In this document: piece after piece, positions 1 through 64,000 of the stretch
How positions within the stretch are numbered: the stretch's first letter is position 1
Layout: each line of letters begins with the position of its first letter
From: an uncultured archaeon
GTDB lineage: Archaea; Asgardarchaeota; Thorarchaeia; Thorarchaeales; Thorarchaeaceae
NCBI GenBank assembly: GCA_964558645.1
Contig: CAZLEV010000014.1
Coordinates: 1-64,000 of the forward strand
Reading direction: 5' to 3'
DNA length: 64,000 nt
Position numbers and translations under genes: made by a program
Notes under the pieces: model-generated
What the model saw: the letters and a program-made list of their open reading frames with translations, nothing else
Database searches by the model: none
What the model was told of the DNA's origin: nothing

Positions 1-305
1 TCCATGTTCATCGGGATGGGATCCCTCCCACGGTCCTGGCTTCCTCCTCCTGTGCATCTCCTGAGGCATCACGCTCAGTCACAGTGAGGCTTTCCACAGT
101 TTTTACCACGGCGGGTTCATGATCACCCTTGTTGGCTCCGTCACCGAAGACAGCAAGGCTCGACTGAGTAGGGTGAACAGCCGCGGACTCTCCGGGAGCC
201 GATGCAGTCCCTTTGGCGGAGAGTACGGATCTCCGTCGAGAAGTCTTGGCTTTCCCTCGGGCTTTCGGTGGCAACCGCGGTGCTGCTCTTGCTGCACTAG
301 CTCAC

Positions 306-774
306 TCACCTAGTCCGGTACTCTGCTAGTGATGGTGCATTATAAGCTCCTCTCAGTATTGTCTCTTCAGGGGAAAACAGGCAATAACCTGACACATTTC
401 TGACGCTTTTGTCGGATAATTCACCTAGATAATAGAGGCTAACGCATGTTTCCAGAGTCAAATCAACCGTTTCTTCGTCGACCCTGAAGAAATGCATCCC
501 GTAGCCTAGAAAGGCCCGTCCCTTCTTCGTCCCCTCCAAGGGTCCCAGGCGTTTCACAAGATAGTGTATTGTTTCAACGACGATGGTTGCATTGCTAGCA
601 CCTCCGCAGAGAATACAGGTGATGGTCAGGAAGTATTGTTTCAACGACGATGGTTGCATTGACTGCAGCCTTGTTCTGTTTTAGGGCGGCCTCAAGGGGT
701 CTGATGACCTTGCCATGTTCAGGAAGACTCACATCAAAGTAGTACGCCCAGATGTTGCTGTCGACTGGTATCAT
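306..774 (-). pseudogene. vapC: PIN-domain (VapC-type) toxin, disrupted by a 67-bp insertion and apparently 3'-truncated
   Basis: ATG at 774 overlaps the antitoxin stop (ATGA). It reads MIPVDSNIWAYYFD...NATIVVETI (PIN N-terminal D and second acidic E), then hits TAG at 595-597 inside an insert. Removing 595-661 rejoins it to ETIHYLVKRLG... of ORF 306..659. The usual PIN C-terminal D and T/S-x-D motifs are not seen after TLET. Confidence 0.8.
566..661. repeat. Exact 29-bp direct repeat (566-594, 633-661) flanking a unique 38-bp insert
   Basis: GTATTGTTTCAACGACGATGGTTGCATTG occurs twice; the spacer is CTAGCACCTCCGCAGAGAATACAGGTGATGGTCAGGAA. Confidence 0.95.
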
Positions 775-1004
775 GGGGCGGTTCTCCAGATCTCCTTGAG
801 CCGCAGGGGGTCAATATCACCCTTCATCGTGATACAACCCTTCAGTTCGGTGATGAAGTCATTCAAGTCAATGGCCTTCTCGATCTTCACCACGTTCTTC
901 TCGGCTGTGATTCGCACGCGAGCCTTGGCTCTGAGACCGGTCTTTTCACGCAGCTCCTTGGGAATGGTGACTCTTCCCCGATCGTCAATCTCTTCAGTGC
1001 CCAT
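771..1004 (-). CDS. AbrB/MazE/SpoVT-family antitoxin (VapB-type)
   Basis: MGTEEIDDRGRVTIPKELREKTGL is the AbrB swapped-hairpin motif. Start moved to ATG 1004. Directly upstream of the PIN gene. Confidence 0.9.
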   Translation of the reverse strand: MGTEEIDDRGRVTIPKELREKTGLRAKARVRITAEKNVVKIEKAIDLNDFITELKGCITMKGDIDPLRLKEIWRTAP

Positions 1005-1141
1005 TGAATTATCCACTCCGCATCCATTCCAACAATTATCAGTCTTTCCACTAATGAAGACAACGGAGATTGCAGGGATTTTTGCTAACCATAGAGAAGC
1101 TCGAGAACATTTGCAATATGAGGTCACATTTGCCTCGTATA

Positions 1142-1573
1142 TCATCCTGATTCAGCCTTGATATACTTCTGAATTACGCGCACGAATCTCGGCCCATCAA
1201 CCAGAAGAGAGTCGATTGCAGCCCATACTATTCTGAAATCGATCTCTACGTACTGATGCACTAAGACGTTCCGCATGGCAATGACCTTCTGCAGATTAGA
1301 CGCGAAACTACTGGAAACGATTTGATTCTTAGCCAAGAGCTCGATTGTACCTTTGTAGGTATCACTGATCCCGTAGTGTTTCTGTGCAGCTATGTGGCTG
1401 CTGACATCGATTATCGACTGGGCAATGGTCTCAATGGCTCTAGCTGTTGCCCTTAGGCTCTTCCCATCATTCAAGAACTCATCATAGTTCTGTGCCTTTA
1501 TGGTCTTCAAGAACTCGAGCTCCTTTAGAATAATTGCCAGTCGTCGCTCGACAATGGTTGCATCAAGGCCCAC
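1142..1573 (-). CDS. hepT: HEPN/DUF86 (HepT-like) RNase toxin
   Basis: RNVLVHQY (R-x4-H HEPN motif). GTG start at 1573 after GGAGGT. Immediately downstream of a minimal nucleotidyltransferase. Confidence 0.9.
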   Translation of the reverse strand: MGLDATIVERRLAIILKELEFLKTIKAQNYDEFLNDGKSLRATARAIETIAQSIIDVSSHIAAQKHYGISDTYKGTIELLAKNQIVSSSFASNLQKVIAMRNVLVHQYVEIDFRIVWAAIDSLLVDGPRFVRVIQKYIKAESG

Positions 1574-1574
1574 C

Positions 1575-1970
1575 CTAGACACCTCCCAATGACTCTCTAA
1601 GCAGACGCTGTTCAAAGATTCTGTAGTCGGGATATCGTATGAGGACTTCTTCAATGAAATCGGACCACGAGTCAGGATTCCTCTGAAACAGTACAACCCC
1701 ATCTCTCGCTATGCGATAACGTAGAGACCAGTTAGCGTCTTCAACGAGAACCACATCTACGGGAGTGTCGGGCCCCTCCAGTTCAGAGATGACCCTGAGT
1801 CGGAGATCGAATCGTTTCCGCGCGTCTGTTTCTGTTGTGCTGATGGCAATATCAAGATCACTCGCTTCAGAGTGGTCACCTCGGGCTCTTGAACCAAACA
1901 ATATAATGAAACTGATGTCTTCTGGTGCGGCTTCCAGAATTCTTCGTACTATCTCACTATTGTCGAGCAT
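1575..1970 (-). CDS. mntA: Minimal nucleotidyltransferase (MntA-like antitoxin)
   Basis: LFGSRARGDHSEASDLDIA (GS-x10-DxD) and VDVVLV. Paired with HEPN. Confidence 0.9.
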   Translation of the reverse strand: MLDNSEIVRRILEAAPEDISFIILFGSRARGDHSEASDLDIAISTTETDARKRFDLRLRVISELEGPDTPVDVVLVEDANWSLRYRIARDGVVLFQRNPDSWSDFIEEVLIRYPDYRIFEQRLLRESLGGV

Positions 1971-2031
1971 GTTCGACCACTCTCGGTCGTTCCACACAAC
2001 CGTACGTTAACTTTGGCATATAAACTCGAAG

Positions 2032-2235
2032 GTGATCTCTCACTCTCAAGAGATTCTGAAAAAGAAACTGGTTCTTGATACATTGATGGCAATTGAGCCA
2101 GAGAAAGGTGGAGTTGTGGCTCTCGATGTGCTTATGTCGAAACTCGAAGCAGAGGACATGCCAAAAGAAGATGCAGATCTGAGCAATGAGGGAATACTGT
2201 TTTCTCTTGAAGAAGGTTTCATTGCACAGTTCTGA
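2032..2235 (+). CDS. Small winged-helix-like protein or fragment resembling the MCM C-terminal WH domain
   Basis: 67-aa ORF ending LSNEGILFSLEEGFIAQF, a pattern like archaeal MCM tails (LKxEGxIYEPKPGY). It appears to lack part of one helix. Confidence 0.35.
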   Translation: MISHSQEILKKKLVLDTLMAIEPEKGGVVALDVLMSKLEAEDMPKEDADLSNEGILFSLEEGFIAQF

Positions 2236-2289
2236 AGATAGTGATGCATCCGGTGTAGAAGCCAGTTACGCATGCACGCTGTACCAAGA

Positions 2290-2343
2290 GAGAAGAAACA
2301 GAAGGAGAAGAAAGAAGAAAGGTTGACAGCTCGCGCTGCCAAC
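2290..2343 (-). terminator. Hairpin plus pyrimidine tract downstream of orphan gene-end copy A
   Basis: Minus strand GTTGGCAGC-GCGA-GCTGTCAAC (GNRA loop, one G.U pair), followed by a long C/T run. Confidence 0.7.
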
Positions 2344-2357
2344 TCGGATGATGCCTC

Positions 2358-2394
2358 TCTATTTCATGGTCTTGACCCATTCGAAGACTGGCTC
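2358..2394 (-). repeat. Orphan copy A of the 3' end of the DUF35 gene (att-like)
   Basis: 36/37 identical to 8925-8961. The single change is synonymous (CCG>CCA). Encodes EPVFEWVKTMK*. Confidence 0.95.
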
Positions 2395-2470
2395 AAGAAA
2401 GATGAAAGAAAGTGACCTAGCCGGCTGAGGCTTCTCACCTCTTCACATCAGCAGTGGGTTTCTGTATGAT

Positions 2471-3271
2471 GTGAGTTTTAAGCGTCAAATCCCAGAGGTA
2501 ACAGCGTGGTATGTTTTGCACACAAATGAGTATTCTGCAATTATCTCTGGCATTAACCGTATACTGAGTGCAGCAAGTGAACGGAACATCACCCTGAAAC
2601 TTATGGGAGGATGGGCAACCCATGTGCACTGTTCGAATCACGATTTCTGTGATAGAGAACATCTCGACATCGACTTTGTGGGACTGCGGTCTCAACACAA
2701 AGAGATAGTCGAGCTGATGGAGGATTCAGGATATACGGAAAACCAAACCATGACCTTGGCCACGAGCGTTTCCCGTTTGCTCTTCGAGAAGCCAGATAGT
2801 TCAGACCACATCGATGTCTTTCTCGACTTCATTGATATGGAGCACTACATAGACCTCAGAGACCGCTTGGATATTGAAGAAACCACCCTCTCGGTCAGCG
2901 ATCTTCTGTTGATCAAGGTCACAACCTCTCCCCTCAATGAGAAAGATCTGAGAGATATCGTGACCATGGTGAAGGATCTTCGTGTTGGCTCCGACGACTC
3001 CCCTGGCACCATCAACAAGGCATACATCGCCGAACTCTGTGCAAAGAGATGGGGTCTCTCCCATGACGTTCTGGTGGCGTTGAGGAACAGCCTGAATATG
3101 CTGTCCAGATACAACCTCCCAGAAGATGTTGAGCTCTCTGTGAGAGAGCGGCTTGAGTCCCTGATTGAAGCAATAGAATCGCATCCCAAATCACTTCGCT
3201 GGAAACTGCGGGCTTTGCTCGGTGAGAGAGTCCCTTGGAGAAGGCTTGTGGAAACTGGGAAGGTGCTTTAG
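2471..3271 (+). CDS. Uncharacterised nucleotidyltransferase-fold protein
   Basis: LKLMGGWA...DIDFVG...HIDVFLD matches the Pol-beta-superfamily hGG-xn-DhD...D pattern. The true start may be slightly downstream. Confidence 0.7.
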   Translation: MSFKRQIPEVTAWYVLHTNEYSAIISGINRILSAASERNITLKLMGGWATHVHCSNHDFCDREHLDIDFVGLRSQHKEIVELMEDSGYTENQTMTLATSVSRLLFEKPDSSDHIDVFLDFIDMEHYIDLRDRLDIEETTLSVSDLLLIKVTTSPLNEKDLRDIVTMVKDLRVGSDDSPGTINKAYIAELCAKRWGLSHDVLVALRNSLNMLSRYNLPEDVELSVRERLESLIEAIESHPKSLRWKLRALLGERVPWRRLVETGKVL

Positions 3272-3440
3272 ACTCAAGTGCGTTTCAGTTCCCCTAAGAA
3301 CCGTTCGATGAGACGCATGTATCATTAAGTGGACCGACAACAGCTGTAGAACTCGATGGAAAGGCACGGAGCGACAGGTCTATGGCACCTGACAATGAAC
3401 CGACTTGGCACTAGCACTTATCGGTGGTTCGTGCGAAACC

Positions 3441-3472
3441 AAAGGAAGAGAGTTGGCTTGATTAGCCAACTC
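3441..3472 (-). terminator. Hairpin plus pyrimidine tract downstream of orphan gene-end copy A2
   Basis: Perfect 9-bp stem GAGTTGGCT/AGCCAACTC (3450-3472) followed on the minus strand by TCTTCCTTT. Confidence 0.65.
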
Positions 3473-3487
3473 CGTCAATTCCGTTCC

Positions 3488-3513
3488 ATTTCATAGTCTT
3501 AACCCATTCGAAG
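3488..3513 (-). repeat. Orphan copy A2 of the 3' end of the DUF35 gene (att-like)
   Basis: ATTTCATAGTCTTAACCCATTCGAAG is 24/26 identical to 8928-8953. Both changes are synonymous (GTC>GTT, ACC>ACT). Encodes FEWVKTMK; the stop position reads TGG. Confidence 0.85.
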
Positions 3514-3528
3514 CCATGCCGTCACAAG

Positions 3529-3732
3529 CTACACTGGATCGATAAAATCTTTCTCAGGAATACGTTTGAAAGATTGATCGTGTGTCATCAAGATCAAATC
3601 CGCAGGACTGAAGTCGCTATTCTTTAGGCCCGTGCCTTTTGTCTTTGGGTCGATGTAGATGTTGTGAGTGTCCGTCCTAATCTGTATACTCGCATGAGCC
3701 AGCAATCGAATCGATATACCTACGATTTTCAC
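3529..3732 (-). pseudogene. Truncated metallo-beta-lactamase-fold gene fused to a PIN-like C-terminus
   Basis: IRLLAHASIQI...IYIDP...ADLILMTH is an MBL N-terminus up to the THxH motif. It continues DQSFKRIPEKDFIDPV*, typical of VapC C-termini. Confidence 0.6.
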
Positions 3733-3909
3733 CTCTGAATGAGAAGATTCCTACGTCTGTATGTCTTTCATGTCCTCTCTTGATCTGAGAGCACCTGAAT
3801 GGAGGCTTCTCTCTTTCGGCCAGATAGACCAAGCCGTCGTAATCTTGAACGCTGTATTCTGCCATGGAAGCAATAATATCCTGATACGCTCCATAAAGCA
3901 TGATTCCTG

Positions 3910-4248
3910 ATGATACGTGAAGTGCTGGGCTGCCTGATACTCGATGAGAACACGGGTCAGCCACTCTACTCTCAGTTCTTTGATGCGGAGCTCAAGAAGA
4001 ATCCATCCAAAATTTCAGCGAAAATCAAATCAAAGGAGCTAAAGCTAGTCCACGAAATGGGCACCCATGCTGTCTATAGTGCTCTGGTCAGTCATGAAAC
4101 GCCTAAGGTCAAGAAGTATCTCAGGGCCTTCAAAGAGAGAGTGGAGAAAACCTATCCTGATGGGCTCAAGCGAGGTAGTGGCAACTTTGCGGATATGTTG
4201 ATCCTTCAGAACATCGTGACTGACGTGTTCGGTGAGATCATGAAATGA
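3910..4248 (+). CDS. Small longin-like domain protein
   Basis: ILDENTGQPLYSQFF beta-hairpin and LRAFKERVEKTYP helix resemble Asgard longin domains. Confidence 0.5.
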   Translation: MIREVLGCLILDENTGQPLYSQFFDAELKKNPSKISAKIKSKELKLVHEMGTHAVYSALVSHETPKVKKYLRAFKERVEKTYPDGLKRGSGNFADMLILQNIVTDVFGEIMK

Positions 4249-4435
4249 GAAAGCTTGGAATGAACCAAGTCAATGCTAGGAGCCCTGCAATCCCTAATGT
4301 TATACCCACATACAGCAATGATAGAATGAAACCGATGATTCCAGAGCCGGACGCGACTGCGATTATGAGTTTCCCCGAGTCAATGTGTGTAGTCGTTGGC
4401 AGACATCCGCCAGCAATCTTAGTGTCTTGGTCCAT
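4238..4435 (-). CDS. Small two-helix membrane protein
   Basis: 65 aa with a hydrophobic C-terminal two-thirds. Follows the coiled-coil gene on the same strand. Confidence 0.5.
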   Translation of the reverse strand: MDQDTKIAGGCLPTTTHIDSGKLIIAVASGSGIIGFILSLLYVGITLGIAGLLALTWFIPSFLIS

Positions 4436-4447
4436 TTGAAGAGAGAC

Positions 4448-5360
4448 CTAGTCCTTCATCGCTTCCTCTTCGCGCTTTCGCCTCTCTTTCTCCAGTTTGT
4501 CAATTCGTTTCTGTCTGGCATCTTCTGCCTTCTTGATTCGCTTTTCCACATCCCGGATACGCTTCTCTGCCTCTGACAACTCCTTCTTCCGACGTTTCTC
4601 CGAGTTCTTGTACTCCTTGCTTGCCTCTTTATACTCCCTCTTCGCAAGACTTAGTTCCCTCTCCAACCCCTCGAGATGGGTCCGTTTCGGCGACGGTGAG
4701 GTAGCGGTCAACCTCAGCGTCAAGACGGGGCCGCATCTTATCCAGCTCGGAGTTCAGCTGTCCCAGTTCGATGGTGTGGGTCTTGATCTCCGAATCAAGA
4801 CTTCTGATTTGCTCATCTCTTGCGAGTTCATCGACAGTCTGTGCAACAGCCGACGGAGGAGTGACCGGAGCATCCTCATGCAAAGCGGCCTCTTGGGGTT
4901 GCGGAGAGGTTGGCTTCGGATGTGGAGGTTCTATCTCTGGCTCAGTCTTAGGCTCTTCAACGGGCGATTGTTCTTGAATCGTTTCAACTGGTTCTTCCTC
5001 AACAGCCTCTACTTCTGCTTCTGGCTCCACTATCTTAGGTTCTGCCTCGGAACCCGCCTGTGCGGCTCTTACTCGCTCAAGGATGTCCTTGACAACTGCC
5101 TTACCACTCTCACGGTCCAACACATAGGACTCAGCCGCCTCGGCTTCTTCCGTTTTCGCTAGATCAGAGGGAGTATCGCTTGTAGGTTCTACGTAGGCTT
5201 CTTCGGGTTGAAAAGCCACCTCTTGGACCGGTTCAGGTCCGGGAGCCTTGACAGGTTCTGGTGCCGATTCTTCCTCTCTCTTGAGGAGAGAGGCCCCGCA
5301 ACGAACACAGTGCTTCCTCGTCACATCATTTGCTCTCCCACACTTCGGGCACGTCTGCAA
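4448..5360 (-). pseudogene. Zinc-ribbon / acidic linker / coiled-coil protein with a frameshift near 4685
   Basis: CPKCG...CVRCG N-terminus in ORF 4629..5360. The coiled coil breaks at TVAET and resumes in another frame as KRTHLEGLERELSLAKRE (ORF 4448..4723). Confidence 0.75.
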
Positions 5361-5451
5361 GTTTTGACAACTCCTAAGCCAAGTAATTACGCAAAATACT
5401 ATGGACTGCCTTCAGATATACATTTGGCATATCCTCTCATTAAGTGAATCT

Positions 5452-5495
5452 TGAGAAAAAGAGAAGGATGAGCTGGTTGTCCCGCGACTTCCAGC
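5452..5495 (-). terminator. Hairpin plus pyrimidine tract downstream of orphan gene-end copy B
   Basis: Minus strand GCTGG-AA-GTC-GCGG-GAC-AA-CCAGC, then TCATCCTTCTCTTTTTCTC. Confidence 0.6.
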
Positions 5496-5510
5496 CCGTT
5501 TATACTGAGG

Positions 5511-5576
5511 TTATTTCATGGTCTTGACCCATTCGAAGACCGGCTCGCACAGCTCCTTGATGCGACGCTTCTCGTC
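5511..5576 (-). repeat. Orphan copy B of the 3' end of the DUF35 gene (att-like)
   Basis: Encodes DEKRRIKELCEPVFEWVKTMK* exactly as 8926-8991. The three nucleotide differences are all silent (CGG>CGC, CTC>CTG, TAG>TAA). Confidence 0.97.
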
Positions 5577-5761
5577 ATCAGTGAAACGGGATTCAACGAC
5601 GGAACAGGACGGGGGCAAGTTGAGAAACGTGCTGGACGTTTTGCCGCGCCCATAATAGCTTTGTGTCGGGTTACCAGCGCTTCTATAACCAAACCTTTGA
5701 ACAAAAAAATATAAGGCAATGTATCTAAGAGTTTCGTGAGTTTGTAGCACAAAGGGGGTAT

Positions 5762-6631
5762 ATGTCTGTGTTTCGTACGGTAGACATCAAGCACAAGTGT
5801 CCGAAGAAGAACCGATTTGTAGTTGCACTGCTCCTAGGTTTCCTAATCCTTGGTCTTGGCTCAATCCCAGATGCAAGGGCAACAACGGTCAATTACTACG
5901 CAGTCATTGTCGGGATCAGCGACTATGATGACTCCACAGGAGTTGAGGATTTGTCGTATGCCGATGATGACGCGAACGATTGGTACTGCTTCCTCACCTA
6001 CACGATTGAGTTTGATGAGGTAAGAGTTCTGGGAGATGACACAAGCTACTATAAGAGCTACTACGCACTGGCGACGAAGACCAACATCGTGAACTCCCTG
6101 AACTGGCTGGTGGGTGTTGCTGACTCAGATGACCAGATTGCGGTCATCTTCGCAGGTCATGGGGGACCACGAGACTACCCCACACCCGATAACGTATATT
6201 TCATCACATGGGACGGAACATTTCTACATGACGATGAATTGGCCTCAATCCTGGCAACTGCAGTGGCCAGCCGCATCTTTGTGTTCCTTGACTTCTGCCG
6301 CTCCGGAGGCTTCTTGAACGATCTCGCCGACATGGGCAACAGCTTCAATGTGTTTGCCACATCAGCCTGCCAGTACAACGGAGTATCGTTCGAGTGGGAT
6401 GACTTACAGAATGGAATCTGGACCTACCATTACATTCTTGAATGGGACAATCTCATACAATCATATGGCTGCAACGTTGCCCAAGAGCTTGTGTATGACG
6501 AGGCATTCGACGGCCTCATGACGTTTGTGAGCAGAACGTCTGAGCTGCAACCTTGGAAGAACAAGAACGATCCTCAGAAATACGATGGCAATCCGAACGG
6601 AGGCTTTGTTATCGGTCCAAAACTCTGGTGA
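5762..6631 (+). CDS. Caspase-family (peptidase C14-like) protein with predicted signal peptide
   Basis: YAVIVGISDY, LSYADDDA, FAGHGG (catalytic His), FLDFCRSGG (catalytic Cys). KK plus a hydrophobic stretch ending ARA at the N-terminus. Confidence 0.88.
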   Translation: MSVFRTVDIKHKCPKKNRFVVALLLGFLILGLGSIPDARATTVNYYAVIVGISDYDDSTGVEDLSYADDDANDWYCFLTYTIEFDEVRVLGDDTSYYKSYYALATKTNIVNSLNWLVGVADSDDQIAVIFAGHGGPRDYPTPDNVYFITWDGTFLHDDELASILATAVASRIFVFLDFCRSGGFLNDLADMGNSFNVFATSACQYNGVSFEWDDLQNGIWTYHYILEWDNLIQSYGCNVAQELVYDEAFDGLMTFVSRTSELQPWKNKNDPQKYDGNPNGGFVIGPKLW

Positions 6632-6827
6632 TGATTATGGAACCTTCGCATGGATAATTGCCAAAGAACTCCAGCAGGAACATGATTGAAGAATCATGGG
6701 ATGGGATGGATGTTGACAACTGACAACTGGATTGGAGGTACTATGAGCTTCCTGCCGATTATTGTGGAATTAGATAATATTCACAATCTGGGTGAGTCGG
6801 ACGGAAACGCGGAAAGAACATCCCTAG

Positions 6828-8747
6828 GTGATATCGGTGGATAGAACGAAGATGCTGCATATGAACAGCTGGAAGTATCTTCTAATCACCATGATACTCA
6901 TTCTCCCACTTGGCCCATCTGACAGTGGCGTGGTCACTCACCTGACAGCAGGTACAGCAGTACTACTTGGCGATGGGTATCAGAGGACTATGGTCTCATT
7001 ATATACCCCCCACGGACCCATCACCATCAACGGGAATGCTGACTTCGAGGACCAGGGGTGGCCGGGGAGCGGGACAGAAGATGACCCCTATGTCATCGAG
7101 GGGCTGCGGATCATAGACAGCTCAACATGCATCACTGTCAGCAACACAGATGTCTACTTCGAGATAAGGGACTGCCTCATCTCGGCAGCTCTGCCGACCA
7201 GCAGCGATGGCATCGTCTTTGACAACGTGACCCATGGAACTGTGAAGGACTGCGTCATCGAGCTGCACGGGTACGGAGTGAGGTTCTCCTCATCACCGAA
7301 CTGCACTGTGGCGGACAGCATCCTATGGAGCAATGGATGTGGAGTCTTCATCGATCACTCAAGTGACTGCTTGGTGAAGAACAACACCATCAGCAATACT
7401 GATGGGAGTGGAATTGCCCTCTCGACACTTCGTGACTGTGTCATTGCGAATAACACCGTCCACAATGCTGGTTGGGCTGGAATCTCTGCCGGATTCGCCT
7501 ACAACTGCATCTACACAGCAAACACCGTCACAAACAGCTCACAATATGGGTTCTATGTTGACTACTCCAACGGGACCTTCACCAATAACAGAGCCATCAA
7601 TAGTCTAAATGGTTTCTACTTCTGGTATGGTTCGACATCTAGCATGATAGGCAATGCTGCCATTGATGCCACCGACTACGGCTTCTACTTCTTCTCCTAC
7701 AAGCATCTGATGATGGAGAAGAACAGAGCTATCTGCAATGGTCGGACGGGATTCTTGTTGGACGGTGATGAATGCACCCTGACCAGCAACGCGGCCATTA
7801 GTAACGGTGAGAGAGGTTTCCTATTGAGTGGCTCTGACTGCATGCTGATCAACAATACCGCTGCTGACAATGTCTGTGGCATCTGTCTAAGCAGATCCAG
7901 TCAGGATGTTTCGCTGTCTCTCAATCGGCTCTACGATAACACTCAGCACAATGCCGTGGACAACGGCACTGCGAATGCCTGGGACAATGGCACACACGGC
8001 AACTACTGGGACGACTATGATGGCGAGGGTGTCTATCTCATTCCGGGTTCGGCAGAGAGCATCGACAACCATCCCTACCGTATCGATAACATCCCGCCCA
8101 CGGTAGACAGTCCAGAAGATATCGCGTACGAGTACGGAACCACCGGGCACAACATCACATGGAACCCTGAGGACCTGAACCCTCACAGCTACGCTGTCTA
8201 TCGCAACGATACAGTGGTGAGAACGGGAGTCTGGAACACAAGCTCCGAGACCATCACCGTGTCTATCGACGGGCTGTCTGTGGGCAGCCATACCTTCACA
8301 CTCGCTGTGAGAGATATACTGGGAAATGAGGGGAGTGACATGGTGCTTGTCACCGTGGTGGACACAACACCACCCATGATCAGTCGTCCAGCAGACATCG
8401 AGTACGAGTATGGCACGACGGGACACACCATCACCTGGGTTGTTGAGGACCTCAATCCTCACAGGTATACTGTCTACCTCAGTGGTGTGCCGGTGAGAGC
8501 AGGGATGTGGAACTCGAGTTCTGAGACCATCACCATCTCCGTGGACGATCTTGATGCTGGCATCCACATCTACACCATCGTCGTGACTGATGCACACGGC
8601 AACAGCGTCTGTGACACAGTCATGGTGACTGTCGTTGACCCTATCATTCGGCTCCAGATGCTGTCCCTCATAGCGACCATTGTCGGAGGAACCGTCACCG
8701 CAGTATTTGGAACATTGATTGTTCTCCACCGTCGGAAGAAGGAATAA
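6828..8747 (+). CDS. Membrane-anchored surface protein: right-handed beta-helix (NosD/CASH-like) plus two Ig-like repeats
   Basis: GSGTEDDPYVIEGL lead-in, many NNT/I-x-N...GF/I repeats, GNYWDDY motif, two ~90-aa repeats (PP..PxDIxYEYGTTGHxITW), C-terminal TM helix followed by RRKKE. Confidence 0.9.
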   Translation: MISVDRTKMLHMNSWKYLLITMILILPLGPSDSGVVTHLTAGTAVLLGDGYQRTMVSLYTPHGPITINGNADFEDQGWPGSGTEDDPYVIEGLRIIDSSTCITVSNTDVYFEIRDCLISAALPTSSDGIVFDNVTHGTVKDCVIELHGYGVRFSSSPNCTVADSILWSNGCGVFIDHSSDCLVKNNTISNTDGSGIALSTLRDCVIANNTVHNAGWAGISAGFAYNCIYTANTVTNSSQYGFYVDYSNGTFTNNRAINSLNGFYFWYGSTSSMIGNAAIDATDYGFYFFSYKHLMMEKNRAICNGRTGFLLDGDECTLTSNAAISNGERGFLLSGSDCMLINNTAADNVCGICLSRSSQDVSLSLNRLYDNTQHNAVDNGTANAWDNGTHGNYWDDYDGEGVYLIPGSAESIDNHPYRIDNIPPTVDSPEDIAYEYGTTGHNITWNPEDLNPHSYAVYRNDTVVRTGVWNTSSETITVSIDGLSVGSHTFTLAVRDILGNEGSDMVLVTVVDTTPPMISRPADIEYEYGTTGHTITWVVEDLNPHRYTVYLSGVPVRAGMWNSSSETITISVDDLDAGIHIYTIVVTDAHGNSVCDTVMVTVVDPIIRLQMLSLIATIVGGTVTAVFGTLIVLHRRKKE

Positions 8748-8873
8748 TTGTAGGCCTCTGCGTTGGCTCAGCACCTGCGTTGCGAGTTTCGTCCCTGAAT
8801 ACCGGCAACGGGAGGGTTCCACATGGCGAAGGGGAGTGTACTGAGTATTCACAATCGGCTGCAATGATTGGTC

Positions 8874-8909
8874 AGAAGAAAGGAGTACTGGGCGGAGATG
8901 ACCGCCCAG
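8874..8909 (-). terminator. Hairpin plus pyrimidine tract after the intact DUF35 gene
   Basis: 8-bp stem CTGGGCGG/CCGCCCAG (8888-8909), then TACTCCTTTCTTCT on the minus strand. Confidence 0.7.
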
Positions 8910-8925
8910 ATAGTTCAAATCAAGT

Positions 8926-9585
8926 CTATTTCATGGTCTTGACCCATTCGAAGACCGGCTCGCAGAGCTCCTTGATCCGACGCTTCTCGTCGTTCATCGG
9001 GCTTGGCTCCCAGTCATCTGCCGGCTCAAAGTGCCAGTCGGTCACTGTGCCGCGACGAGTCTTCTTGTCGTGCCAGACCACCTTGACGGGCATGCCGAAC
9101 TCAGCATCCCACGGGTCGAGACCGCGGAGCTCGTTGGCTATAGCCACGTTGCAGCCGTCGACGACCACGTATGCGAGCACGAAGGGCAGGCGTTTCAATG
9201 AGCTCTTACCGCTCCAGCCCGCGATGGTGAATGTATGCACAGTCCCGCGCTGTGCGAGCTCAACCCATTCTGTCTTCTCGAGATTGCAATCCAGACGCCA
9301 GCAGTTCACCCTCGGCGGGAAGAACTTGTCACCGCACTTGGGACACTTGGTACCCCAGAACTCGCCGTCAACGAAGCCCTTGCCGAGCTTCGACACCTCA
9401 GCGAGTTTCCAATAGTAGAGCTGATCGTAGTGCAGGTAGACCTTGAACTGCTCCTCGGTGGGATCCCAGTCGTAGCCTACGAAATGGATGCCATCTTCCT
9501 TGACGTCGCCCCTGAACTCCTCAGAGTGCTTCTCAGCGTAGTCGACATCGCCAGGAGTCTTGTGTAGTCGTTTGTCTTCTACCAT
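8926..9585 (-). CDS. DUF35-type Zn-ribbon/OB-fold protein (thiolase partner)
   Basis: GTKCPKCG..FFPPRVNC...C, GTVHTFTI, PFVLAYVVVDG, GMPVKVVW. Starts 1 bp after the thiolase stop. Confidence 0.92.
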   Translation of the reverse strand: MVEDKRLHKTPGDVDYAEKHSEEFRGDVKEDGIHFVGYDWDPTEEQFKVYLHYDQLYYWKLAEVSKLGKGFVDGEFWGTKCPKCGDKFFPPRVNCWRLDCNLEKTEWVELAQRGTVHTFTIAGWSGKSSLKRLPFVLAYVVVDGCNVAIANELRGLDPWDAEFGMPVKVVWHDKKTRRGTVTDWHFEPADDWEPSPMNDEKRRIKELCEPVFEWVKTMK

Positions 9586-9586
9586 T

Positions 9587-10873
9587 TCACGGCCTCCTCA
9601 GAATGAAGTTCGAGATACTGGTCCCAGTACCTGCATGACTGTTCACAAGCCCGGTCTCTGCGTCCTTGACGTAGGTCTCTGAGCTCAAGTGTCTCTTCGG
9701 AGCAAGGTCATTCAAGTGGTACATGCACTCGATTGCGGACATGATACCTGTTGCACCGACCGGATGACCGTAACCCATGAGGCCGCCACCCACGTTGGTC
9801 GGGACCTCGCCGTCCATGAAGGTCTCCTTGTTTCGTATGAAATCATGGATGTTCTCCTTATCACACCAGTGGAGAGCCTTGTATATCTGGACCTCAGATG
9901 AGCTGAAGGCATCGTGGATCTCTGCAACATCGATCTCCTTGGCTGCCTTCTTGTACTCGATTCCAGCCATATCATATGCTACTTCACCAGAACGACGACA
10001 TGCCGCGAATTCCGTCATGTCAGGGTAGCCTTTTCCGTACATCTCGTTCCAGCCGGGGAAGTCAAGTCTGTCACCGGCACGAATGGTGCAACTGCTCAGT
10101 CCCGCACCATCTATACGCACATAGGTGTTAGGCGCGTGCTTCTTGGCCCACTCCTCAGATGTCACAAGTGCAAAGGCTCCACCACGACTCATCAGACAGC
10201 AGTCAAACTTCTTCAGCGGGTAGCTGATCAGCCTGCTCTCCATGATGTCGTCCACCGTGAGCTTCTTCTTGTAGTATCTCGAGTCTGGGTTGTTGTAGTC
10301 ATGACGATACCACTGTGAACGCTCGTTGTCAGCTGCGTAGTTCCTGTTCTTCATTGCAGCCAGAGCGAAGTCTTCCTCTGTGAGGTCGTGCTCCTTCATG
10401 AACTTGTACGCCATCGCTGCGTAGTAGATCGGATAGATTCCGCCAGCGAGTGCCTCGTAACGTGTATCTGAGGCGAGTGCAATGAACTCCGAACCCTGTG
10501 ATTGGGTCACATTGTCCATTGTCTCCCAGCCGTAGACCCCGACAACGTCGAAGAGTCCCGACTTCACCGCCATGAATGCTCCGTATAGAGCTGAACCTCC
10601 AGTATTTCCGCCGTTCTCGATTCGCACGTGGGGCAGACCAACCAGTCCTAGATGGTCATGCACAATCCATTCAGGACAGAGCTGCTTTCCAAAGTGCACG
10701 CTGAAATGCGAGTAGACCATGAACTCCAGATCCCTAAGAGTGAAATCTGGAATGTCATGCTGCGTTTCAACGATGCAGTTGGCAGCCATGGCCTCTGGGG
10801 TTATATGCATTGGATAACCAAAAGGAGTTGCTGCGCCACCTGCGATACATACATTCCTAGTCATTCGTATCAC
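9587..10873 (-). CDS. Thiolase-fold protein (SCP2/archaeal type), lacking the N-terminal catalytic Cys
   Basis: EIHDAFS, NVGGGL..GHPVGATG, DCCLMS. ENGGNTGG stands where ENACASG is usual. Confidence 0.9.
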   Translation of the reverse strand: MIRMTRNVCIAGGAATPFGYPMHITPEAMAANCIVETQHDIPDFTLRDLEFMVYSHFSVHFGKQLCPEWIVHDHLGLVGLPHVRIENGGNTGGSALYGAFMAVKSGLFDVVGVYGWETMDNVTQSQGSEFIALASDTRYEALAGGIYPIYYAAMAYKFMKEHDLTEEDFALAAMKNRNYAADNERSQWYRHDYNNPDSRYYKKKLTVDDIMESRLISYPLKKFDCCLMSRGGAFALVTSEEWAKKHAPNTYVRIDGAGLSSCTIRAGDRLDFPGWNEMYGKGYPDMTEFAACRRSGEVAYDMAGIEYKKAAKEIDVAEIHDAFSSSEVQIYKALHWCDKENIHDFIRNKETFMDGEVPTNVGGGLMGYGHPVGATGIMSAIECMYHLNDLAPKRHLSSETYVKDAETGLVNSHAGTGTSISNFILRRP

Positions 10874-11261
10874 GTTTTCCTAGTTTCGCCCTCTCCGAAG
10901 AGATGGCCGAGAATATCACGCCGCTTCCCGCGGTACTACTTATACATTACCGTTCATAAGGAGTAGCGCTCTTTCCGATGCCAGAGGGGTCTTTCGAATG
11001 CCAGCATAGGAGCTGACCTAGAAGAGTAACAATATTGACCCCATACTCCAGCCAGTGACTGAGAGCTGGTTGCGCGCACACCATCACTGACTGCGACAGA
11101 GGCCATCCAGTGGAGTCACTAGGGGGACAACACTCCTGAGTCAAAGACCGTTGAAGCAAATGATCAACTGACTCCTCGCGACAGCTGGCCAAGCTGATAA
11201 TCGACAGAACCGGTGCTAGCCGTAAGACTTCTATCCTACGTAGTACACTCAGGTTTCAAAG

Positions 11262-11693
11262 GTGATCGAAGTGCCATTCTTTGAGAGCTCGGAACAACTG
11301 AGAGATGTGTTTGAAGAATTCTGGAAACGTGCAAAAGAAAATGAGGAAGTCATGGAGAAGCTTGAGAAGTCAGGGATTGTCGTAAGGTTCGACATTGAAC
11401 AACCCGAACTCCACGTTACAATCGACTTCAAGAATCCAGGTCCAGAGGGTGAACTGGGCACTCTATCATTTGACAGTGATGTTGAACCCGAGATTGCTGT
11501 CTGGAGCACATCAGAGACCACAAACAAGTTCTGGCAGGGAAAGCTTAACACAACCATAGCCATGGCAAAGAGAGAAGTCAAGATGGAGGGGTCCATTCCC
11601 AAGGCACTGGGACTCCTATCTAAGATTAAGCCGCTCTTCAAGGTGTTTCCAGAGGTCCTGCGGGACAAGGGTCTTGACCACATGATTGTGTAG
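11262..11693 (+). CDS. SCP2 sterol/lipid-binding domain protein
   Basis: FWQGKLNTTIAMAKREVKMEGS is the SCP2 C-terminal pattern. Divergent from the thiolase. Confidence 0.85.
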   Translation: MIEVPFFESSEQLRDVFEEFWKRAKENEEVMEKLEKSGIVVRFDIEQPELHVTIDFKNPGPEGELGTLSFDSDVEPEIAVWSTSETTNKFWQGKLNTTIAMAKREVKMEGSIPKALGLLSKIKPLFKVFPEVLRDKGLDHMIV

Positions 11694-11717
11694 AGAAACT
11701 GTGAGGACTGAGGAGAA

Positions 11718-12680
11718 GTGAATCATCTTCAACCTGTAGACAGACTTGAGATTGTGATCTTAGTTGACAACTCCGTCTGCCACAAGCAGACCACGGCCCC
11801 GGTAGTCTCGCCGGCATCTGAATGGATGAATCTGCCCGAAGGTATCGAACCGAACCTGCGGTCAGGGCATGGACTTGCGCTCTTGGTGAAGACAGAAGTT
11901 GATGATAAAGCCCATCAGGTGCTGTATGATACTGGACCGTCGAAGGAACTACTCCTGCACAATGCGTCCGAGTTAGGGATTGACCTGGAGCAGATCGATG
12001 CGATTGCAGTCAGCCATGGGCACTGGGATCACATGGGCGGTCTCCTCGGGGCGATAGAAACCATTGGTAAGCCAGACATTCCTGTCTACGTCCATGAGGC
12101 CATGTTTCGAAAGAGAGGTGTTGAGCGCAAGTTCCTGTTCTGGAAGAGAAACCGAGAGTTCTCCAGAGTTCCAACAGAACAGGAGATTGAGAGTGCAGGC
12201 GGTAGGCTTGTCTATAGCCCCAATCCAACGCCCCTTGCCGATTCCACCCTTGTGACAGGAGGAGAGATTCCCCGCACTACTTTCTACGAGAAAGGCTTCC
12301 CGGGACATAGGGCATTCATCAACTCGGAATGGGTGGAGGATGAAGATGTGATTGATGATAGCTGTTTGGTGGCACATGTCCGTGAGCGAGGGATAGTCAT
12401 AATGGCAGGATGCAGTCACGCAGGTGTTGTCAACATCACTCGTCATGCCGCAAGCATAACGGAGGAGAACGAGATTCTCAACATCCTTGGTGGATTTCAT
12501 CTGGAAGGCAAGAACGAAGACAGGATAGATCCAACAATCTCGGACCTGCAAAAGCACAGACCACAATACATTACGCCCATTCATTGCACAGGATCAAAGG
12601 CACAGAAGGAGATGCAAAGTAGCTTCGGGGACAGGTACATCAGGGGATGTGTAGGAGACCGTTTCGTGTTCGACGCCTGA
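11718..12680 (+). CDS. Metallo-beta-lactamase-fold hydrolase (MJ0301/COG1237-like)
   Basis: HGLALLV, LYDTG, SHGHWDHMGGL, GCSHAG, GGFHL, HCTG. Confidence 0.9.
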   Translation: MNHLQPVDRLEIVILVDNSVCHKQTTAPVVSPASEWMNLPEGIEPNLRSGHGLALLVKTEVDDKAHQVLYDTGPSKELLLHNASELGIDLEQIDAIAVSHGHWDHMGGLLGAIETIGKPDIPVYVHEAMFRKRGVERKFLFWKRNREFSRVPTEQEIESAGGRLVYSPNPTPLADSTLVTGGEIPRTTFYEKGFPGHRAFINSEWVEDEDVIDDSCLVAHVRERGIVIMAGCSHAGVVNITRHAASITEENEILNILGGFHLEGKNEDRIDPTISDLQKHRPQYITPIHCTGSKAQKEMQSSFGDRYIRGCVGDRFVFDA

Positions 12681-12755
12681 TAGCAAAAGTATATTAGGCC
12701 ACAGCGATTGTGTACTATTGTTAAACTTAACTATAATGAATACAGCGTGATTACA

Positions 12756-12962
12756 ATGGCACAGACGATCACTAAAGAAATGGGTATATCCGAAGTAGTA
12801 ATGAAGTGGCCAAAGACAGCCAGAACATTCATGGAATGGGGCCTACACTGCGTGGGGTGCATGGCTGCCAGATACGAGAATATCGAGCAGGGTGCAACTG
12901 CACACGGTATCGATACGGACAAGCTTGTAGATGCGCTGAACAAGACCGTGGAAGAAGAATAG
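12756..12962 (+). CDS. DUF1858 / hybrid-cluster-associated redox disulfide domain protein
   Basis: ITKEMGISEVV..WP, GLHCVGC, ENIEQGA.AHGID..LV.ALN. Confidence 0.88.
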   Translation: MAQTITKEMGISEVVMKWPKTARTFMEWGLHCVGCMAARYENIEQGATAHGIDTDKLVDALNKTVEEE

Positions 12963-12963
12963 T

Positions 12964-13818
12964 CTATTCATCATTGGGCTTGACCCGTCCGTACAGACGG
13001 CCTGATTCCTCCTCAGACATCTCGAAGCTGTGATTAGAGTCGGGGAAGCTCCCCTTCCTAACGTCATCAGAATATTCTTGCACTGCTTTGACTATCACGC
13101 TTCGGATGTCTGCATATTTCTTCACGAACTTTGGTTTGAACTCTTCAAACAATCCCAGCATGTCCCATAATACCAAGACCTGTCCGTCACAGTGAGGCCC
13201 TGCGCCAATACCAATAGTTGGAATGGTAACAGCCTCTGTGATGAGCCTTGCAGTCTCGCTGGGAACGAGTTCAATCACCAGAGAAAATGCGCCGGCTGAT
13301 TCAAGGTCTTTTGCCTGTTCCACAAGAAGTTCGGCCTTGTCTGCTGTCCGCCCCTGTACTCTATAGCCACCAAGCTCGAAGATCGACTGTGGCGTCAAGC
13401 CTATGTGACCCATGACAGGTATACCTGCGTCCACTATGGCCTCAACCGTAGGCAGCACTCTCCCTGCCCCCTCAATCTTCACTGCTTCAGCACCGCCTTG
13501 TTGCAGCATACGACCACAGTTCTCAAGAGCCTGTTCTATGGAGACCTTATAGGACATGAAAGGCATGTCTCCGACAATCAACGATTTTGGCCCGCCACGT
13601 TTCACAGCTGCACAATGGTGGATAACGTCCTCAAGGGTCACAGGGATTGTGCTTTCGTAACCCAACAGTGAGTTCCCCACGGAATCCCCCACAAGGATGA
13701 TGTCAACACCGCATTCGCTCAGTATCTTCGCTGTGGGAGCGTCATAGGCTGTGAGCATCACAATCTTCTGACCCTTTTCTTTCATCAACTGAATCTTGTG
13801 AGTCGTCTTTCGCGCCAA
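12964..13818 (-). CDS. panB: 3-methyl-2-oxobutanoate hydroxymethyltransferase
   Basis: MLTAYD, ILVGDS, GDMPFMSY, AVKIEG, GHIGLTPQ, IGIGAG..CDGQVLV. TTG start inferred at 13818. Confidence 0.97.
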   Translation of the reverse strand: MARKTTHKIQLMKEKGQKIVMLTAYDAPTAKILSECGVDIILVGDSVGNSLLGYESTIPVTLEDVIHHCAAVKRGGPKSLIVGDMPFMSYKVSIEQALENCGRMLQQGGAEAVKIEGAGRVLPTVEAIVDAGIPVMGHIGLTPQSIFELGGYRVQGRTADKAELLVEQAKDLESAGAFSLVIELVPSETARLITEAVTIPTIGIGAGPHCDGQVLVLWDMLGLFEEFKPKFVKKYADIRSVIVKAVQEYSDDVRKGSFPDSNHSFEMSEEESGRLYGRVKPNDE

Positions 13819-14048
13819 GGCTATTTCATCCGAGTAAGACTGACTCTGACGGTTATATATAGAGTTCCCATAGTAGATATGAAGCGTATACAGAATACAT
13901 AGATACATCAACCTTAGACTCTTAACAGGTCATCTGTGGGAGTATATCTTCCGTCTGTGTGGCGCCTCAGAACTCTCAACATCAAGGAGCGAGGGAACCA
14001 AGCCGACCATGGTCAAGGGAATCTGGACCAACATCAGCCATGTATGCT

Positions 14049-16970
14049 TTACAGCTCTATGTTTCGATCCCTAAGGTACATCTTGTACAGCTCCATTCCG
14101 ACGATTGCAGGAAGAGACAAGATGATGCAGATGAACCAGTCATATGATGTGAGCGGCATGAAGTAGAAGTCCAAACCGTAGAAGCTCAAGATTTCCTGTA
14201 CGATAGGCACATACATCAGCAGGAGATGTGCCAAGTAGATGAGTCCTAGGAAAAAGACATACCTGATGGTGCCGGGCTCTCGCAGGCTCTCATGAAGGGG
14301 CATATTGATTCTCCGTATGATCAAGACTAATGTGCTCTCTACAAGGAGGATTACGGTTAACATCATGATAGTGGCCTTCAAGGGAGCGTCTACTATCCCT
14401 GCATAGGTTCCGGCAATATTCTCAGGATACAGACCGACCACTCCCATCCAACCAGTAAATGTCAGGAAATACGCCATGCCTGTTCCGAAGGCCATAAGGA
14501 TGACATTGATGGCCATGAACTTGGCAAACGGTCTGTTGATTATCTCCTCGCTATCTCGAGGCTTCTCTTTCATTGCATTTGGTGAGACCTTATCAAACAC
14601 AAGAGCCAGACCGGGGAAAGAGTGCGTGGTCACAACAAGGTAGAGGCTCTGCCATGAGGACAGCATGTTGACATATGCAGGAAGGAAGAATAACGCCCCA
14701 AAGAATATGATACTCTCAAAGAGATTGACGGCTATGTAGAAATACACCATCATTCGTATCTTGGCAAAGAGGCCTCTTCCTTCGTGAACCCCGGTCACGA
14801 TAGAAGCAAAGCTATCATCGGTGATGACCAGGTCAGCTGCCTCCTTGGCCACATCGGTGCCTGTAATGCCCATTGCAATGCCTGCATCACTCATCGCCAA
14901 TGCGAGTGCATCATTGACTCCGTCACCAGTCATGGCTACTACCTTGCCCTGATCCTGATACCGCTCCACTATGACCTGTTTATGCTCAGGATTGACACGG
15001 GCAAAAACGTTGACTCTGCCAAAGTCGTCATCTGACAGGTCAGGAATCTCGGTGCCCTCAGCCACGAGAGAGAAGTCAGACATGATATTGAGATCTGAGG
15101 CAATAGTCTTTGCAGTTGCTGAGGCGTCACCCGTGATCATAATGACGTTGATCCCTGCATTGTGGCAGGCGTCTACAGCCTCGCGAACCCCATATCTCGG
15201 GGGGTCAACCAACGAGGCAAACCCAAGATACGTAAGGCCGCGTTCTGTTTCCTCACGTGCTCGGTTCGACCGAGGCACTGTATTCATATTCTTGTAGGCC
15301 AAAGAAATGACCCGATAACCTTGCTCTGCAAATGACACAGACATCTCTTCTATCTTGCGTCGCGTTTCTGAGTCCAGTGTAGATACGCTATTCCCGTTGT
15401 CAACTGAGTCACAGCGCTCAAGGAGTATCTCAGTGGCCCCCTTGACAAAGGCAATGTACTTACCATCATCCTCGCATATCTTGGACATCCTCTTCAGTCC
15501 TGACTCGAAGGGGAATTCTTCGACAATCTTATAATGAGAGCGAAGCGAATCCTCATCTAAGCCGCTCTTGCGAAAGAGAGTCAGTAGGGCAGCATCGGTT
15601 GGATCGCCCAGAGGTGTCCATACCTCTTCACCCTCTTCAGTGACCTGCTTCTTGATGAGAGCAGCGTCGTTGTTGATTCCTCCACATACTATTAGTTTCT
15701 TGAGGGTGGGCATACTAGAAATGTCTGAAACAAGAGAGAGATCTTCAGGATTCGTGTAATCTTGGAGTCTCGAGTCTCGTACACGATAGATTGCGCCCTC
15801 AGGCTCGTAGCCTGTTCCTGTCACCTTGTAAAGATGCTCCGTGTCGCAGATGTAAGTGACCGTCATTGCATTACGTGTCATGGTACCTGTCTTGTCTGAA
15901 CAGATCACGCTGACCCGGCCTAGGCTCTCCACGGCGGAGAGGTCGCGTATGATGACTCCCTGTTTGGCCATTGCCAATACTCCTGTCAAGAGCACGATTG
16001 TGGTCAACAGGGGGATATTGATGGGCATGATGGTCATCGCCCTAGTTATTCCTTCAGTGAGATGCGCAGCAACCGCATAGATACCGAAGTCAAATCCAGA
16101 GGCATCCAGTAGTGGAAGAACTAATGCACGCCATATGATGGATATGGTCATGAGGCCCACCGCGGCTATCCCGAGGTATTTCGCAAGCCTATTCACCTTC
16201 TTCCTGAGAGGGATATCACCTGTGTTCAGTCTTTCAAGAGAGCCCTGTATCTTGCCAATCTCAGTATTGCTACCTATTGCTGTTGCGATAGATAATGCAG
16301 TTCCAGTGGCAACATATGTTCCAAAAAAGACCATGTTCTTCATTTCTGTGAGAGGAGCATCTCGTGATACTTCTACAGACTCTTCTTTGGCTACAGGGAC
16401 ACTCTCTCCAGTCAGAGAGGCTTCATTCACACTCAGATTAGAGGCATTTGCAAGACGAGCGTCAGCAGGCACACGGTCACCCTGCTCAAGCTTGACAATA
16501 TCACCGGGCACAAGCTCCTGAGGCAAGATCTCTTTCTCCGTTCCATTGCGGATGACCCGGCACTTGCCTGCGGACAACTTCTCCAGAGCTTCGAGCTTCT
16601 TCTGGGCCCGAAACTGCTGAAAGATAGCCACGATACAGTTGACCGTCACAACCGCCAACCAGAGGAGTGCCTGGCTGATGTCGGTTTCTGGCGAGGGAAA
16701 AGCCCATGCTAGGAAGAGGAGCGCAAAGGAACTCACAAGATAGATCGTGATGAGCCAGTTCAATATGGGCGCAAGGTATACTTTCCAGAAGCTGCCCTTG
16801 ATTTTCTTGACGGCGTTTGGCCCATACTTGTCCTGGCGCGACTTGACCTCTTCTTCTGAGAGGCCGTTCGCCACATCGGTTGAAAGATGCTTGACAACAT
16901 CCTCAAGTGGCATCGCATGATAATCCACATCTTCTGATGGAGCTGTTGTGATGGCTTCCTGATTGGACAA
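14049..16970 (-). CDS. P-type ATPase, P2-like scaffold with atypical ion-binding motifs
   Basis: LTGES, CSDKTGT, KGATE, DPPR, TGD, MTGDGVND and about 10 TM segments. TM4 reads PINIP rather than PEGLP. Confidence 0.95.
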   Translation of the reverse strand: MSNQEAITTAPSEDVDYHAMPLEDVVKHLSTDVANGLSEEEVKSRQDKYGPNAVKKIKGSFWKVYLAPILNWLITIYLVSSFALLFLAWAFPSPETDISQALLWLAVVTVNCIVAIFQQFRAQKKLEALEKLSAGKCRVIRNGTEKEILPQELVPGDIVKLEQGDRVPADARLANASNLSVNEASLTGESVPVAKEESVEVSRDAPLTEMKNMVFFGTYVATGTALSIATAIGSNTEIGKIQGSLERLNTGDIPLRKKVNRLAKYLGIAAVGLMTISIIWRALVLPLLDASGFDFGIYAVAAHLTEGITRAMTIMPINIPLLTTIVLLTGVLAMAKQGVIIRDLSAVESLGRVSVICSDKTGTMTRNAMTVTYICDTEHLYKVTGTGYEPEGAIYRVRDSRLQDYTNPEDLSLVSDISSMPTLKKLIVCGGINNDAALIKKQVTEEGEEVWTPLGDPTDAALLTLFRKSGLDEDSLRSHYKIVEEFPFESGLKRMSKICEDDGKYIAFVKGATEILLERCDSVDNGNSVSTLDSETRRKIEEMSVSFAEQGYRVISLAYKNMNTVPRSNRAREETERGLTYLGFASLVDPPRYGVREAVDACHNAGINVIMITGDASATAKTIASDLNIMSDFSLVAEGTEIPDLSDDDFGRVNVFARVNPEHKQVIVERYQDQGKVVAMTGDGVNDALALAMSDAGIAMGITGTDVAKEAADLVITDDSFASIVTGVHEGRGLFAKIRMMVYFYIAVNLFESIIFFGALFFLPAYVNMLSSWQSLYLVVTTHSFPGLALVFDKVSPNAMKEKPRDSEEIINRPFAKFMAINVILMAFGTGMAYFLTFTGWMGVVGLYPENIAGTYAGIVDAPLKATIMMLTVILLVESTLVLIIRRINMPLHESLREPGTIRYVFFLGLIYLAHLLLMYVPIVQEILSFYGLDFYFMPLTSYDWFICIILSLPAIVGMELYKMYLRDRNIEL

Positions 16971-17239
16971 GTTGTCTACCTCTCGTTGCCTAGAGCAGAA
17001 AATCGCCCTGAACCAAATAAATGAACTTGTGCCAAAGCCGACTCACTGATTTCGCTCATAGAGTTCCTCTTCCGATTTGCTCTTGGGATTATGTCTAGGC
17101 CGCCTCCTTAAAACAGAAATGGCTAGAGCTCATATATCTTACCATGCTTCTTAGCCCTAGATGCCATTGCCGATAGGTTCATGTGTTCTTGGGAGTCAGC
17201 AGACAGGCCGCATTGAACACGGTCCAGCCGGTGAAATAA

Positions 17240-19201
17240 TTGTACAGATACTGGGAACCATCACCTACAAGACCCGAGAGGACTGGCTCAGGCACAAGAA
17301 AGATCCTGGCCATTATCATCATTGCCATGCTTGTACTCAGCGGCGGGATTTTCATGCTCTTGGAACTGGAGTTCCCGAGTACAGAGTCTCAAGCGTCAGT
17401 CAGAGTTGCCGTACTTGACTCTGGGATGAACATTGATTTGACACTGCAGGGAAAGGTAGTGGCTGAACGGAGCTTTGTCTTGCCAGAGTTTGGGTATAAC
17501 ATCTCAGACCCATCAGTTTCTGATTCGAGTCCTCAAGGCACTCCTCATGGCACTCTGGTTGCAAAAGGAATTGTTCAGGCAAGTGGCAACGCACTTCTTG
17601 TAAATGCCAAGGTCATGGGCCAGGAGAGAGGAGCAACAACAGAAGGACTCATCGCGGCAATTTACTGGGCAATAGAACAGAATTGTTCAGTCATCAACCT
17701 GAGTCTCGGAGGAAGCCCTACCTATGGGGATCCATTAGAAGAGGCCATGGAATATGCGTTCTACCAAGGAGCTGTCGTTGTAGCCGCAGGAGGAAACTCT
17801 GGGGAGGGCGGACTAGCAGGAAACACCATATCCACCCCTGCAGTATATCCACATTGCATAGCAGTGGCAGGACTCGATGAATATGGACTTCCAGCAGAAT
17901 ACTCCAGTAGGGGCCCAACAGCCACAAGAATGATCAAGCCAGATATCGCAGCCCCCGGTTACGTTGAAACGTCTTCTGCAAGATACTTCGGTACGAGTTT
18001 CGCGGCACCCAAAGTCAGCGCGGGTGCAGCCGACATTATTGCTTACTGCAAGTCCAACAACATCGGTTGGACCCCGGGTTTGGTCTTCTCGTTGCTCTTC
18101 AGCTCAGCAGAGAGAATGCGCTATGCACCATACGTGGTTGGTGCAGGAAGCCTTGACGTTTCTGCAGCAATCCACTTACTCAGTCAATTCAATGTGACCG
18201 GAACAATACCCCATATCGCTTATGCCCATCCGGAGAGATTGCCACTCGATTTTGAGAGGTTGTTCCTAGGAGATAAATACTATTTCAATGTCCAACTGTT
18301 TTCATCACAGTATACAACTTTTGAAGTGGAAATAGAGTCCACAACCCCAGAGGTATTCGAGCTTCCTGCGACCTATTCAATCAATCAAACTGGTCTGCTC
18401 AGAATGAACATCTCAGTACCTACAAGCGGTCAGGGCACGTACGCTGCAAATATCACCTTTGAGGGGGATTCTTCTGCTACATCACTATTCGTCGAATTCG
18501 AGGCTGATGAGCCAGTGGCACGAATTGCATTTGATATCAGCCACACGACGTGGAGTATCGACACCACATACGGTCAGTTCAAAGAGCTCTATGAGAAGCT
18601 CGTCGCTAACGATATATCCGTCACAGAGATCAGAGACAGCTCCCAGACATCGCTTGCCACGCTGCTGGAATACGATGGGGTATTCCTTCTCGATCCGTGT
18701 GCGTGGGATCTCAACGAATCGACTCCAGACCAGTTTGAACAGTTCTCGCTCCCATTCTCGCAGCAAGAGAAAGAGGCCTATCAGCAATACTACGAGCAAG
18801 GAGGGGGAATGTTCGTGGCAGCATTATCGAACTCAAGTCTCGACATCGCCTCCCTCAATGACTTTCTCAATTGGACAGGTATCCAGTTCAACTACACAAG
18901 AGTGCCTTTCGACTCCAGCCCGGCGCTTGTGGATGACCTTTTCGCCCACCCAATCACCAGTGGCATATCAGATTTCGACTTCGTCGGAGCTCCCATGAAG
19001 ATCCCTGAAGATGCGGTAGCACTCGCCACGCTGCGTGGTAAGATTGTGCTCTCCTGTTTGGAAAAGGAGGGTAGAGGACGCATTGTCGTTAGCGGTTCCA
19101 ACTTCTTCATTGACAACTGGGGTATGAGGGGCCAATACAACTCCAATGCCAATGACCTTTTGGCTCTGAAAATCACACTATGGATAACAGGTCTACTGTA
19201 G
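17240..19201 (+). CDS. Subtilisin-like (S8) serine protease, N-terminal TM anchor, C-terminal GIFT/DUF4350-like domain
   Basis: VAVLDSG, HGTLVA, AGGNSG, KPDIAAPG, GTSFAAP. C-terminal RIAFDISH...GGGMFV...HPITSGI...GRIVVSG. Confidence 0.92.
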   Translation: MYRYWEPSPTRPERTGSGTRKILAIIIIAMLVLSGGIFMLLELEFPSTESQASVRVAVLDSGMNIDLTLQGKVVAERSFVLPEFGYNISDPSVSDSSPQGTPHGTLVAKGIVQASGNALLVNAKVMGQERGATTEGLIAAIYWAIEQNCSVINLSLGGSPTYGDPLEEAMEYAFYQGAVVVAAGGNSGEGGLAGNTISTPAVYPHCIAVAGLDEYGLPAEYSSRGPTATRMIKPDIAAPGYVETSSARYFGTSFAAPKVSAGAADIIAYCKSNNIGWTPGLVFSLLFSSAERMRYAPYVVGAGSLDVSAAIHLLSQFNVTGTIPHIAYAHPERLPLDFERLFLGDKYYFNVQLFSSQYTTFEVEIESTTPEVFELPATYSINQTGLLRMNISVPTSGQGTYAANITFEGDSSATSLFVEFEADEPVARIAFDISHTTWSIDTTYGQFKELYEKLVANDISVTEIRDSSQTSLATLLEYDGVFLLDPCAWDLNESTPDQFEQFSLPFSQQEKEAYQQYYEQGGGMFVAALSNSSLDIASLNDFLNWTGIQFNYTRVPFDSSPALVDDLFAHPITSGISDFDFVGAPMKIPEDAVALATLRGKIVLSCLEKEGRGRIVVSGSNFFIDNWGMRGQYNSNANDLLALKITLWITGLL

Positions 19202-19475
19202 AATATGATGTACAGATGCCAAGTGCTTCCAGATACACTTAGCTTGCTTAGATTCGGAAGGTTAAAAGGGAGCACTTCATAGTCAACGCACACAAAAAAC
19301 CGAGTCGAAAATCGGATGCGCTGATGGCCGAGGTTATCCTTGGTCATCAGCCTGCCTGATGTTGCTACTTCTACACAAAAAGCTCCTCTCTCAAGTGACT
19401 TCTCAATGGTGACACCAGCACTCTTAATTCGTCATCCTTAGTCTGCCTGACCACGCAAAAACGTGAGGTAGCGTT

Positions 19476-20726
19476 GTGAACAGGGTCACCAGCGCATCGG
19501 TTGCAGTACTGGCTGCGTGCACAATTGCACATTTTCTAAATCACGTCTACACAGGGGCAATCGCCCCATTTCTGCCAGTGATAACTGAAGAGCTCTCCCT
19601 GAGCCTGACACAAGCGGGAATGGTCACAAGTGCAGCAATACTGACCATGACCCTGGCACATCTCGGTGTTGGATACTGCGCAGACCGCGGATGGCGGGAC
19701 TATTTCATTCCGGCCAGTGTGTTATTGGGCGGTTTCTTCATCCTCATAGCAGGTTTCGCAAGCGATTTCATCTATCTTCTTGTTTTGATGCTTGCCCTCG
19801 GACTAGGCGTTTCGTTGTTCCATCCTTGCTCGTTTCCCGCCCTCGCAGAGCGCTTTCCTACCAAGAAACGGGCCAGTGCAGTTGGAGTCCAAGCTATGGG
19901 CGGACTGATCGGAACGGCGCTGATACCTGTACTCGGAGTTGCTCTTCTCGTGACTCTTGGAAACTGGCGGGATTCTCTTGCCCTTCTCGGGTTGGCAGGA
20001 ATCATTCTCTTTGTGCCTGTGATGATACTGATGCGCCAAGACAGGCTCGACTCGCAGTGTCAAGCCAGTCCAAATGATAGAAATGGGCCAGATGGGTGGA
20101 CCAGAAACTATTTCCTCGCGATACTGTACTCGGGACTCAGAGGGATACCATTCCGTTGCACAAGCCTCCTAATGCCGCTCTATCTCGTCGTAAGCTACGG
20201 TTATGAACCAGTATGGGCAGGATCGCTTACAACACTCATGATATCAACGGGTCTTGTTGCAGAAACAATCTCAAGTCCGGTCTCAGACCGGATGGAGAAG
20301 AGAGTGCCCTTCATGATCATGAGCACGGGTATCATGGCACCGTTGCTTCTCCTCTTGAACTTCGCCCTAGCACCAATGTTACTCGCTATAACGTTGATGG
20401 GAATAGGATTCTTCTACTACTGGGGCACTCCACCAGACCAAGCCTATCAGACAGAGGTGAGTCCACAGCAGAGTAAGGGACTGGCGTTTGGAATCCTTTT
20501 CTCACTAGGAGCCCTTCCAGGAGCACTCTCGCCATGGATATTTGGGGCAATAGGAGACCTGTATGGGCTCCAAGCATCAATCCTGTTTCTTGTCATAACA
20601 AGTGTATTGGCAACAATCGTTGCCCTCTTCATGAGAGAAGAACCGCTGAGGCGCTCTCCTCTGGAGGAATCAGAAACTATGGTGAGAGAGGATGACACAG
20701 GAGATGAACAGGAAAGCACCGATTAG
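19476..20726 (+). CDS. MFS transporter
   Basis: About 12 hydrophobic segments, GYCADRG and SDRMEKR loop motifs, FHP motif of FSR-like MFS. Confidence 0.92.
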   Translation: MNRVTSASVAVLAACTIAHFLNHVYTGAIAPFLPVITEELSLSLTQAGMVTSAAILTMTLAHLGVGYCADRGWRDYFIPASVLLGGFFILIAGFASDFIYLLVLMLALGLGVSLFHPCSFPALAERFPTKKRASAVGVQAMGGLIGTALIPVLGVALLVTLGNWRDSLALLGLAGIILFVPVMILMRQDRLDSQCQASPNDRNGPDGWTRNYFLAILYSGLRGIPFRCTSLLMPLYLVVSYGYEPVWAGSLTTLMISTGLVAETISSPVSDRMEKRVPFMIMSTGIMAPLLLLLNFALAPMLLAITLMGIGFFYYWGTPPDQAYQTEVSPQQSKGLAFGILFSLGALPGALSPWIFGAIGDLYGLQASILFLVITSVLATIVALFMREEPLRRSPLEESETMVREDDTGDEQESTD

Positions 20727-20747
20727 AAGTGAGGGGGTGCGTATGCT

Positions 20748-21584
20748 TTGACAGACAGAAACTGGATTTTGCAGGATCACCACATCCACCCCAACTACTC
20801 AATCGATGCGACAGGTTCTATTGACGAGTTCTGTCAGTCTGCTCTGGCGAAAGGACTTGAAGAGATAGCATTTACCACCCATGTTGACACCGATCTCCTT
20901 ACTGATGACTGCTTTGTCATGGTTCACGGACGGAGAGTTCCAGTTCAATCGAGCAGATGGGTTGAGGCGTACGAGGAAGAAGTACTTGACGTACGTGACA
21001 GGTATCGGGACACAGGACTAAGAATACTCCTCGGTGTCGAGATAGACTATCATCCCGAATTTGAAAGGATTCTTCCAGACAGGTTTTTCGATACCGATTT
21101 CGATATCATCATCGGGGCTGTACACCTTATCGATCACAAGGCCATTTCAGCACCGGAGGGTGCAGAGGAGACATTCTGCAAGTACGATATGCGGCAACTA
21201 ACATCGAAATACTACTCGTCACTTCAGGATGCCGTAAAGACTGGGTTTTTCGACGTCCTGGCCCACATCGATCTCTACACAAGATATGGAGAGGATAACT
21301 TCGGTGCGGCAATCCGTTCATCATGGAAACAGCACGTAGACGAGCTTGCAGGTCTCATGAAGAAACACGATGTTGGTTTTGAGGTCAATACGTCATCCCT
21401 GAGAAGGGGTTCGAGCCAACCCATGCCCGAGGAGGAACTGACTCGAGCGCTCTTACAACGAGGTGTTTCGAAGGTCACAGTTGGCTCGGATGCTCACTGC
21501 CCTGAACATGTCGGAGCTTGTATATCCGAGGGATATGACATGCTAAGAGCTCTGGGAGTTGACAGGCTCTGGACTCACAGATAG
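20748..21584 (+). CDS. PHP-family phosphoesterase (histidinol-phosphatase HisJ/HisK-like)
   Basis: DHHIH, AFTTH, GVEID, IGAVH, LAHID, EVNTS, GSDAH. Confidence 0.9.
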   Translation: MTDRNWILQDHHIHPNYSIDATGSIDEFCQSALAKGLEEIAFTTHVDTDLLTDDCFVMVHGRRVPVQSSRWVEAYEEEVLDVRDRYRDTGLRILLGVEIDYHPEFERILPDRFFDTDFDIIIGAVHLIDHKAISAPEGAEETFCKYDMRQLTSKYYSSLQDAVKTGFFDVLAHIDLYTRYGEDNFGAAIRSSWKQHVDELAGLMKKHDVGFEVNTSSLRRGSSQPMPEEELTRALLQRGVSKVTVGSDAHCPEHVGACISEGYDMLRALGVDRLWTHR

Positions 21585-21645
21585 TGAGATTTCGACAGAT
21601 AGAAACAAAAGCCTGACCCACATCTTCTTGACGGAGATTGTAGAA

Positions 21646-22074
21646 TTGCAGAACAAGAAATCGTTCGTTCTCTGTCTGATAGGCGGAGTTCTTCTCATTA
21701 TAGCAGGTGCTGTGGGAAGTATTGGTGCGCTTGAGTTTCTGAGTGTGATTGGAACCATTCCCGAGCTGGAGTTTTTGGTGCCCCTTGTTGACATCCTGCT
21801 CAAGGTGCTGATTTTCATTGCAGGTCTCGGAGGGATCGGCGTCATTGCCGGGGGCTTTCTCATCACCACTCCACGTGTGGGAACGGGAAAATTCATCATA
21901 GGAATTGCCGCAGGGATGGGTCTCATTGGACTTATCATACAGCTAGTGAAAGTAGTATACTTCGCAGGTGTGGAAGGCCTAGTCAACCTCTTGGAGGCCA
22001 TCTCACAGTCAATCGGCTGGATTGGGATCATCTTCACTATAATCGGCAGAAGAACTGCCAGCACACCCGATTAG
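21646..22074 (+). CDS. Glycine-rich four-helix membrane protein of unknown function
   Basis: Hydrophobic Gly-rich helices throughout. TTG start inferred at 21646. Confidence 0.75.
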   Translation: MQNKKSFVLCLIGGVLLIIAGAVGSIGALEFLSVIGTIPELEFLVPLVDILLKVLIFIAGLGGIGVIAGGFLITTPRVGTGKFIIGIAAGMGLIGLIIQLVKVVYFAGVEGLVNLLEAISQSIGWIGIIFTIIGRRTASTPD

Positions 22075-22120
22075 TCCTGTTTCGGAAGTCTTTATTCGGT
22101 GAGGCCCCCTCGGCGTATCG

Positions 22121-22774
22121 ATGTCAGACGCGAGTGAACAACTACAGAAAGCAATTGAGCTGCTACGGGAAGGACTGTACGAGGAAGCAGTGGAGAATCT
22201 GAGAGAGTTCCTCAAGGGGAATCCAGATTCGCTTGAAGGATACTACAACTTGGGCTATGCTCTGCAAGAGTCGGGAGAAGTTGAAAAGGCAGTAAAGGCC
22301 TACGATGACGCACTCTCCATTGATAATATGATTCCCGAGATATGGTTCAACAAAGGAAATGCCCTCTATGAGCTCTATGATTATGAGAAGGCCCGAGAAT
22401 GTTATGAGAGAGCAGCCGAATTGAATCCAGACGATCCAGAGGTCTGGAACAACTTGGGCAATTGCCATTCTCGTCTGGCTGAGGGGAGACGAGCAATTGA
22501 AGCATACACGCGAGCTGTGGCACTCAAACCAGACTATGCAGAGGCGCTTTACAACAAAGCAAATGCCCATTTCATTGAGGGAGAGCATGAGAAGGCAGTT
22601 GTATATGGTGAACTGGCTGTGAAACTCAATCCATCACTCAGGCCCCATGTGGATCGTTGGATTACCGTTTCGATGAGGAATCTCGAAGCTCAGCGGCAAC
22701 ACAAAGAATACGAGGAAAGGAAGAAACATGCAAAGAGGTTCAAGTCCCAAGATCGGAACCGGCCCGGAGATTGA
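22121..22774 (+). CDS. TPR-repeat protein
   Basis: Repeated YYNLG/WFNKG/WNNLG/LYNKA...A...Y.RA..L.P units. Confidence 0.92.
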   Translation: MSDASEQLQKAIELLREGLYEEAVENLREFLKGNPDSLEGYYNLGYALQESGEVEKAVKAYDDALSIDNMIPEIWFNKGNALYELYDYEKARECYERAAELNPDDPEVWNNLGNCHSRLAEGRRAIEAYTRAVALKPDYAEALYNKANAHFIEGEHEKAVVYGELAVKLNPSLRPHVDRWITVSMRNLEAQRQHKEYEERKKHAKRFKSQDRNRPGD

Positions 22775-22827
22775 GTCAGCAGACCTAAAAGCGGGGTCTA
22801 GACTCCTAGTAGGCGGAGAACTATCCC

Positions 22828-23385
22828 ATGCTTGATGAAGGCATAGACTTGGACAAAGTCCCTGAGAGAGAGGGAAGAAGCCGAATCAAGATAATGCTCG
22901 CAATTGGAGGGGTCGTGCTTATTTCCGGCATCGTGGTTGCTTGGCTAGGAGGCCATGGAGTACTGCCCGTTGAGCCATTGATGGTCCTGGGAGTCACGGT
23001 GATAATAACGATGCTGATTGTGTGCTGTTCCACCACTCTGGTGACAGGAAAGATAGCGAGTAAGATACCTGAGTACAGTGACATGGAGCTGAGATTCGAG
23101 AAGGGCATGGAACACTATGAGAACGAAGAGTGGGATGAAGCGATGGCAGTGTTTCATGAACTCATGGGGCCAGAAAGAAATCACAAGAGGGCATTATATT
23201 ACACCGCAAAGATACATGAGGCCCGGAACGAATGGGAGGAAGTCAAGGTATACTCTAAGAGATACTTGGAGATGCAGCCGAATGACAGAGAAGTATGGGA
23301 ACTTCTCGCCACAGCTCACAAGAGATTGTTTGAGTATGAAGCAGCAGAGGATGCCATAGAAAGGGCATCAAGGCTATCTGACTGA
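22828..23385 (+). CDS. Two-TM membrane protein with C-terminal TPR repeats
   Basis: Two hydrophobic helices followed by TPR-like helices (ALYYTA, YLEMQPND..VWELLA). Confidence 0.8.
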   Translation: MLDEGIDLDKVPEREGRSRIKIMLAIGGVVLISGIVVAWLGGHGVLPVEPLMVLGVTVIITMLIVCCSTTLVTGKIASKIPEYSDMELRFEKGMEHYENEEWDEAMAVFHELMGPERNHKRALYYTAKIHEARNEWEEVKVYSKRYLEMQPNDREVWELLATAHKRLFEYEAAEDAIERASRLSD

Positions 23386-23447
23386 GTCTGGCAAGCAAAG
23401 AATAAGAGGGAGATGTATAAGGCAGCAGAAGAGAGGTTGGTGGCTAC

Positions 23448-25739
23448 TTGTCTGAGGAAAACCCGTGTCAACTTGAAGTGACTGAAGAAGGAATCCGCCT
23501 GAGCAATGGCAATGTCACGATTTTCTTCGACACGCAGCTTGGCCTCCTTATGCTCACTTCTTCTGATGAGAAGGATATGTGCTTCTCGCGGGGCTATATC
23601 CAAGTCCATACAGAACAGGAAGTCTTCGACTCGAGACAGATGATCTACAAGAGTCTGAGCACTCTGGACTTCAGGGATGAGCGGGGAGAAGGAAAGGCAG
23701 TAGTGATCCGTCTGCAGAATGCCGAACAGTCAGCTGAGATTAACCTGAAACTAAGCATGACGAAGGAATACCCGGGGTATTCATCTGTAGTGCAATTCAA
23801 GAATAAGACAGGGGGTTCGGTGAAGGTAGACTCGATAGACCCCCTAGTCATCGATGTGGACGATGCCACTAGAGTCTATACCGGGTGGAAGTCCAAAGAA
23901 CTCTCCTTCTTCAGGAACGGATATCATTCCTGGGAACTCAGCCAAGCCACAGGGATAGCCGATGGGAGGAACGTAAGTCACTATTACTCTGTGCTTCACA
24001 ACACTAACAGTGGCAATTCAATTGCCCTGGGCTTCGTGACTCTAGCAGACCAACATCCAAAGATTATGGTCTTTGGAAGAAAAGAAGAAGACAGAAGATT
24101 GGCCCAGATAGCATCAAGCTGTTTTACAGATGGAGTTGCTTTGGGCAGTAATGCAACTCTGATGTCTGAAGAGCTTCTTGTGACAGTGGGAAACAATCCA
24201 TCAGATTGTCTTGGGATGTATATCGACATTCTTGCCAAGAGAATGCAGGCAATCAGCTGGGATGGTATTCCCACTGGCTGGTGTAGCTGGTACTTCTACT
24301 ACACAATGCCTGATGAAGAGGAGATTACGAATAACATCTCATTCCTGAAGAAGAGATTCCCGGAGATTGAGTGGATCCAGTTAGATGACGGGTATCAGAA
24401 GGCAGTCGGAGACTGGGAAGAGAACGAGAGATTTTCATCAGGGCTTGGTAAGATAGTGAAAGAGGCAGAAGAAGCCGGTTATCGTGCCGGTATCTGGACA
24501 GCACCCTTCATCGCCTCTGAGCACTCGGAGATATTCAAGGACAAACCTGATTGGTTTGTGAGAGATAATAACAATGAGCCCATTCCTGTAGACGAGAACC
24601 CGCTCTGGCTGGGCAAGTACTACGCTCTTGATCTCACGAATCCCCTTGTGCTTGATTTCATTGAGATCCTTTTCAAGACACTGAGAGAGGAGGGCTTTGA
24701 GTACTTCAAGATTGACTTCCTATACCATGCTGCTGTTCAGGGAAGAAGGTATGACAACAAGCTGACCGGCACTCAAGCTCTCAGACGAGGGCTGGAGAAG
24801 ATACGAGAATCAGTGGGGGACTCGCTCATTCTGGGTTGCGGAGCCCCCTTCGGACCATGCATCGGCCTTGTCAATATGATGAGAATAGGTACCGATATCG
24901 CCACAGACTGGCGTCTTGAATGGGGTGGAGGGGTTTACGAGTGCAGCATCAATACTATGACCAGAGCGAATCTCCACAACAGGCTCTGGATAAACGACCC
25001 AGACTGTATTCTTGTAAGACAGGATGATAGTAACCTGACCCTCGATGAGGTAAGGCTCTGGCTCTCGATTGTTGCCGTGAGCGGAGGGGCTGTGCTACTC
25101 AGCGACCGGATGATGGAAGTCAACGAAGAGCGGCTGGCCTTGGTGGACAAGATCTTGCCCCCAATGAGAACAGGTGGCTTCAGCCCTGATGCCCTGTACA
25201 AGGCCGAGCCCAGTTTGTTTGCCCTGCCAATCGACTGTCCTATGGGTCAGTGGACCATCGTGGCAGTCGTGAATCTAACGGAAGAAGCCACAGACAACCA
25301 GTTCTCATTGACTGACATAGGACGCGATGAAGGCGTACCCTGCCATGTCTTCGAGTTCTGGGAGCACACCTACGAGGGCGAGACCGAGGACATGGTGAAT
25401 ATCGAAAACGTGGAGCCGCATTCCTGTAGACTGTTCACCGTCAAGCCAAAGACGCAAGTTCCGTGTGTTCTTAGTACGTCGATACACTTTTCGCAAGGAG
25501 CCCTTGAGCTGAAGAATCAGGACTGGGATCCATCTCAGAACGAGCTGAGTATTGTCGTGAACAGAAACACTCACGTGGAAGAGAGTGTCTTTTTCGTGTT
25601 CTCTAGTGAATGGGAACCAATCGATGCTCTAATCGACGACAGACAGGTGGATATTGAGAAGGTTGCGCCGGAGGTCCTAGGAGTCAAGGCAGAATTCAGC
25701 GCAGGACAGGAGATCAGAGTCCGCTTCAAGCGACTATGA
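23448..25739 (+). CDS. Glycoside hydrolase family 36 (alpha-galactosidase-like)
   Basis: PTGWCSWY, IQLDDGYQ, GIWTAPF, YFKIDFL, LGCGAP, MRIGTD, WINDPDC. Confidence 0.93.
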   Translation: MSEENPCQLEVTEEGIRLSNGNVTIFFDTQLGLLMLTSSDEKDMCFSRGYIQVHTEQEVFDSRQMIYKSLSTLDFRDERGEGKAVVIRLQNAEQSAEINLKLSMTKEYPGYSSVVQFKNKTGGSVKVDSIDPLVIDVDDATRVYTGWKSKELSFFRNGYHSWELSQATGIADGRNVSHYYSVLHNTNSGNSIALGFVTLADQHPKIMVFGRKEEDRRLAQIASSCFTDGVALGSNATLMSEELLVTVGNNPSDCLGMYIDILAKRMQAISWDGIPTGWCSWYFYYTMPDEEEITNNISFLKKRFPEIEWIQLDDGYQKAVGDWEENERFSSGLGKIVKEAEEAGYRAGIWTAPFIASEHSEIFKDKPDWFVRDNNNEPIPVDENPLWLGKYYALDLTNPLVLDFIEILFKTLREEGFEYFKIDFLYHAAVQGRRYDNKLTGTQALRRGLEKIRESVGDSLILGCGAPFGPCIGLVNMMRIGTDIATDWRLEWGGGVYECSINTMTRANLHNRLWINDPDCILVRQDDSNLTLDEVRLWLSIVAVSGGAVLLSDRMMEVNEERLALVDKILPPMRTGGFSPDALYKAEPSLFALPIDCPMGQWTIVAVVNLTEEATDNQFSLTDIGRDEGVPCHVFEFWEHTYEGETEDMVNIENVEPHSCRLFTVKPKTQVPCVLSTSIHFSQGALELKNQDWDPSQNELSIVVNRNTHVEESVFFVFSSEWEPIDALIDDRQVDIEKVAPEVLGVKAEFSAGQEIRVRFKRL

Positions 25740-25750
25740 AGCCATTCACT

Positions 25751-26659
25751 TCACCCAACTATGCGGTTACTCAGGGTTCCTATTCCTTCGATATGGAGCT
25801 CCATAACATCCCCCTCACGCAGATATTCTGGGGGAGCGCGTGCATCTCCAACTCCTGCTGGGGTGCCGGTCGCGATGACATCGCCGGGTTCTAAGGTGAA
25901 TGACATGGAAAGGTATTGAATGATATCGGTAACACCATAGAGCAGGTTAGATGTATTGGAAGACTGCTTCACCCTGCCATTGATTTTGGTCCACAGGTCG
26001 AGACCCGACCCATCACCGAGCTCGTCGCAAGTCACTATCGCTGGGCCCATGGGACAGAAGGCATCAAGTGACTTCGCCCGAACCCATTGACCATCGCTTC
26101 TCTGCAGGTCTCTTGCACTGAGGTCATTCAAGACTGTGTATCCAGCCACATACTCCAGAGCCTCCTCTTTCGATGCGTCTTTGCAGCGTTTGCCTATCAC
26201 AACTCCGAGCTCAACCTCCCAATCAACCTTCTGACTTACTCGGGGTAGAGGGATCGGGGCATCTGGACCAACCACTGAAGAAGAGAACTTCGCAAATATC
26301 ACAGGAAAATCAGGAATCTCACGCCCTGTTTCCTCTATATGATCGCGATAGTTGAGGCCAAGTGCCACCACCTTTCCGGGACGTTCAATGGGGGCTTGTA
26401 TGTGGATAGCATCATGAGGTAGCAGGGACGGACGATCTCCATTCGGTAGAGCAGCATACCCATACAGCATTTCTCGGACAGCATCGAGACCCTTTTCCCA
26501 CTCAAGGAGGTCCTTCATCAATGTTGGAAAGGACTCGCCTCTAACTGGATGAGTCACATTCAGGTGAGAGGCAAGCTCAGGGAGATCCAGTATCCCTTCC
26601 TCTAGCTGGATTCCAATCGATTTCTCCTCATCTGTGGCATAGGTCACTAGTCTGGTCAT
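25751..26659 (-). CDS. Fumarylacetoacetate hydrolase family protein
   Basis: GLNYRDH, DWEVELGVVIG, NDLSARD, AKSLD.FCPMGP, GDVIATGTPAGVG. Confidence 0.95.
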   Translation of the reverse strand: MTRLVTYATDEEKSIGIQLEEGILDLPELASHLNVTHPVRGESFPTLMKDLLEWEKGLDAVREMLYGYAALPNGDRPSLLPHDAIHIQAPIERPGKVVALGLNYRDHIEETGREIPDFPVIFAKFSSSVVGPDAPIPLPRVSQKVDWEVELGVVIGKRCKDASKEEALEYVAGYTVLNDLSARDLQRSDGQWVRAKSLDAFCPMGPAIVTCDELGDGSGLDLWTKINGRVKQSSNTSNLLYGVTDIIQYLSMSFTLEPGDVIATGTPAGVGDARAPPEYLREGDVMELHIEGIGTLSNRIVG

Positions 26660-26702
26660 GCAGCAACCGGTAAGACCGTCTCATTTATCCGTAATGGTGC
26701 TG

Positions 26703-27050
26703 ATGAAGAGCAAGGTGTGTACATTGGGAGAGAAGAGCCTTGACGAGCTGCCAGACGAGGTCTTTGTTGCACTGGGAAGAAGAGGGATGGAAGGAATCCC
26801 CCTCAAAGAGTGCACATATGCTTGTGATGGTGATGAGCTATCACTGATTGATTTTGAACGAAGACCGGATACCATCACAGGCAGGGGACTAGAACCTGTT
26901 GTTGAGGACTGGACGGTTCGCTGCGATAAATGCAAGAGAGCCTTCACGATACGCTGCAAGATACGATATGTGGATGGAGAACGCATTGATACGATGGTCA
27001 ACCTGATGGACGACAAGGGAGTCGACTTGGGTTGGCTTGGAAGCTTTTGA
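26703..27050 (+). CDS. Small Cys-rich (probable Zn-binding) hypothetical protein
   Basis: CTYAC and CDKC pairs. Sits upstream of the leuB-like operon on the same strand. Confidence 0.65.
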   Translation: MKSKVCTLGEKSLDELPDEVFVALGRRGMEGIPLKECTYACDGDELSLIDFERRPDTITGRGLEPVVEDWTVRCDKCKRAFTIRCKIRYVDGERIDTMVNLMDDKGVDLGWLGSF

Positions 27051-27065
27051 AATCAGGGGATTCGG

Positions 27066-28226
27066 ATGGCAAGAGAATACACTATTGCGGTACTGCCGGG
27101 CGACGGGATAGGAAGAGAAGTCATCCCTGAAGCAACCAAGGTGCTCGAACACATCCAGGCTGCACAGGGAAAGAGATTTCTCAGATTCAAGGATTTTGAA
27201 TGCGGAGGAGAGTACTATGCTGAGACAGGCAGAGAGTGGTCCCAGGAAACAGAGAGTTTCGCCAAAGAGCAGGCTGATGCAATACTCTTCGGAGCTGTTG
27301 GCGGTATCGATGACAATGGAAACGCGGTCAGACTACCAGATGGAAATCTTGCAGGCTACAGCATTGCATTAGGACTAAGATTCGATTTGGACCTCTATGC
27401 CAACGTCAGGCCAGTCAAGCTGTATGAAGGAGTTCCTTCACCTCTTAACCTCCAGAAGCGAGGGGACATCGACCTTGTGATAGTCCGAGAGAATACCGAG
27501 GGCCTCTATAGCCCTGTCAGAGGAACTCTCACAAGAGGGGGAGAGCAGGAAACAGCCATCGATGTAAGAATCATTAGTCAGAAAGGAAGTCAAAGAGTAG
27601 CCAGATTTGCATTTGAGATGTCGCGGAAGCGGAGCGGAGCACCTGCAGATCAGGTCAAGCGAGTCACATGTGTGGACAAGAGTAATCTCCTTGCTGGATG
27701 CATGCTTTTTAGAGAGACCTATGAAAAGGTCGCAGAAGACTTCCCAGACGTGGCACCGGACTGCCAGTATGTTGATGCCTTTGCACAGGGGTTGATTCTG
27801 AAACCATCAAGATACGATGTGGTGGTCACACCAAACGAGTTCGGTGACATTGTGTCAGACATTGGAGCAGCCATACAGGGGGGACTCGGGATGGCTCCGG
27901 CAGCAAGCATTGGACAAGAGAAAGCAGTCTTCGAGCCAGTTCATGGCTCTGCTCCAAAACACTACGGCCAAAACACGGCAAACCCTATCGCTGCGGTCTT
28001 GTCGGCAGCAATGCTACTCGACTGGCTGGGTGAAAGACATGCGGACCCGAGATGCACTTCTGGCGCAGAAGCCATCAGAGAGGGGGTTGCACAGGTTCTT
28101 CGAGAGGGGGAAGTCAGAACCTTTGACATATGCCGGGGTAGGTGGGCCGGAGTCGAACCCGCATCAACGCAGGAAGTTGGCACTGAGATTGCCAAGAGAT
28201 CCGAGCAAGCCTTGCGGGGGGAATGA
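27066..28226 (+). CDS. Isocitrate/isopropylmalate dehydrogenase family protein (LeuB-like)
   Basis: LPGDGIG.EV, YANVRP, RENTEGLY, VDKSN, N.FGDIVSD, FEPVHGSAP, ANPIA. Confidence 0.95.
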   Translation: MAREYTIAVLPGDGIGREVIPEATKVLEHIQAAQGKRFLRFKDFECGGEYYAETGREWSQETESFAKEQADAILFGAVGGIDDNGNAVRLPDGNLAGYSIALGLRFDLDLYANVRPVKLYEGVPSPLNLQKRGDIDLVIVRENTEGLYSPVRGTLTRGGEQETAIDVRIISQKGSQRVARFAFEMSRKRSGAPADQVKRVTCVDKSNLLAGCMLFRETYEKVAEDFPDVAPDCQYVDAFAQGLILKPSRYDVVVTPNEFGDIVSDIGAAIQGGLGMAPAASIGQEKAVFEPVHGSAPKHYGQNTANPIAAVLSAAMLLDWLGERHADPRCTSGAEAIREGVAQVLREGEVRTFDICRGRWAGVEPASTQEVGTEIAKRSEQALRGE

Positions 28227-28229
28227 CCG

Positions 28230-29495
28230 ATGGGAGAAACTCTCGCTGAGAAGATCCTTGCAGATCACTCGACTGAGGGTAAGGCAACAGCAGGAGAGAT
28301 CATTGAGGCCCAAATAGACCTGCTGATGACCCATGAAGTGCTTGGCTCAAGAGTCCTCCCGATTCTAGAAGAGATGGGGTTTGAGAAGGTCTGGGATCCA
28401 CAGAGGATTCTCGTCGTCAATGACCACTGGGCACCTGCAAAGGACACGCAGAGTGCAGAGATTCACAGACGTAACCGTGATTTTGTCAAGGAGCAGGGTA
28501 TCGAACACTTCTGTGACATCGATTGTGGAATCTGTCATCAAGTATTGCCAGAGTTGGGACTGGTCAAACCGGGCGATTTGGTGATTGGCTCAGACTCGCA
28601 TTCAACAACCTATGGTGCATTCAATGCATTCTCAACTGGCCTAGCTGCTACCGACACTGCAATAATACTAGCCACAGGGAAGAACTGGTTCAGAGTGCCC
28701 CAGTCAGTCAGAGTTGAGGTCCAAGGGGAGCTAGGCCGGTGGGTGATGAGTAAGGATTTGATACTCAGGATCATCAAGGACATTGGTGCTGATGGAGCTA
28801 ACTACATGTCAATGGAGTTTCACGGACCCACAGTTGAAAGAATGTCAGTTGCATCGAGGATGACCATCTGCAATATGACTGTTGAAGCAGGTGCAAAATG
28901 TGGCCTTATGACAGTAAATGACTCAGTCAGAATGTGGCTTGAGACATATACACCTGATTCTTCGTGGCAGCCTGTTTACCCTGATGACGATGCTGAGTAT
29001 CTCGACACCTTGGAATACAATCTCCTTCAGGACCCCTTGGAACCCATGGTGGCATTTCCCCACAGCCCAGCAAACGGCAAACCGGTCTCCGAAGCGGAAG
29101 GCATCGAATTCGATCAGGCCTTCATTGGGTCGTGCACTAACGGAAGAATCGAAGATTTGAGAACTGCTGCAATGATACTGAAGGGTAAGCATGTTCACCC
29201 CGATATTCGCCTAGTGGTCACTCCAGCAAGTAGAATTACCTACTTGGCTGCTCTTGATGAGAGCATCATTGAAACGCTCCTCAGAGCCGGCGCAGTAATC
29301 ACCAATCCAACATGTGGAGCATGTGTAGGGGGCCATCTTGGCGTCTTGGGGAAGGGAGAGGTGTGCGTGTCATCAACAAATCGCAACTTCAGAGGGAGGA
29401 TGGGAGACCCTGACTCGGAGGTGTATCTCGCATCGCCTGCAACGGTTGCTGCAAGTGCACTAAAGGGGAGAATAACGGATCCGCGAAGAGTGTAG
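28230..29495 (+). CDS. leuC: 3-isopropylmalate dehydratase / homoaconitase large subunit (LeuC/HacA-like)
   Basis: TLAEKIL, GICHQV, DSHSTTYGA, IGSCTNGR, CGACVG, STNRNF.GRMG. Substrate not resolved. Confidence 0.9.
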   Translation: MGETLAEKILADHSTEGKATAGEIIEAQIDLLMTHEVLGSRVLPILEEMGFEKVWDPQRILVVNDHWAPAKDTQSAEIHRRNRDFVKEQGIEHFCDIDCGICHQVLPELGLVKPGDLVIGSDSHSTTYGAFNAFSTGLAATDTAIILATGKNWFRVPQSVRVEVQGELGRWVMSKDLILRIIKDIGADGANYMSMEFHGPTVERMSVASRMTICNMTVEAGAKCGLMTVNDSVRMWLETYTPDSSWQPVYPDDDAEYLDTLEYNLLQDPLEPMVAFPHSPANGKPVSEAEGIEFDQAFIGSCTNGRIEDLRTAAMILKGKHVHPDIRLVVTPASRITYLAALDESIIETLLRAGAVITNPTCGACVGGHLGVLGKGEVCVSSTNRNFRGRMGDPDSEVYLASPATVAASALKGRITDPRRV

Positions 29496-29498
29496 ACC

Positions 29499-30014
29499 AT
29501 GAGAAAAGAGATATGCACGATAGAGGGCCGCGCCTGGCTCTTGGGTGACAATGTTGACACAGATCAGATCGTGCCAGGACGGTATCTCACATATCTCGAC
29601 TATGAGGAGATGGCACAGCATGCTCTTGAGGGGCTTCGCAGGGAATTCAGCAAGCAGGCAAGAGAAGGTGACGTAATAGTCGCAGGGCGTAACTTCGGGG
29701 GAGGCTCTTCCCGTGAGGAAGCACCTCAAGTACTTCGTACACTCGGCATTGGGTGTATAATTGCAGAGTCTGTCTCTCGGCTGTTCTATCGGAACTCGTT
29801 CAACATTGGCTTGCCAGTTATCATTCTTGAAGATGCGACATCGAAGATAGCAGAGGGGGACGTGCTATCAGTTGAACTCACAGACGGAACGGTAATAGAC
29901 CAGACAAAAAACAAGACATTTGATGCCGACCCAATTCCGCAGTATATGCTTGAGCTGATTCGAGAGGGAGGAGCTGTGAAGAGGTATCAAAGAGAGATGA
30001 CAAGAAAACGCTAA
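29499..30014 (+). CDS. leuD: 3-isopropylmalate dehydratase / homoaconitase small subunit (LeuD/HacB-like)
   Basis: GDNVDTDQI.PGRYL, NFGGGSSRE.A, FYRN.FNIGLP. Confidence 0.9.
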   Translation: MRKEICTIEGRAWLLGDNVDTDQIVPGRYLTYLDYEEMAQHALEGLRREFSKQAREGDVIVAGRNFGGGSSREEAPQVLRTLGIGCIIAESVSRLFYRNSFNIGLPVIILEDATSKIAEGDVLSVELTDGTVIDQTKNKTFDADPIPQYMLELIREGGAVKRYQREMTRKR

Positions 30015-30059
30015 AAGACTATGTGGAAGCTGGTCAACTCGTTCTATAGGTGATAGTGA

Positions 30060-31850
30060 ATGAATGTTATGCTGTTCCTTTTGATTTCAATATTATTGCA
30101 CGCGATCCCTTTGCCTTATATCCCTGGAATGCTTACAGCACGAGGCCTCATCAGATGGTTGCCTCTGCGGCTGATATGGGCAACTGTTGCATGGTTGATA
30201 ATCTGCATCTTCACAATGATGGCTCTCCCCTGGGCCATCTTGAGTCTTCTCATGAGCGTTGGAGTCCTTCTGATATTCTCGGGCGGTTTCCGTCCAGGAG
30301 GGCGAATCCAAGACATGATGGAAGGAAAGAGGCTGCCTTTCATCTGTATGGGCTTCATCATTGTACTTGTCATTCCAGGATTCACTGGAATCATAACTTG
30401 GACATCGGATGTTGCCAATGCCCAGACAGTAGACCAGTTTATCACTGAAGAAGATGGAATGCTGTTCGACAACCAAATACCCGATGATCGAGTCCGCCTT
30501 GTGACTTCGCTCTATGCCTCGTTTGTTGCAAGGAAGTTCCTCTCGTCGATAGGATCAAATGTTGAGATTGCCGCCTCACATGTCACAACCCGTGCCGGGC
30601 GACTCGTATGGGTTTGCATCGTTGTATCCACAAATGTCCTTGCAGAGAACTTCATCCAAGGATTCATTGTGGTCGATGCAAACAACCCGAGTCTGGTCGA
30701 GGTCATCACAGATGTGCAGATACCTGTAGGTGAGGGGCTCTTCTGGGATCGGAATATTCAGTTCGGCAACTATCTCGAGGACATGACATCTGCGTATGAA
30801 TATGCCTATCCGACATGGGATCCTGTAGACAATCTGGTCTATGTCCAGACACGTACACAACTTGGATGGGATTTTGTTGAGCGTCCCTTGGGGCCGAAGG
30901 TCTACTGTCAGAATGGCACAGTAAGAGCGTACGGAACTCTAGAGGAAACACCGGACTGGATAACACAGGCATATTCTGAGGAATGGCTGGAACGTCAGAT
31001 AAACCGCTGGGGTGGATATAGACGGGGTGACGGATTTGACCTCTTCGCTGGAGGATTCTTGTGGCTCATCCAAGCATCAAGAGACAGACTCAGAATGACC
31101 GAGGATACCCGATACATACTAAACCCCGATACGAACCGGGTAGAGGCGCTAGTTGCGCTCCATCCACCCGATGCGGCCAGCCTTACTCTCAGCGGCCTTA
31201 TCAGAGGTACATCAGATGGCATCTATTACTATGACATGTCTGCGCTTTCATACGTCAGTGGCGAGGCCGCAGTTAACGAAGTGATCAAGCAGTTTGCACA
31301 ACCTGTCAGTGGGTCATACTTCGGAGCCATGCCATTGTTGTACCCAGTACAGATCAACTCAACCTACACACGTCAGGCATGGTACTGCCCGGTCTACTGG
31401 TATGACTCAAGCTACAATGAGGATGCTGAGGCCTACGAAATTAGCGACTTCAGGCTCCATGCGTTTGGTATTGTGGACGCCCAATCAGAGGGAATCTCCT
31501 TCACCCAGACCAAGGGAACAACCTCCAATCCGGATCTTGTCGCCGCCGTCAGAGAAGGATATATCGAAGAAGTGGAGAATTTGCTCGGTGTTGTGGAGGA
31601 GCCCACTGAAGAAGAGCGTCTTGAGCTCAGCGCAACAGCCCTTAACGTGACATCCTATGTTTCGGGAGGTAATACGCACATCGTGTTGAGAACGGATAAC
31701 TCAACCTACGAGTGGATTGAAGGAATGGCCGACTGGATGAACACGACCGATTGGTACGAACTGCTCACAATCTCACCTGGTGATAGTTTCACAGCAACCC
31801 TAGAGGAACACGAGGGAATCCTCAGGATTGTGGCATTCGTCAAGCACTAG
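30060..31850 (+). CDS. Membrane protein with large extracytoplasmic domain, unknown function
   Basis: 596-aa ORF with about 4 N-terminal TM helices followed by a long soluble beta-rich region. Confidence 0.8.
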   Translation: MNVMLFLLISILLHAIPLPYIPGMLTARGLIRWLPLRLIWATVAWLIICIFTMMALPWAILSLLMSVGVLLIFSGGFRPGGRIQDMMEGKRLPFICMGFIIVLVIPGFTGIITWTSDVANAQTVDQFITEEDGMLFDNQIPDDRVRLVTSLYASFVARKFLSSIGSNVEIAASHVTTRAGRLVWVCIVVSTNVLAENFIQGFIVVDANNPSLVEVITDVQIPVGEGLFWDRNIQFGNYLEDMTSAYEYAYPTWDPVDNLVYVQTRTQLGWDFVERPLGPKVYCQNGTVRAYGTLEETPDWITQAYSEEWLERQINRWGGYRRGDGFDLFAGGFLWLIQASRDRLRMTEDTRYILNPDTNRVEALVALHPPDAASLTLSGLIRGTSDGIYYYDMSALSYVSGEAAVNEVIKQFAQPVSGSYFGAMPLLYPVQINSTYTRQAWYCPVYWYDSSYNEDAEAYEISDFRLHAFGIVDAQSEGISFTQTKGTTSNPDLVAAVREGYIEEVENLLGVVEEPTEEERLELSATALNVTSYVSGGNTHIVLRTDNSTYEWIEGMADWMNTTDWYELLTISPGDSFTATLEEHEGILRIVAFVKH

Positions 31851-31854
31851 CTCT

Positions 31855-31873
31855 GGAGGGAGGAACTCCCTCC
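31855..31873. terminator. Hairpin between convergent genes
   Basis: GGAGGGAG-GAA-CTCCCTCC in a 31-bp gap between two stop codons. Confidence 0.6.
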
Positions 31874-31881
31874 CTTCTCGC

Positions 31882-32433
31882 TTATTTGCTGGACATCTTC
31901 TCTCTGAGGGCGCGGTATTTAGATTTCATTGAATTCCAGATCTTTTCTCTGCGAGACATCACTGCATCGGTATGCATCGGGCATTGATCTCCCAGAGGGC
32001 AGGCATCCTCGAAACCGCCGTGATCATGAAGAGCGTCAACTAATGAACGTTTGAGCAGCTCTTCTCTGAAATTGTCCATCTCGTTACGCGTGATAGTGCC
32101 CCAATCCTTGTCTCGGAATCTGGGCATATCAAGCACTTCCGAAACGGCCTCGAAGACTGTACGCACGACCTCGGGAGCCTCTTCAGAGAGCCCGATGACA
32201 ACAGAATGACCGCTTGGCATCTTCTTCGAGAAACGCATCTGGGTGTCCCCCATTGTGATTGAGTTCAGGGATAGACCGGCCCCCAGGGTTGGGGGTATTG
32301 TCTCTATAGCGGAGAGCAGTCCAGATAGCATCTCAGGGTTCTTGAAGGCAGTCCTGCAGAACCCACCGAAACACTTGCTATAGATGGGAAGACCAGATTC
32401 TGTATAGACCATCAGATACTCCAACTTCGTCAT
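31882..32433 (-). CDS. Longin-like domain protein with Cys-rich tail
   Basis: LMVYTESGLPIYSK...MLSGLLSAIET...SITMGD is the Asgard longin pattern. CPLGDQCPMH near the C-terminus. Confidence 0.7.
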   Translation of the reverse strand: MTKLEYLMVYTESGLPIYSKCFGGFCRTAFKNPEMLSGLLSAIETIPPTLGAGLSLNSITMGDTQMRFSKKMPSGHSVVIGLSEEAPEVVRTVFEAVSEVLDMPRFRDKDWGTITRNEMDNFREELLKRSLVDALHDHGGFEDACPLGDQCPMHTDAVMSRREKIWNSMKSKYRALREKMSSK

Positions 32434-32524
32434 GAATACATTCCTCTCTTCTTTCATGCAGATTTGATTTACACGAATACTCGACTAAAAAGGGCTTCTA
32501 GTAACATCCTGGCAGCCCTTATCC

Positions 32525-33691
32525 TCAAGACAGAAACTCCTTGTAGACTTCTCGCTGGATGAGAAATCTGAGTATCTCCACAGTACCCCCTCCGATAGTC
32601 ATCAGACGCGCATCACGAAGGAATCGTTCTATCGGATAGTCGGTCGTATAACCGGCACCGCCAAGAATCTGTAGAGCATCATTGGCTATCTCTATGGCAG
32701 CCTCAGTCGTGTAGAGCTTGGCAATCGTTGCTTGCTTGGTAGCCTTCATTCCCTTGTCAAGCATCCTCGCAGCTGTGAGCGTCAGCGCTCGTCCAGCCTC
32801 TAACTTCATGGCCATGTCGGCGATTTTGAAACTGACACCCTCGAACTGCCTGATCTTTCTTCCGAATTGCTCTCGCTCATCAGAATACTTAACCGCAATC
32901 TCATAGGGAGTACGGCCGTATCCTATTGCCTCACCTGCAATAGCCGTCCTCTCACTGTCGAGTTCATCCATGAGAATCCAGAAGCCCTGACCGGGCTCAC
33001 CAAGAACCATTCCGGGCCTCACACGAACATCTTCAAGCTTGAGATGCGATACTCTTGCAGACTTCATTCCCATGAGGTCATGATCTTCAACAACACTAAA
33101 CCCATCAGTACTGGTATCCACAATGAATGCGGTCATTCCCTCCTTGGACTTGACCTCAGGATTAGTGATTGCAAAACAGCACATATAGTCAGCCTGGCTT
33201 CCATTCGTTATGTAGCGTTTCTCTCCGTTGATCACCCACTCATCGCCATCTCTTCTCGCCTGAGTCTCCATACCAGCAGTATCTGATCCTACATTAGGTT
33301 CAGTGATTCCGATACAGCCAATCTTTTCACCGGTGATAATCGGCTTGAGATACTTCTCCTTCTGCTCCTTCGTCCCAAACTTGCTGACCGGCATCCCATA
33401 CAAGGTGGTCGAGGCCATGCGGGCCATATCGAGACCTCCATTCACAGCAGAGATCTCCTCGGCCACGATTATCTCGAAGGAGTTTCCACGTTGTGAACCG
33501 CCGAGTTCCTTCTCGTGAAGAACACCCATATACCCAGCTTCTCCAATCTTCCGAAGAAGGTCTTTCGGATAGGGGCCGTGGTCAATTTCGTCAGCGATTG
33601 GGGCTATCTCTCTCTCGCAGAAGTCTCGCACTTCCCTGCGAAAAGCAATCTCATCTTCTGTCCATAGAACATCACTCAAGTGAGCAGTCAT
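32525..33691 (-). CDS. Acyl-CoA dehydrogenase
   Basis: GITEPNVGSD, NGEKRYITNG, REQFGRKI, ERFLRDAR...IGGGT.EI. Confidence 0.96.
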   Translation of the reverse strand: MTAHLSDVLWTEDEIAFRREVRDFCEREIAPIADEIDHGPYPKDLLRKIGEAGYMGVLHEKELGGSQRGNSFEIIVAEEISAVNGGLDMARMASTTLYGMPVSKFGTKEQKEKYLKPIITGEKIGCIGITEPNVGSDTAGMETQARRDGDEWVINGEKRYITNGSQADYMCCFAITNPEVKSKEGMTAFIVDTSTDGFSVVEDHDLMGMKSARVSHLKLEDVRVRPGMVLGEPGQGFWILMDELDSERTAIAGEAIGYGRTPYEIAVKYSDEREQFGRKIRQFEGVSFKIADMAMKLEAGRALTLTAARMLDKGMKATKQATIAKLYTTEAAIEIANDALQILGGAGYTTDYPIERFLRDARLMTIGGGTVEILRFLIQREVYKEFLS

Positions 33692-33805
33692 GTCAATACC
33701 CTAACGCGGGTGTAACGTATTACTCCTTAAATGAATACCTGTAAGAACTGCACCATTCAGTGGACCATATGCAGTCTTCAGACGGCCGCAGTAACACTAC
33801 ACCTG

Positions 33806-34147
33806 CTAGACTGGTCGGAACCGAAAACGTTGCGACTTGTCAACTTCAACAGACACTGGGGTGCCTACTTCTATACTGCTGGAAATGTTGGTGTCCCCCA
33901 CACACAACACCGCGGCGCCTCCCTCCAGTTTGACCAGTGCAAGAAGCAATGGAGCATCAAACCCCTCGGGAGGCATATGGAGAAGCGTGTAGCTCTCGAT
34001 TGTACCCTGTGGAGGCAAGTCAACAGCCACCACATCAGAGCCATCGCTCCTGCAGTAGGGGCATATCTCGCGTGGAGGTACCACAACCCGCCCGCACTGG
34101 GTACATCTAGATGCTTTGATAGTCAATTGCAGTCCCAACATCTGCAA
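33806..34147 (-). CDS. DUF35-type Zn-ribbon/OB-fold protein
   Basis: RCTQCG...PPREICPYC, GTIESYT, ALVKLEGG. Confidence 0.85.
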   Translation of the reverse strand: MQMLGLQLTIKASRCTQCGRVVVPPREICPYCRSDGSDVVAVDLPPQGTIESYTLLHMPPEGFDAPLLLALVKLEGGAAVLCVGDTNISSSIEVGTPVSVEVDKSQRFRFRPV

Positions 34148-34194
34148 GGAGAGAATAGAGAAAAGAGTTTTGCCTCACACTCGCTTCAATACAA

Positions 34195-34578
34195 CTAATC
34201 CGGAGTTCGTCTCTTAAGCGTTCGAATGACCGACTTCAGATGCTTCTTCACAAAGGACCTGAACTTGGGGTCATCCGTCAGGTAGATCATCGTTTGCGAT
34301 TGGATGCTCTCGACACCACCTTCTACCTCAACGGCCTCGCCGAGCTCAATCAAATCAGTCTGAAATATGCCGTTGATAGCATGTGGGGAGAATCCTTCCC
34401 TCTTGAATGCGGGCATAATCTGCTCCTTCGTTGCAGCTCCCCCAAGCTTTAGTAACGAGAGCACAACTAACCAATGATGCCAGGCAAGTGTGTAGTTTTC
34501 AAGAAAATGCATTACATCGTCAAGCGATCGTGTCAATGTCTTTGCTCTCCTTCGCATCGAATAGTGAAACAAGTCCAC
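34195..34578 (-). CDS. Hypothetical protein (last gene of the GTPase/coiled-coil cluster)
   Basis: 127-aa ORF whose GTG start abuts the upstream stop with no gap. Confidence 0.75.
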   Translation of the reverse strand: MDLFHYSMRRRAKTLTRSLDDVMHFLENYTLAWHHWLVVLSLLKLGGAATKEQIMPAFKREGFSPHAINGIFQTDLIELGEAVEVEGGVESIQSQTMIYLTDDPKFRSFVKKHLKSVIRTLKRRTPD

Positions 34579-35943
34579 CTAGCTATCGTTGTCATCAATC
34601 TCTGGTCTTTCGGCAGGCGGGATATCTTCATCTACCCTGCTTTGTTCCATCGTCTTCTCTAGCTCAACCTTTGCATCCTCTAGGACCTTCTCTTCAGCAC
34701 CCGCGGCCTCTTGAGCCACTTGGGAGAGATTCCGTGGGCGGATACGTTCATCATCAATCTCCAAGAGACCCACATCTATGAACTTCTGCAACTGTCGCTT
34801 TAGTAAGACAACTGGCACTCCAAGCGCTGATGAGAGGTGAGAGAGCTGAAACCAGTGTTTCTTGTCCGCAACAACGAAGTAGGCCTTGAATCCTGGTTCG
34901 TCCTCAGCCACCTGATAGAGCATGTCCCAACGCGCCTCCAGCTCCGCAATCTGAATGGCAAGTCTCTCAGCCTCGGCCTCTGAAGAGTCCCGTTCTCCGC
35001 TGAGGACGGCGAGTTTCTCATCCAGCTCGTCTATCCGTGCTTCCATGTGTACCGCAGATCCACTGAGTTGTGAAACTTCATCACGAAGCTGTTCGATTGT
35101 CGAGTTTCTTTGTGAAATCGTCTCATTGGCCGCTGCGAGTTTCCCCTTGAGTTCAGAGATCTCTTGTGTCTTCTCTTCATAGTCTGACACAAGTTCCTCG
35201 GCCGAATCCAGTTTTTCGATGAGTCTTCGTTGTTCATCAATCTGGGACTTTGCCTGTTGCAGTTCTCCCTTCAGTGCAGATAAATCGGCATCACGAGACT
35301 CCAATGTAGCCTCAAGGTTCGATACGACTTGTTTGAGCTGAGCGATTTCCTCCTGACTCTCATTCAGCGACTTGTCCTTTGATGAGATTACGGTCTCGAG
35401 CTCAGTCACACGTGAGCGGAGTTGTCTAATATTGACTAGAGCGGCCTCAAGATCTTGCTCTCTCTCATTTAACCGGGCATAGAGGCGTACCAGGCTTGAC
35501 TGCAGACTTGCAGTAGACTGTCCGATTGTGCGTACTGTCCCTCTACTGGACTTGGTTACGATGTCTCTGACTTCCTCTCGAACCTCACTGATCGTGTCAA
35601 AGACTGGTGCTAGAACGGCCTCGCTCGATAGACCTGACTCCAGCTCATCTTTGGCGATAGATACCGCCCGTGTTGTGAATACACCTAGGCCTGCGGCCTT
35701 CAACTTCGATGATAGATTCTCTATGATTCCGTCGACCTGCTCATCGACTCCATCTTGTGTAGATTTCAGACTGTCCTCAACAGTAGACAGAAGGTCTTCC
35801 ATCCGAATCTGTATTCTGTTGAATGTTTCATTTATGAGTCTGGTACTCGAGGTTTCATCTGTCCTCTCCTGACCGGTGTTTCCCGAAGGCTCACGACGAT
35901 TCGGGTCAAACTCAATTCCATCTGCGGACATGGCTTGGTCCAT
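34579..35943 (-). CDS. Long coiled-coil protein with C-terminal winged-helix-like domain
   Basis: About 200 aa of heptad repeats, then LSHLSSALGVPVVLLKRQLQKFIDVGLLEID. The start may be CTG at 36015. Confidence 0.85.
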   Translation of the reverse strand: MDQAMSADGIEFDPNRREPSGNTGQERTDETSSTRLINETFNRIQIRMEDLLSTVEDSLKSTQDGVDEQVDGIIENLSSKLKAAGLGVFTTRAVSIAKDELESGLSSEAVLAPVFDTISEVREEVRDIVTKSSRGTVRTIGQSTASLQSSLVRLYARLNEREQDLEAALVNIRQLRSRVTELETVISSKDKSLNESQEEIAQLKQVVSNLEATLESRDADLSALKGELQQAKSQIDEQRRLIEKLDSAEELVSDYEEKTQEISELKGKLAAANETISQRNSTIEQLRDEVSQLSGSAVHMEARIDELDEKLAVLSGERDSSEAEAERLAIQIAELEARWDMLYQVAEDEPGFKAYFVVADKKHWFQLSHLSSALGVPVVLLKRQLQKFIDVGLLEIDDERIRPRNLSQVAQEAAGAEEKVLEDAKVELEKTMEQSRVDEDIPPAERPEIDDNDS

Positions 35944-36026
35944 CAGACTTCTTGTCTTGTCCTCAATCCCCGGTGTTCTGGTGTCATCTCCAGGTGTATC
36001 TTGCTCGTCGGGCAGCGTTCCTCACC

Positions 36027-36392
36027 TCAGTGAAGAATGCCGCGATACCCCATGGCTGTCAGTCTTGAGGAGGTCGAGTTCAGCTTCTCAGTCACTTGAG
36101 AAGCCTCCTGTATGCGAAGCATGAGCTGCTTCCTGAACTCGTTGGGTGTCAGTTCTCCACGATCGAGTTGCATGGTGAGTTGACCACGCTCATCTTTGAG
36201 CTCGTCACGTCGCTTCTTCAGACGTTCGTATTCTGCAACGAGAGATGCCAACTCGCTCTGATCCTCAGGCGAGAGTTCCTCCACCGATTGTTTCATCTTA
36301 GAAGGAGGCTTACTAGTAAGGATCTCACGACCCTTAACCCTAGTGTCTCTCTTGTCTTCTTTCTTTCTTCTCCAACGATCGAATAGTCCCAT
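36027..36392 (-). CDS. Small basic helical/coiled-coil protein
   Basis: MGLFDRWRRKK N-terminus (amphipathic, basic). GELTPNEFRKQ is SHOCT-like. Confidence 0.75.
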   Translation of the reverse strand: MGLFDRWRRKKEDKRDTRVKGREILTSKPPSKMKQSVEELSPEDQSELASLVAEYERLKKRRDELKDERGQLTMQLDRGELTPNEFRKQLMLRIQEASQVTEKLNSTSSRLTAMGYRGILH

Positions 36393-36407
36393 TTTCTGAT
36401 CACCTGA

Positions 36408-36974
36408 TTAGTCTAGTTCTTCTTTAATGCTCTTGAGTTGACTCTCAAGGTCAAGTCGCATCTCTCTTGCGACTCGTGCCTTTTCTTCATATTCGGTTGC
36501 ACTGGCAGGATCATTGAGCCCCATCTCCAAAAACTCGTTCTCTCTCTCAAATAGACGTCCGATTTTTAGCTCTAACTCGGAGGCTTGTTTCTTGAGGTTC
36601 TCCCGACTTCTATCAGTAGCTTCCTCGTCGGCCGCTCGACTGGCCATCGACAATCCTTCAGCGGTGACTCCTTTGTCAGGCTCTGCAATCTCTACCTCGC
36701 CAGAGCCAGAGGAAACTCGAAGCTCTATTCCCTCATCTAGCTTCTTTTCAAGAGAGTCCATCCGCTCCATGATTTGGAGCATAGTTGACTCCAAGCGCTT
36801 CATCACCACTGTCTGACGATTCACAGTCTTGAAAATCTCATCAGCAAATTCCTCGAAGTTCAGACCGTACTTGAAGCTATCAAGAACGTCCTTGATCCTC
36901 GTTATATCATCTATGAGTCTCTTGCGTTCCTTATCATCTACTAGATCTTGTGCGGATGGGTTCGGATAATCCAT
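36408..36974 (-). CDS. Coiled-coil hypothetical protein
   Basis: ATG at 36974, 1 bp after the GTPase stop. Acidic helical composition. Confidence 0.75.
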   Translation of the reverse strand: MDYPNPSAQDLVDDKERKRLIDDITRIKDVLDSFKYGLNFEEFADEIFKTVNRQTVVMKRLESTMLQIMERMDSLEKKLDEGIELRVSSGSGEVEIAEPDKGVTAEGLSMASRAADEEATDRSRENLKKQASELELKIGRLFERENEFLEMGLNDPASATEYEEKARVAREMRLDLESQLKSIKEELD

Positions 36975-36975
36975 A

Positions 36976-37857
36976 TCATTCCACCTCAATATCGTTGACA
37001 ATCTTAAAGTCCAGAGTCTCAAAGGCTACCCCCTTCAGGAGTTTCAACCAGCGGTCTCGAAAATCTCGCCGGTTGGCCTGCATTCCATATGCAGGAACAT
37101 CTAGGCGCTTGCCTACCTCTTCCGGTGATAACGCTCCCTTCAGGTCCTGCTTGTTAGCTATGGCTACTACACGTGCGTAAGGCAGTTCTGACTTCAGAAC
37201 GGGGTATGCAACCCGCTTTGTCCATTCCATGTTCTCTTTCGTCGAGTCAGTAACTACAACGACCATACTACCTGCACGGATGATTTTCCCCCATTCTTGG
37301 ACGAAGCGGTCTTGACCTCCGAGATCAAACATACTGAACACGTAAGGATCGAAATCGGCCTTTAGAAGGGCCTTATCGCCAAAGAATGTTGGAACATAAT
37401 CCTGAGGAGGACCCTGGGAGGGTAGCGTTGCCAGCTCGAGAAGGGTGGTCTTACCAGTACCACCATGCCCTGCAAGACACACCTTCACAGGTATGCGACC
37501 CACAATAGAACGGAAACCGACTTTGAAGGGTGAAAAATCGGTAGCTTTCCACTCGTCTGACTCCAAGACGTTCTCGAAAGCCGTCATGAACTTCGAAACC
37601 ATGCTCATCATGGCTTCAGTTACTTTCTGCAACGAGGCCTGACGGTCCATCGTGACGATGAACTGCGTGTCATGAGAGTTCATGTACACATATCGGAACC
37701 GCTCGATCTCCATGCTATCTATCTTCCATTCCTGGAGCTTCTGTGCAGAAGAAGAAACTAACATCATGACCGCCTCTGTGTTAAGGTCGTTGTTGGGAAC
37801 AATCACATCGCTGAACAGTGTTTGTCCTTCCTTGAACACGTATATCTCACGAATCAT
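36976..37857 (-). CDS. Longin-domain / Arf-like small GTPase fusion
   Basis: G1 GHGGTGKT, G2 YVPT, G3 DLGGQ, G4 NKQD (Arf/Sar-type). The N-terminal ~120 aa are longin-like (IREIYVFKEGQTLF). Confidence 0.9.
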   Translation of the reverse strand: MIREIYVFKEGQTLFSDVIVPNNDLNTEAVMMLVSSSAQKLQEWKIDSMEIERFRYVYMNSHDTQFIVTMDRQASLQKVTEAMMSMVSKFMTAFENVLESDEWKATDFSPFKVGFRSIVGRIPVKVCLAGHGGTGKTTLLELATLPSQGPPQDYVPTFFGDKALLKADFDPYVFSMFDLGGQDRFVQEWGKIIRAGSMVVVVTDSTKENMEWTKRVAYPVLKSELPYARVVAIANKQDLKGALSPEEVGKRLDVPAYGMQANRRDFRDRWLKLLKGVAFETLDFKIVNDIEVE

Positions 37858-38124
37858 GGTTTCTCACAGTCCATCTATGAGAGAGAGCCTTCATTTGAAA
37901 GAAGACCCATCGTAATACCTTTCGATATATTCTCCAGTTGGTCATGCAAGTACCAATATGATGGAGTCCTCGGCGGGTGAATCGGCCCGTCACGCATGCA
38001 AGAGAGCCTGTAGAAGACAGGCATGAATTCCCCAAGCTATGGGTCCCACTCATATGATACTCGGGATTCTCTTTCTGAAAGTGGCTTATAGCGCTATCTT
38101 GTTTATACTTGAACTTAGAGAGCA

Positions 38125-38172
38125 AGAAAGCAGGAAAAGAAGAGTGAAGGAGGGAGGCCTGAAGCTCCCTCC
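38125..38172 (-). terminator. Hairpin plus pyrimidine tract after the giant surface protein gene
   Basis: Stem GGAGGGAG/CTCCCTCC (38149-38172) followed on the minus strand by TTCACTCTTCTTTTCCT. Confidence 0.65.
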
Positions 38173-38195
38173 CATATTTCATAGTTCGGAAACAG

Positions 38196-41100
38196 CTATT
38201 CCTCATCGTCCTGAGTCTTCGACTCCAGGACTCGTCGCAGCTCCTCAGCGCTGAGTTGCATCAGCTCCTCTGTCGGAAACGCCTCTCGTATCTCATCAGG
38301 TAGCGTCTCGATGAGCTCCATCTTGAGCCGATCTTCTTCGGAAGGCTCTTCTTCGGCCACTGTTTCGACTTCTTCGACCTTATCTTCAGCCTCGTCCTCA
38401 GAGGATTCTAACTCAGGCTCGAGCTCGTCTTCGATCTCAGGTTCCGCATCAGCCTCCGCCTCCTCTTCCGGTTCAGCATCGGCCTCCGAGGTCTCTTCCA
38501 ATTCAGGCTCCGCTTCTTCCTCCGGCTCGATATCTGCCTCCGCGTCACCCTCAGGTTCAAGATCTTCAGTTGGCTCTTCAACGCTTTCAACCTCCGGTTC
38601 TGGTTCAGCCTCGGCCTCTGCCTCAATCGAATCCATCTCTGCCTCAAGCTCAGCCTCGTAGTCTGCCATCTCGGCTTCAAGGTCATCAGCACCCTCCGCT
38701 CCAACCTCGTCCAAGGCGTCGAGTTCGCCCAAGAGATCTTCAGTATCTTCGTCGAGCATCTCCTCATAACCGAGGTCAGAAGTGACTTCAATACGAGGTG
38801 CCTGAATATCGAGGTCTGCAAGACCAGGAGCAAGAAGATCTGATACAACTGCACCCATGTCCTTGATACCCTCGACCTTGGCAGCCTTGTTGTCTGCAAT
38901 CTTCTTGAGCGCAGCATTGATCTGCTTGATCTGATAGGGTACTCTCCATCGACGAACGGCAGTGACTACGCTTCCGACAACAATGAATCCACCCAACATC
39001 AACAAGAAGAGGAACAACTGTGACTGCGGGACAACTAGTGTTGTCACTACAAGTGGAATTGTGAACTGGGTCTCTATGACGCGGGCCTCAGCCGTGACTC
39101 CGATATGACTCTCATAGCCATCTGCAACAATACTGACTGTGATGGCGTAGGGATCACTGCTTATTTCTCCAATCTGTAAGGGGGAGATCTCAATGTAGTA
39201 ACGACCATCTTCAGCCACAGCAAAGTCATCCTTGGTGAACTCTGCCATTGGCGTTGTCAGCGTCAATGAGGTTACAGCAGAGAAGGGTACCTGCTGGTTC
39301 TTCGTGGTGTCAAAGTAGTTCACGTATATAGTTACAGAATCATCTATCTGTACCTGGATGTTTGGCACTGTCAGGCTCGTCGACGCCGAAATGTGCAAGG
39401 TGACCTGTGTAGTAGCTGTCGTGTAGTTGTCCAATGTGGCGGTGAAGTTCACCGTGAATATCCCAGGTATCAGAGAGGAATCCAGTGTCGTGGGATCGAG
39501 AACGAACCTGTAGGTTGCAGTGGAGGCATCCCAGGTTCCGGCCTGACCACCAGCGAAGTCTGAAATCATTTCATCTGCTCTAAGGACTCGGCCAGCAAAG
39601 GTCATTCCTGAGCTGATGTTGTAGGTCAAGCGCACCGTGAAAGCAGGACCTCCGTAGATACCCTCGAAGGTGCTCTGACTCGGATACAGACCGGCTGTCA
39701 CGGCCTCGACTGTGACTTCGACAGTCCAGCTACTGAAAGTGTAATTCTTGTTAGATGTGTGAACCACAATGATGTACTCGCCCGCAGAGATCTGGCTTGA
39801 GTTGACTGTGGTGAGATATCCGCCGTTCCCAATACCGCTGAAAATCCCGGATACTGAGGTTCCTTGCCAAGTGTACATGACAGTCAGTCCGTTGATAGGG
39901 TTGTCCAACGAACCATAATCTTGATTCACGTTGACACGAAGGTCAAACTCCTCACCCCAGACCACCGAAATAGGAGTCGTCTGAGATACGTCCTTAGTAA
40001 TGACCGCCGGAATCGGACGGACATAGAGGTCTGTCGAGTTTGTACCATCGACATAGTTGTCGAGAGTATACGAGAACTCAAATGAGTACTCCGTGCTCCC
40101 ACTGAACCAGTCGTCAGTTTGGATGATCCAAGTGAATATGCCCGAACCGTTGTTACTGATCAGCTGAGTGTAACCAGTGCCAGGTACTGTCAGGGTTATC
40201 GCTGCCGCTCCATCCACCAGCACGTTGTGTTCAGTGTCCCAGAGTCTAGCCACAAGCTGCAGTTCGTTACTCCAGTTGACCTCATCCACCTCATCGATTA
40301 TAAGTGCAGTAGGTGCCTCCCGAATGAGAATGACAGCCGTTGTGAGTTCATGAGGTTCGAATCCGCTACGAGTCATGGTGATTCTCACAACGTAGACAGA
40401 GCCCTGAACAGCGGCCGTCATGCCCAGGTCCCGGGTATTCAGGCTGAATGTGTACCATCCATCACCACTGTTGACACCCGTGGTAACATTGGCTGAAATC
40501 CCAAGGACTGCGCAGGTGGCTGTGTCAATCTCAGTGATGGGGAGATTGTCAAGCGTATTGTTCCAGTAGAACAATACGTCGAATGTATCGTCGTAGAACT
40601 GCTCGTAGTAGTCCTGGTCCAAGATTATCTCGTTGGGAGTTGAACTAATCACTACATAGATTGTGGACACTGTTGTGGTGCATCCTGCCTTTTCTGCGGT
40701 GAGTACGATTGTGTAGTAGTCATCAATGTAAGACAGGTCGTTTGGAAGCGCATTGTTTGCATTCAGAGTCACGTAGTAGAGTCCTGATGCCCCCTCTGTC
40801 AGCGTTCCACTCTGATCAATCACCGACTCCATGTACCAGGAGTAGGTGATGCCAGCTCCATCCACAGGTGTATCAGTTCTTGATTGGTCGAAGAGCGTGA
40901 CGTTTATGTCGAACGTATGTGTCCAGTAGGTCTCCAGTGGACTCTCTGCGGAACCGAAGGACGTCTCAACCAACAACGGAATGAGGATTGTGATATCAAC
41001 CTGAACCTCTGCGTTCTCGTGATTGGCAAGGGAGAATTCGACGGAAACTGTGTAGGTATCCGACTGCGCTGACGTGTCGAAGCCGAGCCTGTAGACACCA

Positions 41101-44100
41101 GAGCCCTGGTAACTCACCGACATCGGCTGTGTCCAGTTGCTTGTAACAGACGCACCGGACAGGCCAACAATCCCGCTGTCGCGGACGAATGAGAGGTCAA
41201 ATACTCCTGTGTCCAACCAGTCTACAGTTATTGCGGATGAAGTTATGAGATCGAGAGTCGTTGGTGCAGGACTGACATGTAGTAGCAGGGAGTCAGCTGC
41301 GGCTGTTTCGTAGTTAGACTTGGAACAGGTGACCCTCAAGAAGTAGTCTGCATTTGCATCTAACAGATCAGAGGGGAAGGTTGTTGTGTATGTTCCAAGC
41401 GTTGGACTAAGTGTCCGAGGGGTCATATTGTAAATCGACACCCAGCTGCTAGTGAACCATTGTAAGGTGACAGTAATCCCGGAGAGTTCTGGGTTGCTTG
41501 AGTTCAGGTCGTTAATGTAGTCGAAAGCAATTATTTCGCTTCCGGTGTCCCAGAAATAGCTACTTGCAATCAACGAATCAACTCTCATCGGAACAGGGTC
41601 GATGGTGACATCTAGGACAACCGTCCTATTGACATAGTTCTGCTTCGATAGAGCAATCGTGACCGTATAGAATCCCACCGGCAACCCGTGTAGAGCACTT
41701 GCTGGCAAGGTATAGAACTCACCAGCATCTACTAGACTACCCCAGCTCACGTTTGTGGCACCCAGTTTGACAAGGTATGTGTACCCATCCAAGTCTGCAA
41801 GATTCATACTACTCGGAATACTTGTGCTTAGCCAGAAGTCGTGCGCTTCATGTGTCTTGTAGTAATCGTCAATGGCACTTGTACTCTTTCCCAGTGTGGT
41901 GGAAGTAGCCTTCACTGTTATGTAGAAGGTCAAGGGCGTCGGATCATCGACGCTATCGTCATGAGCAGAAACAATCACGATATATGCCGTATCTGATACA
42001 TTCATTTTCCAGAAAAGGGTGTCAATCTGGATGGTGAAGTTGAGTCCACCGGTCTGGTCGTAGACATGGTTGGAGCCACTCCAGTTCCAAGTTCCACTAC
42101 CTATTGGATTTCCTGAGAAGTATATTGTGAAGTTCACCCAGGATGACGAGTCGAACAATATTAGCTTGTCTTCTGGTGAACCAACACTCCCATCTCTATC
42201 GTAGAATCCAACTGTGAAGTTCACATGCTGGCCATAGAATGGGCTTGCGAAGTATGCAGTTGAGTTAAGCTCCGAATAGAGATCATCATATAAATCAGTG
42301 GGAAGAGTGATGACGTTCACATACGTCCAATTGTAGTCACATCGCACGACAATCGCGGATGTAGTAGTTTCACCGGACTTGATGACTACTGTATAGCTCA
42401 CAGACTGCGGAGAAGACATGTTTCCATGAATATTGTAGAACACCGCATATCCTGTGGAGTTCGTTGAGCCTTGAGCAACAACCCCTATTCCTACGAGTGT
42501 TACATTGACTTGAGCCCCTTGTACAGGAGATGTGTCACTTATCTGAGCCTTGACATTGAGCCGCGTAATTGCGAGGCCAACTGTCTGAGAATGTTCTCCT
42601 TGAATGTCCAACATCTCGATTGAGTTGTTGTACGCGATTGGCGTGTCGGAGTAGTCATCATGTTTCTCCACCCGGGCATACCAAGAGCCATTAACAACAC
42701 GGTGGAAGTTGTATTTGCCATCAGCGTTTGTCTTTCGGGTCAAGTCATACTCGGGACCGGCAGTATTGTTGATAGTTACATATGCGTTCTGGACTGGTTG
42801 GTCGTCCCAGCTTACAACATCTAGCCGGATTGTGACTAGTGGCATAGTCCACGAGTGCTGGAACGGGGACGAACTGAACTCATCTGATGCAATGGACCAG
42901 CTACCAAAGTCCGCAATTTGTTCGTATGTATACGATGATACGTTGCCATTGTAGCTAGCGAAGACAGTGTAATCATCCTGAGGAATACGATAGAAGTTCG
43001 CCCAGCCACTTGAGTTTGTGGACACCTGAGCAGAGTAGACGCCGGAATCGGACTCATTTGACATCCGCAGCGTTGTGGTTTCGTCTGGCGTCTGAGCCAT
43101 TGCATCACCCATGAGATCCTTCATGTAGATGGAGAAGCTACCCATAGGAAGTGTAACAGTGACGGGTGTCACCGGCCCGGTGATGCTTTCTGTCGGACTT
43201 GCCTGAACCCAGAGTTCAGCATAGGATGTGGTGAGCCAACTCTTTGCATCGATTTCTGTGCGAATCGTGTAGTCCCCGTCACTGAGACCCTCAAAGACAA
43301 CGAGACCATTGCTGTCAGTTGTTCCTGTTCGATTCAGACCGTTGTCATCCACCCAGAGGGTTCCATCGCTTGCGTTATAGAGGGTTACCGTTGCTCCCTC
43401 GACTGGGAAACCATCAAGGTCCTCTACAGTTACGTCGAACTCGAAGAGGTGGATTTCATCGCTGATGGATATGGCAAGGGCGTTCTCATCGGCATCATTG
43501 TTGAAGGTCGGAACCATCCATCCATATCCAGTGTCTCCTGTCGGGTTGTATGGTGAAGAGGTCGAGAATTTGCCAACCAGCACTACTGAGACTGATGCAT
43601 TTGAGTTGATGTGGTAAAGGGTAGCGGATGAAGATAGGGGGCGAAAAGCGGCCGCCCCGCCTGCGGGAATACTCAACGTTCCGCTGTTGTAGCCGCTGAC
43701 CTCGACTCGGGCGTTCTCTGTGGCCACAATCATGAACTTCCATCCGTTGTTGCCCCACATCTTGAAGCTCGATCCGTATCGATCGCCTGACAAGGAGGGA
43801 ACCCAATCGCCTGCGTCTCCAGGAGTGTCAGGCCTGTATACTCCATAGACCATCAGATTAGCTCCTGACTCTCCCTTGATATGGAGAATGTCTTCTTGGT
43901 CACCAGAACCGGCCGAACCACGTGGGATATCGACTGAACTATTGGCGCCGATCCGTTCCGTAGTCTTGGATCCCCATCCCGAACCGGCATTGCGCCAGTA
44001 ATCAACGTCTACGGCTGAATCGCCCAGATTCGTAACGCGTGTGTAATCGTAGGAGTGCCCCATGTCTATGGTGTAGAATTCCTCGCCGCTCAGCTTGCCA

Positions 44101-45281
44101 TCAATTGCGGGGTATAGACCCAGGATGTCACGGGCATATGAGCTGTCGGAGTCTCCAAACCGGGCCGATACAGGCTTCGTCGCATTGACATAGAGGTAGA
44201 CTGTATAGACAACATCACGACGCGAGATATATTCGCCTGCAGAGAGCTTTGCGGGCCATCCAGCGAGGCTCGAACCATTGTGAAACTGCCAGTTGCTTGC
44301 TGTTTCTGCACTGCCATCGGAAGTCCAAACGTAGACCTCTGTGTCATCAGTCTGAGCCTGAATCCAGTACTTGCCCTCATTCTTGTCTTCGAATCCCTCG
44401 ACACCACCGAGAATGAACTCGGTATCGGTTCCAGTGCCTATCTGGCTTACTGCTGGGAACCAGTCGTTGATGGCAGGGTTCGACCCCTTGTCGCCTTGAC
44501 CCACGCTGACAGCAAGTGGATAGTTGGAATACACGGCATAGAAGCCATGCCAGTTTGTGTAGCTGTAGGAGTTAGGCTCATAGCGTACGTTTTGCATGCG
44601 ATTCAGGGTTCCATTTGGTACGTTATCAGGAGTCATTGTGTCGGCACTCCAAACAGAATCCACATCTCGGGGGTCTTTCCATGCTTGATCGGAGCTATCC
44701 CACATCTCCACGTAGTAGTTATTCTCATCGTAGAAAGACACCAAGTTCAGAAGAGAGAACGTGTACGACTTGTAGACGAACGGGTAGAAATCAGGATAGC
44801 TGACCGACCCGACATCCTCTTTCGCATAGTAGAGATAGTAGTTCGTTTCTATGTCATTTTGACTCACATTCACCATGAAACTGATAGTGGTAGAGAGGAC
44901 GAAGTCCCCATCGTATGTCGTATTCCAAGTCTGGAATGGTAGGTCAGTCCAGCCAGGACTGTTGTAGTATTCAACTCTGATTGAGTCACGATAGCAATGT
45001 CCTGATGTGAATGTGAGATAGAGATGAACAGGAACTAGCGTCCTATCTGAAACATCAGGTTCGGTGAAATTGAGGTACCTTCTGTAGATGAAGGACGAAT
45101 TCCACCACTCTGCTTGGTCCTGAGCACCGGCGAGTTCGGACTGATTCGCGTAAGGCTGCATGAAATCGTTGTCAACAAGGGGATCCAGGTTGATATCATG
45201 GGTGTTCGGAGAGCCAACAATCATGGGGAGTATCATGATTATTCCAAAGGCAAGTAGTAGGGCAAGACGATTTCTCTTCAC
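38196..45281 (-). CDS. Giant (2361 aa) single-pass surface protein with many beta-sandwich domains and an acidic cytoplasmic tail
   Basis: Signal peptide; WWNSSFIYRR (DUF2341-like start); IgGFc-binding-like region; PVEGATVTL/TDSNG carboxypeptidase-regulatory-like repeats; G.Y Ig-like repeats; many N-x-S/T sequons; TM helix then RRWR and an E/A/P-rich tail. Confidence 0.9.
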   Translation of the reverse strand: MKRNRLALLLAFGIIMILPMIVGSPNTHDINLDPLVDNDFMQPYANQSELAGAQDQAEWWNSSFIYRRYLNFTEPDVSDRTLVPVHLYLTFTSGHCYRDSIRVEYYNSPGWTDLPFQTWNTTYDGDFVLSTTISFMVNVSQNDIETNYYLYYAKEDVGSVSYPDFYPFVYKSYTFSLLNLVSFYDENNYYVEMWDSSDQAWKDPRDVDSVWSADTMTPDNVPNGTLNRMQNVRYEPNSYSYTNWHGFYAVYSNYPLAVSVGQGDKGSNPAINDWFPAVSQIGTGTDTEFILGGVEGFEDKNEGKYWIQAQTDDTEVYVWTSDGSAETASNWQFHNGSSLAGWPAKLSAGEYISRRDVVYTVYLYVNATKPVSARFGDSDSSYARDILGLYPAIDGKLSGEEFYTIDMGHSYDYTRVTNLGDSAVDVDYWRNAGSGWGSKTTERIGANSSVDIPRGSAGSGDQEDILHIKGESGANLMVYGVYRPDTPGDAGDWVPSLSGDRYGSSFKMWGNNGWKFMIVATENARVEVSGYNSGTLSIPAGGAAAFRPLSSSATLYHINSNASVSVVLVGKFSTSSPYNPTGDTGYGWMVPTFNNDADENALAISISDEIHLFEFDVTVEDLDGFPVEGATVTLYNASDGTLWVDDNGLNRTGTTDSNGLVVFEGLSDGDYTIRTEIDAKSWLTTSYAELWVQASPTESITGPVTPVTVTLPMGSFSIYMKDLMGDAMAQTPDETTTLRMSNESDSGVYSAQVSTNSSGWANFYRIPQDDYTVFASYNGNVSSYTYEQIADFGSWSIASDEFSSSPFQHSWTMPLVTIRLDVVSWDDQPVQNAYVTINNTAGPEYDLTRKTNADGKYNFHRVVNGSWYARVEKHDDYSDTPIAYNNSIEMLDIQGEHSQTVGLAITRLNVKAQISDTSPVQGAQVNVTLVGIGVVAQGSTNSTGYAVFYNIHGNMSSPQSVSYTVVIKSGETTTSAIVVRCDYNWTYVNVITLPTDLYDDLYSELNSTAYFASPFYGQHVNFTVGFYDRDGSVGSPEDKLILFDSSSWVNFTIYFSGNPIGSGTWNWSGSNHVYDQTGGLNFTIQIDTLFWKMNVSDTAYIVIVSAHDDSVDDPTPLTFYITVKATSTTLGKSTSAIDDYYKTHEAHDFWLSTSIPSSMNLADLDGYTYLVKLGATNVSWGSLVDAGEFYTLPASALHGLPVGFYTVTIALSKQNYVNRTVVLDVTIDPVPMRVDSLIASSYFWDTGSEIIAFDYINDLNSSNPELSGITVTLQWFTSSWVSIYNMTPRTLSPTLGTYTTTFPSDLLDANADYFLRVTCSKSNYETAAADSLLLHVSPAPTTLDLITSSAITVDWLDTGVFDLSFVRDSGIVGLSGASVTSNWTQPMSVSYQGSGVYRLGFDTSAQSDTYTVSVEFSLANHENAEVQVDITILIPLLVETSFGSAESPLETYWTHTFDINVTLFDQSRTDTPVDGAGITYSWYMESVIDQSGTLTEGASGLYYVTLNANNALPNDLSYIDDYYTIVLTAEKAGCTTTVSTIYVVISSTPNEIILDQDYYEQFYDDTFDVLFYWNNTLDNLPITEIDTATCAVLGISANVTTGVNSGDGWYTFSLNTRDLGMTAAVQGSVYVVRITMTRSGFEPHELTTAVILIREAPTALIIDEVDEVNWSNELQLVARLWDTEHNVLVDGAAAITLTVPGTGYTQLISNNGSGIFTWIIQTDDWFSGSTEYSFEFSYTLDNYVDGTNSTDLYVRPIPAVITKDVSQTTPISVVWGEEFDLRVNVNQDYGSLDNPINGLTVMYTWQGTSVSGIFSGIGNGGYLTTVNSSQISAGEYIIVVHTSNKNYTFSSWTVEVTVEAVTAGLYPSQSTFEGIYGGPAFTVRLTYNISSGMTFAGRVLRADEMISDFAGGQAGTWDASTATYRFVLDPTTLDSSLIPGIFTVNFTATLDNYTTATTQVTLHISASTSLTVPNIQVQIDDSVTIYVNYFDTTKNQQVPFSAVTSLTLTTPMAEFTKDDFAVAEDGRYYIEISPLQIGEISSDPYAITVSIVADGYESHIGVTAEARVIETQFTIPLVVTTLVVPQSQLFLFLLMLGGFIVVGSVVTAVRRWRVPYQIKQINAALKKIADNKAAKVEGIKDMGAVVSDLLAPGLADLDIQAPRIEVTSDLGYEEMLDEDTEDLLGELDALDEVGAEGADDLEAEMADYEAELEAEMDSIEAEAEAEPEPEVESVEEPTEDLEPEGDAEADIEPEEEAEPELEETSEADAEPEEEAEADAEPEIEDELEPELESSEDEAEDKVEEVETVAEEEPSEEDRLKMELIETLPDEIREAFPTEELMQLSAEELRRVLESKTQDDEE

Positions 45282-46448
45282 TTACTGCACCTCCATTGCT
45301 GCAGCCACATTGCTTGGGTGGAATTTCTTCAACACCTCAAGATAGTGCTTGGCCTGTCGGCTCGGTATCTCCTCACCGTTGTAAAGATCAACAGTTCTCT
45401 GGATAAGCCATTCAGGATATACGGTCATGACCTCGGGATTTGATTTGAGAAGAATGTGTTCTCTGCCCTCTTCATCGTTGATGCGCGTGACAATGTTGCC
45501 CTTTTCCAGCTTCTTCACTTGCTTTCTTAGCTGTGACTTGGTCACATCAAGGAGACTTGGCAAGTGTTCTGTCTGCTGTGGGCCTTCTCGTAGAATCTCA
45601 ATTATGTCATATGCATCGAAGTCCAAGAGATACTTGGTGAGCTCTTGAGCGTCTTCCCATAGCGAATCGGTGAGGTCCTTTCGAAGCCGGCCAACGTAGT
45701 TCTTGTGATATCTCTTCGCAGAGTCAAGGTACTGCTCTGCAACTCCTGTAGGCAGCTGACCCGTCTTCACAGCGCGGATAGTGTCCTGTGATATGGTTCG
45801 CAGCAGAAAAAGTGCACGCGTAAGATAGATGACTTCGGTGGAGAACCCTTCAACCCATCCAGTTGCGATGATTCCCATCTTCACCAGCGGTCTAAGAACC
45901 ATGTCTACATCAATCTTCTTTCCGACCTCTTCGAAGATTATCTGCTCTAAATCAGATGACTCGATGGTTCCGTTCTTCATCAGCGTCTGTAGAATAGACC
46001 TTCTTACGGGATCGCTGAGAACAGATGCCTGCCTCTGTTCGGGGGTCATCTGGGTGTATCGTGCCATCTGCCCGTATAGTTTCGGAACAAGCTTCTGATA
46101 TGCATCATCATCTGCGTTCAAAAAGATCTGGGTGGCAATCTCGGGCAGTGCATCCTTGTACACATCAGCATCCTCTTCGGGGCCGAGTACCAAGAACACC
46201 ATCGAAGGTTTTCCTTTTAGATGCATGTTCAATCCGCCGTAGTATACTGCCAGTTTGAACTCATCAAAAGCCAACGATGTAAAACCGGGCTTCTGAGACT
46301 CTTCAGTCTCCCCCAGTGTTGCTATGCCATAGACGCGCATGCTTGTCGTCGGATCAAGCCCTAATTGTAGACTCTTCGGTGTCTTAGAAGTCACAACGGG
46401 CCCGAGCTCATCATCCCATTTCAATACAGCCAATCCTTCGGGCACCAA
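45282..46448 (-). CDS. Longin/uDENN-like N-terminal domain plus tandem winged-helix domains
   Basis: GLAVLKWDDELGPVV resembles the uDENN FD..xGP opening. LSDPVRRSILQTL...LVKMGII and a second HTH-like region follow. Its stop abuts the giant gene start. Confidence 0.7.
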   Translation of the reverse strand: MVPEGLAVLKWDDELGPVVTSKTPKSLQLGLDPTTSMRVYGIATLGETEESQKPGFTSLAFDEFKLAVYYGGLNMHLKGKPSMVFLVLGPEEDADVYKDALPEIATQIFLNADDDAYQKLVPKLYGQMARYTQMTPEQRQASVLSDPVRRSILQTLMKNGTIESSDLEQIIFEEVGKKIDVDMVLRPLVKMGIIATGWVEGFSTEVIYLTRALFLLRTISQDTIRAVKTGQLPTGVAEQYLDSAKRYHKNYVGRLRKDLTDSLWEDAQELTKYLLDFDAYDIIEILREGPQQTEHLPSLLDVTKSQLRKQVKKLEKGNIVTRINDEEGREHILLKSNPEVMTVYPEWLIQRTVDLYNGEEIPSRQAKHYLEVLKKFHPSNVAAAMEVQ

Positions 46449-46732
46449 CTATTGTCTCCTTGCTTTGTAGCCCAGATACAGGCATTGTGGTTGTCCTAAG
46501 GTTTCGTTGTGCAATGTCTGGCCCCACTGCGCATGTTCGGACATTTCACCAAACCTAAGAGTATCTGGACATATTACAACGTAGACACTTCCAGTATCTA
46601 ATAAGAGAATCTTGGATATCCTACTCGCCGAGGAGTCATCTTGAGAAGAACGCAGCCCGTTTCAAGAGAGAAGGCATGTCAATCACCAGATCAAACGATG
46701 GCGAGGGGAGAATGAAGGATATGACCCAGAAT

Positions 46733-46766
46733 CGAAAAAGAGAGAACATGGGCCCGGGGCCCATGT
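46733..46766 (-). terminator. Hairpin plus pyrimidine tract
   Basis: ACATGGGCC/GGCCCATGT stem 5 bp after the stop at 46772, then TCTCTCTTTTT. Confidence 0.65.
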
Positions 46767-46771
46767 GTAGT

Positions 46772-47719
46772 CTACCACCAGTCAGCCTCTTCTTCCTTTG
46801 CCCGGGATTCGAGATCTCGATATAGAACAGTCTGGAAGATGAAGTTCAGAGGGCTGAGTAGCAGAGATACAATGAGACTTCCTACGAGAGCCAGTGCGGG
46901 ACTGACGAAAGCCACTGCCTCCACTATCACTAGGAGTACAAGGCTAACCACAAAAACAGCAATCGCCATGATGATCACTCCTCCCAGCGTGTGCCAAAAG
47001 GCACCTCCTGTAATCTGATAGGCCCTCTTGATGGCTCCGAAGGCAGATTGTTCCTCTTCAGCCACGACAACTGCGATTGTCGGAATAAGCCTGACCACGA
47101 GAAAGAGGGTGACCAACGCACCAACAAGCAAGACCACTCCGCCCAAGGCGATGGAATTCCAAGTTGACGGATCCGCGGGGTCGAAAGCAAGAGCACTGAG
47201 TAGCATTATGCCAAGACCAGGGAGGATCGGTATTGCAAGAATCAGACCCTGAAGAAACGATGCGGCAATCAGTGTGATTGCTCTGCTTACACCGTATGAC
47301 AACGCGGATCTGACGTCTCCTGCGCCGGGATTACCATAGTCTTGGAGAGCGAACTTGATTGCACCGCCTCCCACTACAGCGCCGACCAAGATACTGACAA
47401 GTGAGAGCGCTACTATAACTACGAGCAGCACGATGTCTGTTAGACCAGTAAGACTGAAAATCGAAACCAGCAGACCCAGAGGGTCCGAGAACACTAGTTC
47501 CAACAGATTGAATGCAGCTGCACCGTAGAGCGCATAGAGGACTACGAACGAAACTGCACTCATCACAACAGACACAATACCCACAATGAGTACGTAGCTT
47601 ACGAGCCTTCTCATCCAAAGGCTGAATGTGCGCGACACCAGACCTGCTACTCCGACCGAGTAATCTCGCCCAGAGGGTTGCTCAGGTGCCGGACCAGAAT
47701 CATTTCCTATTTCTACCAA
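46772..47719 (-). CDS. Polytopic membrane protein (GDPD-membrane-domain-like)
   Basis: About 6 TM helices. SAFGAIKRAYQITGG.FW and TVLYRDL motifs. Confidence 0.75.
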   Translation of the reverse strand: MVEIGNDSGPAPEQPSGRDYSVGVAGLVSRTFSLWMRRLVSYVLIVGIVSVVMSAVSFVVLYALYGAAAFNLLELVFSDPLGLLVSIFSLTGLTDIVLLVVIVALSLVSILVGAVVGGGAIKFALQDYGNPGAGDVRSALSYGVSRAITLIAASFLQGLILAIPILPGLGIMLLSALAFDPADPSTWNSIALGGVVLLVGALVTLFLVVRLIPTIAVVVAEEEQSAFGAIKRAYQITGGAFWHTLGGVIIMAIAVFVVSLVLLVIVEAVAFVSPALALVGSLIVSLLLSPLNFIFQTVLYRDLESRAKEEEADWW

Positions 47720-47877
47720 TCAACTACCTCCATATACCGATGCTTGTTCATGTATGACTTGGCTTATAGAACTTGCCAAAGATTGTCAGCACCCATTGCA
47801 ATCTGTCTTGCATCGAACATAGGACAATGCTAATCAGTGGAAACCTCGTATGAAGGATTACAACATCTTTCTGTGAG

Positions 47878-48246
47878 TTGTCCACAACGAGGAAAAAAAG
47901 GAACAGACGTGGTAGAGGGAAACATTCACCACGCGGATATTTGCAGCACAATTGGAGACCAAGGGAAACACACAGTCCGAGTGTGTTTTATCTTAGTGCA
48001 GAGAGGATAAGGACTCAGAGAATACCTGATAGCAATCTCACGTCCCAGCAGCGTAGATTCTCGGGGGCCAAGCCGGTAGGGGTCGACCCGGTACTCTGTG
48101 TCGGATGTGGAGCTTGTATCGATGCTTGTCCACAAGGCGCGATAGATGTCACAGGACGAAAAGCCCATGTTGATCCGTACAGGTGCTCTGGCTGCGGCTC
48201 ATGCACGCAGGTCTGCCCTCAAGGAGCCATCGGATGGGCGAGGTAG
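47878..48246 (+). CDS. 2x[4Fe-4S] ferredoxin-domain protein with basic N-terminal extension
   Basis: CVGCGACIDACP and CSGCGSCTQVCP. Confidence 0.9.
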   Translation: MSTTRKKRNRRGRGKHSPRGYLQHNWRPRETHSPSVFYLSAERIRTQRIPDSNLTSQQRRFSGAKPVGVDPVLCVGCGACIDACPQGAIDVTGRKAHVDPYRCSGCGSCTQVCPQGAIGWAR

Positions 48247-48277
48247 AAACCACGCAGGGCATATCCGATACATGAGC

Positions 48278-49234
48278 CTAACGTTTAGTGGCCCTACTCG
48301 GCAATGCACGCATGTAATAGGATGAGCCCCCATATTCGAGTTCCACAAGCTGGCCATCATCAATCAGACTATGAATAATGGTCCAGTCGGACTCGGACTT
48401 GGCCAGCAGTTCTCGAACCGCATCTATACGCATTGGATGGACTGAGGTGATGCTGAGCAGGTCCTCTCTGGGGTCTCCAGTTGAAGCAAACTCATTTCCT
48501 TCGTAGCCGATAAGGTGTTCTACACGGTCGGTTCCAAGCTCATCAGCAAAACTCTGGAAAGCTTGGTTTATCACTGACTCCGCGGGCGGGAACACTCCGT
48601 CCTCTGCAGGGGGCCTCGTGGGAATCGCAACATACGCTCTATCGATGCCCAGTTCACTCAAGAAACGTGCAGTCTTCCCGAACTCTCCCTTGTAATCAAC
48701 CGTATTGACCAGCATTGTCTCCGAGAGTATCTTACCTTCGTACTCTTCACAGAACCTGCGGATTCCGTCCATTACTCTTTCAGGGGCCAAGGAGCCATGA
48801 GGCCTGTTGACACGATGCCAGAGTCTGGAAGTCACAGCGTCAACTTTGATCGAAACAAGGTCCATATGATTTAGACGAGCTCGCACATCAGCATCCCAGA
48901 GAAGTGATGCATTAGTCAGAATTGCAAGGGGAATCTTGAAGTCCTTCAGCAAAGCAGCAGTATCTCCCAGATTCGAATCGAGAGTTGGCTCACCATCAGG
49001 GACGAATGTGAGATAGTCAATTCTCTCATTGTTTTTCTTGGCATTGCTGACTTGCTGCGTCACTTTATCCAAAATCCGTTCAGGAGAGTAGAACGATCTC
49101 TGCTGTACCGTCAGATCAGTGGTTCGCCCCAGCTGACAGTAGGTGCATGAGTAGGAACAGGACTTCGCGCTGATGTTGTTTATTCCAAGACTTCGTCCTA
49201 GACGCCTTGAGGGAACAGGACCGTAAGCGATCAT
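48278..49234 (-). CDS. Radical SAM Fe-S oxidoreductase (COG0731-like)
   Basis: YGPVPSRRLGRSLGIN, CSYSCTYC, DGEPTL. Confidence 0.92.
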   Translation of the reverse strand: MIAYGPVPSRRLGRSLGINNISAKSCSYSCTYCQLGRTTDLTVQQRSFYSPERILDKVTQQVSNAKKNNERIDYLTFVPDGEPTLDSNLGDTAALLKDFKIPLAILTNASLLWDADVRARLNHMDLVSIKVDAVTSRLWHRVNRPHGSLAPERVMDGIRRFCEEYEGKILSETMLVNTVDYKGEFGKTARFLSELGIDRAYVAIPTRPPAEDGVFPPAESVINQAFQSFADELGTDRVEHLIGYEGNEFASTGDPREDLLSITSVHPMRIDAVRELLAKSESDWTIIHSLIDDGQLVELEYGGSSYYMRALPSRATKR

Positions 49235-49315
49235 TGATGACCATTATCCAACCCTGGTATATCACTGAGAACGTATCAATATTGTGTATTGACACAAAAC
49301 TACACTGCCAGGATC

Positions 49316-50482
49316 CTATGGGGCCTGCAGAATAGATACCACCATATTGTTGCCAAATCCGCCGATGTTATGCGTCAGACCCACAGTGGGGGAGTCCACT
49401 TGGAGACCCTTGGGGGCCCTATCCTGCAGTTGCAGAACGATATCTCGAATCTGGGCCACGCCGGTTGCCCCCGTTGGATGCCCACGTGCCTTGAGACCTC
49501 CAGTAGGATTTACAGGCATGTCACCTGAAACCTCGGTCTTGCCATCCTTGACAGCGTCGATAGCATGTCCCCGGTCCACTATACCTATGTCCTCCATATC
49601 AATGAGTTCTAGTATAGAGAAGGCATCATGAAGCTCACATACATCTATGGAAGCAGGCTCAAGACTTGCCATGTCAAATGCTCGTTGCGCGGCTACTACT
49701 GTAGCGTTCATCGAAGTTAATGACATCCTGTGCTGGATCGAGTGATAGTCCGTGGCATGTCCGATACCCAATACTCTCACAGCTAGGTCCTTGAGGTCAA
49801 GCTGTCTGACAAGACGCTCAGAGGACAGCACGACAGCAGCTGATCCATCACTTGTCGGGCAGCAGTCATATAGCGTCAGCGGATCAGCAACGAGTCGCGC
49901 ACCGTTCACCTTCTCCACCGAGACCTCTTTCTGGAAGTGAGCGAGAGGATTCTTCGCACCGTTCCTGTGCGCCTTGACCGGCACAAGAGAGAGTTCCTCC
50001 CTTGTTAGACGATAGTCGTGCATGTACCTTCTGGTGACAAGAGCGGCTAATGCTGCAGGTGTACCTCCGTATCGAATCTCATTCTCGTAAGACATCATCT
50101 TGGCAAGTATACCTGATGCCTCTGCTCGACCAACCTGAGACATCTTCTCGACACCAATGATAACGGCGGACTCAGACATACCAGAAGCTATGGATGCAAA
50201 ACCTGCCTCGAATGCGCTAGACCCAGAGGAGGGGCCGCTCTCAACACGTGTTGCTGCAGCAGGTACGATGCCGATATGGTCTGCAAGAAGCGTGGATAGA
50301 TGGCCAATCTGTGTAAACTCATCGGGATTCTGGGTTCCCACAAACAGCCTGTCGTAAAGAACGTCCTCTGCCTTAGCATCTTGGATGGCCTCAAAAGTAG
50401 CCGAAAGCGCGAGCTCAAGGATTGACTCCTTCAGCACTCCGAATGGAGTCATGCCAACCCCAATCACGTAGACCGGTTCCAT
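49316..50482 (-). CDS. Thiolase-fold protein (archaeal type), lacking the N-terminal catalytic Cys
   Basis: ELHDAF, NPTGGLKARGHPTGATG, THNIGG. VESGPSSG stands in place of VEAACASG. Confidence 0.9.
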   Translation of the reverse strand: MEPVYVIGVGMTPFGVLKESILELALSATFEAIQDAKAEDVLYDRLFVGTQNPDEFTQIGHLSTLLADHIGIVPAAATRVESGPSSGSSAFEAGFASIASGMSESAVIIGVEKMSQVGRAEASGILAKMMSYENEIRYGGTPAALAALVTRRYMHDYRLTREELSLVPVKAHRNGAKNPLAHFQKEVSVEKVNGARLVADPLTLYDCCPTSDGSAAVVLSSERLVRQLDLKDLAVRVLGIGHATDYHSIQHRMSLTSMNATVVAAQRAFDMASLEPASIDVCELHDAFSILELIDMEDIGIVDRGHAIDAVKDGKTEVSGDMPVNPTGGLKARGHPTGATGVAQIRDIVLQLQDRAPKGLQVDSPTVGLTHNIGGFGNNMVVSILQAP

Positions 50483-50497
50483 CGGGACGTACCTCCG

Positions 50498-51031
50498 TCA
50501 CTCAATCAATATGACTAGGTCATTGGGAGTGACAGATGAACCCTCTTGAACGTTCACGTCCTTCACTACGCCATCCTTCGTGGCCTTGAGCTCATTGAAC
50601 ATCTTCATTGCCTCAAGAATGCACAACGTGTCGCCACTACTCACCTCGTCCCCCACCGAGACATGGACTTCAGTGATCTTCCCCGGCATAGGTGGATAGA
50701 CTCCGCCAGGCACCCTATCTGCCCCGTTAGCGCCGGTGGATAGTGTATCAGCCGTGGGTGTACTTGCCTTTCTCACGCGGGTAAATTCAACTGCTCGTTT
50801 TGTCCCATCGAACTCAAGATCGTAGCTATGTCCCGAACGGTTCAAGAGTCTGACCTCATGTTTCGAGTCGCGTTCGTTGACTGTCCATGCCTCACCGTCG
50901 TCAGGTGGTTGAGTGGTGAAGGTGAAGCTCTGGTCTCCGACCTTGACTACCAAGACCCCACCCTCGTCGAGCCTCTGGATGCTTACTTCAAGGTCCTTGC
51001 CGTCGATGCTAACGTTGTACTGCTGTGACAT
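50498..51031 (-). CDS. Biotin carboxyl carrier protein
   Basis: PMPGKI...LEAMKMFNE biotinylation motif. ATG at 51031. Confidence 0.93.
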   Translation of the reverse strand: MSQQYNVSIDGKDLEVSIQRLDEGGVLVVKVGDQSFTFTTQPPDDGEAWTVNERDSKHEVRLLNRSGHSYDLEFDGTKRAVEFTRVRKASTPTADTLSTGANGADRVPGGVYPPMPGKITEVHVSVGDEVSSGDTLCILEAMKMFNELKATKDGVVKDVNVQEGSSVTPNDLVILIE

Positions 51032-51044
51032 CTCCTCGTTCCTC

Positions 51045-52562
51045 CTACATTCCGCCCCGCATAAGCTCCATTCGCCCAGCCATGGTCCATGCTGAACTAC
51101 TCCGCCCCCAGCGTCCAACGCTGTAACCTTGCTGGTCATGAATACCTGCAGAAGCAATCTGCTGTTTCATATGAAGAACAGCCGAGATGATGGCCGCTTC
51201 GTGCTCCAGAGTCATCTCTCCTCTGAGCTTCCTCTCCGCCTTGCGTTTCAGGAAATCAAGTGCATATTGTGGGAATAATGCATAGCTCACAAGGTCACGT
51301 TCCTCATGAGGGATGTCCTTTAGAGCCTCCCTTGCCTTGGGGAGCTCTGGCTCAAGTAAATCAGCAGGTCTGCAATCGAGGGGTTCTTCATCACCAATTG
51401 CCTTCTTCTTGACTTCGGGGTCAATCTCAGCTGGCGGGCGACCGTAGTAACCTCTGATGTACTGCTTGACCTCGTGAGGAATCATCTGATAGCGTTCTCC
51501 TGTGATGACATTGAGAGTAGCTTGAGTTCCCACAATCTGGCTTGACGGGGTCACCAGTGGAGGGTAACCGAGTTCTGCACGGACTCTAGGAACCTCCTTC
51601 AGTACCTCATCATATTTATCGAGTGCACCCTGTTCCCTCAATTGATTGTCTAGATTCGAGAGCATACCCCCTGGAATCTGAAATCGCAGAACCTGAGGAT
51701 TCACGCCCTTGAGGCTTCCTTCAAAACCAGTGTACTTACCACGAATCTCCCGGAAATAATCCGCAATCTCAGCAAGCAGAGCCACATCCAGACCTGTATC
51801 TCGCGGCGTGTTTTTCAAGGCCTCAACGATAGACTCCGTTGCAGGTTGGGAAGTAGCAAGTGAGAGTGAGGAGATTGCACAGTCCACAACATCCACGCCA
51901 GCCTCGGCCCCCTTCATGTAGGCCATCGACGCCATCCCACTGGTGTAGTGAGAATGGAGCTGAACTGGAAGTCCAACATCGTCCTTCAGCATCTTCACGA
52001 GGTCATATGCCGCACTCGGAGAGATCAAACCCGCCATGTCTTTGATGCAGATTGAGTCTGCTCCCAGAGATGCCAGTTCAGCAGACTTCTCAGCGAACTT
52101 CTCAAGTGTGTGCACTGGACTGAGAGTATAACTAATACTGGCTTGAACATGAGCACCCTCATTCTTCACACACTTGATTGCGTGTTTCATGTTCCGGATG
52201 TCATTCAGGGCGTCAAAGATTCGGAAGACATCGATACCGCCCTCTGCAGCATGATGCACAAAGGCCTCAACAACGTCATCGGCATAGTGACGGTAACCCA
52301 CCACGTTCTGAGCTCTTAATAACATCTGTAGACGGGTCTTTGGAAGGGCTTCGCGCAGAGCCTCAAGCCGCTCCCAAGGGTTCTCATCCAGAAAACGCAT
52401 CATGGAATCGAAGGTGGCGCCTCCGAACATCTCGAGGGACCAGTAACCCACCTGATCAAGCTTCTCACAGATTGGCAGCATATGTTCTGTCTTCATTCTT
52501 GTCGCGAGAAGAGACTGGTGTGCATCTCTGAGGACTGTGTCTGTAATCTGCAGCCTTGTCAT
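51045..52562 (-). CDS. Pyruvate/oxaloacetate carboxyltransferase subunit (PycB / OadA / transcarboxylase 5S family)
   Basis: LRDAHQSLLATR, GGATFD, FRIFDALND, IKDMAG, HSH, QIPGGMLSN, VTPSSQIVG. Confidence 0.95.
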   Translation of the reverse strand: MTRLQITDTVLRDAHQSLLATRMKTEHMLPICEKLDQVGYWSLEMFGGATFDSMMRFLDENPWERLEALREALPKTRLQMLLRAQNVVGYRHYADDVVEAFVHHAAEGGIDVFRIFDALNDIRNMKHAIKCVKNEGAHVQASISYTLSPVHTLEKFAEKSAELASLGADSICIKDMAGLISPSAAYDLVKMLKDDVGLPVQLHSHYTSGMASMAYMKGAEAGVDVVDCAISSLSLATSQPATESIVEALKNTPRDTGLDVALLAEIADYFREIRGKYTGFEGSLKGVNPQVLRFQIPGGMLSNLDNQLREQGALDKYDEVLKEVPRVRAELGYPPLVTPSSQIVGTQATLNVITGERYQMIPHEVKQYIRGYYGRPPAEIDPEVKKKAIGDEEPLDCRPADLLEPELPKAREALKDIPHEERDLVSYALFPQYALDFLKRKAERKLRGEMTLEHEAAIISAVLHMKQQIASAGIHDQQGYSVGRWGRSSSAWTMAGRMELMRGGM

Positions 52563-52645
52563 TGTGACCCGCGGGTCATGTCACATCTTGCAATATAATA
52601 GCATCTGTCTATGATACACAAGCATCTCTCCTAGCAAAGAGGCTC

Positions 52646-52918
52646 TTACTCGAACTTTCCCCAGTGCTTTGTGATATCGAAATACAGCACAATCTCTGTT
52701 CCATCTGCAAGGCTGATATCCATCTGGTCGATCCAGCGATCATCGATATTCAGTAACGTCTGCCGCACCAGATTCCAGTCAGTGCCTTTCACTCCATACT
52801 TTCGGGAGAGATAGGAGTACTCAGCCTCGATGGCCTCCGTGTGACCAATCACGTTAGATATGACTATGGGGTCGTCTGTTGATGACCCATGTCCCTCGTA
52901 TTTCACCATCGCAAACAC
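52646..52918 (-). CDS. Small hypothetical protein
   Basis: 90-aa ORF with a protein-like pattern G.GSS.DDPIVI...AEY.YL...YFDIT. Confidence 0.7.
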   Translation of the reverse strand: MFAMVKYEGHGSSTDDPIVISNVIGHTEAIEAEYSYLSRKYGVKGTDWNLVRQTLLNIDDRWIDQMDISLADGTEIVLYFDITKHWGKFE

Positions 52919-53070
52919 CTAATCGCGCCTTGTAACTTGACTATTTGGAGTCTATTACGATAGATTCTCAGAAGCATTGAAACCGGACTAGCTTTGGCAA
53001 ATCCATGTACCACCTTGTCGTGTGGGCATCTACTGCAATATCGCTGGCACGAGGATAGAGGTTCTGGTCT

Positions 53071-53121
53071 TGAAGAAAGAAAAAAGAGAGGAGAACTCGA
53101 ACCCCTGAGATGGGGCTCGAG
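53071..53121 (-). terminator. Hairpin plus pyrimidine tract
   Basis: Minus strand CTCGAGCCCC-ATCTCA-GGGGTTCGAG (one G.U pair), then TTCTCCTCTCTTTTTTCTTTCTT. Confidence 0.7.
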
Positions 53122-53135
53122 CACAGAATGTGAAA

Positions 53136-53936
53136 CTATCTACGCTTGATGACCCAGAAGATTGCCACAACCGCCACAATGCCGATTGCGAGCAACAGAA
53201 GTCCACCACCGTCACCAGGAACTAGAGAACCTTCTGCCAGATTCGTGTACGCCACGTACACAGGATCCTGTTGAACTCTCAGACCGTTCCAGTCCGGAAA
53301 GGTCACCGAGTACCACCATTGACTGCTATGGAATGCAGTCTGTGCGTTGGTAACAAGATGCTGTGGACTATTGTAGGTATTCCTGACCTGAGCAGATAGG
53401 CCATAGGCCATGTGAGCGAAGAGGAATGCAGACAGGGGTGCTTGCCATGCTATGAGCAGGAAGTCCCCAGGATTCGTAGCCAGCAGAGCATTCAGAGCAT
53501 TGACTCCCTGCAAGACTGTGATTCCGCTTGTTTCGTTTATCAGGTCGTATTCTCTACCTAGACCGATGTCGAAGGCACGCTCCTGATCATCACCAATCGT
53601 TATGGTCAGGTTGTCATCCAGCAATTCCGTGCTGGTCGGAGGAGTAATCTTGTTTCCACTTGAGCTGCGGGTCACGTTGTAGTTGCTCTCAAAGGTCGAG
53701 AGATAGTGAACCGCACTTATCGCCATGCTCTCGCTAATGACCTCCGAGGGGTCCTTGTCCTGAAAACCCATCCGAACGCGATTTACCTGTCCTATGGTAT
53801 AGACGGTCTCAGCGTGTACCTCGCCCGTTGTCTGATCAATCTGGATGTCATATTCAATGACTATCTCGCTGAACAGCACAGTCATGAACGGGAACAGAAG
53901 GCTGAGCCAGAAGCCACCCTGGGCTGAAACAACCGT
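53136..53936 (-). pseudogene. 3' fragment of a C-terminally anchored surface protein gene, truncated by the TnpB-like element
   Basis: The frame stays open upstream of ATG 53885 (TVVSAQGGFWLSLLFPF) until TGA at 53937-53939 inside the tnpB 3' flank. It has a C-terminal TM plus KRR, but no signal peptide and no room for a promoter. Confidence 0.7.
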
Positions 53937-54040
53937 TCATTGTAAGTTGGACAAGCTTGGACATCAAGCAGTCCGTCCAGGAGCGGCACTGGACTGGTGA
54001 TTGTGCACGTGAATGATGTTTCGTGCCGCATTCACATCGG
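53935..54040 (-). ncRNA. Putative omega/reRNA scaffold and element right end overlapping the tnpB 3' end
   Basis: Minus-strand stems GTGAATG/CATTCAC, GTCCAG/CTGGAC and CAGTCC/GGACTG, tandem TGTCCAA, ending TTACAATGAAC where the host frame resumes. The position matches known TnpB guide-RNA loci; the 5' boundary is unknown. Confidence 0.5.
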
Positions 54041-56123
54041 CATGGAAGTGCTCCTCACACCTCCCACAGTAGAAGTACTCCCCACCCCTTCTCTCCCTCG
54101 TGGAACTCTCATGCTCCACCCGGACTCCCCGCCCCCCACAGACATGGCAGGTCTGAGAGGTCCACGCCGGGCTCACCGTCCAGATCCCACCGTAGCGGTG
54201 GCCCAGAGTCTGCCGCATGTACCGTATGGTGTCCAGCACCTTGGACCAGAGATTGTTCGATAGCCGCCACGAGTGAGTGCCATAGCCCCTGGGCGGCTGG
54301 TAGTTTTTGAGGTTCTCCAGATACAGGGTCTTGACCCCGTGGCGCTCACAGAACCAGACGGCCTCTGACGCAATCTGTCGGGCTATCTCCCTGTCCAGCC
54401 TGCGAATCTTGCGCCAGATGGCTGCAAGACGACGCTCCTTCTTCCTCAGATGCCCGGGCCTTGGACAGTCCTCCCCGTGCTTCTTCTCCCAGTTGTTCCG
54501 CATCAAGGCCACTCTCGATGACAACTGCCGGGTCTGCTGTCGGAGAAGATCCCTCTTCTCGACCAGCCCTTCAAGAGAGATGAGCTCATCGACATACTCT
54601 TCCTCACCATCTCTCACCGAGAGCACGATAGGCACACGGATTCCTCGGTCGGCACCGGCTCTCCTGTTGTAGTGCCGTTCACCCAGGACCGCATCTACCA
54701 TCTCTCGAGTTGGCGGGAGGAAGGGGATCTGGAGTTCTACTCTGTGCTCACGAAGCAAGAGGCGAGGTGGGCCGCAGGTTCTGGACTTCCTGAGCTGCTG
54801 CACCTTCTCCTTCAGTTGTGCAAGCTGCTCAGGGTCCGCATCCTTTCGGTTTCTCCACTTCGCCAACTGGTAGGTAGTATGCTGGAGTTCGATGGTGTTC
54901 ATGAGCTGTTCGTGTTGATCCTCGAACCGCACGGCCCGGAATCGCAGCTTCTTGGCTCGCAGGTGCTTCCCAGCTCGCTCTGCCTCATCGCCCTTCATCC
55001 GGTCCTTGACGGCAGCCCGTGGGAGCCAGTCCAGAAACCTGAGGCCAAGGGTTCTGACTCGGAAGGGCGAGGCATCATGCTCCGCTCCCTCCATCGCCTC
55101 TGGCAGCTTCAGGAAGAACAGCACCTCGTTCTCCTTCTCCAAGTCCTGTGAGTACCAGTAGCCCTGACCGGGAGAGTTCTCGGTGCTTGCTGAGAAGTCC
55201 TCGGTGTGGGAGTACATCCTCGGGACCTTGAAGGGATAGCCCTCCGTGGTGAACTGATGAAGGAGGGCCTGAACGGAAGCCATGGCCTCTGAGCACTCCT
55301 TGTTATCTTTGACGTACCGTCGAACACGGCGCCGCTGCGATGGTCTGGAACCAAGGGGCTCTCCGCGTTCGCTCAGGATGTGCTCATCGAGAGCTCGACG
55401 AAGCTGCTTCAGAACAGAGAGGGCGTAGTAGTAGCCTGAACCATTGTTCTTCGTGCTCTCGCATCTGGAGCGCAGATCTTTTACCATGTCCGAGGGGATG
55501 TATTTGTTCTTCAGTAATCGCAGAAGAGTATCCTGTTCCTCATTGAGAAGTCCGATAGCTGTCTTCATGAGCTGACGCCGTAGCCAGTTGGACTGGATGA
55601 TCCGAGCCGCCTGCTCCAGGACGTTCCGGTAGAGTCTCTCGAAGCACTGCTTGCTGATATCGGGATTGTCCTTGTATGCAAGATACTCCTCCTTCTTCAA
55701 CAGGACATATCCCTGTCCTCGATAGGAGTTCAGCTCGTCTCCAAGGAAGTCAATCCGTTCACGGGAAGCATACACACGCTCGAGAACGAGATTCACGAGC
55801 TCTACATACTTCTCGAAGTATCGACCCAGAAGAGAGAGGTCCACATCCCTGACCTTTCGCCCGGTAGCCGCCTCGATATCTTTTCGTACAGGTTCAGGAC
55901 TCCAGCGGCGAAATCGAGGATCGGGTCGCTTCCCTTTCCCCTTCGTGTTCACCTCTCTATCTACCGAGCAGAGGGTGAACGACTGTACCAGATACTTCAG
56001 TCCCGTATTCTGATGCGCGGTTGATGGAAACAATATAAGTTTGCCATCCATTGTGAGATGCTTCTGGGAATCATCAGACTCCTCTTGCTTCCGGGGACGG
56101 CGCCGGACTACCTTGGTCATCAA
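53964..56123 (-). CDS. tnpB: Large TnpB/Cas12-like RNA-guided endonuclease (719 aa)
   Basis: RuvC-I AGADRG, bridge-helix-like WRKIRRLDREIARQIA, RuvC-II LYLENL, VSPAWTSQTCHVCG...YFYCGRC zinc finger, RuvC-III HADVNAARNI. All three catalytic residues are present. Confidence 0.92.
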   Translation of the reverse strand: MMTKVVRRRPRKQEESDDSQKHLTMDGKLILFPSTAHQNTGLKYLVQSFTLCSVDREVNTKGKGKRPDPRFRRWSPEPVRKDIEAATGRKVRDVDLSLLGRYFEKYVELVNLVLERVYASRERIDFLGDELNSYRGQGYVLLKKEEYLAYKDNPDISKQCFERLYRNVLEQAARIIQSNWLRRQLMKTAIGLLNEEQDTLLRLLKNKYIPSDMVKDLRSRCESTKNNGSGYYYALSVLKQLRRALDEHILSERGEPLGSRPSQRRRVRRYVKDNKECSEAMASVQALLHQFTTEGYPFKVPRMYSHTEDFSASTENSPGQGYWYSQDLEKENEVLFFLKLPEAMEGAEHDASPFRVRTLGLRFLDWLPRAAVKDRMKGDEAERAGKHLRAKKLRFRAVRFEDQHEQLMNTIELQHTTYQLAKWRNRKDADPEQLAQLKEKVQQLRKSRTCGPPRLLLREHRVELQIPFLPPTREMVDAVLGERHYNRRAGADRGIRVPIVLSVRDGEEEYVDELISLEGLVEKRDLLRQQTRQLSSRVALMRNNWEKKHGEDCPRPGHLRKKERRLAAIWRKIRRLDREIARQIASEAVWFCERHGVKTLYLENLKNYQPPRGYGTHSWRLSNNLWSKVLDTIRYMRQTLGHRYGGIWTVSPAWTSQTCHVCGGRGVRVEHESSTRERRGGEYFYCGRCEEHFHADVNAARNIIHVHNHQSSAAPGRTA

Positions 56124-56314
56124 TCGTGCACCTCTCTTCTGTCTGGGTCTGATAATATAATCTCATGAACCAATATAAGTTTATCAAGACGAAAAGGCAA
56201 TTAGAGCATTATGAAGCCTATTTCGCTTCTATAAGGCTCTCATAACTCTTTTCTTTTCTCTGTTTGGTCACAGTCTATTTATAAGTAACTTTGACTTTAG
56301 ACTCTAGAAGTATC
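56124..56314. promoter_or_regulatory. AT-rich divergent promoter region with a long imperfect inverted repeat
   Basis: TTTATAAG at 56278-56285, about 30 bp before ATG 56315. TTATA-type boxes on the minus strand near 56152-56178. Inverted repeat at 56203-56240. Confidence 0.55.
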
Positions 56315-59300
56315 ATGGGACGCAGACCGAGATTGCTTCGCCCGAATGCTGTGCTAGCGAGAGCGAAGCATGCTGGTCTCATGGCCCTTGTCAACCTCCT
56401 TGGCCCTAGAGCCAGTGGCGACCTCGTGAAGTACTACCGTTCAACAACAAAGATGTGGGATGCCGTTCGATCTGCTCTTCGGGCTCAGGGCGGAGAGCGA
56501 GAGGACTACCTGGTTCTTAACGACACGGAGCCAAACATGCGGAAGTCCTTTCTCCAGTTCCTGTGGCACAGCACTGTACCCTACGGCAACAAGGAGTTCA
56601 AACGGGTCTACGACTGGACTGAGGGTACGGTGGGGCCGCTCAATGTCCTCTTGAACTACGCGGGAGCACGACTAAGGGACCTGGCAATGACGCGGTATCC
56701 CTTTCCTGAACCACGGGTCTTCCAGATAGCAAGGTTCCCGGATGGCACGGTGAGGGTCTATTCTCTAGCCCTCGTCAACCGGCTGAAGGCAAAGGGTCTG
56801 TACCCACCAAGTGACTTCGGCAAGAACACCGAAACCTCCTGGAAGGCGGGCTACAGCGGGACAACAAAGACTCCACAGGTCTACCTTGCGCACCCCACTC
56901 TCCCAAGCCTTGATTTTGTCGATATGATACGCGCCCACGTTGTCGAGCTCTGCAGACAGTGCTTCATCTACAGTGTTCCTCGCACTGAGGCCCACCGCTA
57001 CATCCGACTCCTGGTCTACCGGCTGCGACCCTTCCTCGACTGGGTCTACACTGAGAGGGCCACAGGCCGACCCAACTTCAACCGGGATGCCAACAGGGAA
57101 CTCCGAGAGATCGTACTGGAGATCAGAGCGTTGTACGGACTTCATGCCGGGCAGAGACAGTCGATCACTCGGTCCCTAGATATACCATCGCCAATCACTC
57201 TTGGGGATATCCGTAAGGCGGTAAAATGTCTCCCGCAAAAGACGGTGGATGAGGGCGAGATGACACTCTATCAGAGCATGAAGGACCAGATCGATGCCGG
57301 GACTGTGGTGGAACGGGATGCCGACAAGCTCACTGACCAGCTCTCCTCATCGACTTCACAGGAGGGCAACCGCTGGCACAGGATCCTCCTCTCGGGCTTC
57401 CACCACCCTGCCTCACTGAAGCAGGTGGTCTTTGCCGGGGACACCATGTTGGACCAGCCCTCCTCCGTCTTGGCTGTCGCAGAGCTTCCCGTAGACTCAC
57501 GACGGGGACAGGCTGACCTCGTGTTCTTCCTCCGCCGAGAGCTCGAGAAGCGGACCATCTGGACACCGATCATGATTCTTGAGGTCAAGACCAAGAGTGC
57601 CTTCGATATCAACCTCTACGGTGTTGAGGTGGGGAGCAGAGAGGAGAACGAGTATGCGCCCGCCTTCTTTGCGTGGAAGAGGGCACTCACAGGGGGCGAG
57701 TGGAATGCATTGCTCACATCACCGCCGAAGAAGAGCACAAAAGGTCAGCTCGATGCGTACGAACAGGCCATCATCAGGGAGTACAAGCGCACGGCGGACT
57801 TCGACCCGACACCGCCCACCTCTCTCTGGAAGGGGGTCATCGTCCTGGATGCTGACCAGATTCCCATTGATGCATACTCAGCATTTCAGACTCTCATCGA
57901 AAACCTGCTGGTGGAACTGACAGGTGACACTTTCCAGGCCCCACCAAAGACTATCTCACAGGTGCTTGATACAGACAGTATCTTGCCTTCTCCCCGGGTG
58001 GCGCTGCTCCTTCTGCCAGACGCAGGCCCTGATAGAATCCTCTCTCAGAGAGCCCCTCCGGCAGAGTTGGTCTCCGAGGACCCCTTTGCGGATCGCATTA
58101 CAGACGACCGCATACTCACAGTCTACGTGTCCGTTCCCTCCCCGACATCATCAGGTAAGACGTCCGCATGGCAGTCGTCCAACTGGCACCTTCTCCACCA
58201 CATCAGAGAGTGCAGAGAGGCCTCATCGCAAGAGATAGGTGTGTTCTGGCTGGATCTCATGGGGGACTACCAGACGGCTCAGCTGGCCAATCTACGGTTT
58301 GGACTTGACAGACTCCTTGCCGAGAGGAAGATATCCCGGCAGGAACACGGCGAGCTGGTCGCCGAGGTGGAGGATATCTCCTTCGTTGACCTTCATGTTC
58401 ACACAGAGAAACTCCTGCGGGGCGAGAACGATTCCATAGAGGGCATGCTAACCACTATCTGCAATGCTGTTGAAACCGAGGTCGAGAAGATCATCATCAT
58501 CGATGGGTGGGACGAACTGAGTAAGATGGTTCCCAATCATTCTCGTCATCTCCTACGCGCCCTGGAAGTGCAGCTACTGGATACGCTCCCCTCGACAGAC
58601 ACGAACATCATCTGGATCGATACCGGGACCGAGGACACCCTGACCTCCGCAGACTGTCAGCGAGGATGCATCAAACCTCTCCGCCATGACTCTCCCCGCA
58701 GGACGCACCTCGACGAGGTGATCTATAACCTCCCGTCCCCTCCGCGCGTCTTCGGCAACCTGTCCCCCTGGCGTGAGGACATACGAGTCATTGTTCAGGA
58801 CACCCCCACATCGGCACCCCCATGGAGAACCACCATCCACGTCCCTCACCTTTTGGGTGCAGCAGAGCGATTCCGGGGGGCCTCCTCGAGGCATGGTTCA
58901 CTCTCACAGGATGATGTGGCAAGGTTGGAGGTGAACGACTCCAGGATGTACGCGCGGAACATCAACCTCTCCTCCATCCAGTCCGGGCTGGGGAACCTAA
59001 CCATGGACACGCTCGACAACGTCATGGAACAGTCCTGCAGTCTGGTTCCGAGTCTATGCCGTGCGAGAGACGGCCAAGAACAGCAGCCGCAGGAGGCACT
59101 GGAGATTCCGCAGATACTGGTGCAGGGTATCAGCTCTGCCAGGGCAAGTACCCAGCGGCAACGCCTCCGGTTCCAACCGGCTCGACCGCCTCCAGACCCC
59201 GTACGCTCTAAGGACAGGTATGTGGAGTCTGGGAAGATCACACGGCGGTGGTTCTATGAACGGAACCCCACACCCCGGCCTGAGATACCTGCCCGGCCTC

Positions 59301-61939
59301 GTAGCCTCTGTCGCCCACCAGTTCCTTCTGAATTGGATGCTGTGACTCTTGACAGCTGTAGCACACGGAGATGGGAACTCAAGCGTTTCCTCACAACTGC
59401 AAGATACTTGGCAGCACGACCCCTAGGCAGGACCCTCAAGGGTGTCTGCGAGGAGATTGCCGACCTCTGTCAGGATGTCCTCTCAGACTCTGAAGACACT
59501 GGGGATGGCGATGCCTACTTGGATACCCTGTCCTTGGTCCGAGATATCATCCTCTCAGAAACATCCCTATCTCCGGTCTGGGAGAGACTCCGACCCGGAC
59601 GGGAGCAGCTTCTCGATCTCCTGAACTCTGACAACAGGAAACATCTGGAGACCATCACAAAAGAGATTCCGGATGCTCTTCTTCTCTATGGAAACAACCT
59701 GTTCCTCATGGTCTGCGCGGCTGCGCAGGAGGAGAACTCTTGTCACTACGAAACGCTGTGGGCAGCGCTGGCTGAGTGGACGCTCTACCAGATGGGACTA
59801 CGGTCCAAGGACAGTGCCTTCAAATCGAAGTATGACCTCTATTCCATCTACCGGACCCTCCGGTCCCGCGCACGGACTCTATCTGACCGGAACATTCCGG
59901 AGACCTCCCTCTCACAGGCATCCACTGGCCAGATCATCTGGTGGGAGGAAGGAGATAGCAGCAAAGGCCTCTTGGTGTTTCCTGACCAGCGGGGAGAGAT
60001 GGTCTCAGGCCTGGTCACCACCGGGGCCGATGCGTCTCTCCGACCGACGTGGTATCGATGTGATATGCATCCAGGCTCACTGAGGGAGTACTCAAGGAGT
60101 ACTCTAAGCTCGGAGGAACGGACTACCATCATGCTTTCGGATGTGGCTGAGCACAGGATACTTTGGCTGCCTACTGATGATGATGAGTGGTGGCCGTACC
60201 TCCTCACCCACGGATGCCCCGACAAGAACCAGCGGACCATTCCCTGGCTGAAACTCACTGATCCCTTCACGGTCCCCGATATCACCCAGAGTCTGCTCAT
60301 CCCGCCAACACCAGACAGTGACCCCGGTCAGGCCGTGGACCAGTATCTTCGCGAGCTTGGCCAGCTGGAGAGACCCGTCACGCCTGTCAAGCTGGAGGTC
60401 TCTGTGGATCCTCGTCGAGGGGTGTATGTGGTCCAGTTCACGGGGGATGGCATCTCTGTGGAGGAGGAGTTCAGCGACACTGATGAGCTGGTGGGGGTCC
60501 TCCGCTATCCCATCCGAAGAGGGGTTGGATACGACACTGCTGCCGGGGCGGTCACGTGGGACCACAAAGAGGACATCACGTACACGGATGACTCCCTGAC
60601 CTGCCTCATCCCGCTGGTCTTGAAGAGCAGGTTTCTCCCTGACCACTACTCCTATCCAGAGAGCTGCGCTGAGTTGTTGGCCGCATCGGCGGGCGGGGAT
60701 GTGACGCTGACGATATGGACTGAGAGGAGTGGAAGCGGGTTTCGGCTGCAGCTTCAGGGACTGGAGGATGACTCACCCCTCAGATCCCTCGAAGAGGCCT
60801 CTCCCTCTCTGTACGAGGTGGGGCTCCTTGCCGAGTGCGAACAGCTCATCGACACAAAAAACCGGCTTCGCCACGAGGTGGAGCTGGACGTGTCAGGCCA
60901 CTTGGACCTCAGTGCGTCACAGGTGGAACGGTATCCTGCCCTCTCTCATGCACTGGCAGAGGTGGATCGGGATGCCTTCGACTGGAGTCGTGGCTCGTGG
61001 GGTGTCCGGTGGAGCTATGTCTCACGCGAAGACCGGCTGACGTGGAGCATCGTGGAACTCTCCTCTCGGCGAGCATGGCTGGACCAGACCTATACGTTTC
61101 AGCCTGATCCTAGTTCCAGCGTTGATACCGTCCTCGAGGCGTTCAAGCAAGACGTCGCCGCTGTGGTGCCTCTCGGACATCTTGATGGGTTGGAGGACTC
61201 AATGGCAGAGCTCAGGGATGAGCTGGAGAGTCATGGCTGGAGGGACACACCTCCGACGTACGTAGGCGAGGTCCAGCACGGAGTGGAGGAGTATACCCTG
61301 GTCATCAGCAGGGTGGAGAGGGATGGCTCATTGAAGCGGGTGGAGGCCATCAGTCTCACCGCTGAGCGGGTAGAGGAACTCCTTGAGGTACTTGACCACG
61401 AGGGTTTCGAGGCCTGGCCGTACTCTCTTGAGAATCAGGGGGAGATACGGGAGGCGCTCAAGGCAATCCATGAGGGAGTGGATCTCTCTGACGTGGCCGT
61501 AAATGAGGACGATGTACTCGCGAGGGAGTACGAAGAAGTCATCACAGAATATAGAGAGGAGGTTCTAGAGGCGCCTGAGGAACTGAAGTATCTAGCAAAG
61601 ACGTTGGTCTACTACGCTCAGCTTTGCGCTGAGAGGGGGCAACCGGTGGAGGCGCTGCAGCTCGTAGAGGAAGGGATCGGTCTGCTCAGGGAGGAAGACC
61701 TGAGCGACATCATCGTCCTTCAGGCTCTTGCGAGAGGACTCATCCTCAGGTCCCACTGCCTCCTTCATCTTGATATCGAGAAACGAAACGAAGTCAAGAG
61801 AGATATGGAGGAGTCGAGAGGGCTCTTGACAGAGCTTCGAAGACGTGGAGAGAAGATCACTGCAGACACCCTGGCAACCAAGATGCGAGCCATTGAGCCA
61901 CAGATTCATGATGATTCAGACGGAATAGACGGACGTTGA
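56315..61939 (+). CDS. Giant (~1875 aa) protein with RecB-type PD-(D/E)XK nuclease, P-loop-like and C-terminal TPR-like regions
   Basis: AELPV...GQADLV...ILEVKT...GQLDAY; SPTSSGKT...WLDLMGDY...IIIIDGWDE; C-terminal LAKTLVYYAQL...ALQLVEEGIGLL helices. ORF track start is 56291 (TTG); ATG 56315 is preferred. Confidence 0.8.
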   Translation: MGRRPRLLRPNAVLARAKHAGLMALVNLLGPRASGDLVKYYRSTTKMWDAVRSALRAQGGEREDYLVLNDTEPNMRKSFLQFLWHSTVPYGNKEFKRVYDWTEGTVGPLNVLLNYAGARLRDLAMTRYPFPEPRVFQIARFPDGTVRVYSLALVNRLKAKGLYPPSDFGKNTETSWKAGYSGTTKTPQVYLAHPTLPSLDFVDMIRAHVVELCRQCFIYSVPRTEAHRYIRLLVYRLRPFLDWVYTERATGRPNFNRDANRELREIVLEIRALYGLHAGQRQSITRSLDIPSPITLGDIRKAVKCLPQKTVDEGEMTLYQSMKDQIDAGTVVERDADKLTDQLSSSTSQEGNRWHRILLSGFHHPASLKQVVFAGDTMLDQPSSVLAVAELPVDSRRGQADLVFFLRRELEKRTIWTPIMILEVKTKSAFDINLYGVEVGSREENEYAPAFFAWKRALTGGEWNALLTSPPKKSTKGQLDAYEQAIIREYKRTADFDPTPPTSLWKGVIVLDADQIPIDAYSAFQTLIENLLVELTGDTFQAPPKTISQVLDTDSILPSPRVALLLLPDAGPDRILSQRAPPAELVSEDPFADRITDDRILTVYVSVPSPTSSGKTSAWQSSNWHLLHHIRECREASSQEIGVFWLDLMGDYQTAQLANLRFGLDRLLAERKISRQEHGELVAEVEDISFVDLHVHTEKLLRGENDSIEGMLTTICNAVETEVEKIIIIDGWDELSKMVPNHSRHLLRALEVQLLDTLPSTDTNIIWIDTGTEDTLTSADCQRGCIKPLRHDSPRRTHLDEVIYNLPSPPRVFGNLSPWREDIRVIVQDTPTSAPPWRTTIHVPHLLGAAERFRGASSRHGSLSQDDVARLEVNDSRMYARNINLSSIQSGLGNLTMDTLDNVMEQSCSLVPSLCRARDGQEQQPQEALEIPQILVQGISSARASTQRQRLRFQPARPPPDPVRSKDRYVESGKITRRWFYERNPTPRPEIPARPRSLCRPPVPSELDAVTLDSCSTRRWELKRFLTTARYLAARPLGRTLKGVCEEIADLCQDVLSDSEDTGDGDAYLDTLSLVRDIILSETSLSPVWERLRPGREQLLDLLNSDNRKHLETITKEIPDALLLYGNNLFLMVCAAAQEENSCHYETLWAALAEWTLYQMGLRSKDSAFKSKYDLYSIYRTLRSRARTLSDRNIPETSLSQASTGQIIWWEEGDSSKGLLVFPDQRGEMVSGLVTTGADASLRPTWYRCDMHPGSLREYSRSTLSSEERTTIMLSDVAEHRILWLPTDDDEWWPYLLTHGCPDKNQRTIPWLKLTDPFTVPDITQSLLIPPTPDSDPGQAVDQYLRELGQLERPVTPVKLEVSVDPRRGVYVVQFTGDGISVEEEFSDTDELVGVLRYPIRRGVGYDTAAGAVTWDHKEDITYTDDSLTCLIPLVLKSRFLPDHYSYPESCAELLAASAGGDVTLTIWTERSGSGFRLQLQGLEDDSPLRSLEEASPSLYEVGLLAECEQLIDTKNRLRHEVELDVSGHLDLSASQVERYPALSHALAEVDRDAFDWSRGSWGVRWSYVSREDRLTWSIVELSSRRAWLDQTYTFQPDPSSSVDTVLEAFKQDVAAVVPLGHLDGLEDSMAELRDELESHGWRDTPPTYVGEVQHGVEEYTLVISRVERDGSLKRVEAISLTAERVEELLEVLDHEGFEAWPYSLENQGEIREALKAIHEGVDLSDVAVNEDDVLAREYEEVITEYREEVLEAPEELKYLAKTLVYYAQLCAERGQPVEALQLVEEGIGLLREEDLSDIIVLQALARGLILRSHCLLHLDIEKRNEVKRDMEESRGLLTELRRRGEKITADTLATKMRAIEPQIHDDSDGIDGR

Positions 61940-61948
61940 GAATATTCC

Positions 61949-62191
61949 TCATCCAAGAGTCTTACTTGCACCCAGTTCAATGGTGCGGGCTATCTGCAAG
62001 CGGTTCTTGTGAATGGCCGTGGTGATGCGGTAAAGCGACACGATGAGGCTGTTGGTCTTGTACGTCTCGTAGAATCTCTCCTTTTGCTCGCGGAGCAGGT
62101 GAGCCGCTTCAGGGAATTGGTATTCCTCTCCGGTGGTCGATACCAGCTCGACGAGCGCATCAGCAATCTGTTGGTCGATGGACGAGTCCAT
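61949..62191 (-). CDS. Small helical hypothetical protein
   Basis: 80-aa ATG ORF preceded by GAGGA, filling the gap between larger genes. Confidence 0.5.
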   Translation of the reverse strand: MDSSIDQQIADALVELVSTTGEEYQFPEAAHLLREQKERFYETYKTNSLIVSLYRITTAIHKNRLQIARTIELGASKTLG

Positions 62192-62289
62192 GATACAGCC
62201 ATCCTCTCAGACTCCTGCACTGGCCTATATAGACTGCGCCATTAGAAGGCGATATCGTTTTGAGTTCGCTCTTTCAATTGATGGGTATC

Positions 62290-62736
62290 ATGACTCTTGA
62301 ACGGGGAGTACTGGAGAGCATCTGCAGACTTGTGATGGAGCTGAGCATGAGAAAGCGTCGTGGGCTACACACCATGACACTGAGGAGGATCAAGAGGCTC
62401 TTGGAGACGATGGGCTGGTCGGTCATCCTAGAGTTCGAGACCTATTTCGACACGGTCATCAGATACAGGAAAAAGTTGTCGCGGGTGCGTGGCTTTATCG
62501 ATCTCCTTGCTCGGAAGGGAGAGAGGCAGGTCATTGCTGTGGTGTTCGACAACACCAACGTCCTGAAGTATCGGAGCATCGAGAAACTCCTGCAACATCC
62601 GGGGATGGTGATAGGAATGACCGCCGGTCGCTATGGGGTGGACAATCGGGCACGGATTGAACGGGTCATGCGGGAACGGGGGCAGTGGAGATGCTCGGAG
62701 TTCTGGCTGATAGAGGTGGGTCAGGAGAGGATTTAG
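62290..62736 (+). CDS. Basic protein with restriction-endonuclease-like (PD-(D/E)XK) pattern
   Basis: GWSVILEF...GFIDLLARKG..VIAVVFD...SIEKL. The expected second acidic residue appears to be V, so it may be inactive. Confidence 0.5.
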   Translation: MTLERGVLESICRLVMELSMRKRRGLHTMTLRRIKRLLETMGWSVILEFETYFDTVIRYRKKLSRVRGFIDLLARKGERQVIAVVFDNTNVLKYRSIEKLLQHPGMVIGMTAGRYGVDNRARIERVMRERGQWRCSEFWLIEVGQERI

Positions 62737-62885
62737 CGATTTGTCGGCGATTTCAGTCCCGTGTCAGAGGAGTGGGTTCTGGACTCTCAAGGTCGGCTGA
62801 ACCTGCAGTAATGTTTCATAGCTAGATTAGGAATAGTGGCTAGTCATGAAGAGGTTTATGAACCCTCAGGCATCTTTTCTAACAG

Positions 62886-63395
62886 ATGGTAGTCGTGGAC
62901 GAATCTCATCTAGAACACATTCACAGGGTTCGGGGAGAGCAATGGACCATCATCATCACAGCGATTCTTTTTGGCTTGACTCTTAACCTGACATCCGACT
63001 TCATCAGTTCAGTTTATGACGTGTCTGTTGATTCAGCTACTTTGGCAGTTAGAGGTATTGTTGCAGGTCTAGCCTCTCTCGTCACAATAGCCACGATGTG
63101 GTGGCTAGCAGTTCGCAGTCTGAGTCCTCTATGCAAGGTACAACGTGATATCCAAGTTTCATATTTCTTCGATACTGACACTGGATATCCGCATGATGTT
63201 CCCGGATACCCTCCCACGGAGAGGGTTCTTTCCGAGTTTGCTCGATCTACAGAGAAGCAAAAGGAGGAATTCAGTCAGGCAATAAGGAAGGCGGGCGAAT
63301 CGACGAAGTCTGCCACATCGGAGCTCCCAAATCTGGTTCCTTTCCTCGAACTTCTCACAATGCTCAGGCGGAATGAGCTCAGAAAACCTCGTTGA
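62886..63395 (+). pseudogene. Two-TM membrane protein, probably 3'-truncated
   Basis: Two TM helices then a soluble region. Overlaps the convergent ORF by 237 bp. Confidence 0.5.
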
Positions 63396-63707
63396 CTTAA
63401 GGGCATTCCACCGAGTAGGCAGGATTATGTAGTAATGTTCACCAGTTGCCATGTCCCGTGCCACCCGGGTGACATCCCTCAATGATTCCTGCAAATAACA
63501 CTCCATCCTCTCTCGTTCCCTCTTGACCAGGAAGTACTGCTCTAGGCTAATTGCTCCCAGAAAGCCCAATAGCGAACCGATTATATCAGGGCAGAATTGA
63601 TGATATCCAAAAACGGAGGGCACTATGAGGAAACTTATTGATATGGCAAAAACGTTCACAGCCGCCTTTCTCCACCAATTGAGCCGTGAATCGAATGATG
63701 TTGACAT
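63159..63707 (-). pseudogene. Two-TM membrane protein, probably 3'-truncated
   Basis: Two TM helices and LPTRWNALKS. Beyond about 63360 the translation becomes Arg/Leu-rich antisense of the neighbouring ORF. Confidence 0.5.
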
Positions 63708-63804
63708 GATTAGGTTCCCAATCGCATTTCAGAGCTTGGGCATGTTAGTATCACCTAATGTTTCTGCGCCGTTTCCGTGAACGTGAAGCCGAAAATATTA
63801 GGAT

Positions 63805-64000
63805 TTACGATTTCTGACCCTCCAGTATATCCTGAATCACCATCAGTTTCTCCGTCATACGCTTCCCCTTCTCGGTGATCACCAGAAAGGTCTTGGGTCG
63901 AGCGCCCTCCTCCATCTCCTCCCGGATGATGCTTATCCATGGCGATTTGCTCTGAATTCCCTGACTTGATTTAGGTTGTTTCATGCCTTCGAGTTGCATA
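63805..64000 (-). CDS. Winged-helix DNA-binding protein, C-terminal part (may start beyond the window)
   Basis: IIREEMEEGARPKTFLVITEKGKRM is a wHTH wing plus the (L/I)TEKG motif. Confidence 0.65.
   Translation of the reverse strand, partial: MQLEGMKQPKSSQGIQSKSPWISIIREEMEEGARPKTFLVITEKGKRMTEKLMVIQDILEGQKS

Follow-up and report, generated by a model that had tools for sequence, protein, structure and literature searches.

The 3' end of a DUF35 gene in a Thorarchaeia genome heads an array of DNA cassettes, in which each block is bounded by a displaced copy of that gene end with a terminator of its own, and related genomes carry arrays built in the same way. We give somewhat better than an even chance to the reading that the locus is an accretion hotspot arising from homology-directed recombination, without a dedicated site-specific recombinase.

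Displaced gene ends behind DUF35

In the window (the whole stretch of 64,000 nucleotides that was analysed, from genome G000), the locus reads as follows from the anchor genes downstream:

9587-10873, minus strand: thiolase-domain gene, lying upstream of DUF35 and belonging to the conserved anchor (NCBIfam PRK06365, E=1.7e-93, under the family cut-off)
8926-9585, minus strand: DUF35 (ChsH2 Zn-ribbon/OB) gene, 219 aa, whose 3' end is the target (PF01796, E=3e-11)
8888-8909, minus strand: terminator-like hairpin and pyrimidine tract that form the head of cassette 1; this head class is also found after the copy at C8:346 and after a G001 orphan
5577-8925: cassette 1, with a beta-helix membrane protein (6828-8747, plus strand; Pfam NosD/Beta_helix) and a caspase-like protein (5762-6631, plus strand; Peptidase_C14)
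5511-5576, minus strand: orphan end 1, 66 nt, differing from the DUF35 gene by 3 silent changes
5470-5497, minus strand: hairpin, head of cassette 2, of a class common to G002, G031 and G070
3514-5510: cassette 2, with a frameshifted Zn-ribbon gene (4448-5360), a membrane-gene fragment (4260-4418), a small ORF (3910-4248) and a fusion of an MBL 5' part to a PIN 3' part
4424-4441, minus strand: truncated fifth orphan end, 18 nt, aligning to a 29-nt G001 orphan that follows the same Zn-ribbon tail
3486-3513, minus strand: orphan end 2, 28 nt, stop decayed from TAG to TGG; spanned by contigs from runs X1, X2 and X3
3449-3473, minus strand: hairpin, head of cassette 3
2395-3485: cassette 3, with a nucleotidyltransferase-like gene (2471-3271, plus strand; weak PF10706/PF14907)
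2359-2394, minus strand: orphan end 3, 36 nt, with a single silent change; bridged by an X2 contig without differences
2322-2343, minus strand: hairpin, head of cassette 4
1-2358, continuing on contig C8: cassette 4, with MNT (1575-1997), HEPN (1142-1702), an AbrB-type gene and a PIN gene

An earlier note on this DNA had described four versions of the DUF35 end, and their positions, their direct orientation and the silence of all six substitutions were borne out, with the stop decay located in the copy at 3488; the four hairpins also fold as it had proposed and differ from one another (8888-8909, ~5470-5497, ~3449-3473 and 2322-2343). Its count was incomplete, however: besides three full orphan ends, the window holds the truncated one at 4424-4441, and the array runs on into contig C8 (55-nt overlap with the window start), where two more copies lie at C8:346 and C8:4000. 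A chance origin of the repeats is excluded, since the 26-mer core, with up to 5 mismatches allowed, occurs six times in the 3.6-Mb genome and every time inside the array, and a profile scan for orphan ends gave 0 null hits in 1.45 Mb.

The cargo connects the window to its relatives. Cassette 1 recurs in G001 with the same head and tail junctions, at another array position and with 84% identity. Cassette 2 matches G001 at 81-82% (11404-12424 and 13544-14197) and intact genes on C8 at 74%; it is a copy of a relative's last cassette together with core chromosome past the array, and terminates within a core MBL gene. The MBL fragment reported earlier is present as a 5' part but is fused at ~3592 to the 3' part of a PIN-domain gene, and Pfam did not confirm the label "longin" for 3910-4248. 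For cassette 3, no DNA homologue was found in the other arrays fetched. The PIN gene of cassette 4 is split by a multicopy repeat at 1-437, and the two C8 orphan ends come next.

All genomes are MAGs, G000 has 6% contamination and the contig breaks within the array, all of which speaks for a strain-chimeric misassembly (an outcome that the earlier note had raised against its own reading) or for a simple tandem duplication inside one genome. The probability of either is close to nil. The likely source run shows even depth, two array junctions are bridged without differences by an independent sequencing run, and the architecture is found in 35 genomes; furthermore, blocks differ in terminators and cargo, and the first orphan of 10 out of 14 arrays resembles another genome's gene more closely than the resident one. 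This alternative is already largely refuted. In run X3, one strain carries the allele of orphan end 1 at gene position 8977, and the X3 data hint that a strain without cassette 1 may exist. The depth of this run is split between the gene (~68), cassette 2 (~52) and the beta-helix head (~14), contig depth not being equal to a share of cells.

Cassettes are exchanged across Thorarchaeia

Across Thorarchaeia, we counted 91 orphan DUF35 ends, distributed over 35 genomes; their lengths run from 25 to 360 nt and their junctions fall into about 73 classes. Most retain a terminator, and shared junctions bear different terminators. DUF35 orthologues are 71-82% identical and the gene itself is conserved across the family, whereas the DNA beyond its stop codon is variable between relatives. 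Over all orphans of the family pN/pS is ~0.25, so that the copies derive from once-functional gene ends, in agreement with the earlier proposal. Arrays reach 10 or more blocks (10 orphans in G031) of 0.4-10 kb each, and whole blocks recur between genomes at 87-99% identity with different neighbours on both sides (98% for G087/G089, 87% for G076/G082), which shows that they behave as cassettes. In the relatives' MAGs, block number and content vary, as the earlier note had expected, and the blocks proved discrete, variable between relatives and integrase-free as described. They bring surface proteins, toxin-antitoxin pairs, restriction systems and transporters, and are swapped across species and genera. 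As to their addition one after another, decay is not significantly related to rank in the array (p=0.2), which lends little weight to a strict newest-first order; a weak decrease of orphan length with rank was seen (rho -0.34, p=0.03, the copies not being independent).

Orphan lengths form a continuum, and every orphan stops at the stop codon, where homology ends. Hardly any orphan measures 8-24 nt, 283 kb having given a single clear case of 13 nt. A minimum length for pairing would predict such a gap; the 25-nt floor also fits the size of a recombinase site. An apparent 24-nt periodicity of the lengths was seen as well, alignment ends being apt to snap to conserved codons.

A common 3' end with variable 5' truncation and the terminator attached could also result from RNA or cDNA copying, in which reverse transcription primed at the gene end would yield 5'-truncated copies. 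Such an origin is very improbable: terminators differ from one end to the next, kilobases of DNA lie past every end, cargo ORFs lie on both strands (78 sense, 73 antisense), blocks contain intergenic DNA and genes cut midway, and cassettes move with untranscribed DNA intact. No reverse transcriptase was seen among the cargo families listed.

Crossovers vary, and no PF00589 or PF00239 recombinase was found on the arrays

The defined att core of the earlier note did not hold. The 26-bp core matches 3 of the 91 orphans and TTCGAA 10 of them, and both were rejected as att site; orphan lengths vary over their whole range, exchange points differ, and unrelated gene ends are used alike. An imperfect ATGG-7-CCAT dyad in the window copies was rejected as a tyrosine-recombinase site or a mimic of the tRNA T-arm, as it is not enriched in orphans (25/91, vs 10/32 intact genes). 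The informative cassette pairs are few, and at some of their markers a later mutation or gene conversion could mimic a crossover. In G087/G089 the exchange point falls between about -25 and -10 (an interval that includes the 7-nt centre of the dyad); the H5 class places it upstream of -24 and one G031 pair downstream of -15. G033, a pair from one mixed bin, has exchange points at both ~-160 and -11, with ~150 nt of host-type sequence present twice. Some new junctions show 1-5 nt of microhomology (in the few cases with native continuation known).

No match to PF00589 (86 genomes) or PF00239 was found on any array contig, including those of relatives, where the earlier note had asked for a tyrosine or serine recombinase, and these searches of incomplete MAGs yielded no integrase-bearing member in 49 arrays (230 kb). 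PF00589 genes are present in 29 of the 86 genomes, on other contigs (the one match of G000 is on C1), and several array-rich genomes lack both families. Host XerA acting in trans was rejected, 57/86 genomes (including G031) having no PF00589 match, as was a serine recombinase, PF00239 being absent from G000 and from array contigs. A simple attC pattern (RYYYAAC...GTTRRRY, either strand) occurs in 0/91 orphan regions, and no circular joint was seen among the assembled contigs examined.

These results bear on whether the arrays are CIME-like remains, whereby a tyrosine or serine recombinase, in trans or lost, would integrate circles at a fixed att and orphan length would reflect the build or erosion of attP. 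Tandem accretion of ICEs, IMEs and integrase-free CIMEs is documented at the 3' ends of fda, rpsI and rpmG (PMC7563491), and the length floor, the dyad with the G087/G089 interval across its centre and the PF00589 genes elsewhere in the genomes point the same way. We nevertheless find it quite unlikely, given the absence of an integrase-bearing member from the arrays, the lack of dyad enrichment, the exchange points outside the dyad, and nrdD and uS19 ends that share no motif with it.

Homology-directed accretion is supported by the length continuum, cassette shuffling, variable exchange points, microhomology, capture of core neighbours and recombinase-free arrays; of the two mechanisms suggested earlier, short-homology recombination is the better supported and a recombinase in trans the less. 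Donor DNA from a related Thorarchaeia cell would pair in the conserved thiolase-DUF35 genes, a long anchor, and would bring its own gene end, terminator and downstream genes. The donor's far end would join the recipient shortly upstream of the stop codon, either newly, at a few bases of microhomology that would set a new orphan length, or, much more commonly, through an orphan end already in the donor (~25-100 bp of homology), and the recipient's old end and terminator would be displaced downstream. The same short repeats could then allow block deletion, reordering and possibly looping out. The transfer route, the enzymes and the linear or circular nature of the intermediate are what we infer. 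In Sulfolobus, arms of 35-40 bp are enough for gene replacement (PMC6249222).

Choice of target genes

The ends of nrdD and uS19, which are unrelated but strongly conserved, form the same kind of arrays and share no motif with the ATGG-7-CCAT dyad, and in G000 the ends of tRNA-Leu, -Gly and -Cys are copied as well. A few of ~3100 ORFs serve as targets (the 5'-end control of the ORF-end scan is weak, start codons being uncertain), and no array is found behind the orthologues of Thermoplasmata and others whose C-terminal peptide is the same. Homology-directed accretion leaves unexplained both this choice and the array-free orthologues. We entertain, as a tentative possibility, a dedicated and undescribed Asgard capture system, in which a lineage-specific host or trans factor would open or cut DNA at selected conserved 3' ends (DUF35, nrdD, uS19, tRNAs) and cassettes would be inserted by homology on the 25-bp scale.

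Nuclease-primed homing would account for few target genes and a lineage-specific trait: an endonuclease, in cis or trans, would cut near the gene end, and repair would copy the donor allele via the gene body and the donor's orphan end, in the manner of free-standing homing endonucleases, different enzymes giving different orphan lengths. nrdD, a well-known target of homing, carries an intein here, a protein with HNH and NUMOD3 domains is encoded in two arrays, one of them that of G031, where it lies in the first cassette, and the repair step is identical to that of homology-directed accretion. Homing is unlikely all the same, as the HNH family is found in 2 of the 49 arrays and other nuclease domains gave single matches (66 cargo representatives scanned, among the families listed), no DNA endonuclease appeared among the scanned ORFs of the window cassettes, and about 70 junction positions would need many specificities.

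Comparison with known systems

Tycheposon-type islands carry repeated tRNA 3' ends and are linked to integrases or transposases. Asgard aloposons are likewise genomic islands with repeated tRNA 3' ends (PMC8813620). In both, displaced target 3' fragments mark successive insertions, as in the DUF35 arrays, but the targets are tRNAs and the islands integrase- or transposase-linked. Free-standing homing endonuclease elements replace the C-terminus of a host gene; there too the old end is displaced downstream and the gene restored by the donor end, but a nuclease gene is the rule, whereas in the DUF35 arrays it is an exception.

The ICESt1/ICESt3 family (PMC7563491) shares with DUF35 arrays a conserved protein gene 3' end as target, direct gene-end repeats between tandem blocks and integrase-free cargo blocks (1-13 kb). 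Its CIMEs, however, occur beside elements that encode an integrase, in tandems of two or three at a site with fixed att, whereas the DUF35 arrays have longer block series, variable repeats and neither a fixed crossover nor an integrase-bearing member. Integrons and CALINs, archaeal ones included (PMC9668308), also shuffle small swappable cassettes between genomes behind a fixed platform, but their cassettes are co-oriented and mostly single-gene, whereas DUF35 arrays lack IntI and attC, carry cargo on both strands and are bounded by a coding gene end and a terminator.

Vibrio T6SS immunity arrays and Rhs/CDI orphan 3' modules, attributed to homology-facilitated illegitimate recombination (PMC5361080), have in common with the DUF35 arrays a conserved upstream anchor, serial downstream displacement of the old 3' part, copies from different strains and no integrase. 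There the displaced 3' module is a variable, selected payload, whereas in the DUF35-type arrays the gene end is constant, a mere landing pad for unrelated cargo, and several housekeeping genes serve. Homology-facilitated illegitimate recombination is rare in bacteria (PMC5361080), which weighs against the accretion reading; the arrays show two of its features, a long anchor on one side and a second junction at variable microhomologies.

Significance

We found no paper describing gene-end cassette arrays. Gene gain in Asgard archaea is thought to be extensive and, to our knowledge, the routes described so far depend on integrases, transposases or viruses. Here, a Thorarchaeia family keeps fast-changing islands behind housekeeping genes with no integrase nearby, and the cell's own short-homology recombination is probably doing the job of bacterial integrons; a dedicated capture system, if real, would perform the work of an integron without integrase or att site. 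Arrays help explain MAG contig breaks at target genes and suggest natural landing sites for Asgard genetics. Finally, the order in which transfers occurred and where they came from can be read from the orphan ends, which also supply crossover markers, so that population data become a means to test the rules of short-homology recombination in the closest prokaryotic relatives of eukaryotes.

The DUF35 gene and its repeated ends

The window comprises nucleotides 1 to 64,000 of contig C14, in a MAG of 3.63 Mb, and the array lies downstream of two adjacent genes:

8926-9585, minus strand, DUF35 gene (PF01796)
9587-10873, thiolase-domain gene, upstream of the DUF35 gene

Orthologues of the DUF35 protein, at 71-82% identity, are mostly recorded as Candidatus Thorarchaeota, which is why we name the family Thorarchaeia. 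The thiolase-fold gene reads ENGGNTG at the position of the thiolase catalytic cysteine; it is possibly an Ltp2-like aldolase with the DUF35 protein as partner.

The last codons of the DUF35 gene recur at 5511-5576, 3486-3513 and 2359-2394, and, as the earlier note described, all six substitutions among the copies are silent, one stop has decayed to TGG, and a distinct hairpin plus pyrimidine tract follows each end where that note placed it. A fifth, truncated copy of these orphan ends (displaced 3' ends of the gene) lies at 4424-4441, and two further, more decayed ones at C8:346 and C8:4000, on the contig whose start is overlapped over 55 nt by the reverse complement of C14. Allowing up to 5 mismatches, the 26-mer core of the ends has no match in the genome outside the array of the window and C8.

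This array is not a misassembly artefact, the outcome that the earlier note had set against its own reading: contigs of the likely source run span it at even depth and break at repeats, and a run from an independent study has contigs that cross the copies at 2359 and 3486 with zero differences. A third sample (X3) contains a strain ~98% identical across 2358-5540, and at gene position 8977 this strain has the allele seen in the 5511 orphan, which would be expected of a former end of the DUF35 gene. Depth hints that cassette 1 (5577-8925) is absent from most of the X3 population, contig depth not being the same as share of cells. At window 1-437, a multicopy repeat (~ten copies, 69-89% alike) splits a PIN gene at the contig break. 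At 566-661, inside the PIN gene, 67 nt are duplicated in tandem, the duplication having 29-nt identical ends and being absent from one contig of a further run (X4), and runs X3 and X4 have 5 additional bases at 4682, the frameshift site of the Zn-ribbon gene.

Orphan ends across the Thorarchaeia

At least two matches to a degenerate pattern of the gene end were found in 33 of 86 family genomes, the reversed control giving at most one. The fetched regions, chosen for having matches and hence giving no frequency, contain 91 orphan ends in 35 genomes, including an array of 10 orphans across 30 kb in G031. A hairpin and pyrimidine tract follow 63 of the 91 (vs 15 of 885 random sites), and pN/pS relative to the nearest intact gene is ~0.25, which records purifying selection in the past together with decay since then. 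For 10 of 14 arrays, the first orphan resembles the gene of another genome more closely than the one it sits behind. The intact gene comes without a full orphan in the fetched region of 16 genomes, where the DNA behind it is nonetheless variable. Outside the Thorarchaeia, 28 orthologue loci, most of them from Thermoplasmata and some from other Asgards, share nearly the same terminal peptide and gave one marginal match vs five null matches. A lone 26-nt orphan end with a terminator (L094, G095:C1:90455) lies behind an apparently different DUF35 paralogue, and the 6.5 kb upstream hold no intact orthologue.

Blocks as moving cassettes

We clustered the sequence preceding each orphan (tail) and that following each stop (head). 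Of the tail classes, thirteen occur more than once, a few of them as neighbouring rather than identical junctions, and the head after them is nearly always different. Whole blocks, from head to tail, are also re-used between different neighbours on either side: in G087/G089 (1.9 kb, 98%), in G076/G082 (0.83 kb, 87%) and, for cassette 1 of the window, in G001 (3.3 kb, 84%), where it does not hold the first position. The variable content that the earlier note expected downstream of the orthologue is present in related MAGs. Judged by these comparisons, the blocks are evidently cassettes. Their cargo, on both strands (78:73), comprises beta-helix and other membrane proteins, HEPN-MNT and AbrB-PIN pairs, methyltransferases, TPR proteins, ABC transporters and one type I restriction system.

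Exchange points and recombinases

Orphan length ranges from 25 to 360 nt in 73 junction classes. The 26-bp core proposed as an att site matches 3 of 91 orphans and its TTCGAA palindrome occurs in 10 of them, while none matches a simple attC pattern on either strand. An ATGG-7-CCAT dyad, also considered as the site, is not enriched (25/91 orphans vs 10/32 intact genes). The exchange point falls at about -25 to -10 from the stop-codon end in G087/G089. In three genomes, where a decay mutation is shared along with the head and not with the tail, it lies upstream of -24; one G031 pair places it downstream of -15. Two G033 populations, with genes 77% identical, have in common a 4.4-kb cassette 98.8% identical; in one population of this single mixed bin, ~150 nt of host-type sequence stand in both gene and orphan, and cannot have come from a single reciprocal crossover unless gene conversion followed.

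Nor did the predicted tyrosine or serine recombinase appear near the core: PF00589 (29/86 genomes) and PF00239 (23/86) are never on an array contig across the 86 genomes, G031 has zero PF00589 matches and the window's genome zero to PF00239. The PF00589 query does not find a conserved XerA, 57 of 86 genomes being without a match. The sole tyrosine recombinase of the window's genome (C1:469554-470795; L055:555-1796) scores far under the XerA cut-off. For CIME-like remnants of site-specific elements, fda, rpsI and rpmG offer a good precedent (PMC7563491), but the lack of a fixed core and of any integrase-bearing member makes such an origin of the cassettes quite improbable.

How the junctions may form

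For the few tails whose native continuation is known, the join to the gene end shows 1-5 nt of microhomology. Cassette 2 (3514-5510) begins with a match to a relative's last cassette (Zn-ribbon gene and orphan end, truncated in the window), continues with core genes that lie past the array both in G001 and on C8, and breaks off within an MBL gene fused to the PIN-gene tail that precedes other orphan ends; therefore, donor DNA reached from a gene end into ordinary chromosome, with the join at an arbitrary point. Orphan lengths of 8-24 nt are nearly absent (a single clear 13-nt case in 283 kb) and the 25-41 nt range holds 23 junction classes. Arms of 35-40 bp suffice for gene replacement in Sulfolobus (PMC6249222); the 25-nt floor fits a minimum pairing length and also the size of a protein-binding site, and is not decisive alone.

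We lean towards homology-directed insertion as the likeliest mechanism. Pairing in the body of the DUF35 gene would provide a long anchor, and the second join would fall just upstream of the stop, either new at microhomology or through an existing orphan end re-used; the donor could be linear or a looped-out circle.

Other targets and related systems

A scan of 3113 ORFs gave clear downstream 3'-end arrays at DUF35 and nrdD only. The nrdD array (G000:C5:155958-178598; L052, L053), behind an intein-carrying gene, has four orphan ends and two near-duplicate blocks; such arrays occur family-wide with variable length, are unrelated in sequence to the DUF35 end and, by eye, mostly have no DUF35-type hairpin. 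The uS19 gene (G000:C2:294661-295080) has two orphan ends 16 and 45 kb downstream, with synonymous changes and a pyrimidine tract after each, and 3'-end copies lie downstream of three tRNA genes (G000:C2:120592, C2:432898 and C3:111608): three for tRNA-Leu, one for tRNA-Gly and one for tRNA-Cys, the last being a second tRNA-Cys gene. Common to the targets is strong conservation right to the stop codon, with dispensable DNA adjoining. Contig C4 of G000 holds very long tandem arrays, repeating about every 76 bp, at ~48-56 kb and 83-109 kb; these may be CRISPR-like.

Homology-directed insertion leaves unexplained why few genes are targets and why lineages sharing the gene lack the trait. Because homology alone does not account for these two facts, insertion primed by a nuclease stays in play, and the first G031 cassette carries an HNH-NUMOD3 gene (618 aa, NUMOD3 repeats; L032:13644-15500); since this gene occurs in just 2 of 49 arrays, we consider a nuclease unlikely. 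A dedicated new system behind the arrays is a tentative possibility.

No such structure was found by keyword in PMC8813620, PMC11529989 and PMC9668308, on Asgard mobile elements and archaeal integrons, within a literature coverage that leaves out most subscription journals. The DUF35 array works in a way similar to an integron or a CIME array but qualifies as neither. Orphan arrays have been ascribed to homology-facilitated illegitimate recombination (PMC5361080), and the DUF35 arrays may form alike.

Follow-up and report, generated by a model that had tools for sequence, protein, structure and literature searches.

A large IS607-family TnpB of Thorarchaeia with a compact predicted omega-RNA scaffold and a putative second guide against its own promoter

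The window, a stretch of 64,000 nt from an uncultured archaeon, carries a large tnpB gene between a giant Cas1-like gene and the remnant of a surface-protein gene (Table 1). We consider it likely that the locus as a whole represents the right arm of a composite Thorarchaeia transposon of the IS607 family, equipped with one guide drawn from its flank and another, internal guide directed at the promoter of tnpB itself. With less assurance, we also favour a reading of the sequence in which TnpB has grown to ~720 aa, its scaffold has shrunk to ~60 nt, and a second, intragenic omega-RNA silences its own promoter, a pre-CRISPR form of autoregulation.

Table 1. Features of the locus, in positions of the window
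Feature	Position	Strand	Description
3' remnant of conserved surface-protein gene	53136..53933	-	265 codons left; first 184 missing
Predicted right-end guide, from host gene	53912..53932	-	
Right end of IS607 type; compact 60-nt omega-RNA scaffold (predicted)	53933..53992	-	Scaffold: CCAG/CTGG hairpin (4 bp, 8-nt loop); stem GGAC/GTCC; pseudoknot of 6 bp between loop and terminal GAACGG. DNA: TGTCCA twice at 9-bp spacing; GG core at the terminus
tnpB, large	53964..56123	-	719 aa from TTG; 718 aa from ATG 56120
TnpB domains (sequence and predicted model)			N-terminal ~40 aa disordered; WED, with a helical insert of ~80 aa (~366-445); REC helical and enlarged (~92-293); RuvC D492/E603/D696; C4 zinc finger
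Internal guide, 12 nt (AAACTTATATTG)	56031..56042	-	Identical to tnpB's own promoter
Intragenic omega-RNA-like scaffold, tnpB codons 6-26	56044..56106	-	CCGG/CCGG hairpin, 8-nt loop, pseudoknot with terminal GGATGG
Predicted target of internal guide	56171..56186	-	TAM-like TGAT (56186-56183); 12-nt site over TATA-like box (56182-56171)
aCas1, giant Asgard Cas1-like protein	56291..61939	+	1882 aa, likely start ATG 56315
aCas1 domains			Cas1 catalytic (conserved E80, H201, D208/D211); PD-(D/E)xK nuclease (D409, E431xK433); RecA/KaiC-like P-loop; long unassigned region; variable TPR-like tail

An earlier reading, made from the sequence only, had described a 719-aa nuclease with an intact triad and zinc finger and about 490 aa before RuvC-I. 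The description holds: 491 aa precede RuvC-I, and D492, E603, D696 and the four zinc-finger cysteines are invariant across 110 homologues. The zinc-finger domain matches the TnpB/Cas12f family PF07282 (E 3e-12). The best 120 homologues are 47–100% identical, mostly ~700–730 aa long and assigned to Thorarchaeota wherever named, and among the 41 genomes compared, long matches were restricted to the window's own family. The expanded Asgard TnpB clade proposed in that reading is supported, as one of Thorarchaeia. The structural comparison with TnpB, Cas12f and Fanzor that it had suggested was run with a predicted model (pLDDT 81), which matched AsCas12f (Z 18.0), ISFba1 TnpB and Fanzor2 (both Z 15.2), and the TnpB entry 8h1j (Z 14.5). 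With its D-E-D triad and zinc finger set in a WED-REC-RuvC fold, the protein has the make-up of a TnpB/Cas12 nuclease, for which RNA-guided, TAM-dependent DNA cleavage would be expected.

The reading frame downstream of tnpB, taken earlier for a headless surface-protein gene, is exactly that. Congeneric genomes carry the gene intact; in one of them (G001) it encodes 449 aa, predicted to be secreted with a membrane anchor at the C-terminus, and its final 265 codons correspond to the remnant in the window (94% at the amino-acid level), with 50 synonymous and 15 non-synonymous codon differences and zero stops. The 184 missing codons include a signal-peptide-like start. This 5' half was not found in the source assembly (92.8% complete), where the upstream neighbours of the host gene lie on another contig (C9). 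An intact allele had been proposed as the means of reading the 5' side of the junction, and the congeneric one serves: it reads GCAAGGG/TTGTG where the window reads TGAACGG/TTGTT (slash, junction), with GG common to both and AGGG/T exactly at the junction. By this sequence comparison, the element is inserted at AGGG/T within the surface-protein gene.

The same right end recurs through the genome. A profile of it found ~45 good copies, ~23 of which are miniature elements (MITEs) of 185–210 bp. Their left end opens with GGG(T) and has TGGACA repeats at 9-bp spacing (TGGACA-N3-TGGACA), putative binding sites of TnpA that are inverted at the right end. One MITE has an empty site, AGGG/tcac, in two relatives, with no target duplication. 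The remaining empty sites in relatives are noisier, several lacking GGG, and for most MITEs of the source genome there was no empty site among the relatives' regions compared. GG thus stands at both ends and at the target without target duplication; for the IS607 family, (G)GG is described as the target, together with insertion that leaves no duplication and repeats spaced 9 bp apart (PMC6188088).

Recombinase genes accompany this left end elsewhere. An end of identical type precedes a decayed IS607 tnpA on two contigs of the source genome (C2 and C5), and in relatives it lies directly before a full-length serine recombinase gene tnpA (MerR HTH plus PF00239, NF033518 above cut-off). The two pseudogenes of the source genome were detected by NF033518; the PF00239 profile found nothing in that genome. 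The window copy has no tnpA. Loci L077–L081 run left end, tnpA, giant antisense gene (aCas1) and tnpB, followed by the right end in four of them; L078 stops at a contig edge, and tnpA is truncated in L081. Other elements have tnpA immediately before tnpB. When complete, the element runs from a left end through the serine recombinase gene tnpA, aCas1 on the opposite strand and large tnpB to a right end, ~8 kb in all. Neither a left end nor tnpA was found past 61939 on the window's contig (C14), which ends at 72772, and the original element here is therefore reconstructed from relatives. Deleted and rearranged derivatives of the element are common.

We then consider where the element stops and its guide begins. 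Seven copies in the source genome and the homologous loci are conserved through AACGG or AACGA and then diverge. The following base is a pyrimidine (C or T) in 75/75 distinct ends and the positions beyond are random, with no downstream target preference past +1 in these ends. The conserved end had been expected at AATGAAC, which falls 2–3 nt short. Since conservation reaches AACGG and the pyrimidine, the first base of the predicted guide is 53932 or 53931 and not 53934. The pyrimidine that never varies is here the T at 53932, which may itself be part of the scaffold, hence the two possible starts for the paired guide. The flank-derived guide does, as first predicted, read into the interrupted host gene, and it is plausible that it is currently programmed against the intact allele. 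The G001 allele shows 2 differences within the first 8 guide positions and is therefore not itself the target, and no perfect GGG-adjacent target was found in the source genome.

Conservation beyond coding needs starts only ~60 nt before the end, at 53992, which points to a right-end scaffold of only ~60 nt, with the reservation that this 5' boundary is a prediction and the true start could lie farther upstream without visible conservation. The pseudoknot structure is paired in 95.9% of cells among related, non-independent sequences, compared with 0/500 shuffles reaching this level and at most 46.5% in slid controls. At one pair of the pseudoknot, C:G and G:C have replaced each other at least 4–5 times on well-supported branches. 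The pseudoknot pairs in 25/26 tnpB-borne ends vs 11/21 ends without tnpB. A pseudoknot that covaries and is kept in tnpB-borne ends therefore supports an RNA, and not a DNA site alone. A conserved, structured 3' end with a pseudoknot, followed by a variable flank, is characteristic of TnpB (OMEGA) loci and is present here. Rfam gave no meaningful match at 52.5–56.5 kb. IS607-type TnpB has been reported with the TAM TGGG and a scaffold ending UCGG (10.1101/2023.11.20.567912).

The scaffold end had earlier been likened to a CRISPR repeat, which would make this a solitary Cas12-like TnpB whose scaffold end derives from such a repeat. The size and fold of TnpB do resemble Cas12f and larger type V effectors, and AATGAAC is superficially like repeats ending GAAC or GAAAG. 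However, the sequence is a right end of the IS607 family, with its last bases engaged in the pseudoknot usual for an omega-RNA, the same end is common to MITEs and tnpA-bearing elements, and the genome's own CRISPR repeat is an unrelated 37-mer on another contig. No array lies beside any copy examined; in the window, the array-like repeat that should adjoin a type V effector was absent from 45000–64000. None of the 193 CRISPR spacers of the source genome convincingly matched the element. Nor is tnpB solitary, being paired with a giant Cas1-fold gene and, in relatives, also with an IS607 serine recombinase. We find the CRISPR-repeat origin scarcely credible. The accompanying statement that no tnpA, cas1 or array lies nearby is correct for tnpA, none being detected within the window, and for the array, and wrong for cas1, given the Cas1 fold encoded at 56291–61939.

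The neighbouring aCas1 is head-to-head with tnpB in the window and in many relatives. In its predicted model (pLDDT 87), residues 5–250 match Cas1 (Z 13.3, rmsd 3.6, 178 aligned) and casposase (Z 10.9). Foldseek matched only the RecA-like domain, nothing useful came from Pfam, PADLOC, NCBIfam or PDB sequence searches, and ESM Atlas gave only AAA_22 leads below 0.9. Three other readings (a defence cargo of the Avs type, a fusion of TnsA and TnsC, and cassette sites resembling attC) were dropped in view of the Cas1 fold, the left ends of the MITEs and tnpA. Makarova et al. (2020) reportedly covered aCas1-associated TnpBs of Asgard archaea. Because its 1882-aa neighbour has a Cas1 fold, the locus is one of the known Asgard aCas1-TnpB pairs, a diverged Cas1 standing beside TnpB in an Asgard archaeon. 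The main text of Altae-Tran et al. 2023 (PMC10691335) describes these pairs computationally, in two groups (Cas1H-Asgard-1 and -2). Here, aCas1 also pairs with a second TnpB lineage of 545–590 aa (~560 aa), which carries the published GTTCACTC motif. A GTTCACTCA tail follows tnpB in 9/12 loci of the 560-aa lineage vs 0/39 of the ~720-aa lineage. As that main text names two groups, the absence of GTTCACTCA leaves the other group possible for the window lineage, whose assignment to a Cas1H-Asgard group is not certain.

We weighed whether aCas1, not TnpA, is the working integrase, possibly steered by TnpB as a Cas1-based RNA-guided transposon, with the IS607 ends left over. Its Cas1 fold keeps the conserved E/H/D residues, and it occurs in head-to-head orientation with TnpBs of two separate lineages. 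In many copies tnpA is absent, and alignments of one copy with another break off close to the stop codon of aCas1; the main text of PMC10691335 proposes aCas1 as a transposase replacing the serine recombinase. Yet the window junction and the best empty site are scarless at GG, which fits a serine recombinase; integration by Cas1 creates a target duplication. In most copies there is no conserved end or target duplication after the aCas1 stop, and the same ends occur on elements without aCas1 (L142, L143 and L145). We judge an aCas1 integrase unlikely; in the IS607-family reading, aCas1 may be a passenger or a second mobiliser. A complex prediction with TnpB 40–710 and aCas1 1–275 scored 0.00, which counts neither way.

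Evidence for the second guide begins inside tnpB, where synonymous sites are fixed in codons 7–10 and 24. Positions 56106–56044 are a near-copy of the right-end scaffold, with compensated hairpin stems, the 8-nt loop, ACAAT and a 6-bp pseudoknot; 98.8% is paired, and five pairs show two-sided changes among related sequences. After this internal scaffold come a C and a 12-mer identical to 56182–56171, a region that we infer from its sequence to be the archaeal TATA box of tnpB. Across 22 copies, guide positions 2–13 match the copy's own upstream site in 82–100%, though most columns vary; the match fades at positions 14–17, and position 1 is mostly mismatched. Guide and promoter covary: guides match their own promoter at 12.9/15 positions and other copies' promoters at 8.9/15, among homologues at 42–100% identity that are not independent, and the observed matching of 12.1/14 compares with 8.65/14 in shuffles. 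L143, in which a remnant of tnpA directly adjoins tnpB, no longer has the match, and in L142 it is weak. YTGNT precedes the promoter target vs AGGGY at the insertion site, with only G(-2) and Y(+1) in common, which suggests a TAM near GNY and a paired guide from +2.

From these patterns, the internal guide probably serves RNA-guided self-repression of tnpB, as a built-in off switch; repression through short pairing is proposed by likeness to Cas9 tracr-L. The chief reservation is that in D. radiodurans TnpB, 12 nt of guide suffice (PMC10278001), and the internal guide could therefore cut instead of repress. Real cleavage of the promoter would cause modules to be swapped or the left arm to be lost, in keeping with how common deleted and rearranged derivatives are. 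But intact and divergent copies retain the pairing, which tails off past ~13 nt as in repressing guides, and a match under constant self-cutting should be purged; we regard self-cleavage as an unlikely but serious rival. We give very little credence to the internal scaffold and promoter match being leftovers, now without function, of an ancient duplication or a nested insertion. This stretch codes for a disordered, change-tolerant N-terminus and chance matches are commoner in AT-rich sequence, but guides mostly match their own promoter better than those of other copies, identity is limited to positions 2–13, and the scaffold pairs covary.

The preferred reading, with repression as the role of the internal guide, has four steps. 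First, as comparison with an intact allele shows, the element inserted at AGGG/T in the surface-protein gene; other copies with empty sites appear scarless at the GG core. Second, following IS607 TnpB biology, TnpB would trim the 3' end of its own mRNA to an omega-RNA, with a ~60-nt scaffold ending AACGG(Y) and the flank as guide. Such processing from the mRNA is described in PMC10278001. A cut in element-free alleles beside a G-rich TAM (~5'-GGGY, possibly only GNY) would favour copying the element back. Third, TnpB bound to its own promoter through the 12-nt guide would not cut and would exert negative feedback; it may also occupy its own start region. Fourth, as far as the assembly allows, the window copy no longer has a left end, tnpA or the first half of the host gene; it is therefore probably stranded, with the gene not restorable by excision.

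The aCas1-TnpB pair and IS607 biology are already known, and repression has been described in IS605, by the protein Arc (10.64898/2026.09.24.754181). The very short scaffold, tnpA and aCas1 in one element, and a TnpB guide against its own promoter, or self-repression through it, are unreported in the literature searched, which covers the field incompletely. If true, TnpB would set its own dose through a dedicated guide, a device demonstrated to date in CRISPR effectors, Cas9 with tracr-L among them, and would exemplify one nuclease that separates a cutting guide from a repressing one. The clade offers a direct test of whether growing protein took over from RNA scaffold as Cas12 arose from TnpB. 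It is also a source of a candidate editor whose predicted scaffold is ~60 nt and whose predicted TAM is short and contains G. It also bears on the role of aCas1 in Asgard archaea, as the junctions in the window lineage are explained by an ordinary IS607 recombinase, not by aCas1.

Compared with Cas12f, ISFba1 TnpB and Fanzor2, the window TnpB shares the WED-REC-RuvC-zinc finger fold (Z 15–18, 365–390 aligned residues), whereas ~330 of its residues, in the N-terminal tail, the larger REC and the helical WED insert, have no counterpart in them; unlike Cas12f, it has no CRISPR array. The Thorarchaeia element has in common with the IS607 family (IS607, IS1535, CboIStron) a MerR-HTH serine recombinase, a (G)GG target without duplication, 9-bp-spaced repeats, a scaffold ending CGG with a pseudoknot, and the flank as guide (PMC6188088, 10.1101/2023.11.20.567912). 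It differs in the size of TnpB (~720 vs ~400 aa), in a passenger gene of 5–6 kb that lies antisense between tnpA and tnpB, and in a second scaffold inside tnpB; its predicted scaffold is ~60 nt, compared with 106 nt in AmaTnpB (PMC10278001). The aCas1-TnpB loci in the main text of PMC10691335 likewise join TnpB to a diverged Cas1 and fall into two TnpB groups (here ~720 and ~560 aa). The published GTTCACTCA tail goes with the ~560-aa lineage, and the window lineage lacks it; aCas1 in the published account takes the place of the serine recombinase, whereas tnpA and IS607 ends coexist with aCas1 in the relatives here, and that main text describes no internal guide. In Cas9 tracr-L, a natural guide takes an active nuclease to its own promoter (Workman et al., 10.1101/2020.05.21.102756), as we propose for the window TnpB. 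The window case differs in that the nuclease is a transposon TnpB, the guide lies within the coding sequence, and repression is predicted.

We identified about 23 miniature inverted-repeat elements (MITEs) across the genome of the window, each 185-210 bp long and carrying the element's left and right ends. These MITEs could supply omega-RNAs in trans, although their pseudoknot pair is frequently disrupted. One 4.9-kb element consisted of the left end, a decayed tnpA, two cargo genes with secreted-looking products (795 and 233 aa), a truncated tnpB and the right end. On contig C10, an internal deletion derivative fuses tnpB at residue ~94 to aCas1 at residue ~1660.

The aCas1 3' end is marked by ~25 conserved bases in three copies, two of which are probably one locus, and this segment could be the tail of tnpA or an alternative end. 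Many large-TnpB right ends had an opposite-strand tRNA gene (for Arg, Lys or His) nearby, its 3' end 45-180 nt away. In one copy (L081), the 11 bases past the right end were the same as those with which the left end begins, resembling a short duplication; this was not observed in other copies.

Downstream of tnpB in the 560-aa lineage we found GTTCACTC, which also occurs inverted less than 200 nt upstream (L082, L083, L093-L095; contigs C2, C10 and C26). One pair of this lineage, an aCas1 of 1527 aa with a TnpB of 561 aa, lay with a tRNA-Gly gene on one side and, on the other, an incomplete copy of that gene's 3' part.

The host-gene locus has been broken and rearranged; the upstream neighbours of the host gene stop on contig C9, beside a remnant of the tail of the 560-aa TnpB. 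In the window, segments at 62034-63361 recur on contigs C1, C15, C26, C27 and C32 with 77-96% identity, and the stretch left of aCas1 resembles a mobile-fragment island. Beyond the window lies a DDE transposase-like gene, of which the genome has several copies.

Coordinates of features (G000, the window's own genome; C, its contigs; L, loci from it and relatives)
Feature	Locus	Position
MITEs (examples)	L097, L098, L099	
4.9-kb element	L111	G000:C5:222110-227012
Deletion derivative		G000:C10:1-1054
Conserved aCas1 3' end	L156, L157	
Conserved aCas1 3' end		G000:C10:1040-1066
Large-TnpB right ends near tRNA gene 3' end	L088, L090, L091, L114, L140, L141, L024	
Duplication-like ends	L081	670-690 and 9290-9302
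aCas1 and 561-aa TnpB	L116	G000:C2:426246-432974
End of the host gene's upstream neighbours		G000:C9:22470-23216
Recurring segments		window 62034-63361
DDE transposase-like gene	L166	G000:C14:64941-65714
CRISPR arrays		G000:C4:50000-106000

The genome also carries CRISPR arrays with at least 193 spacers, and their 37-nt repeat, which ends ATTGAAAG, is unrelated to the TnpB end.

Follow-up and report, generated by a model that had tools for sequence, protein, structure and literature searches.

The window, a stretch of 64,000 nucleotides on contig C14 of a genome from the Thorarchaeia, carries a pair of divergent genes. One, tnpB (53964-56120, reverse strand), encodes 718 amino acids from an ATG start and matches PF07282 in Pfam with an E-value of 3e-12. 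The other is a giant ORF (56315-61939, forward strand) of 1874 amino acids from an ATG, or 1882 from an upstream TTG. Between them is an AT-rich intergenic region (56121-56314; GC content 0.35) that is conserved among copies and presumably contains the promoters. An initial annotation of this DNA had noted the divergent pair with its common ~190-bp AT-rich region and an elevated GC content in both genes. Both observations hold: a check of GC content and codon usage gave GC 0.57 and GC3 0.67-0.68 for the two genes, compared with 0.49±0.02 and 0.52±0.04 for 119 ORFs of another contig. The host genome has six copies of the giant gene. Its assembly is of the metagenome type (93% complete, 6% contamination), and near-identical copies of the element are partly collapsed in it, with 100%-identical blocks between copies.

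Beyond the 3' end of tnpB is the 3' part of an interrupted host gene (53136-53932, reverse strand), which encodes a secreted or membrane-anchored protein of ~452 amino acids when intact. That this gene is broken at the tnpB end was apparent to the initial annotation, and it is indeed intact (452 and 449 amino acids) in two genomes of the same genus; the 3' part has 94% and 86% identity to the C-terminal 264 amino acids of the intact ORFs in G074 and G073, respectively. The missing 5' part (~190 codons), already not found on the other side of tnpB, is absent from the whole 93%-complete assembly, including the sequence beyond position 64000. The empty site in congeners reads AAGGG|TTGTGT. Its comparison with the window's right end (GAACGG|TTGT) reveals a GG terminus and a (G)GG target, and empty sites show the GG(T) core. 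This IS607-type right end (53933-53965, reverse strand) terminates in CAATGAAC-GG, with the GG core at 53933-53934. Its sub-terminal TTGGACA motif is also present in the left end of relatives, and the genome carries ~35 copies of this right end.

A predicted omegaRNA scaffold (53933-54042, reverse strand) overlaps the 3' end of tnpB and contains a conserved hairpin at ~53976-53993. Over 63 homologous ends the fold scores -7.5 kcal/mol, versus -0.1±0.3 kcal/mol in column-shuffled alignments, and a 5-bp stem is paired in all 63, with two-sided changes. As a single sequence the window omegaRNA is not unusually stable (z -0.3), and Rfam has no model that matches it. The predicted guide (53913-53932, reverse strand), positioned by analogy with IS607 TnpBs (PMC10711439; 10.1101/2023.11.20.567912), is the flank beyond the right end; it matches the empty allele, with a predicted TAM of GGG 5' of the match. 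For the guides of ~40 right ends, a search of the rest of the host genome gave no convincing GG-anchored target. No CRISPR array is found beside the effector, and repeats in 52500-64000 occur at chance level only. Pfam and alignment show that the RuvC triad (D491-E602-D695) and the C4 zinc finger of TnpB are intact, and its dN/dS is 0.15-0.23. Judged from these sequence features, TnpB with its putative right-end omegaRNA is an IS607 feature present in the window copy.

Domains of the giant protein

The N-terminal part of the giant protein (56315-57190, forward strand) corresponds to the catalytic, helical domain of aCas1 (Asgard Cas1), with candidate residues E80, H201, D208, D211 and R214, and is without the N-terminal beta domain of ordinary Cas1. 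The name aCas1 reportedly comes from Makarova et al. in CRISPR J in 2020. The domain's AF2 model has a pLDDT of 91, and in a structure search (VIA) the top 12 matches are all Cas1 or casposase (Z 9.0-13.3; next hit 6.2), with an rmsd of 3.5-4.1 over 146-195 residues and casposase at Z 11.2. On the strength of this model, the Cas1 catalytic fold covers residues 9-300. The domain escaped Pfam and PDB sequence searches, with a weak match to PF01867 in only two of 56 members; HHalign against ordinary Cas1 is likewise weak (E 0.037), with E80 aligned to the conserved Cas1 Glu; and Foldseek gave nothing at E<=0.001, with Cas1 chains among its top matches. E80 is conserved in 59 of 61 sequences and the other four residues each in 61 of 61. 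The initial annotation recognized no transposase or integrase here. The Cas1 integrase fold overturns part of that statement. A search of the assembly found no Y1 transposase, and tnpA is absent from the window copy and occurs elsewhere in the assembly only as broken pieces.

A PD-(D/E)xK nuclease domain follows (57293-57970, forward strand; H363, E398, D409, E431, K433). Its motif is kept in 99-106 of 106 homologues, which substantiates the nuclease first proposed for this protein. Its neighbours in ESM feature space are mostly PD-(D/E)xK families (named matches 0.80-0.86, a lead only). The next domain (58100-59032, forward strand) has a RecA/RAD51-paralog/KaiC fold (Foldseek E 8e-5; VIA Z 11-12, rmsd ~4 over ~200 residues). 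The P-loop domain originally read here is therefore right as to fold, but its Walker A motif is degenerate, with a lysine that just 27 of 106 homologues retain; by its sequence the domain is probably not a working ATPase. The C-terminal part (59348-61939, forward strand) comprises a conserved region (amino acids ~1020-1540; dN/dS 0.24-0.27) and a variable tail (~1560-1882; dN/dS 0.56). Its structure model is confident, and an Atlas search with amino acids ~1010-1560 gave no usable match. The suggested TPR repeats do not withstand scrutiny: PF13428 has an E-value of 0.22, below the cut-off, and the tail is absent from many homologues. Purifying selection acts on every domain (dN/dS 0.12-0.27) in copies without tnpA and the left end.

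Relatives of the locus and the extent of the window copy

Complete relatives of ~8.0 kb consist of a left end, a serine tnpA, the convergent aCas1 fusion, tnpB and a right end. The serine TnpA (PF00239 plus a MerR-type HTH) adjoins the aCas1 gene in 11 related loci, and a left end is present in 14 of 30 relatives. One complete relative of 8,016 bp is cleanly inserted at GATGGG|TCTA, as judged by two empty sites, and a 206-bp miniature is inserted just as cleanly; neither has a target-site duplication. The idea of a new, transposase-free system must be given up: the pairing is already published, the giant protein has an integrase fold of its own, and the complete relatives belong to IS607, with a length of 8 kb and a serine TnpA.

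The window copy has lost its left flank by deletion and is rearranged directly 3' of the aCas1 stop codon. Contig C14 has no left end, and neither a left end nor tnpA is found within 4 kb. In place of the relatives' tnpA and left end is accessory DNA (61940-64000, no strand assigned) with gene fragments common to other islands. Two congeners lack most of the sequence between 61940 and the end of the contig, and 55-nt contig overlaps (C14 to C9 and C32) join the accessory DNA to the expected left flank, for a total of ~32 kb, a size that depends on contig overlaps in a metagenome-type assembly. A gene island of ~32 kb probably ends on its right side with the window copy, and a mobile unit of more than 10 kb, as anticipated in the initial annotation, is probable for this copy. 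A DDE transposase gene just outside the window (C14:64941-65714) belongs to an unrelated multicopy IS. Among 10 island proteins, Pfam and a motif scan, which are not exhaustive, found no integrase. Sister islands contain restriction-modification genes.

The left junctions of TnpA-less copies in the host are not IS607-like: one has a target overlap of 4-5 nt beyond GG, and the other a loss of ~660 bp. These are two cases, for which host repair or later deletion could account, and no empty site was found for locus L048. The window copy is very probably an IS607-type element without its ordinary transposase and left end.

The pairing with TnpB is general. In other genomes, 57 of 60 judgeable aCas1 loci adjoin TnpB (23 of 23 in one set and 34 of 37 in the other), and 56 are head to head; the two genes are partners, as first suggested, and no chance neighbours. 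The same arrangement recurs at dozens of loci in 13 genera, with flanks that are nearly always unrelated. It is found in 49 of 87 genomes of the class and in none of 87 genomes searched from other families of the phylum, and named homologues of the giant protein are nearly all from Ca. Thorarchaeota. On the aCas1 tree there are at least 10 partner changes from one to the other of two distant TnpB clades, and nearly every locus keeps a TnpB; such frequent swapping argues against a tight, specific TnpB-aCas1 interface. A tree comparison, run as a check within the window TnpB clade, shows co-variation with aCas1 (Mantel rho 0.76, n 37). In that clade aCas1 is present at 39 of 51 judgeable loci; because about a quarter of loci are without it, aCas1 is not needed in cis. 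Copies with tnpB only, taken at the outset as potentially fatal to a functional pairing, do exist, as do ~190-bp miniatures, but several are visibly deletion products.

Possible roles of the giant protein

The explanation we favour has three steps. In the first, TnpA acting in trans would join the ends to a GGG|T target through the GG core; this is shown for one complete relative and one miniature, and we infer it for the window copy. In the second, TnpB with the right-end omegaRNA would cut the empty allele, and the filled allele would be copied (homing), as intact RuvC residues and the biochemistry of IS607 TnpBs suggest. In the third and least certain step, the giant protein would be a standing partner of TnpB at the break: the PD-(D/E)xK domain might trim ends, the RecA fold bind or scaffold DNA and the Cas1 domain carry out strand transfer. 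Copies without tnpA or the left end, and with long cargo, could then be installed or copied. End processing after an RNA-guided cut had been put forward in the initial annotation and is likewise our best guess. Because the ordinary IS607 transposase explains the movement of complete copies, the Cas1 domain probably serves TnpB in some other way. Counting against the third step, the Cas1 domain is without its usual N-terminal dimerization domain, and most homologues have lost the Walker A lysine. We give the whole explanation, a non-autonomous IS607 derivative with TnpB homing and the giant protein as end-processing partner, an even chance; the protein's role at the break, which is read from sequence, is tentative and falls slightly short of that.

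A bolder proposal is that the fusion is a catalytic partner of TnpB that writes omegaRNA guides or inserts the element at sites cut by TnpB, together with cargo of tens of kilobases. We consider it possible, if unlikely. If it is true, the family would be a self-reprogramming RNA-guided gene drive, with tRNA and 16S alleles as the object of competition, and would stand as a living intermediate on the way from OMEGA transposons to CRISPR adaptation. It would show how a transposon nuclease can acquire adaptive targeting with no CRISPR array, and would offer a compact system for programmable insertion. With the ends, predicted TAM, guide and candidate catalytic residues mapped, the alternatives can be tested directly.

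Guide writing in particular is the main rival, and somewhat less probable again. Here aCas1 and the nuclease would form an adaptation module like Cas1-Cas4 that adds short new guides to the 3' end of the omegaRNA. Resident copies would in this way be retargeted while staying in place, and TnpB would drive the locus against competing alleles of a neighbouring tRNA or rRNA gene. The nearly invariant Cas1 catalytic residues suit this reading, as do the sister loci. Copies for which no left end was found adjoin tRNA genes in 12 of 39 and 11 of 39 cases, compared with one of 19 copies with a left end and five of 300 random windows, and their guides are 14-20-nt copies of tRNA or 16S sequence. At orthologous sites, two congeners have different guides that are near-exact matches to foreign alleles. 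Rows of multiple guides against intron-less 16S exist. The common tRNA-Lys(CTT) allele is found at 16 of 19 loci without a guide and at none of 11 with one, and a guide has more mismatches to the allele of its own locus than to other alleles (permutation p 0.0009, with kin that are not independent). This allele pattern might explain why Thorarchaeia have variant tRNA alleles and mini-introns. However, the guide of the window copy is ordinary flank sequence with no tRNA close to it, most right ends have no repeat duplication and there is no array. Moreover, some tRNA-guided loci are without aCas1 in cis (C2:25186; L103), and gene conversion from tRNA alleles is another way in which guides could be renewed.

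The published view takes aCas1 for the transposase of a casposon-like element, which would by itself produce the junctions at either end (proposed in section 9 of PMC10691335). Casposase is among the structural matches, as cited above (Z 11.2), no full tnpA was found beside ~46 loci with the other TnpB clade, 12 of 40 loci of that clade have common sequence on both sides, and one sister copy has the 4-5-nt overlap beyond GG. This view is nonetheless improbable: the footprint of the complete relative and of the miniature is that of IS607, without a long duplication, most flanking repeats are tRNA or 16S pieces or second omegaRNA copies and not target duplications, and the window has no terminal inverted repeats. 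It is less probable still that an ordinary IS607 carries the giant protein as an effector of defence or addiction, or as passive cargo. A nuclease domain, restriction-modification genes in sister islands and TnpB copies without the giant protein fit such a role, but cargo is not expected to stay beside TnpB at 57 of 60 loci and through at least 10 partner changes, and integrase-type residues are conserved. Chance adjacency after a deletion, to which the rearrangement right after the aCas1 stop codon might point, is ruled out for practical purposes by the co-occurrence counts and by the dozens of loci with unrelated flanks.

Comparison with known systems

In CRISPR- or TnpB-associated Tn7-like transposons, an RNA-guided protein stands beside an integrase, with TnsB, TnsC and TniQ and a nuclease-dead effector. 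The present loci similarly have an RNA-guided protein adjoining a possible integrase, and tRNA-directed guides in sister loci. However, the three-ORF complete element has no TnsB, TnsC or TniQ, and its TnpB keeps the catalytic triad. Casposons (PMC9939771) also have a stand-alone Cas1-fold protein in a mobile element, a likeness of fold only. They differ in that the complete 8,016-bp relative is fully taken up by TnpA, aCas1 and TnpB, with no PolB, no terminal inverted repeats and no ~15-bp target duplication, and in that the window Cas1 is part of a fusion with a nuclease and a RecA fold and lacks the N-terminal domain. As in free-standing homing endonucleases and collaborative homing (PMC10055350), sister loci appear to target the foreign or intron-less allele of a conserved gene next to them, with the linked allele predicted to be immune; here targeting would be RNA-guided, and the likeness is one of sister loci and does not extend to the window copy.

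The aCas1-TnpB pairing in Asgard archaea (Cas1H-Asgard-1 and -2) was reported computationally by Altae-Tran et al. 2023 (PMC10691335), and as far as that account covers it, the systems agree in Asgard host and in a TnpB adjoining a diverged Cas1. The published GTTCACTCA motif follows the tnpB of a second clade that pairs with the same giant-protein family, whereas the window TnpB clade ends in CAATGAACGG. Because GTTCACTCA is absent after the window tnpB, the window copy is not of that Cas1H-Asgard sub-type. The main text of the paper makes no mention of IS607 TnpA, GG ends, partner swapping or tRNA/16S guides, which may be in its supplement or in the 2020 paper. In the literature we found the pairing catalogued and no experimental test of aCas1-TnpB.

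Members of the IS607 family (IS607, IS1535, ISXfa1 and CboIStron; PMC6188088, PMC10711439, 10.1101/2023.11.20.567912) are also close. Complete relatives have, as these do, a serine TnpA with an N-terminal HTH and a TnpB, and GG termini, a (G)GG target, the lack of target duplication and a right-end omegaRNA are common to both. Unlike in these systems, tnpA and tnpB are separated by an aCas1 fusion of 4-6 kb, in most cases on the opposite strand, and TnpB is ~720 amino acids long. The window copy differs further in being without tnpA and a left end and in being joined to long cargo. Because the serine TnpA is absent, we classify it as an IS607 derivative and not as a complete member.

A divergent tnpB-aCas1 locus and its surroundings

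The contig examined (C14) belongs to a 3.63-Mb assembly whose relatives carry the name Ca. Thorarchaeota. Its tnpB gene (53964-56120, minus strand) lies head-to-head with a giant ORF encoding an aCas1 fusion (56315-61939, plus strand). As the initial annotation had it, the pair diverges from a shared AT-rich region (~190 bp, GC 0.35), and GC calculation confirms that both genes are GC-rich relative to those of the host. The TnpB retains D491-E602-D695 and a zinc finger. The tnpB end does break a host gene, as suspected. Two congeners have this gene unbroken, with AAGGG|TTGTGT as the empty site, and the junction here reads CAATGAACGG|TTGTTT. No contig of the assembly contains the 5' half of the broken gene. 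Fragments of a multicopy family of uncharacterized 277-aa genes, without a Pfam match, occupy 61949-62736, and the family is also present on contigs C1, C15 and C26.

Neither tnpA nor a left end was found for this copy. The 11 kb from the aCas1 stop codon to the contig end are largely absent from both congeners. This end shares an exact 55-nt overlap with contig C9, on which the DNA up to the gene preceding the empty site is likewise accessory. Along this path, the island would span ~32 kb, with ~660 bp of host DNA missing where its left side joins the host. The sister path, C18 - C32 - module - C1, has at least 18 kb of accessory DNA, and its target sequences overlap by 4-5 nt in addition to GG. 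Restriction-modification genes are among the cargo common to the islands. Judged from these sequences, the copy is probably part of a cargo island. The proposal that the mobile unit exceeds 10 kb is supported by the C14-C9 path and the congener comparison, and is tempered by the short-contig assembly with collapsed repeats on which both paths rest.

Domains of the giant protein

Residues are numbered from a TTG at position 56291. The AlphaFold model of residues 9-300 (pLDDT 91) has Cas1-family chains as all of its top 12 structural matches (Z 9.0-13.3; next, 6.2), so the earlier statement that no integrase is recognizable near tnpB is not confirmed. Matches to stand-alone Cas1s begin at chain residue 80-115; thus, the N-terminal beta domain is missing from the Cas1 part. 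E80 is conserved in 59 of 61 homologs, and H201, D208, D211 and R214 in all 61, a set that presumably corresponds to the E. coli Cas1 site E141, H208 and D221. One ordinary Cas1 gene is located elsewhere in the assembly (C4:109177-110016).

The nuclease domain predicted at the outset is present as a PD-(D/E)xK motif after the Cas1 domain. The predicted P-loop is partly borne out: a RecA/KaiC-fold domain spans residues ~604-914, and just 27 of 106 homologs have its Walker A lysine. Beyond it lie a conserved stretch without an assigned fold and a variable tail, in which the predicted TPR part found no significant match. Purifying selection acts on each of the conserved parts. Among the genomes searched, the fusion family occurs in just one Thorarchaeia family.

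Pairing with TnpB and predicted guides

The giant gene occurs six times in the assembly. Four copies are directly head-to-head with tnpB, the fifth is joined to tnpB through a 55-nt contig overlap, and the sixth is near a contig end resembling another tnpB contig. In other genomes, TnpB is found at 23/23 and 34/37 judgeable aCas1 loci, which supports the two genes as recurring partners. Counted from the TnpB side, 39 loci of the window's clade carry aCas1 and 12 lack it; two of the 12, and also a copy at C2:25186, retain the beginning of the aCas1 gene. Because the loci are related, none of these counts is independent. The partners fall in two distant TnpB clades (~560 aa and ~720 aa), the TnpB studied here belonging to the second. 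Tree comparison agrees with the partnership within this clade, where the two trees co-vary (rho 0.76). Across the aCas1 tree as a whole, the partner must have changed from one clade to the other at least 10 times.

Several loci depart from the common arrangement. C10:1-1054 is an internal-deletion chimera in which a tnpB fragment is fused to the aCas1 3' end. An uncharacterized gene of ~225-250 aa accompanies some elements (L076, L219, L105, L096; L052, L214, L216, L217 and contig C30), and one sub-clade has all four genes (tnpA, aCas1, this gene and tnpB) arranged in tandem rather than head-to-head. A PCNA-like gene immediately follows aCas1 in the closest sister copy (C27:21483-22343).

The ~560-aa clade, which does not have the canonical RuvC-II Glu, carries a GTTCACTCA motif downstream of tnpB. 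A section of PMC10691335 describes this motif and proposes the hypervariable stretch before it as a guide. By eye and uncounted, that stretch appears complementary to the one after the motif (L204, L037, L216 and other loci), with GG|T 15-20 nt farther on; it may therefore be a scaffold stem rather than a guide.

Enrichment beside tRNA genes is seen among the copies for which no left end was found, and the predicted guides of these copies duplicate tRNA or 16S sequence. At tRNA-Lys(CTT), the common allele is present in 0/11 guide-bearing loci versus 16/19 others, and the guides match foreign alleles more closely than the allele of their own locus. At the tRNA-His site, the guide of one congener (G074) nearly matches the allele of the assembly studied here. 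TnpB loci by tRNA-Lys, -Ile and -His copy that tRNA in the guide (C6:134003-136332, C16:1-2031, C2:24984-27387; L079, L080, L091, L095, L103, L093, L042); the linked allele differs from the guide, and foreign alleles match. An aCas1-TnpB locus adjoins the 16S rRNA 3' end (L245, C10:126500-126900; L244, C28:1400-1620; L239, L241), and three guide-like units lie at its right end; one of them matches the sequence that a site in that 16S would have without its short intron. Such an allele pattern is what a homing nuclease would be expected to give if the allele linked to it were immune. The window copy is outside the tRNA pattern: its predicted guide is its own flank, and no tRNA gene was found nearby.

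IS607 chassis and candidate mechanism

The chassis is IS607. Eleven loci have, adjoining the aCas1 gene, a tnpA that encodes a serine recombinase with an HTH at its N terminus; tnpA is convergent at the aCas1 stop in ten of them, and the left end GGG|T-n6-ACAGCT-n9-TGGACA precedes it. The same left end, together with the window's right end, flanks at least ~20 ORF-less miniatures of ~190-210 bp in the assembly. The complete relative, 8,016 bp long, lies at GATGGG|TCTA, a site that is empty in two congeners, and one miniature is inserted at AG|GGTCAC; compared with empty sites, both share the GG(T) core alone.

At about 30 sites in the assembly (for example, C15:56938-57148, C28:25294-25484 and C16:23816), IS607 miniatures of ~60-210 bp contain no ORF but retain the 3' end of the omegaRNA; for one of them, the site is empty in both congeners. 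A 4.9-kb element (C5:222111-227012) is a possible gene capture: besides its left end and a broken tnpA, it contains two host-like genes, and its right end follows the tail of a tnpB.

The analysis shows which genes are present, the folds and conserved residues of their products, the ends with their footprint, the co-occurrence and the selection; the mechanism that we consider extends beyond this. TnpA supplied in trans would make the right junction, TnpB would cut the empty allele at a GGG followed by the guide sequence, and the giant protein would act at the resulting break. We hold this last role tentatively, at close to even confidence. That the giant protein writes guides is unlikely. Improbable is a function as transposase, which part of PMC10691335 proposes for aCas1: the IS607 footprint of the complete relative and the miniature weakens that proposal, at least for complete copies of the window clade. 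A role as effector or cargo is more doubtful still.

The aCas1-TnpB pair has been described before, on computational grounds. To this, our analysis adds the clean IS607 footprint of a complete element, repeated TnpB partner swaps on the aCas1 tree, allele-escape counts and a probable cargo island. The GG(T)-core footprint matches that described for the IS607 family (PMC6188088; 10.1101/2023.11.20.567912).
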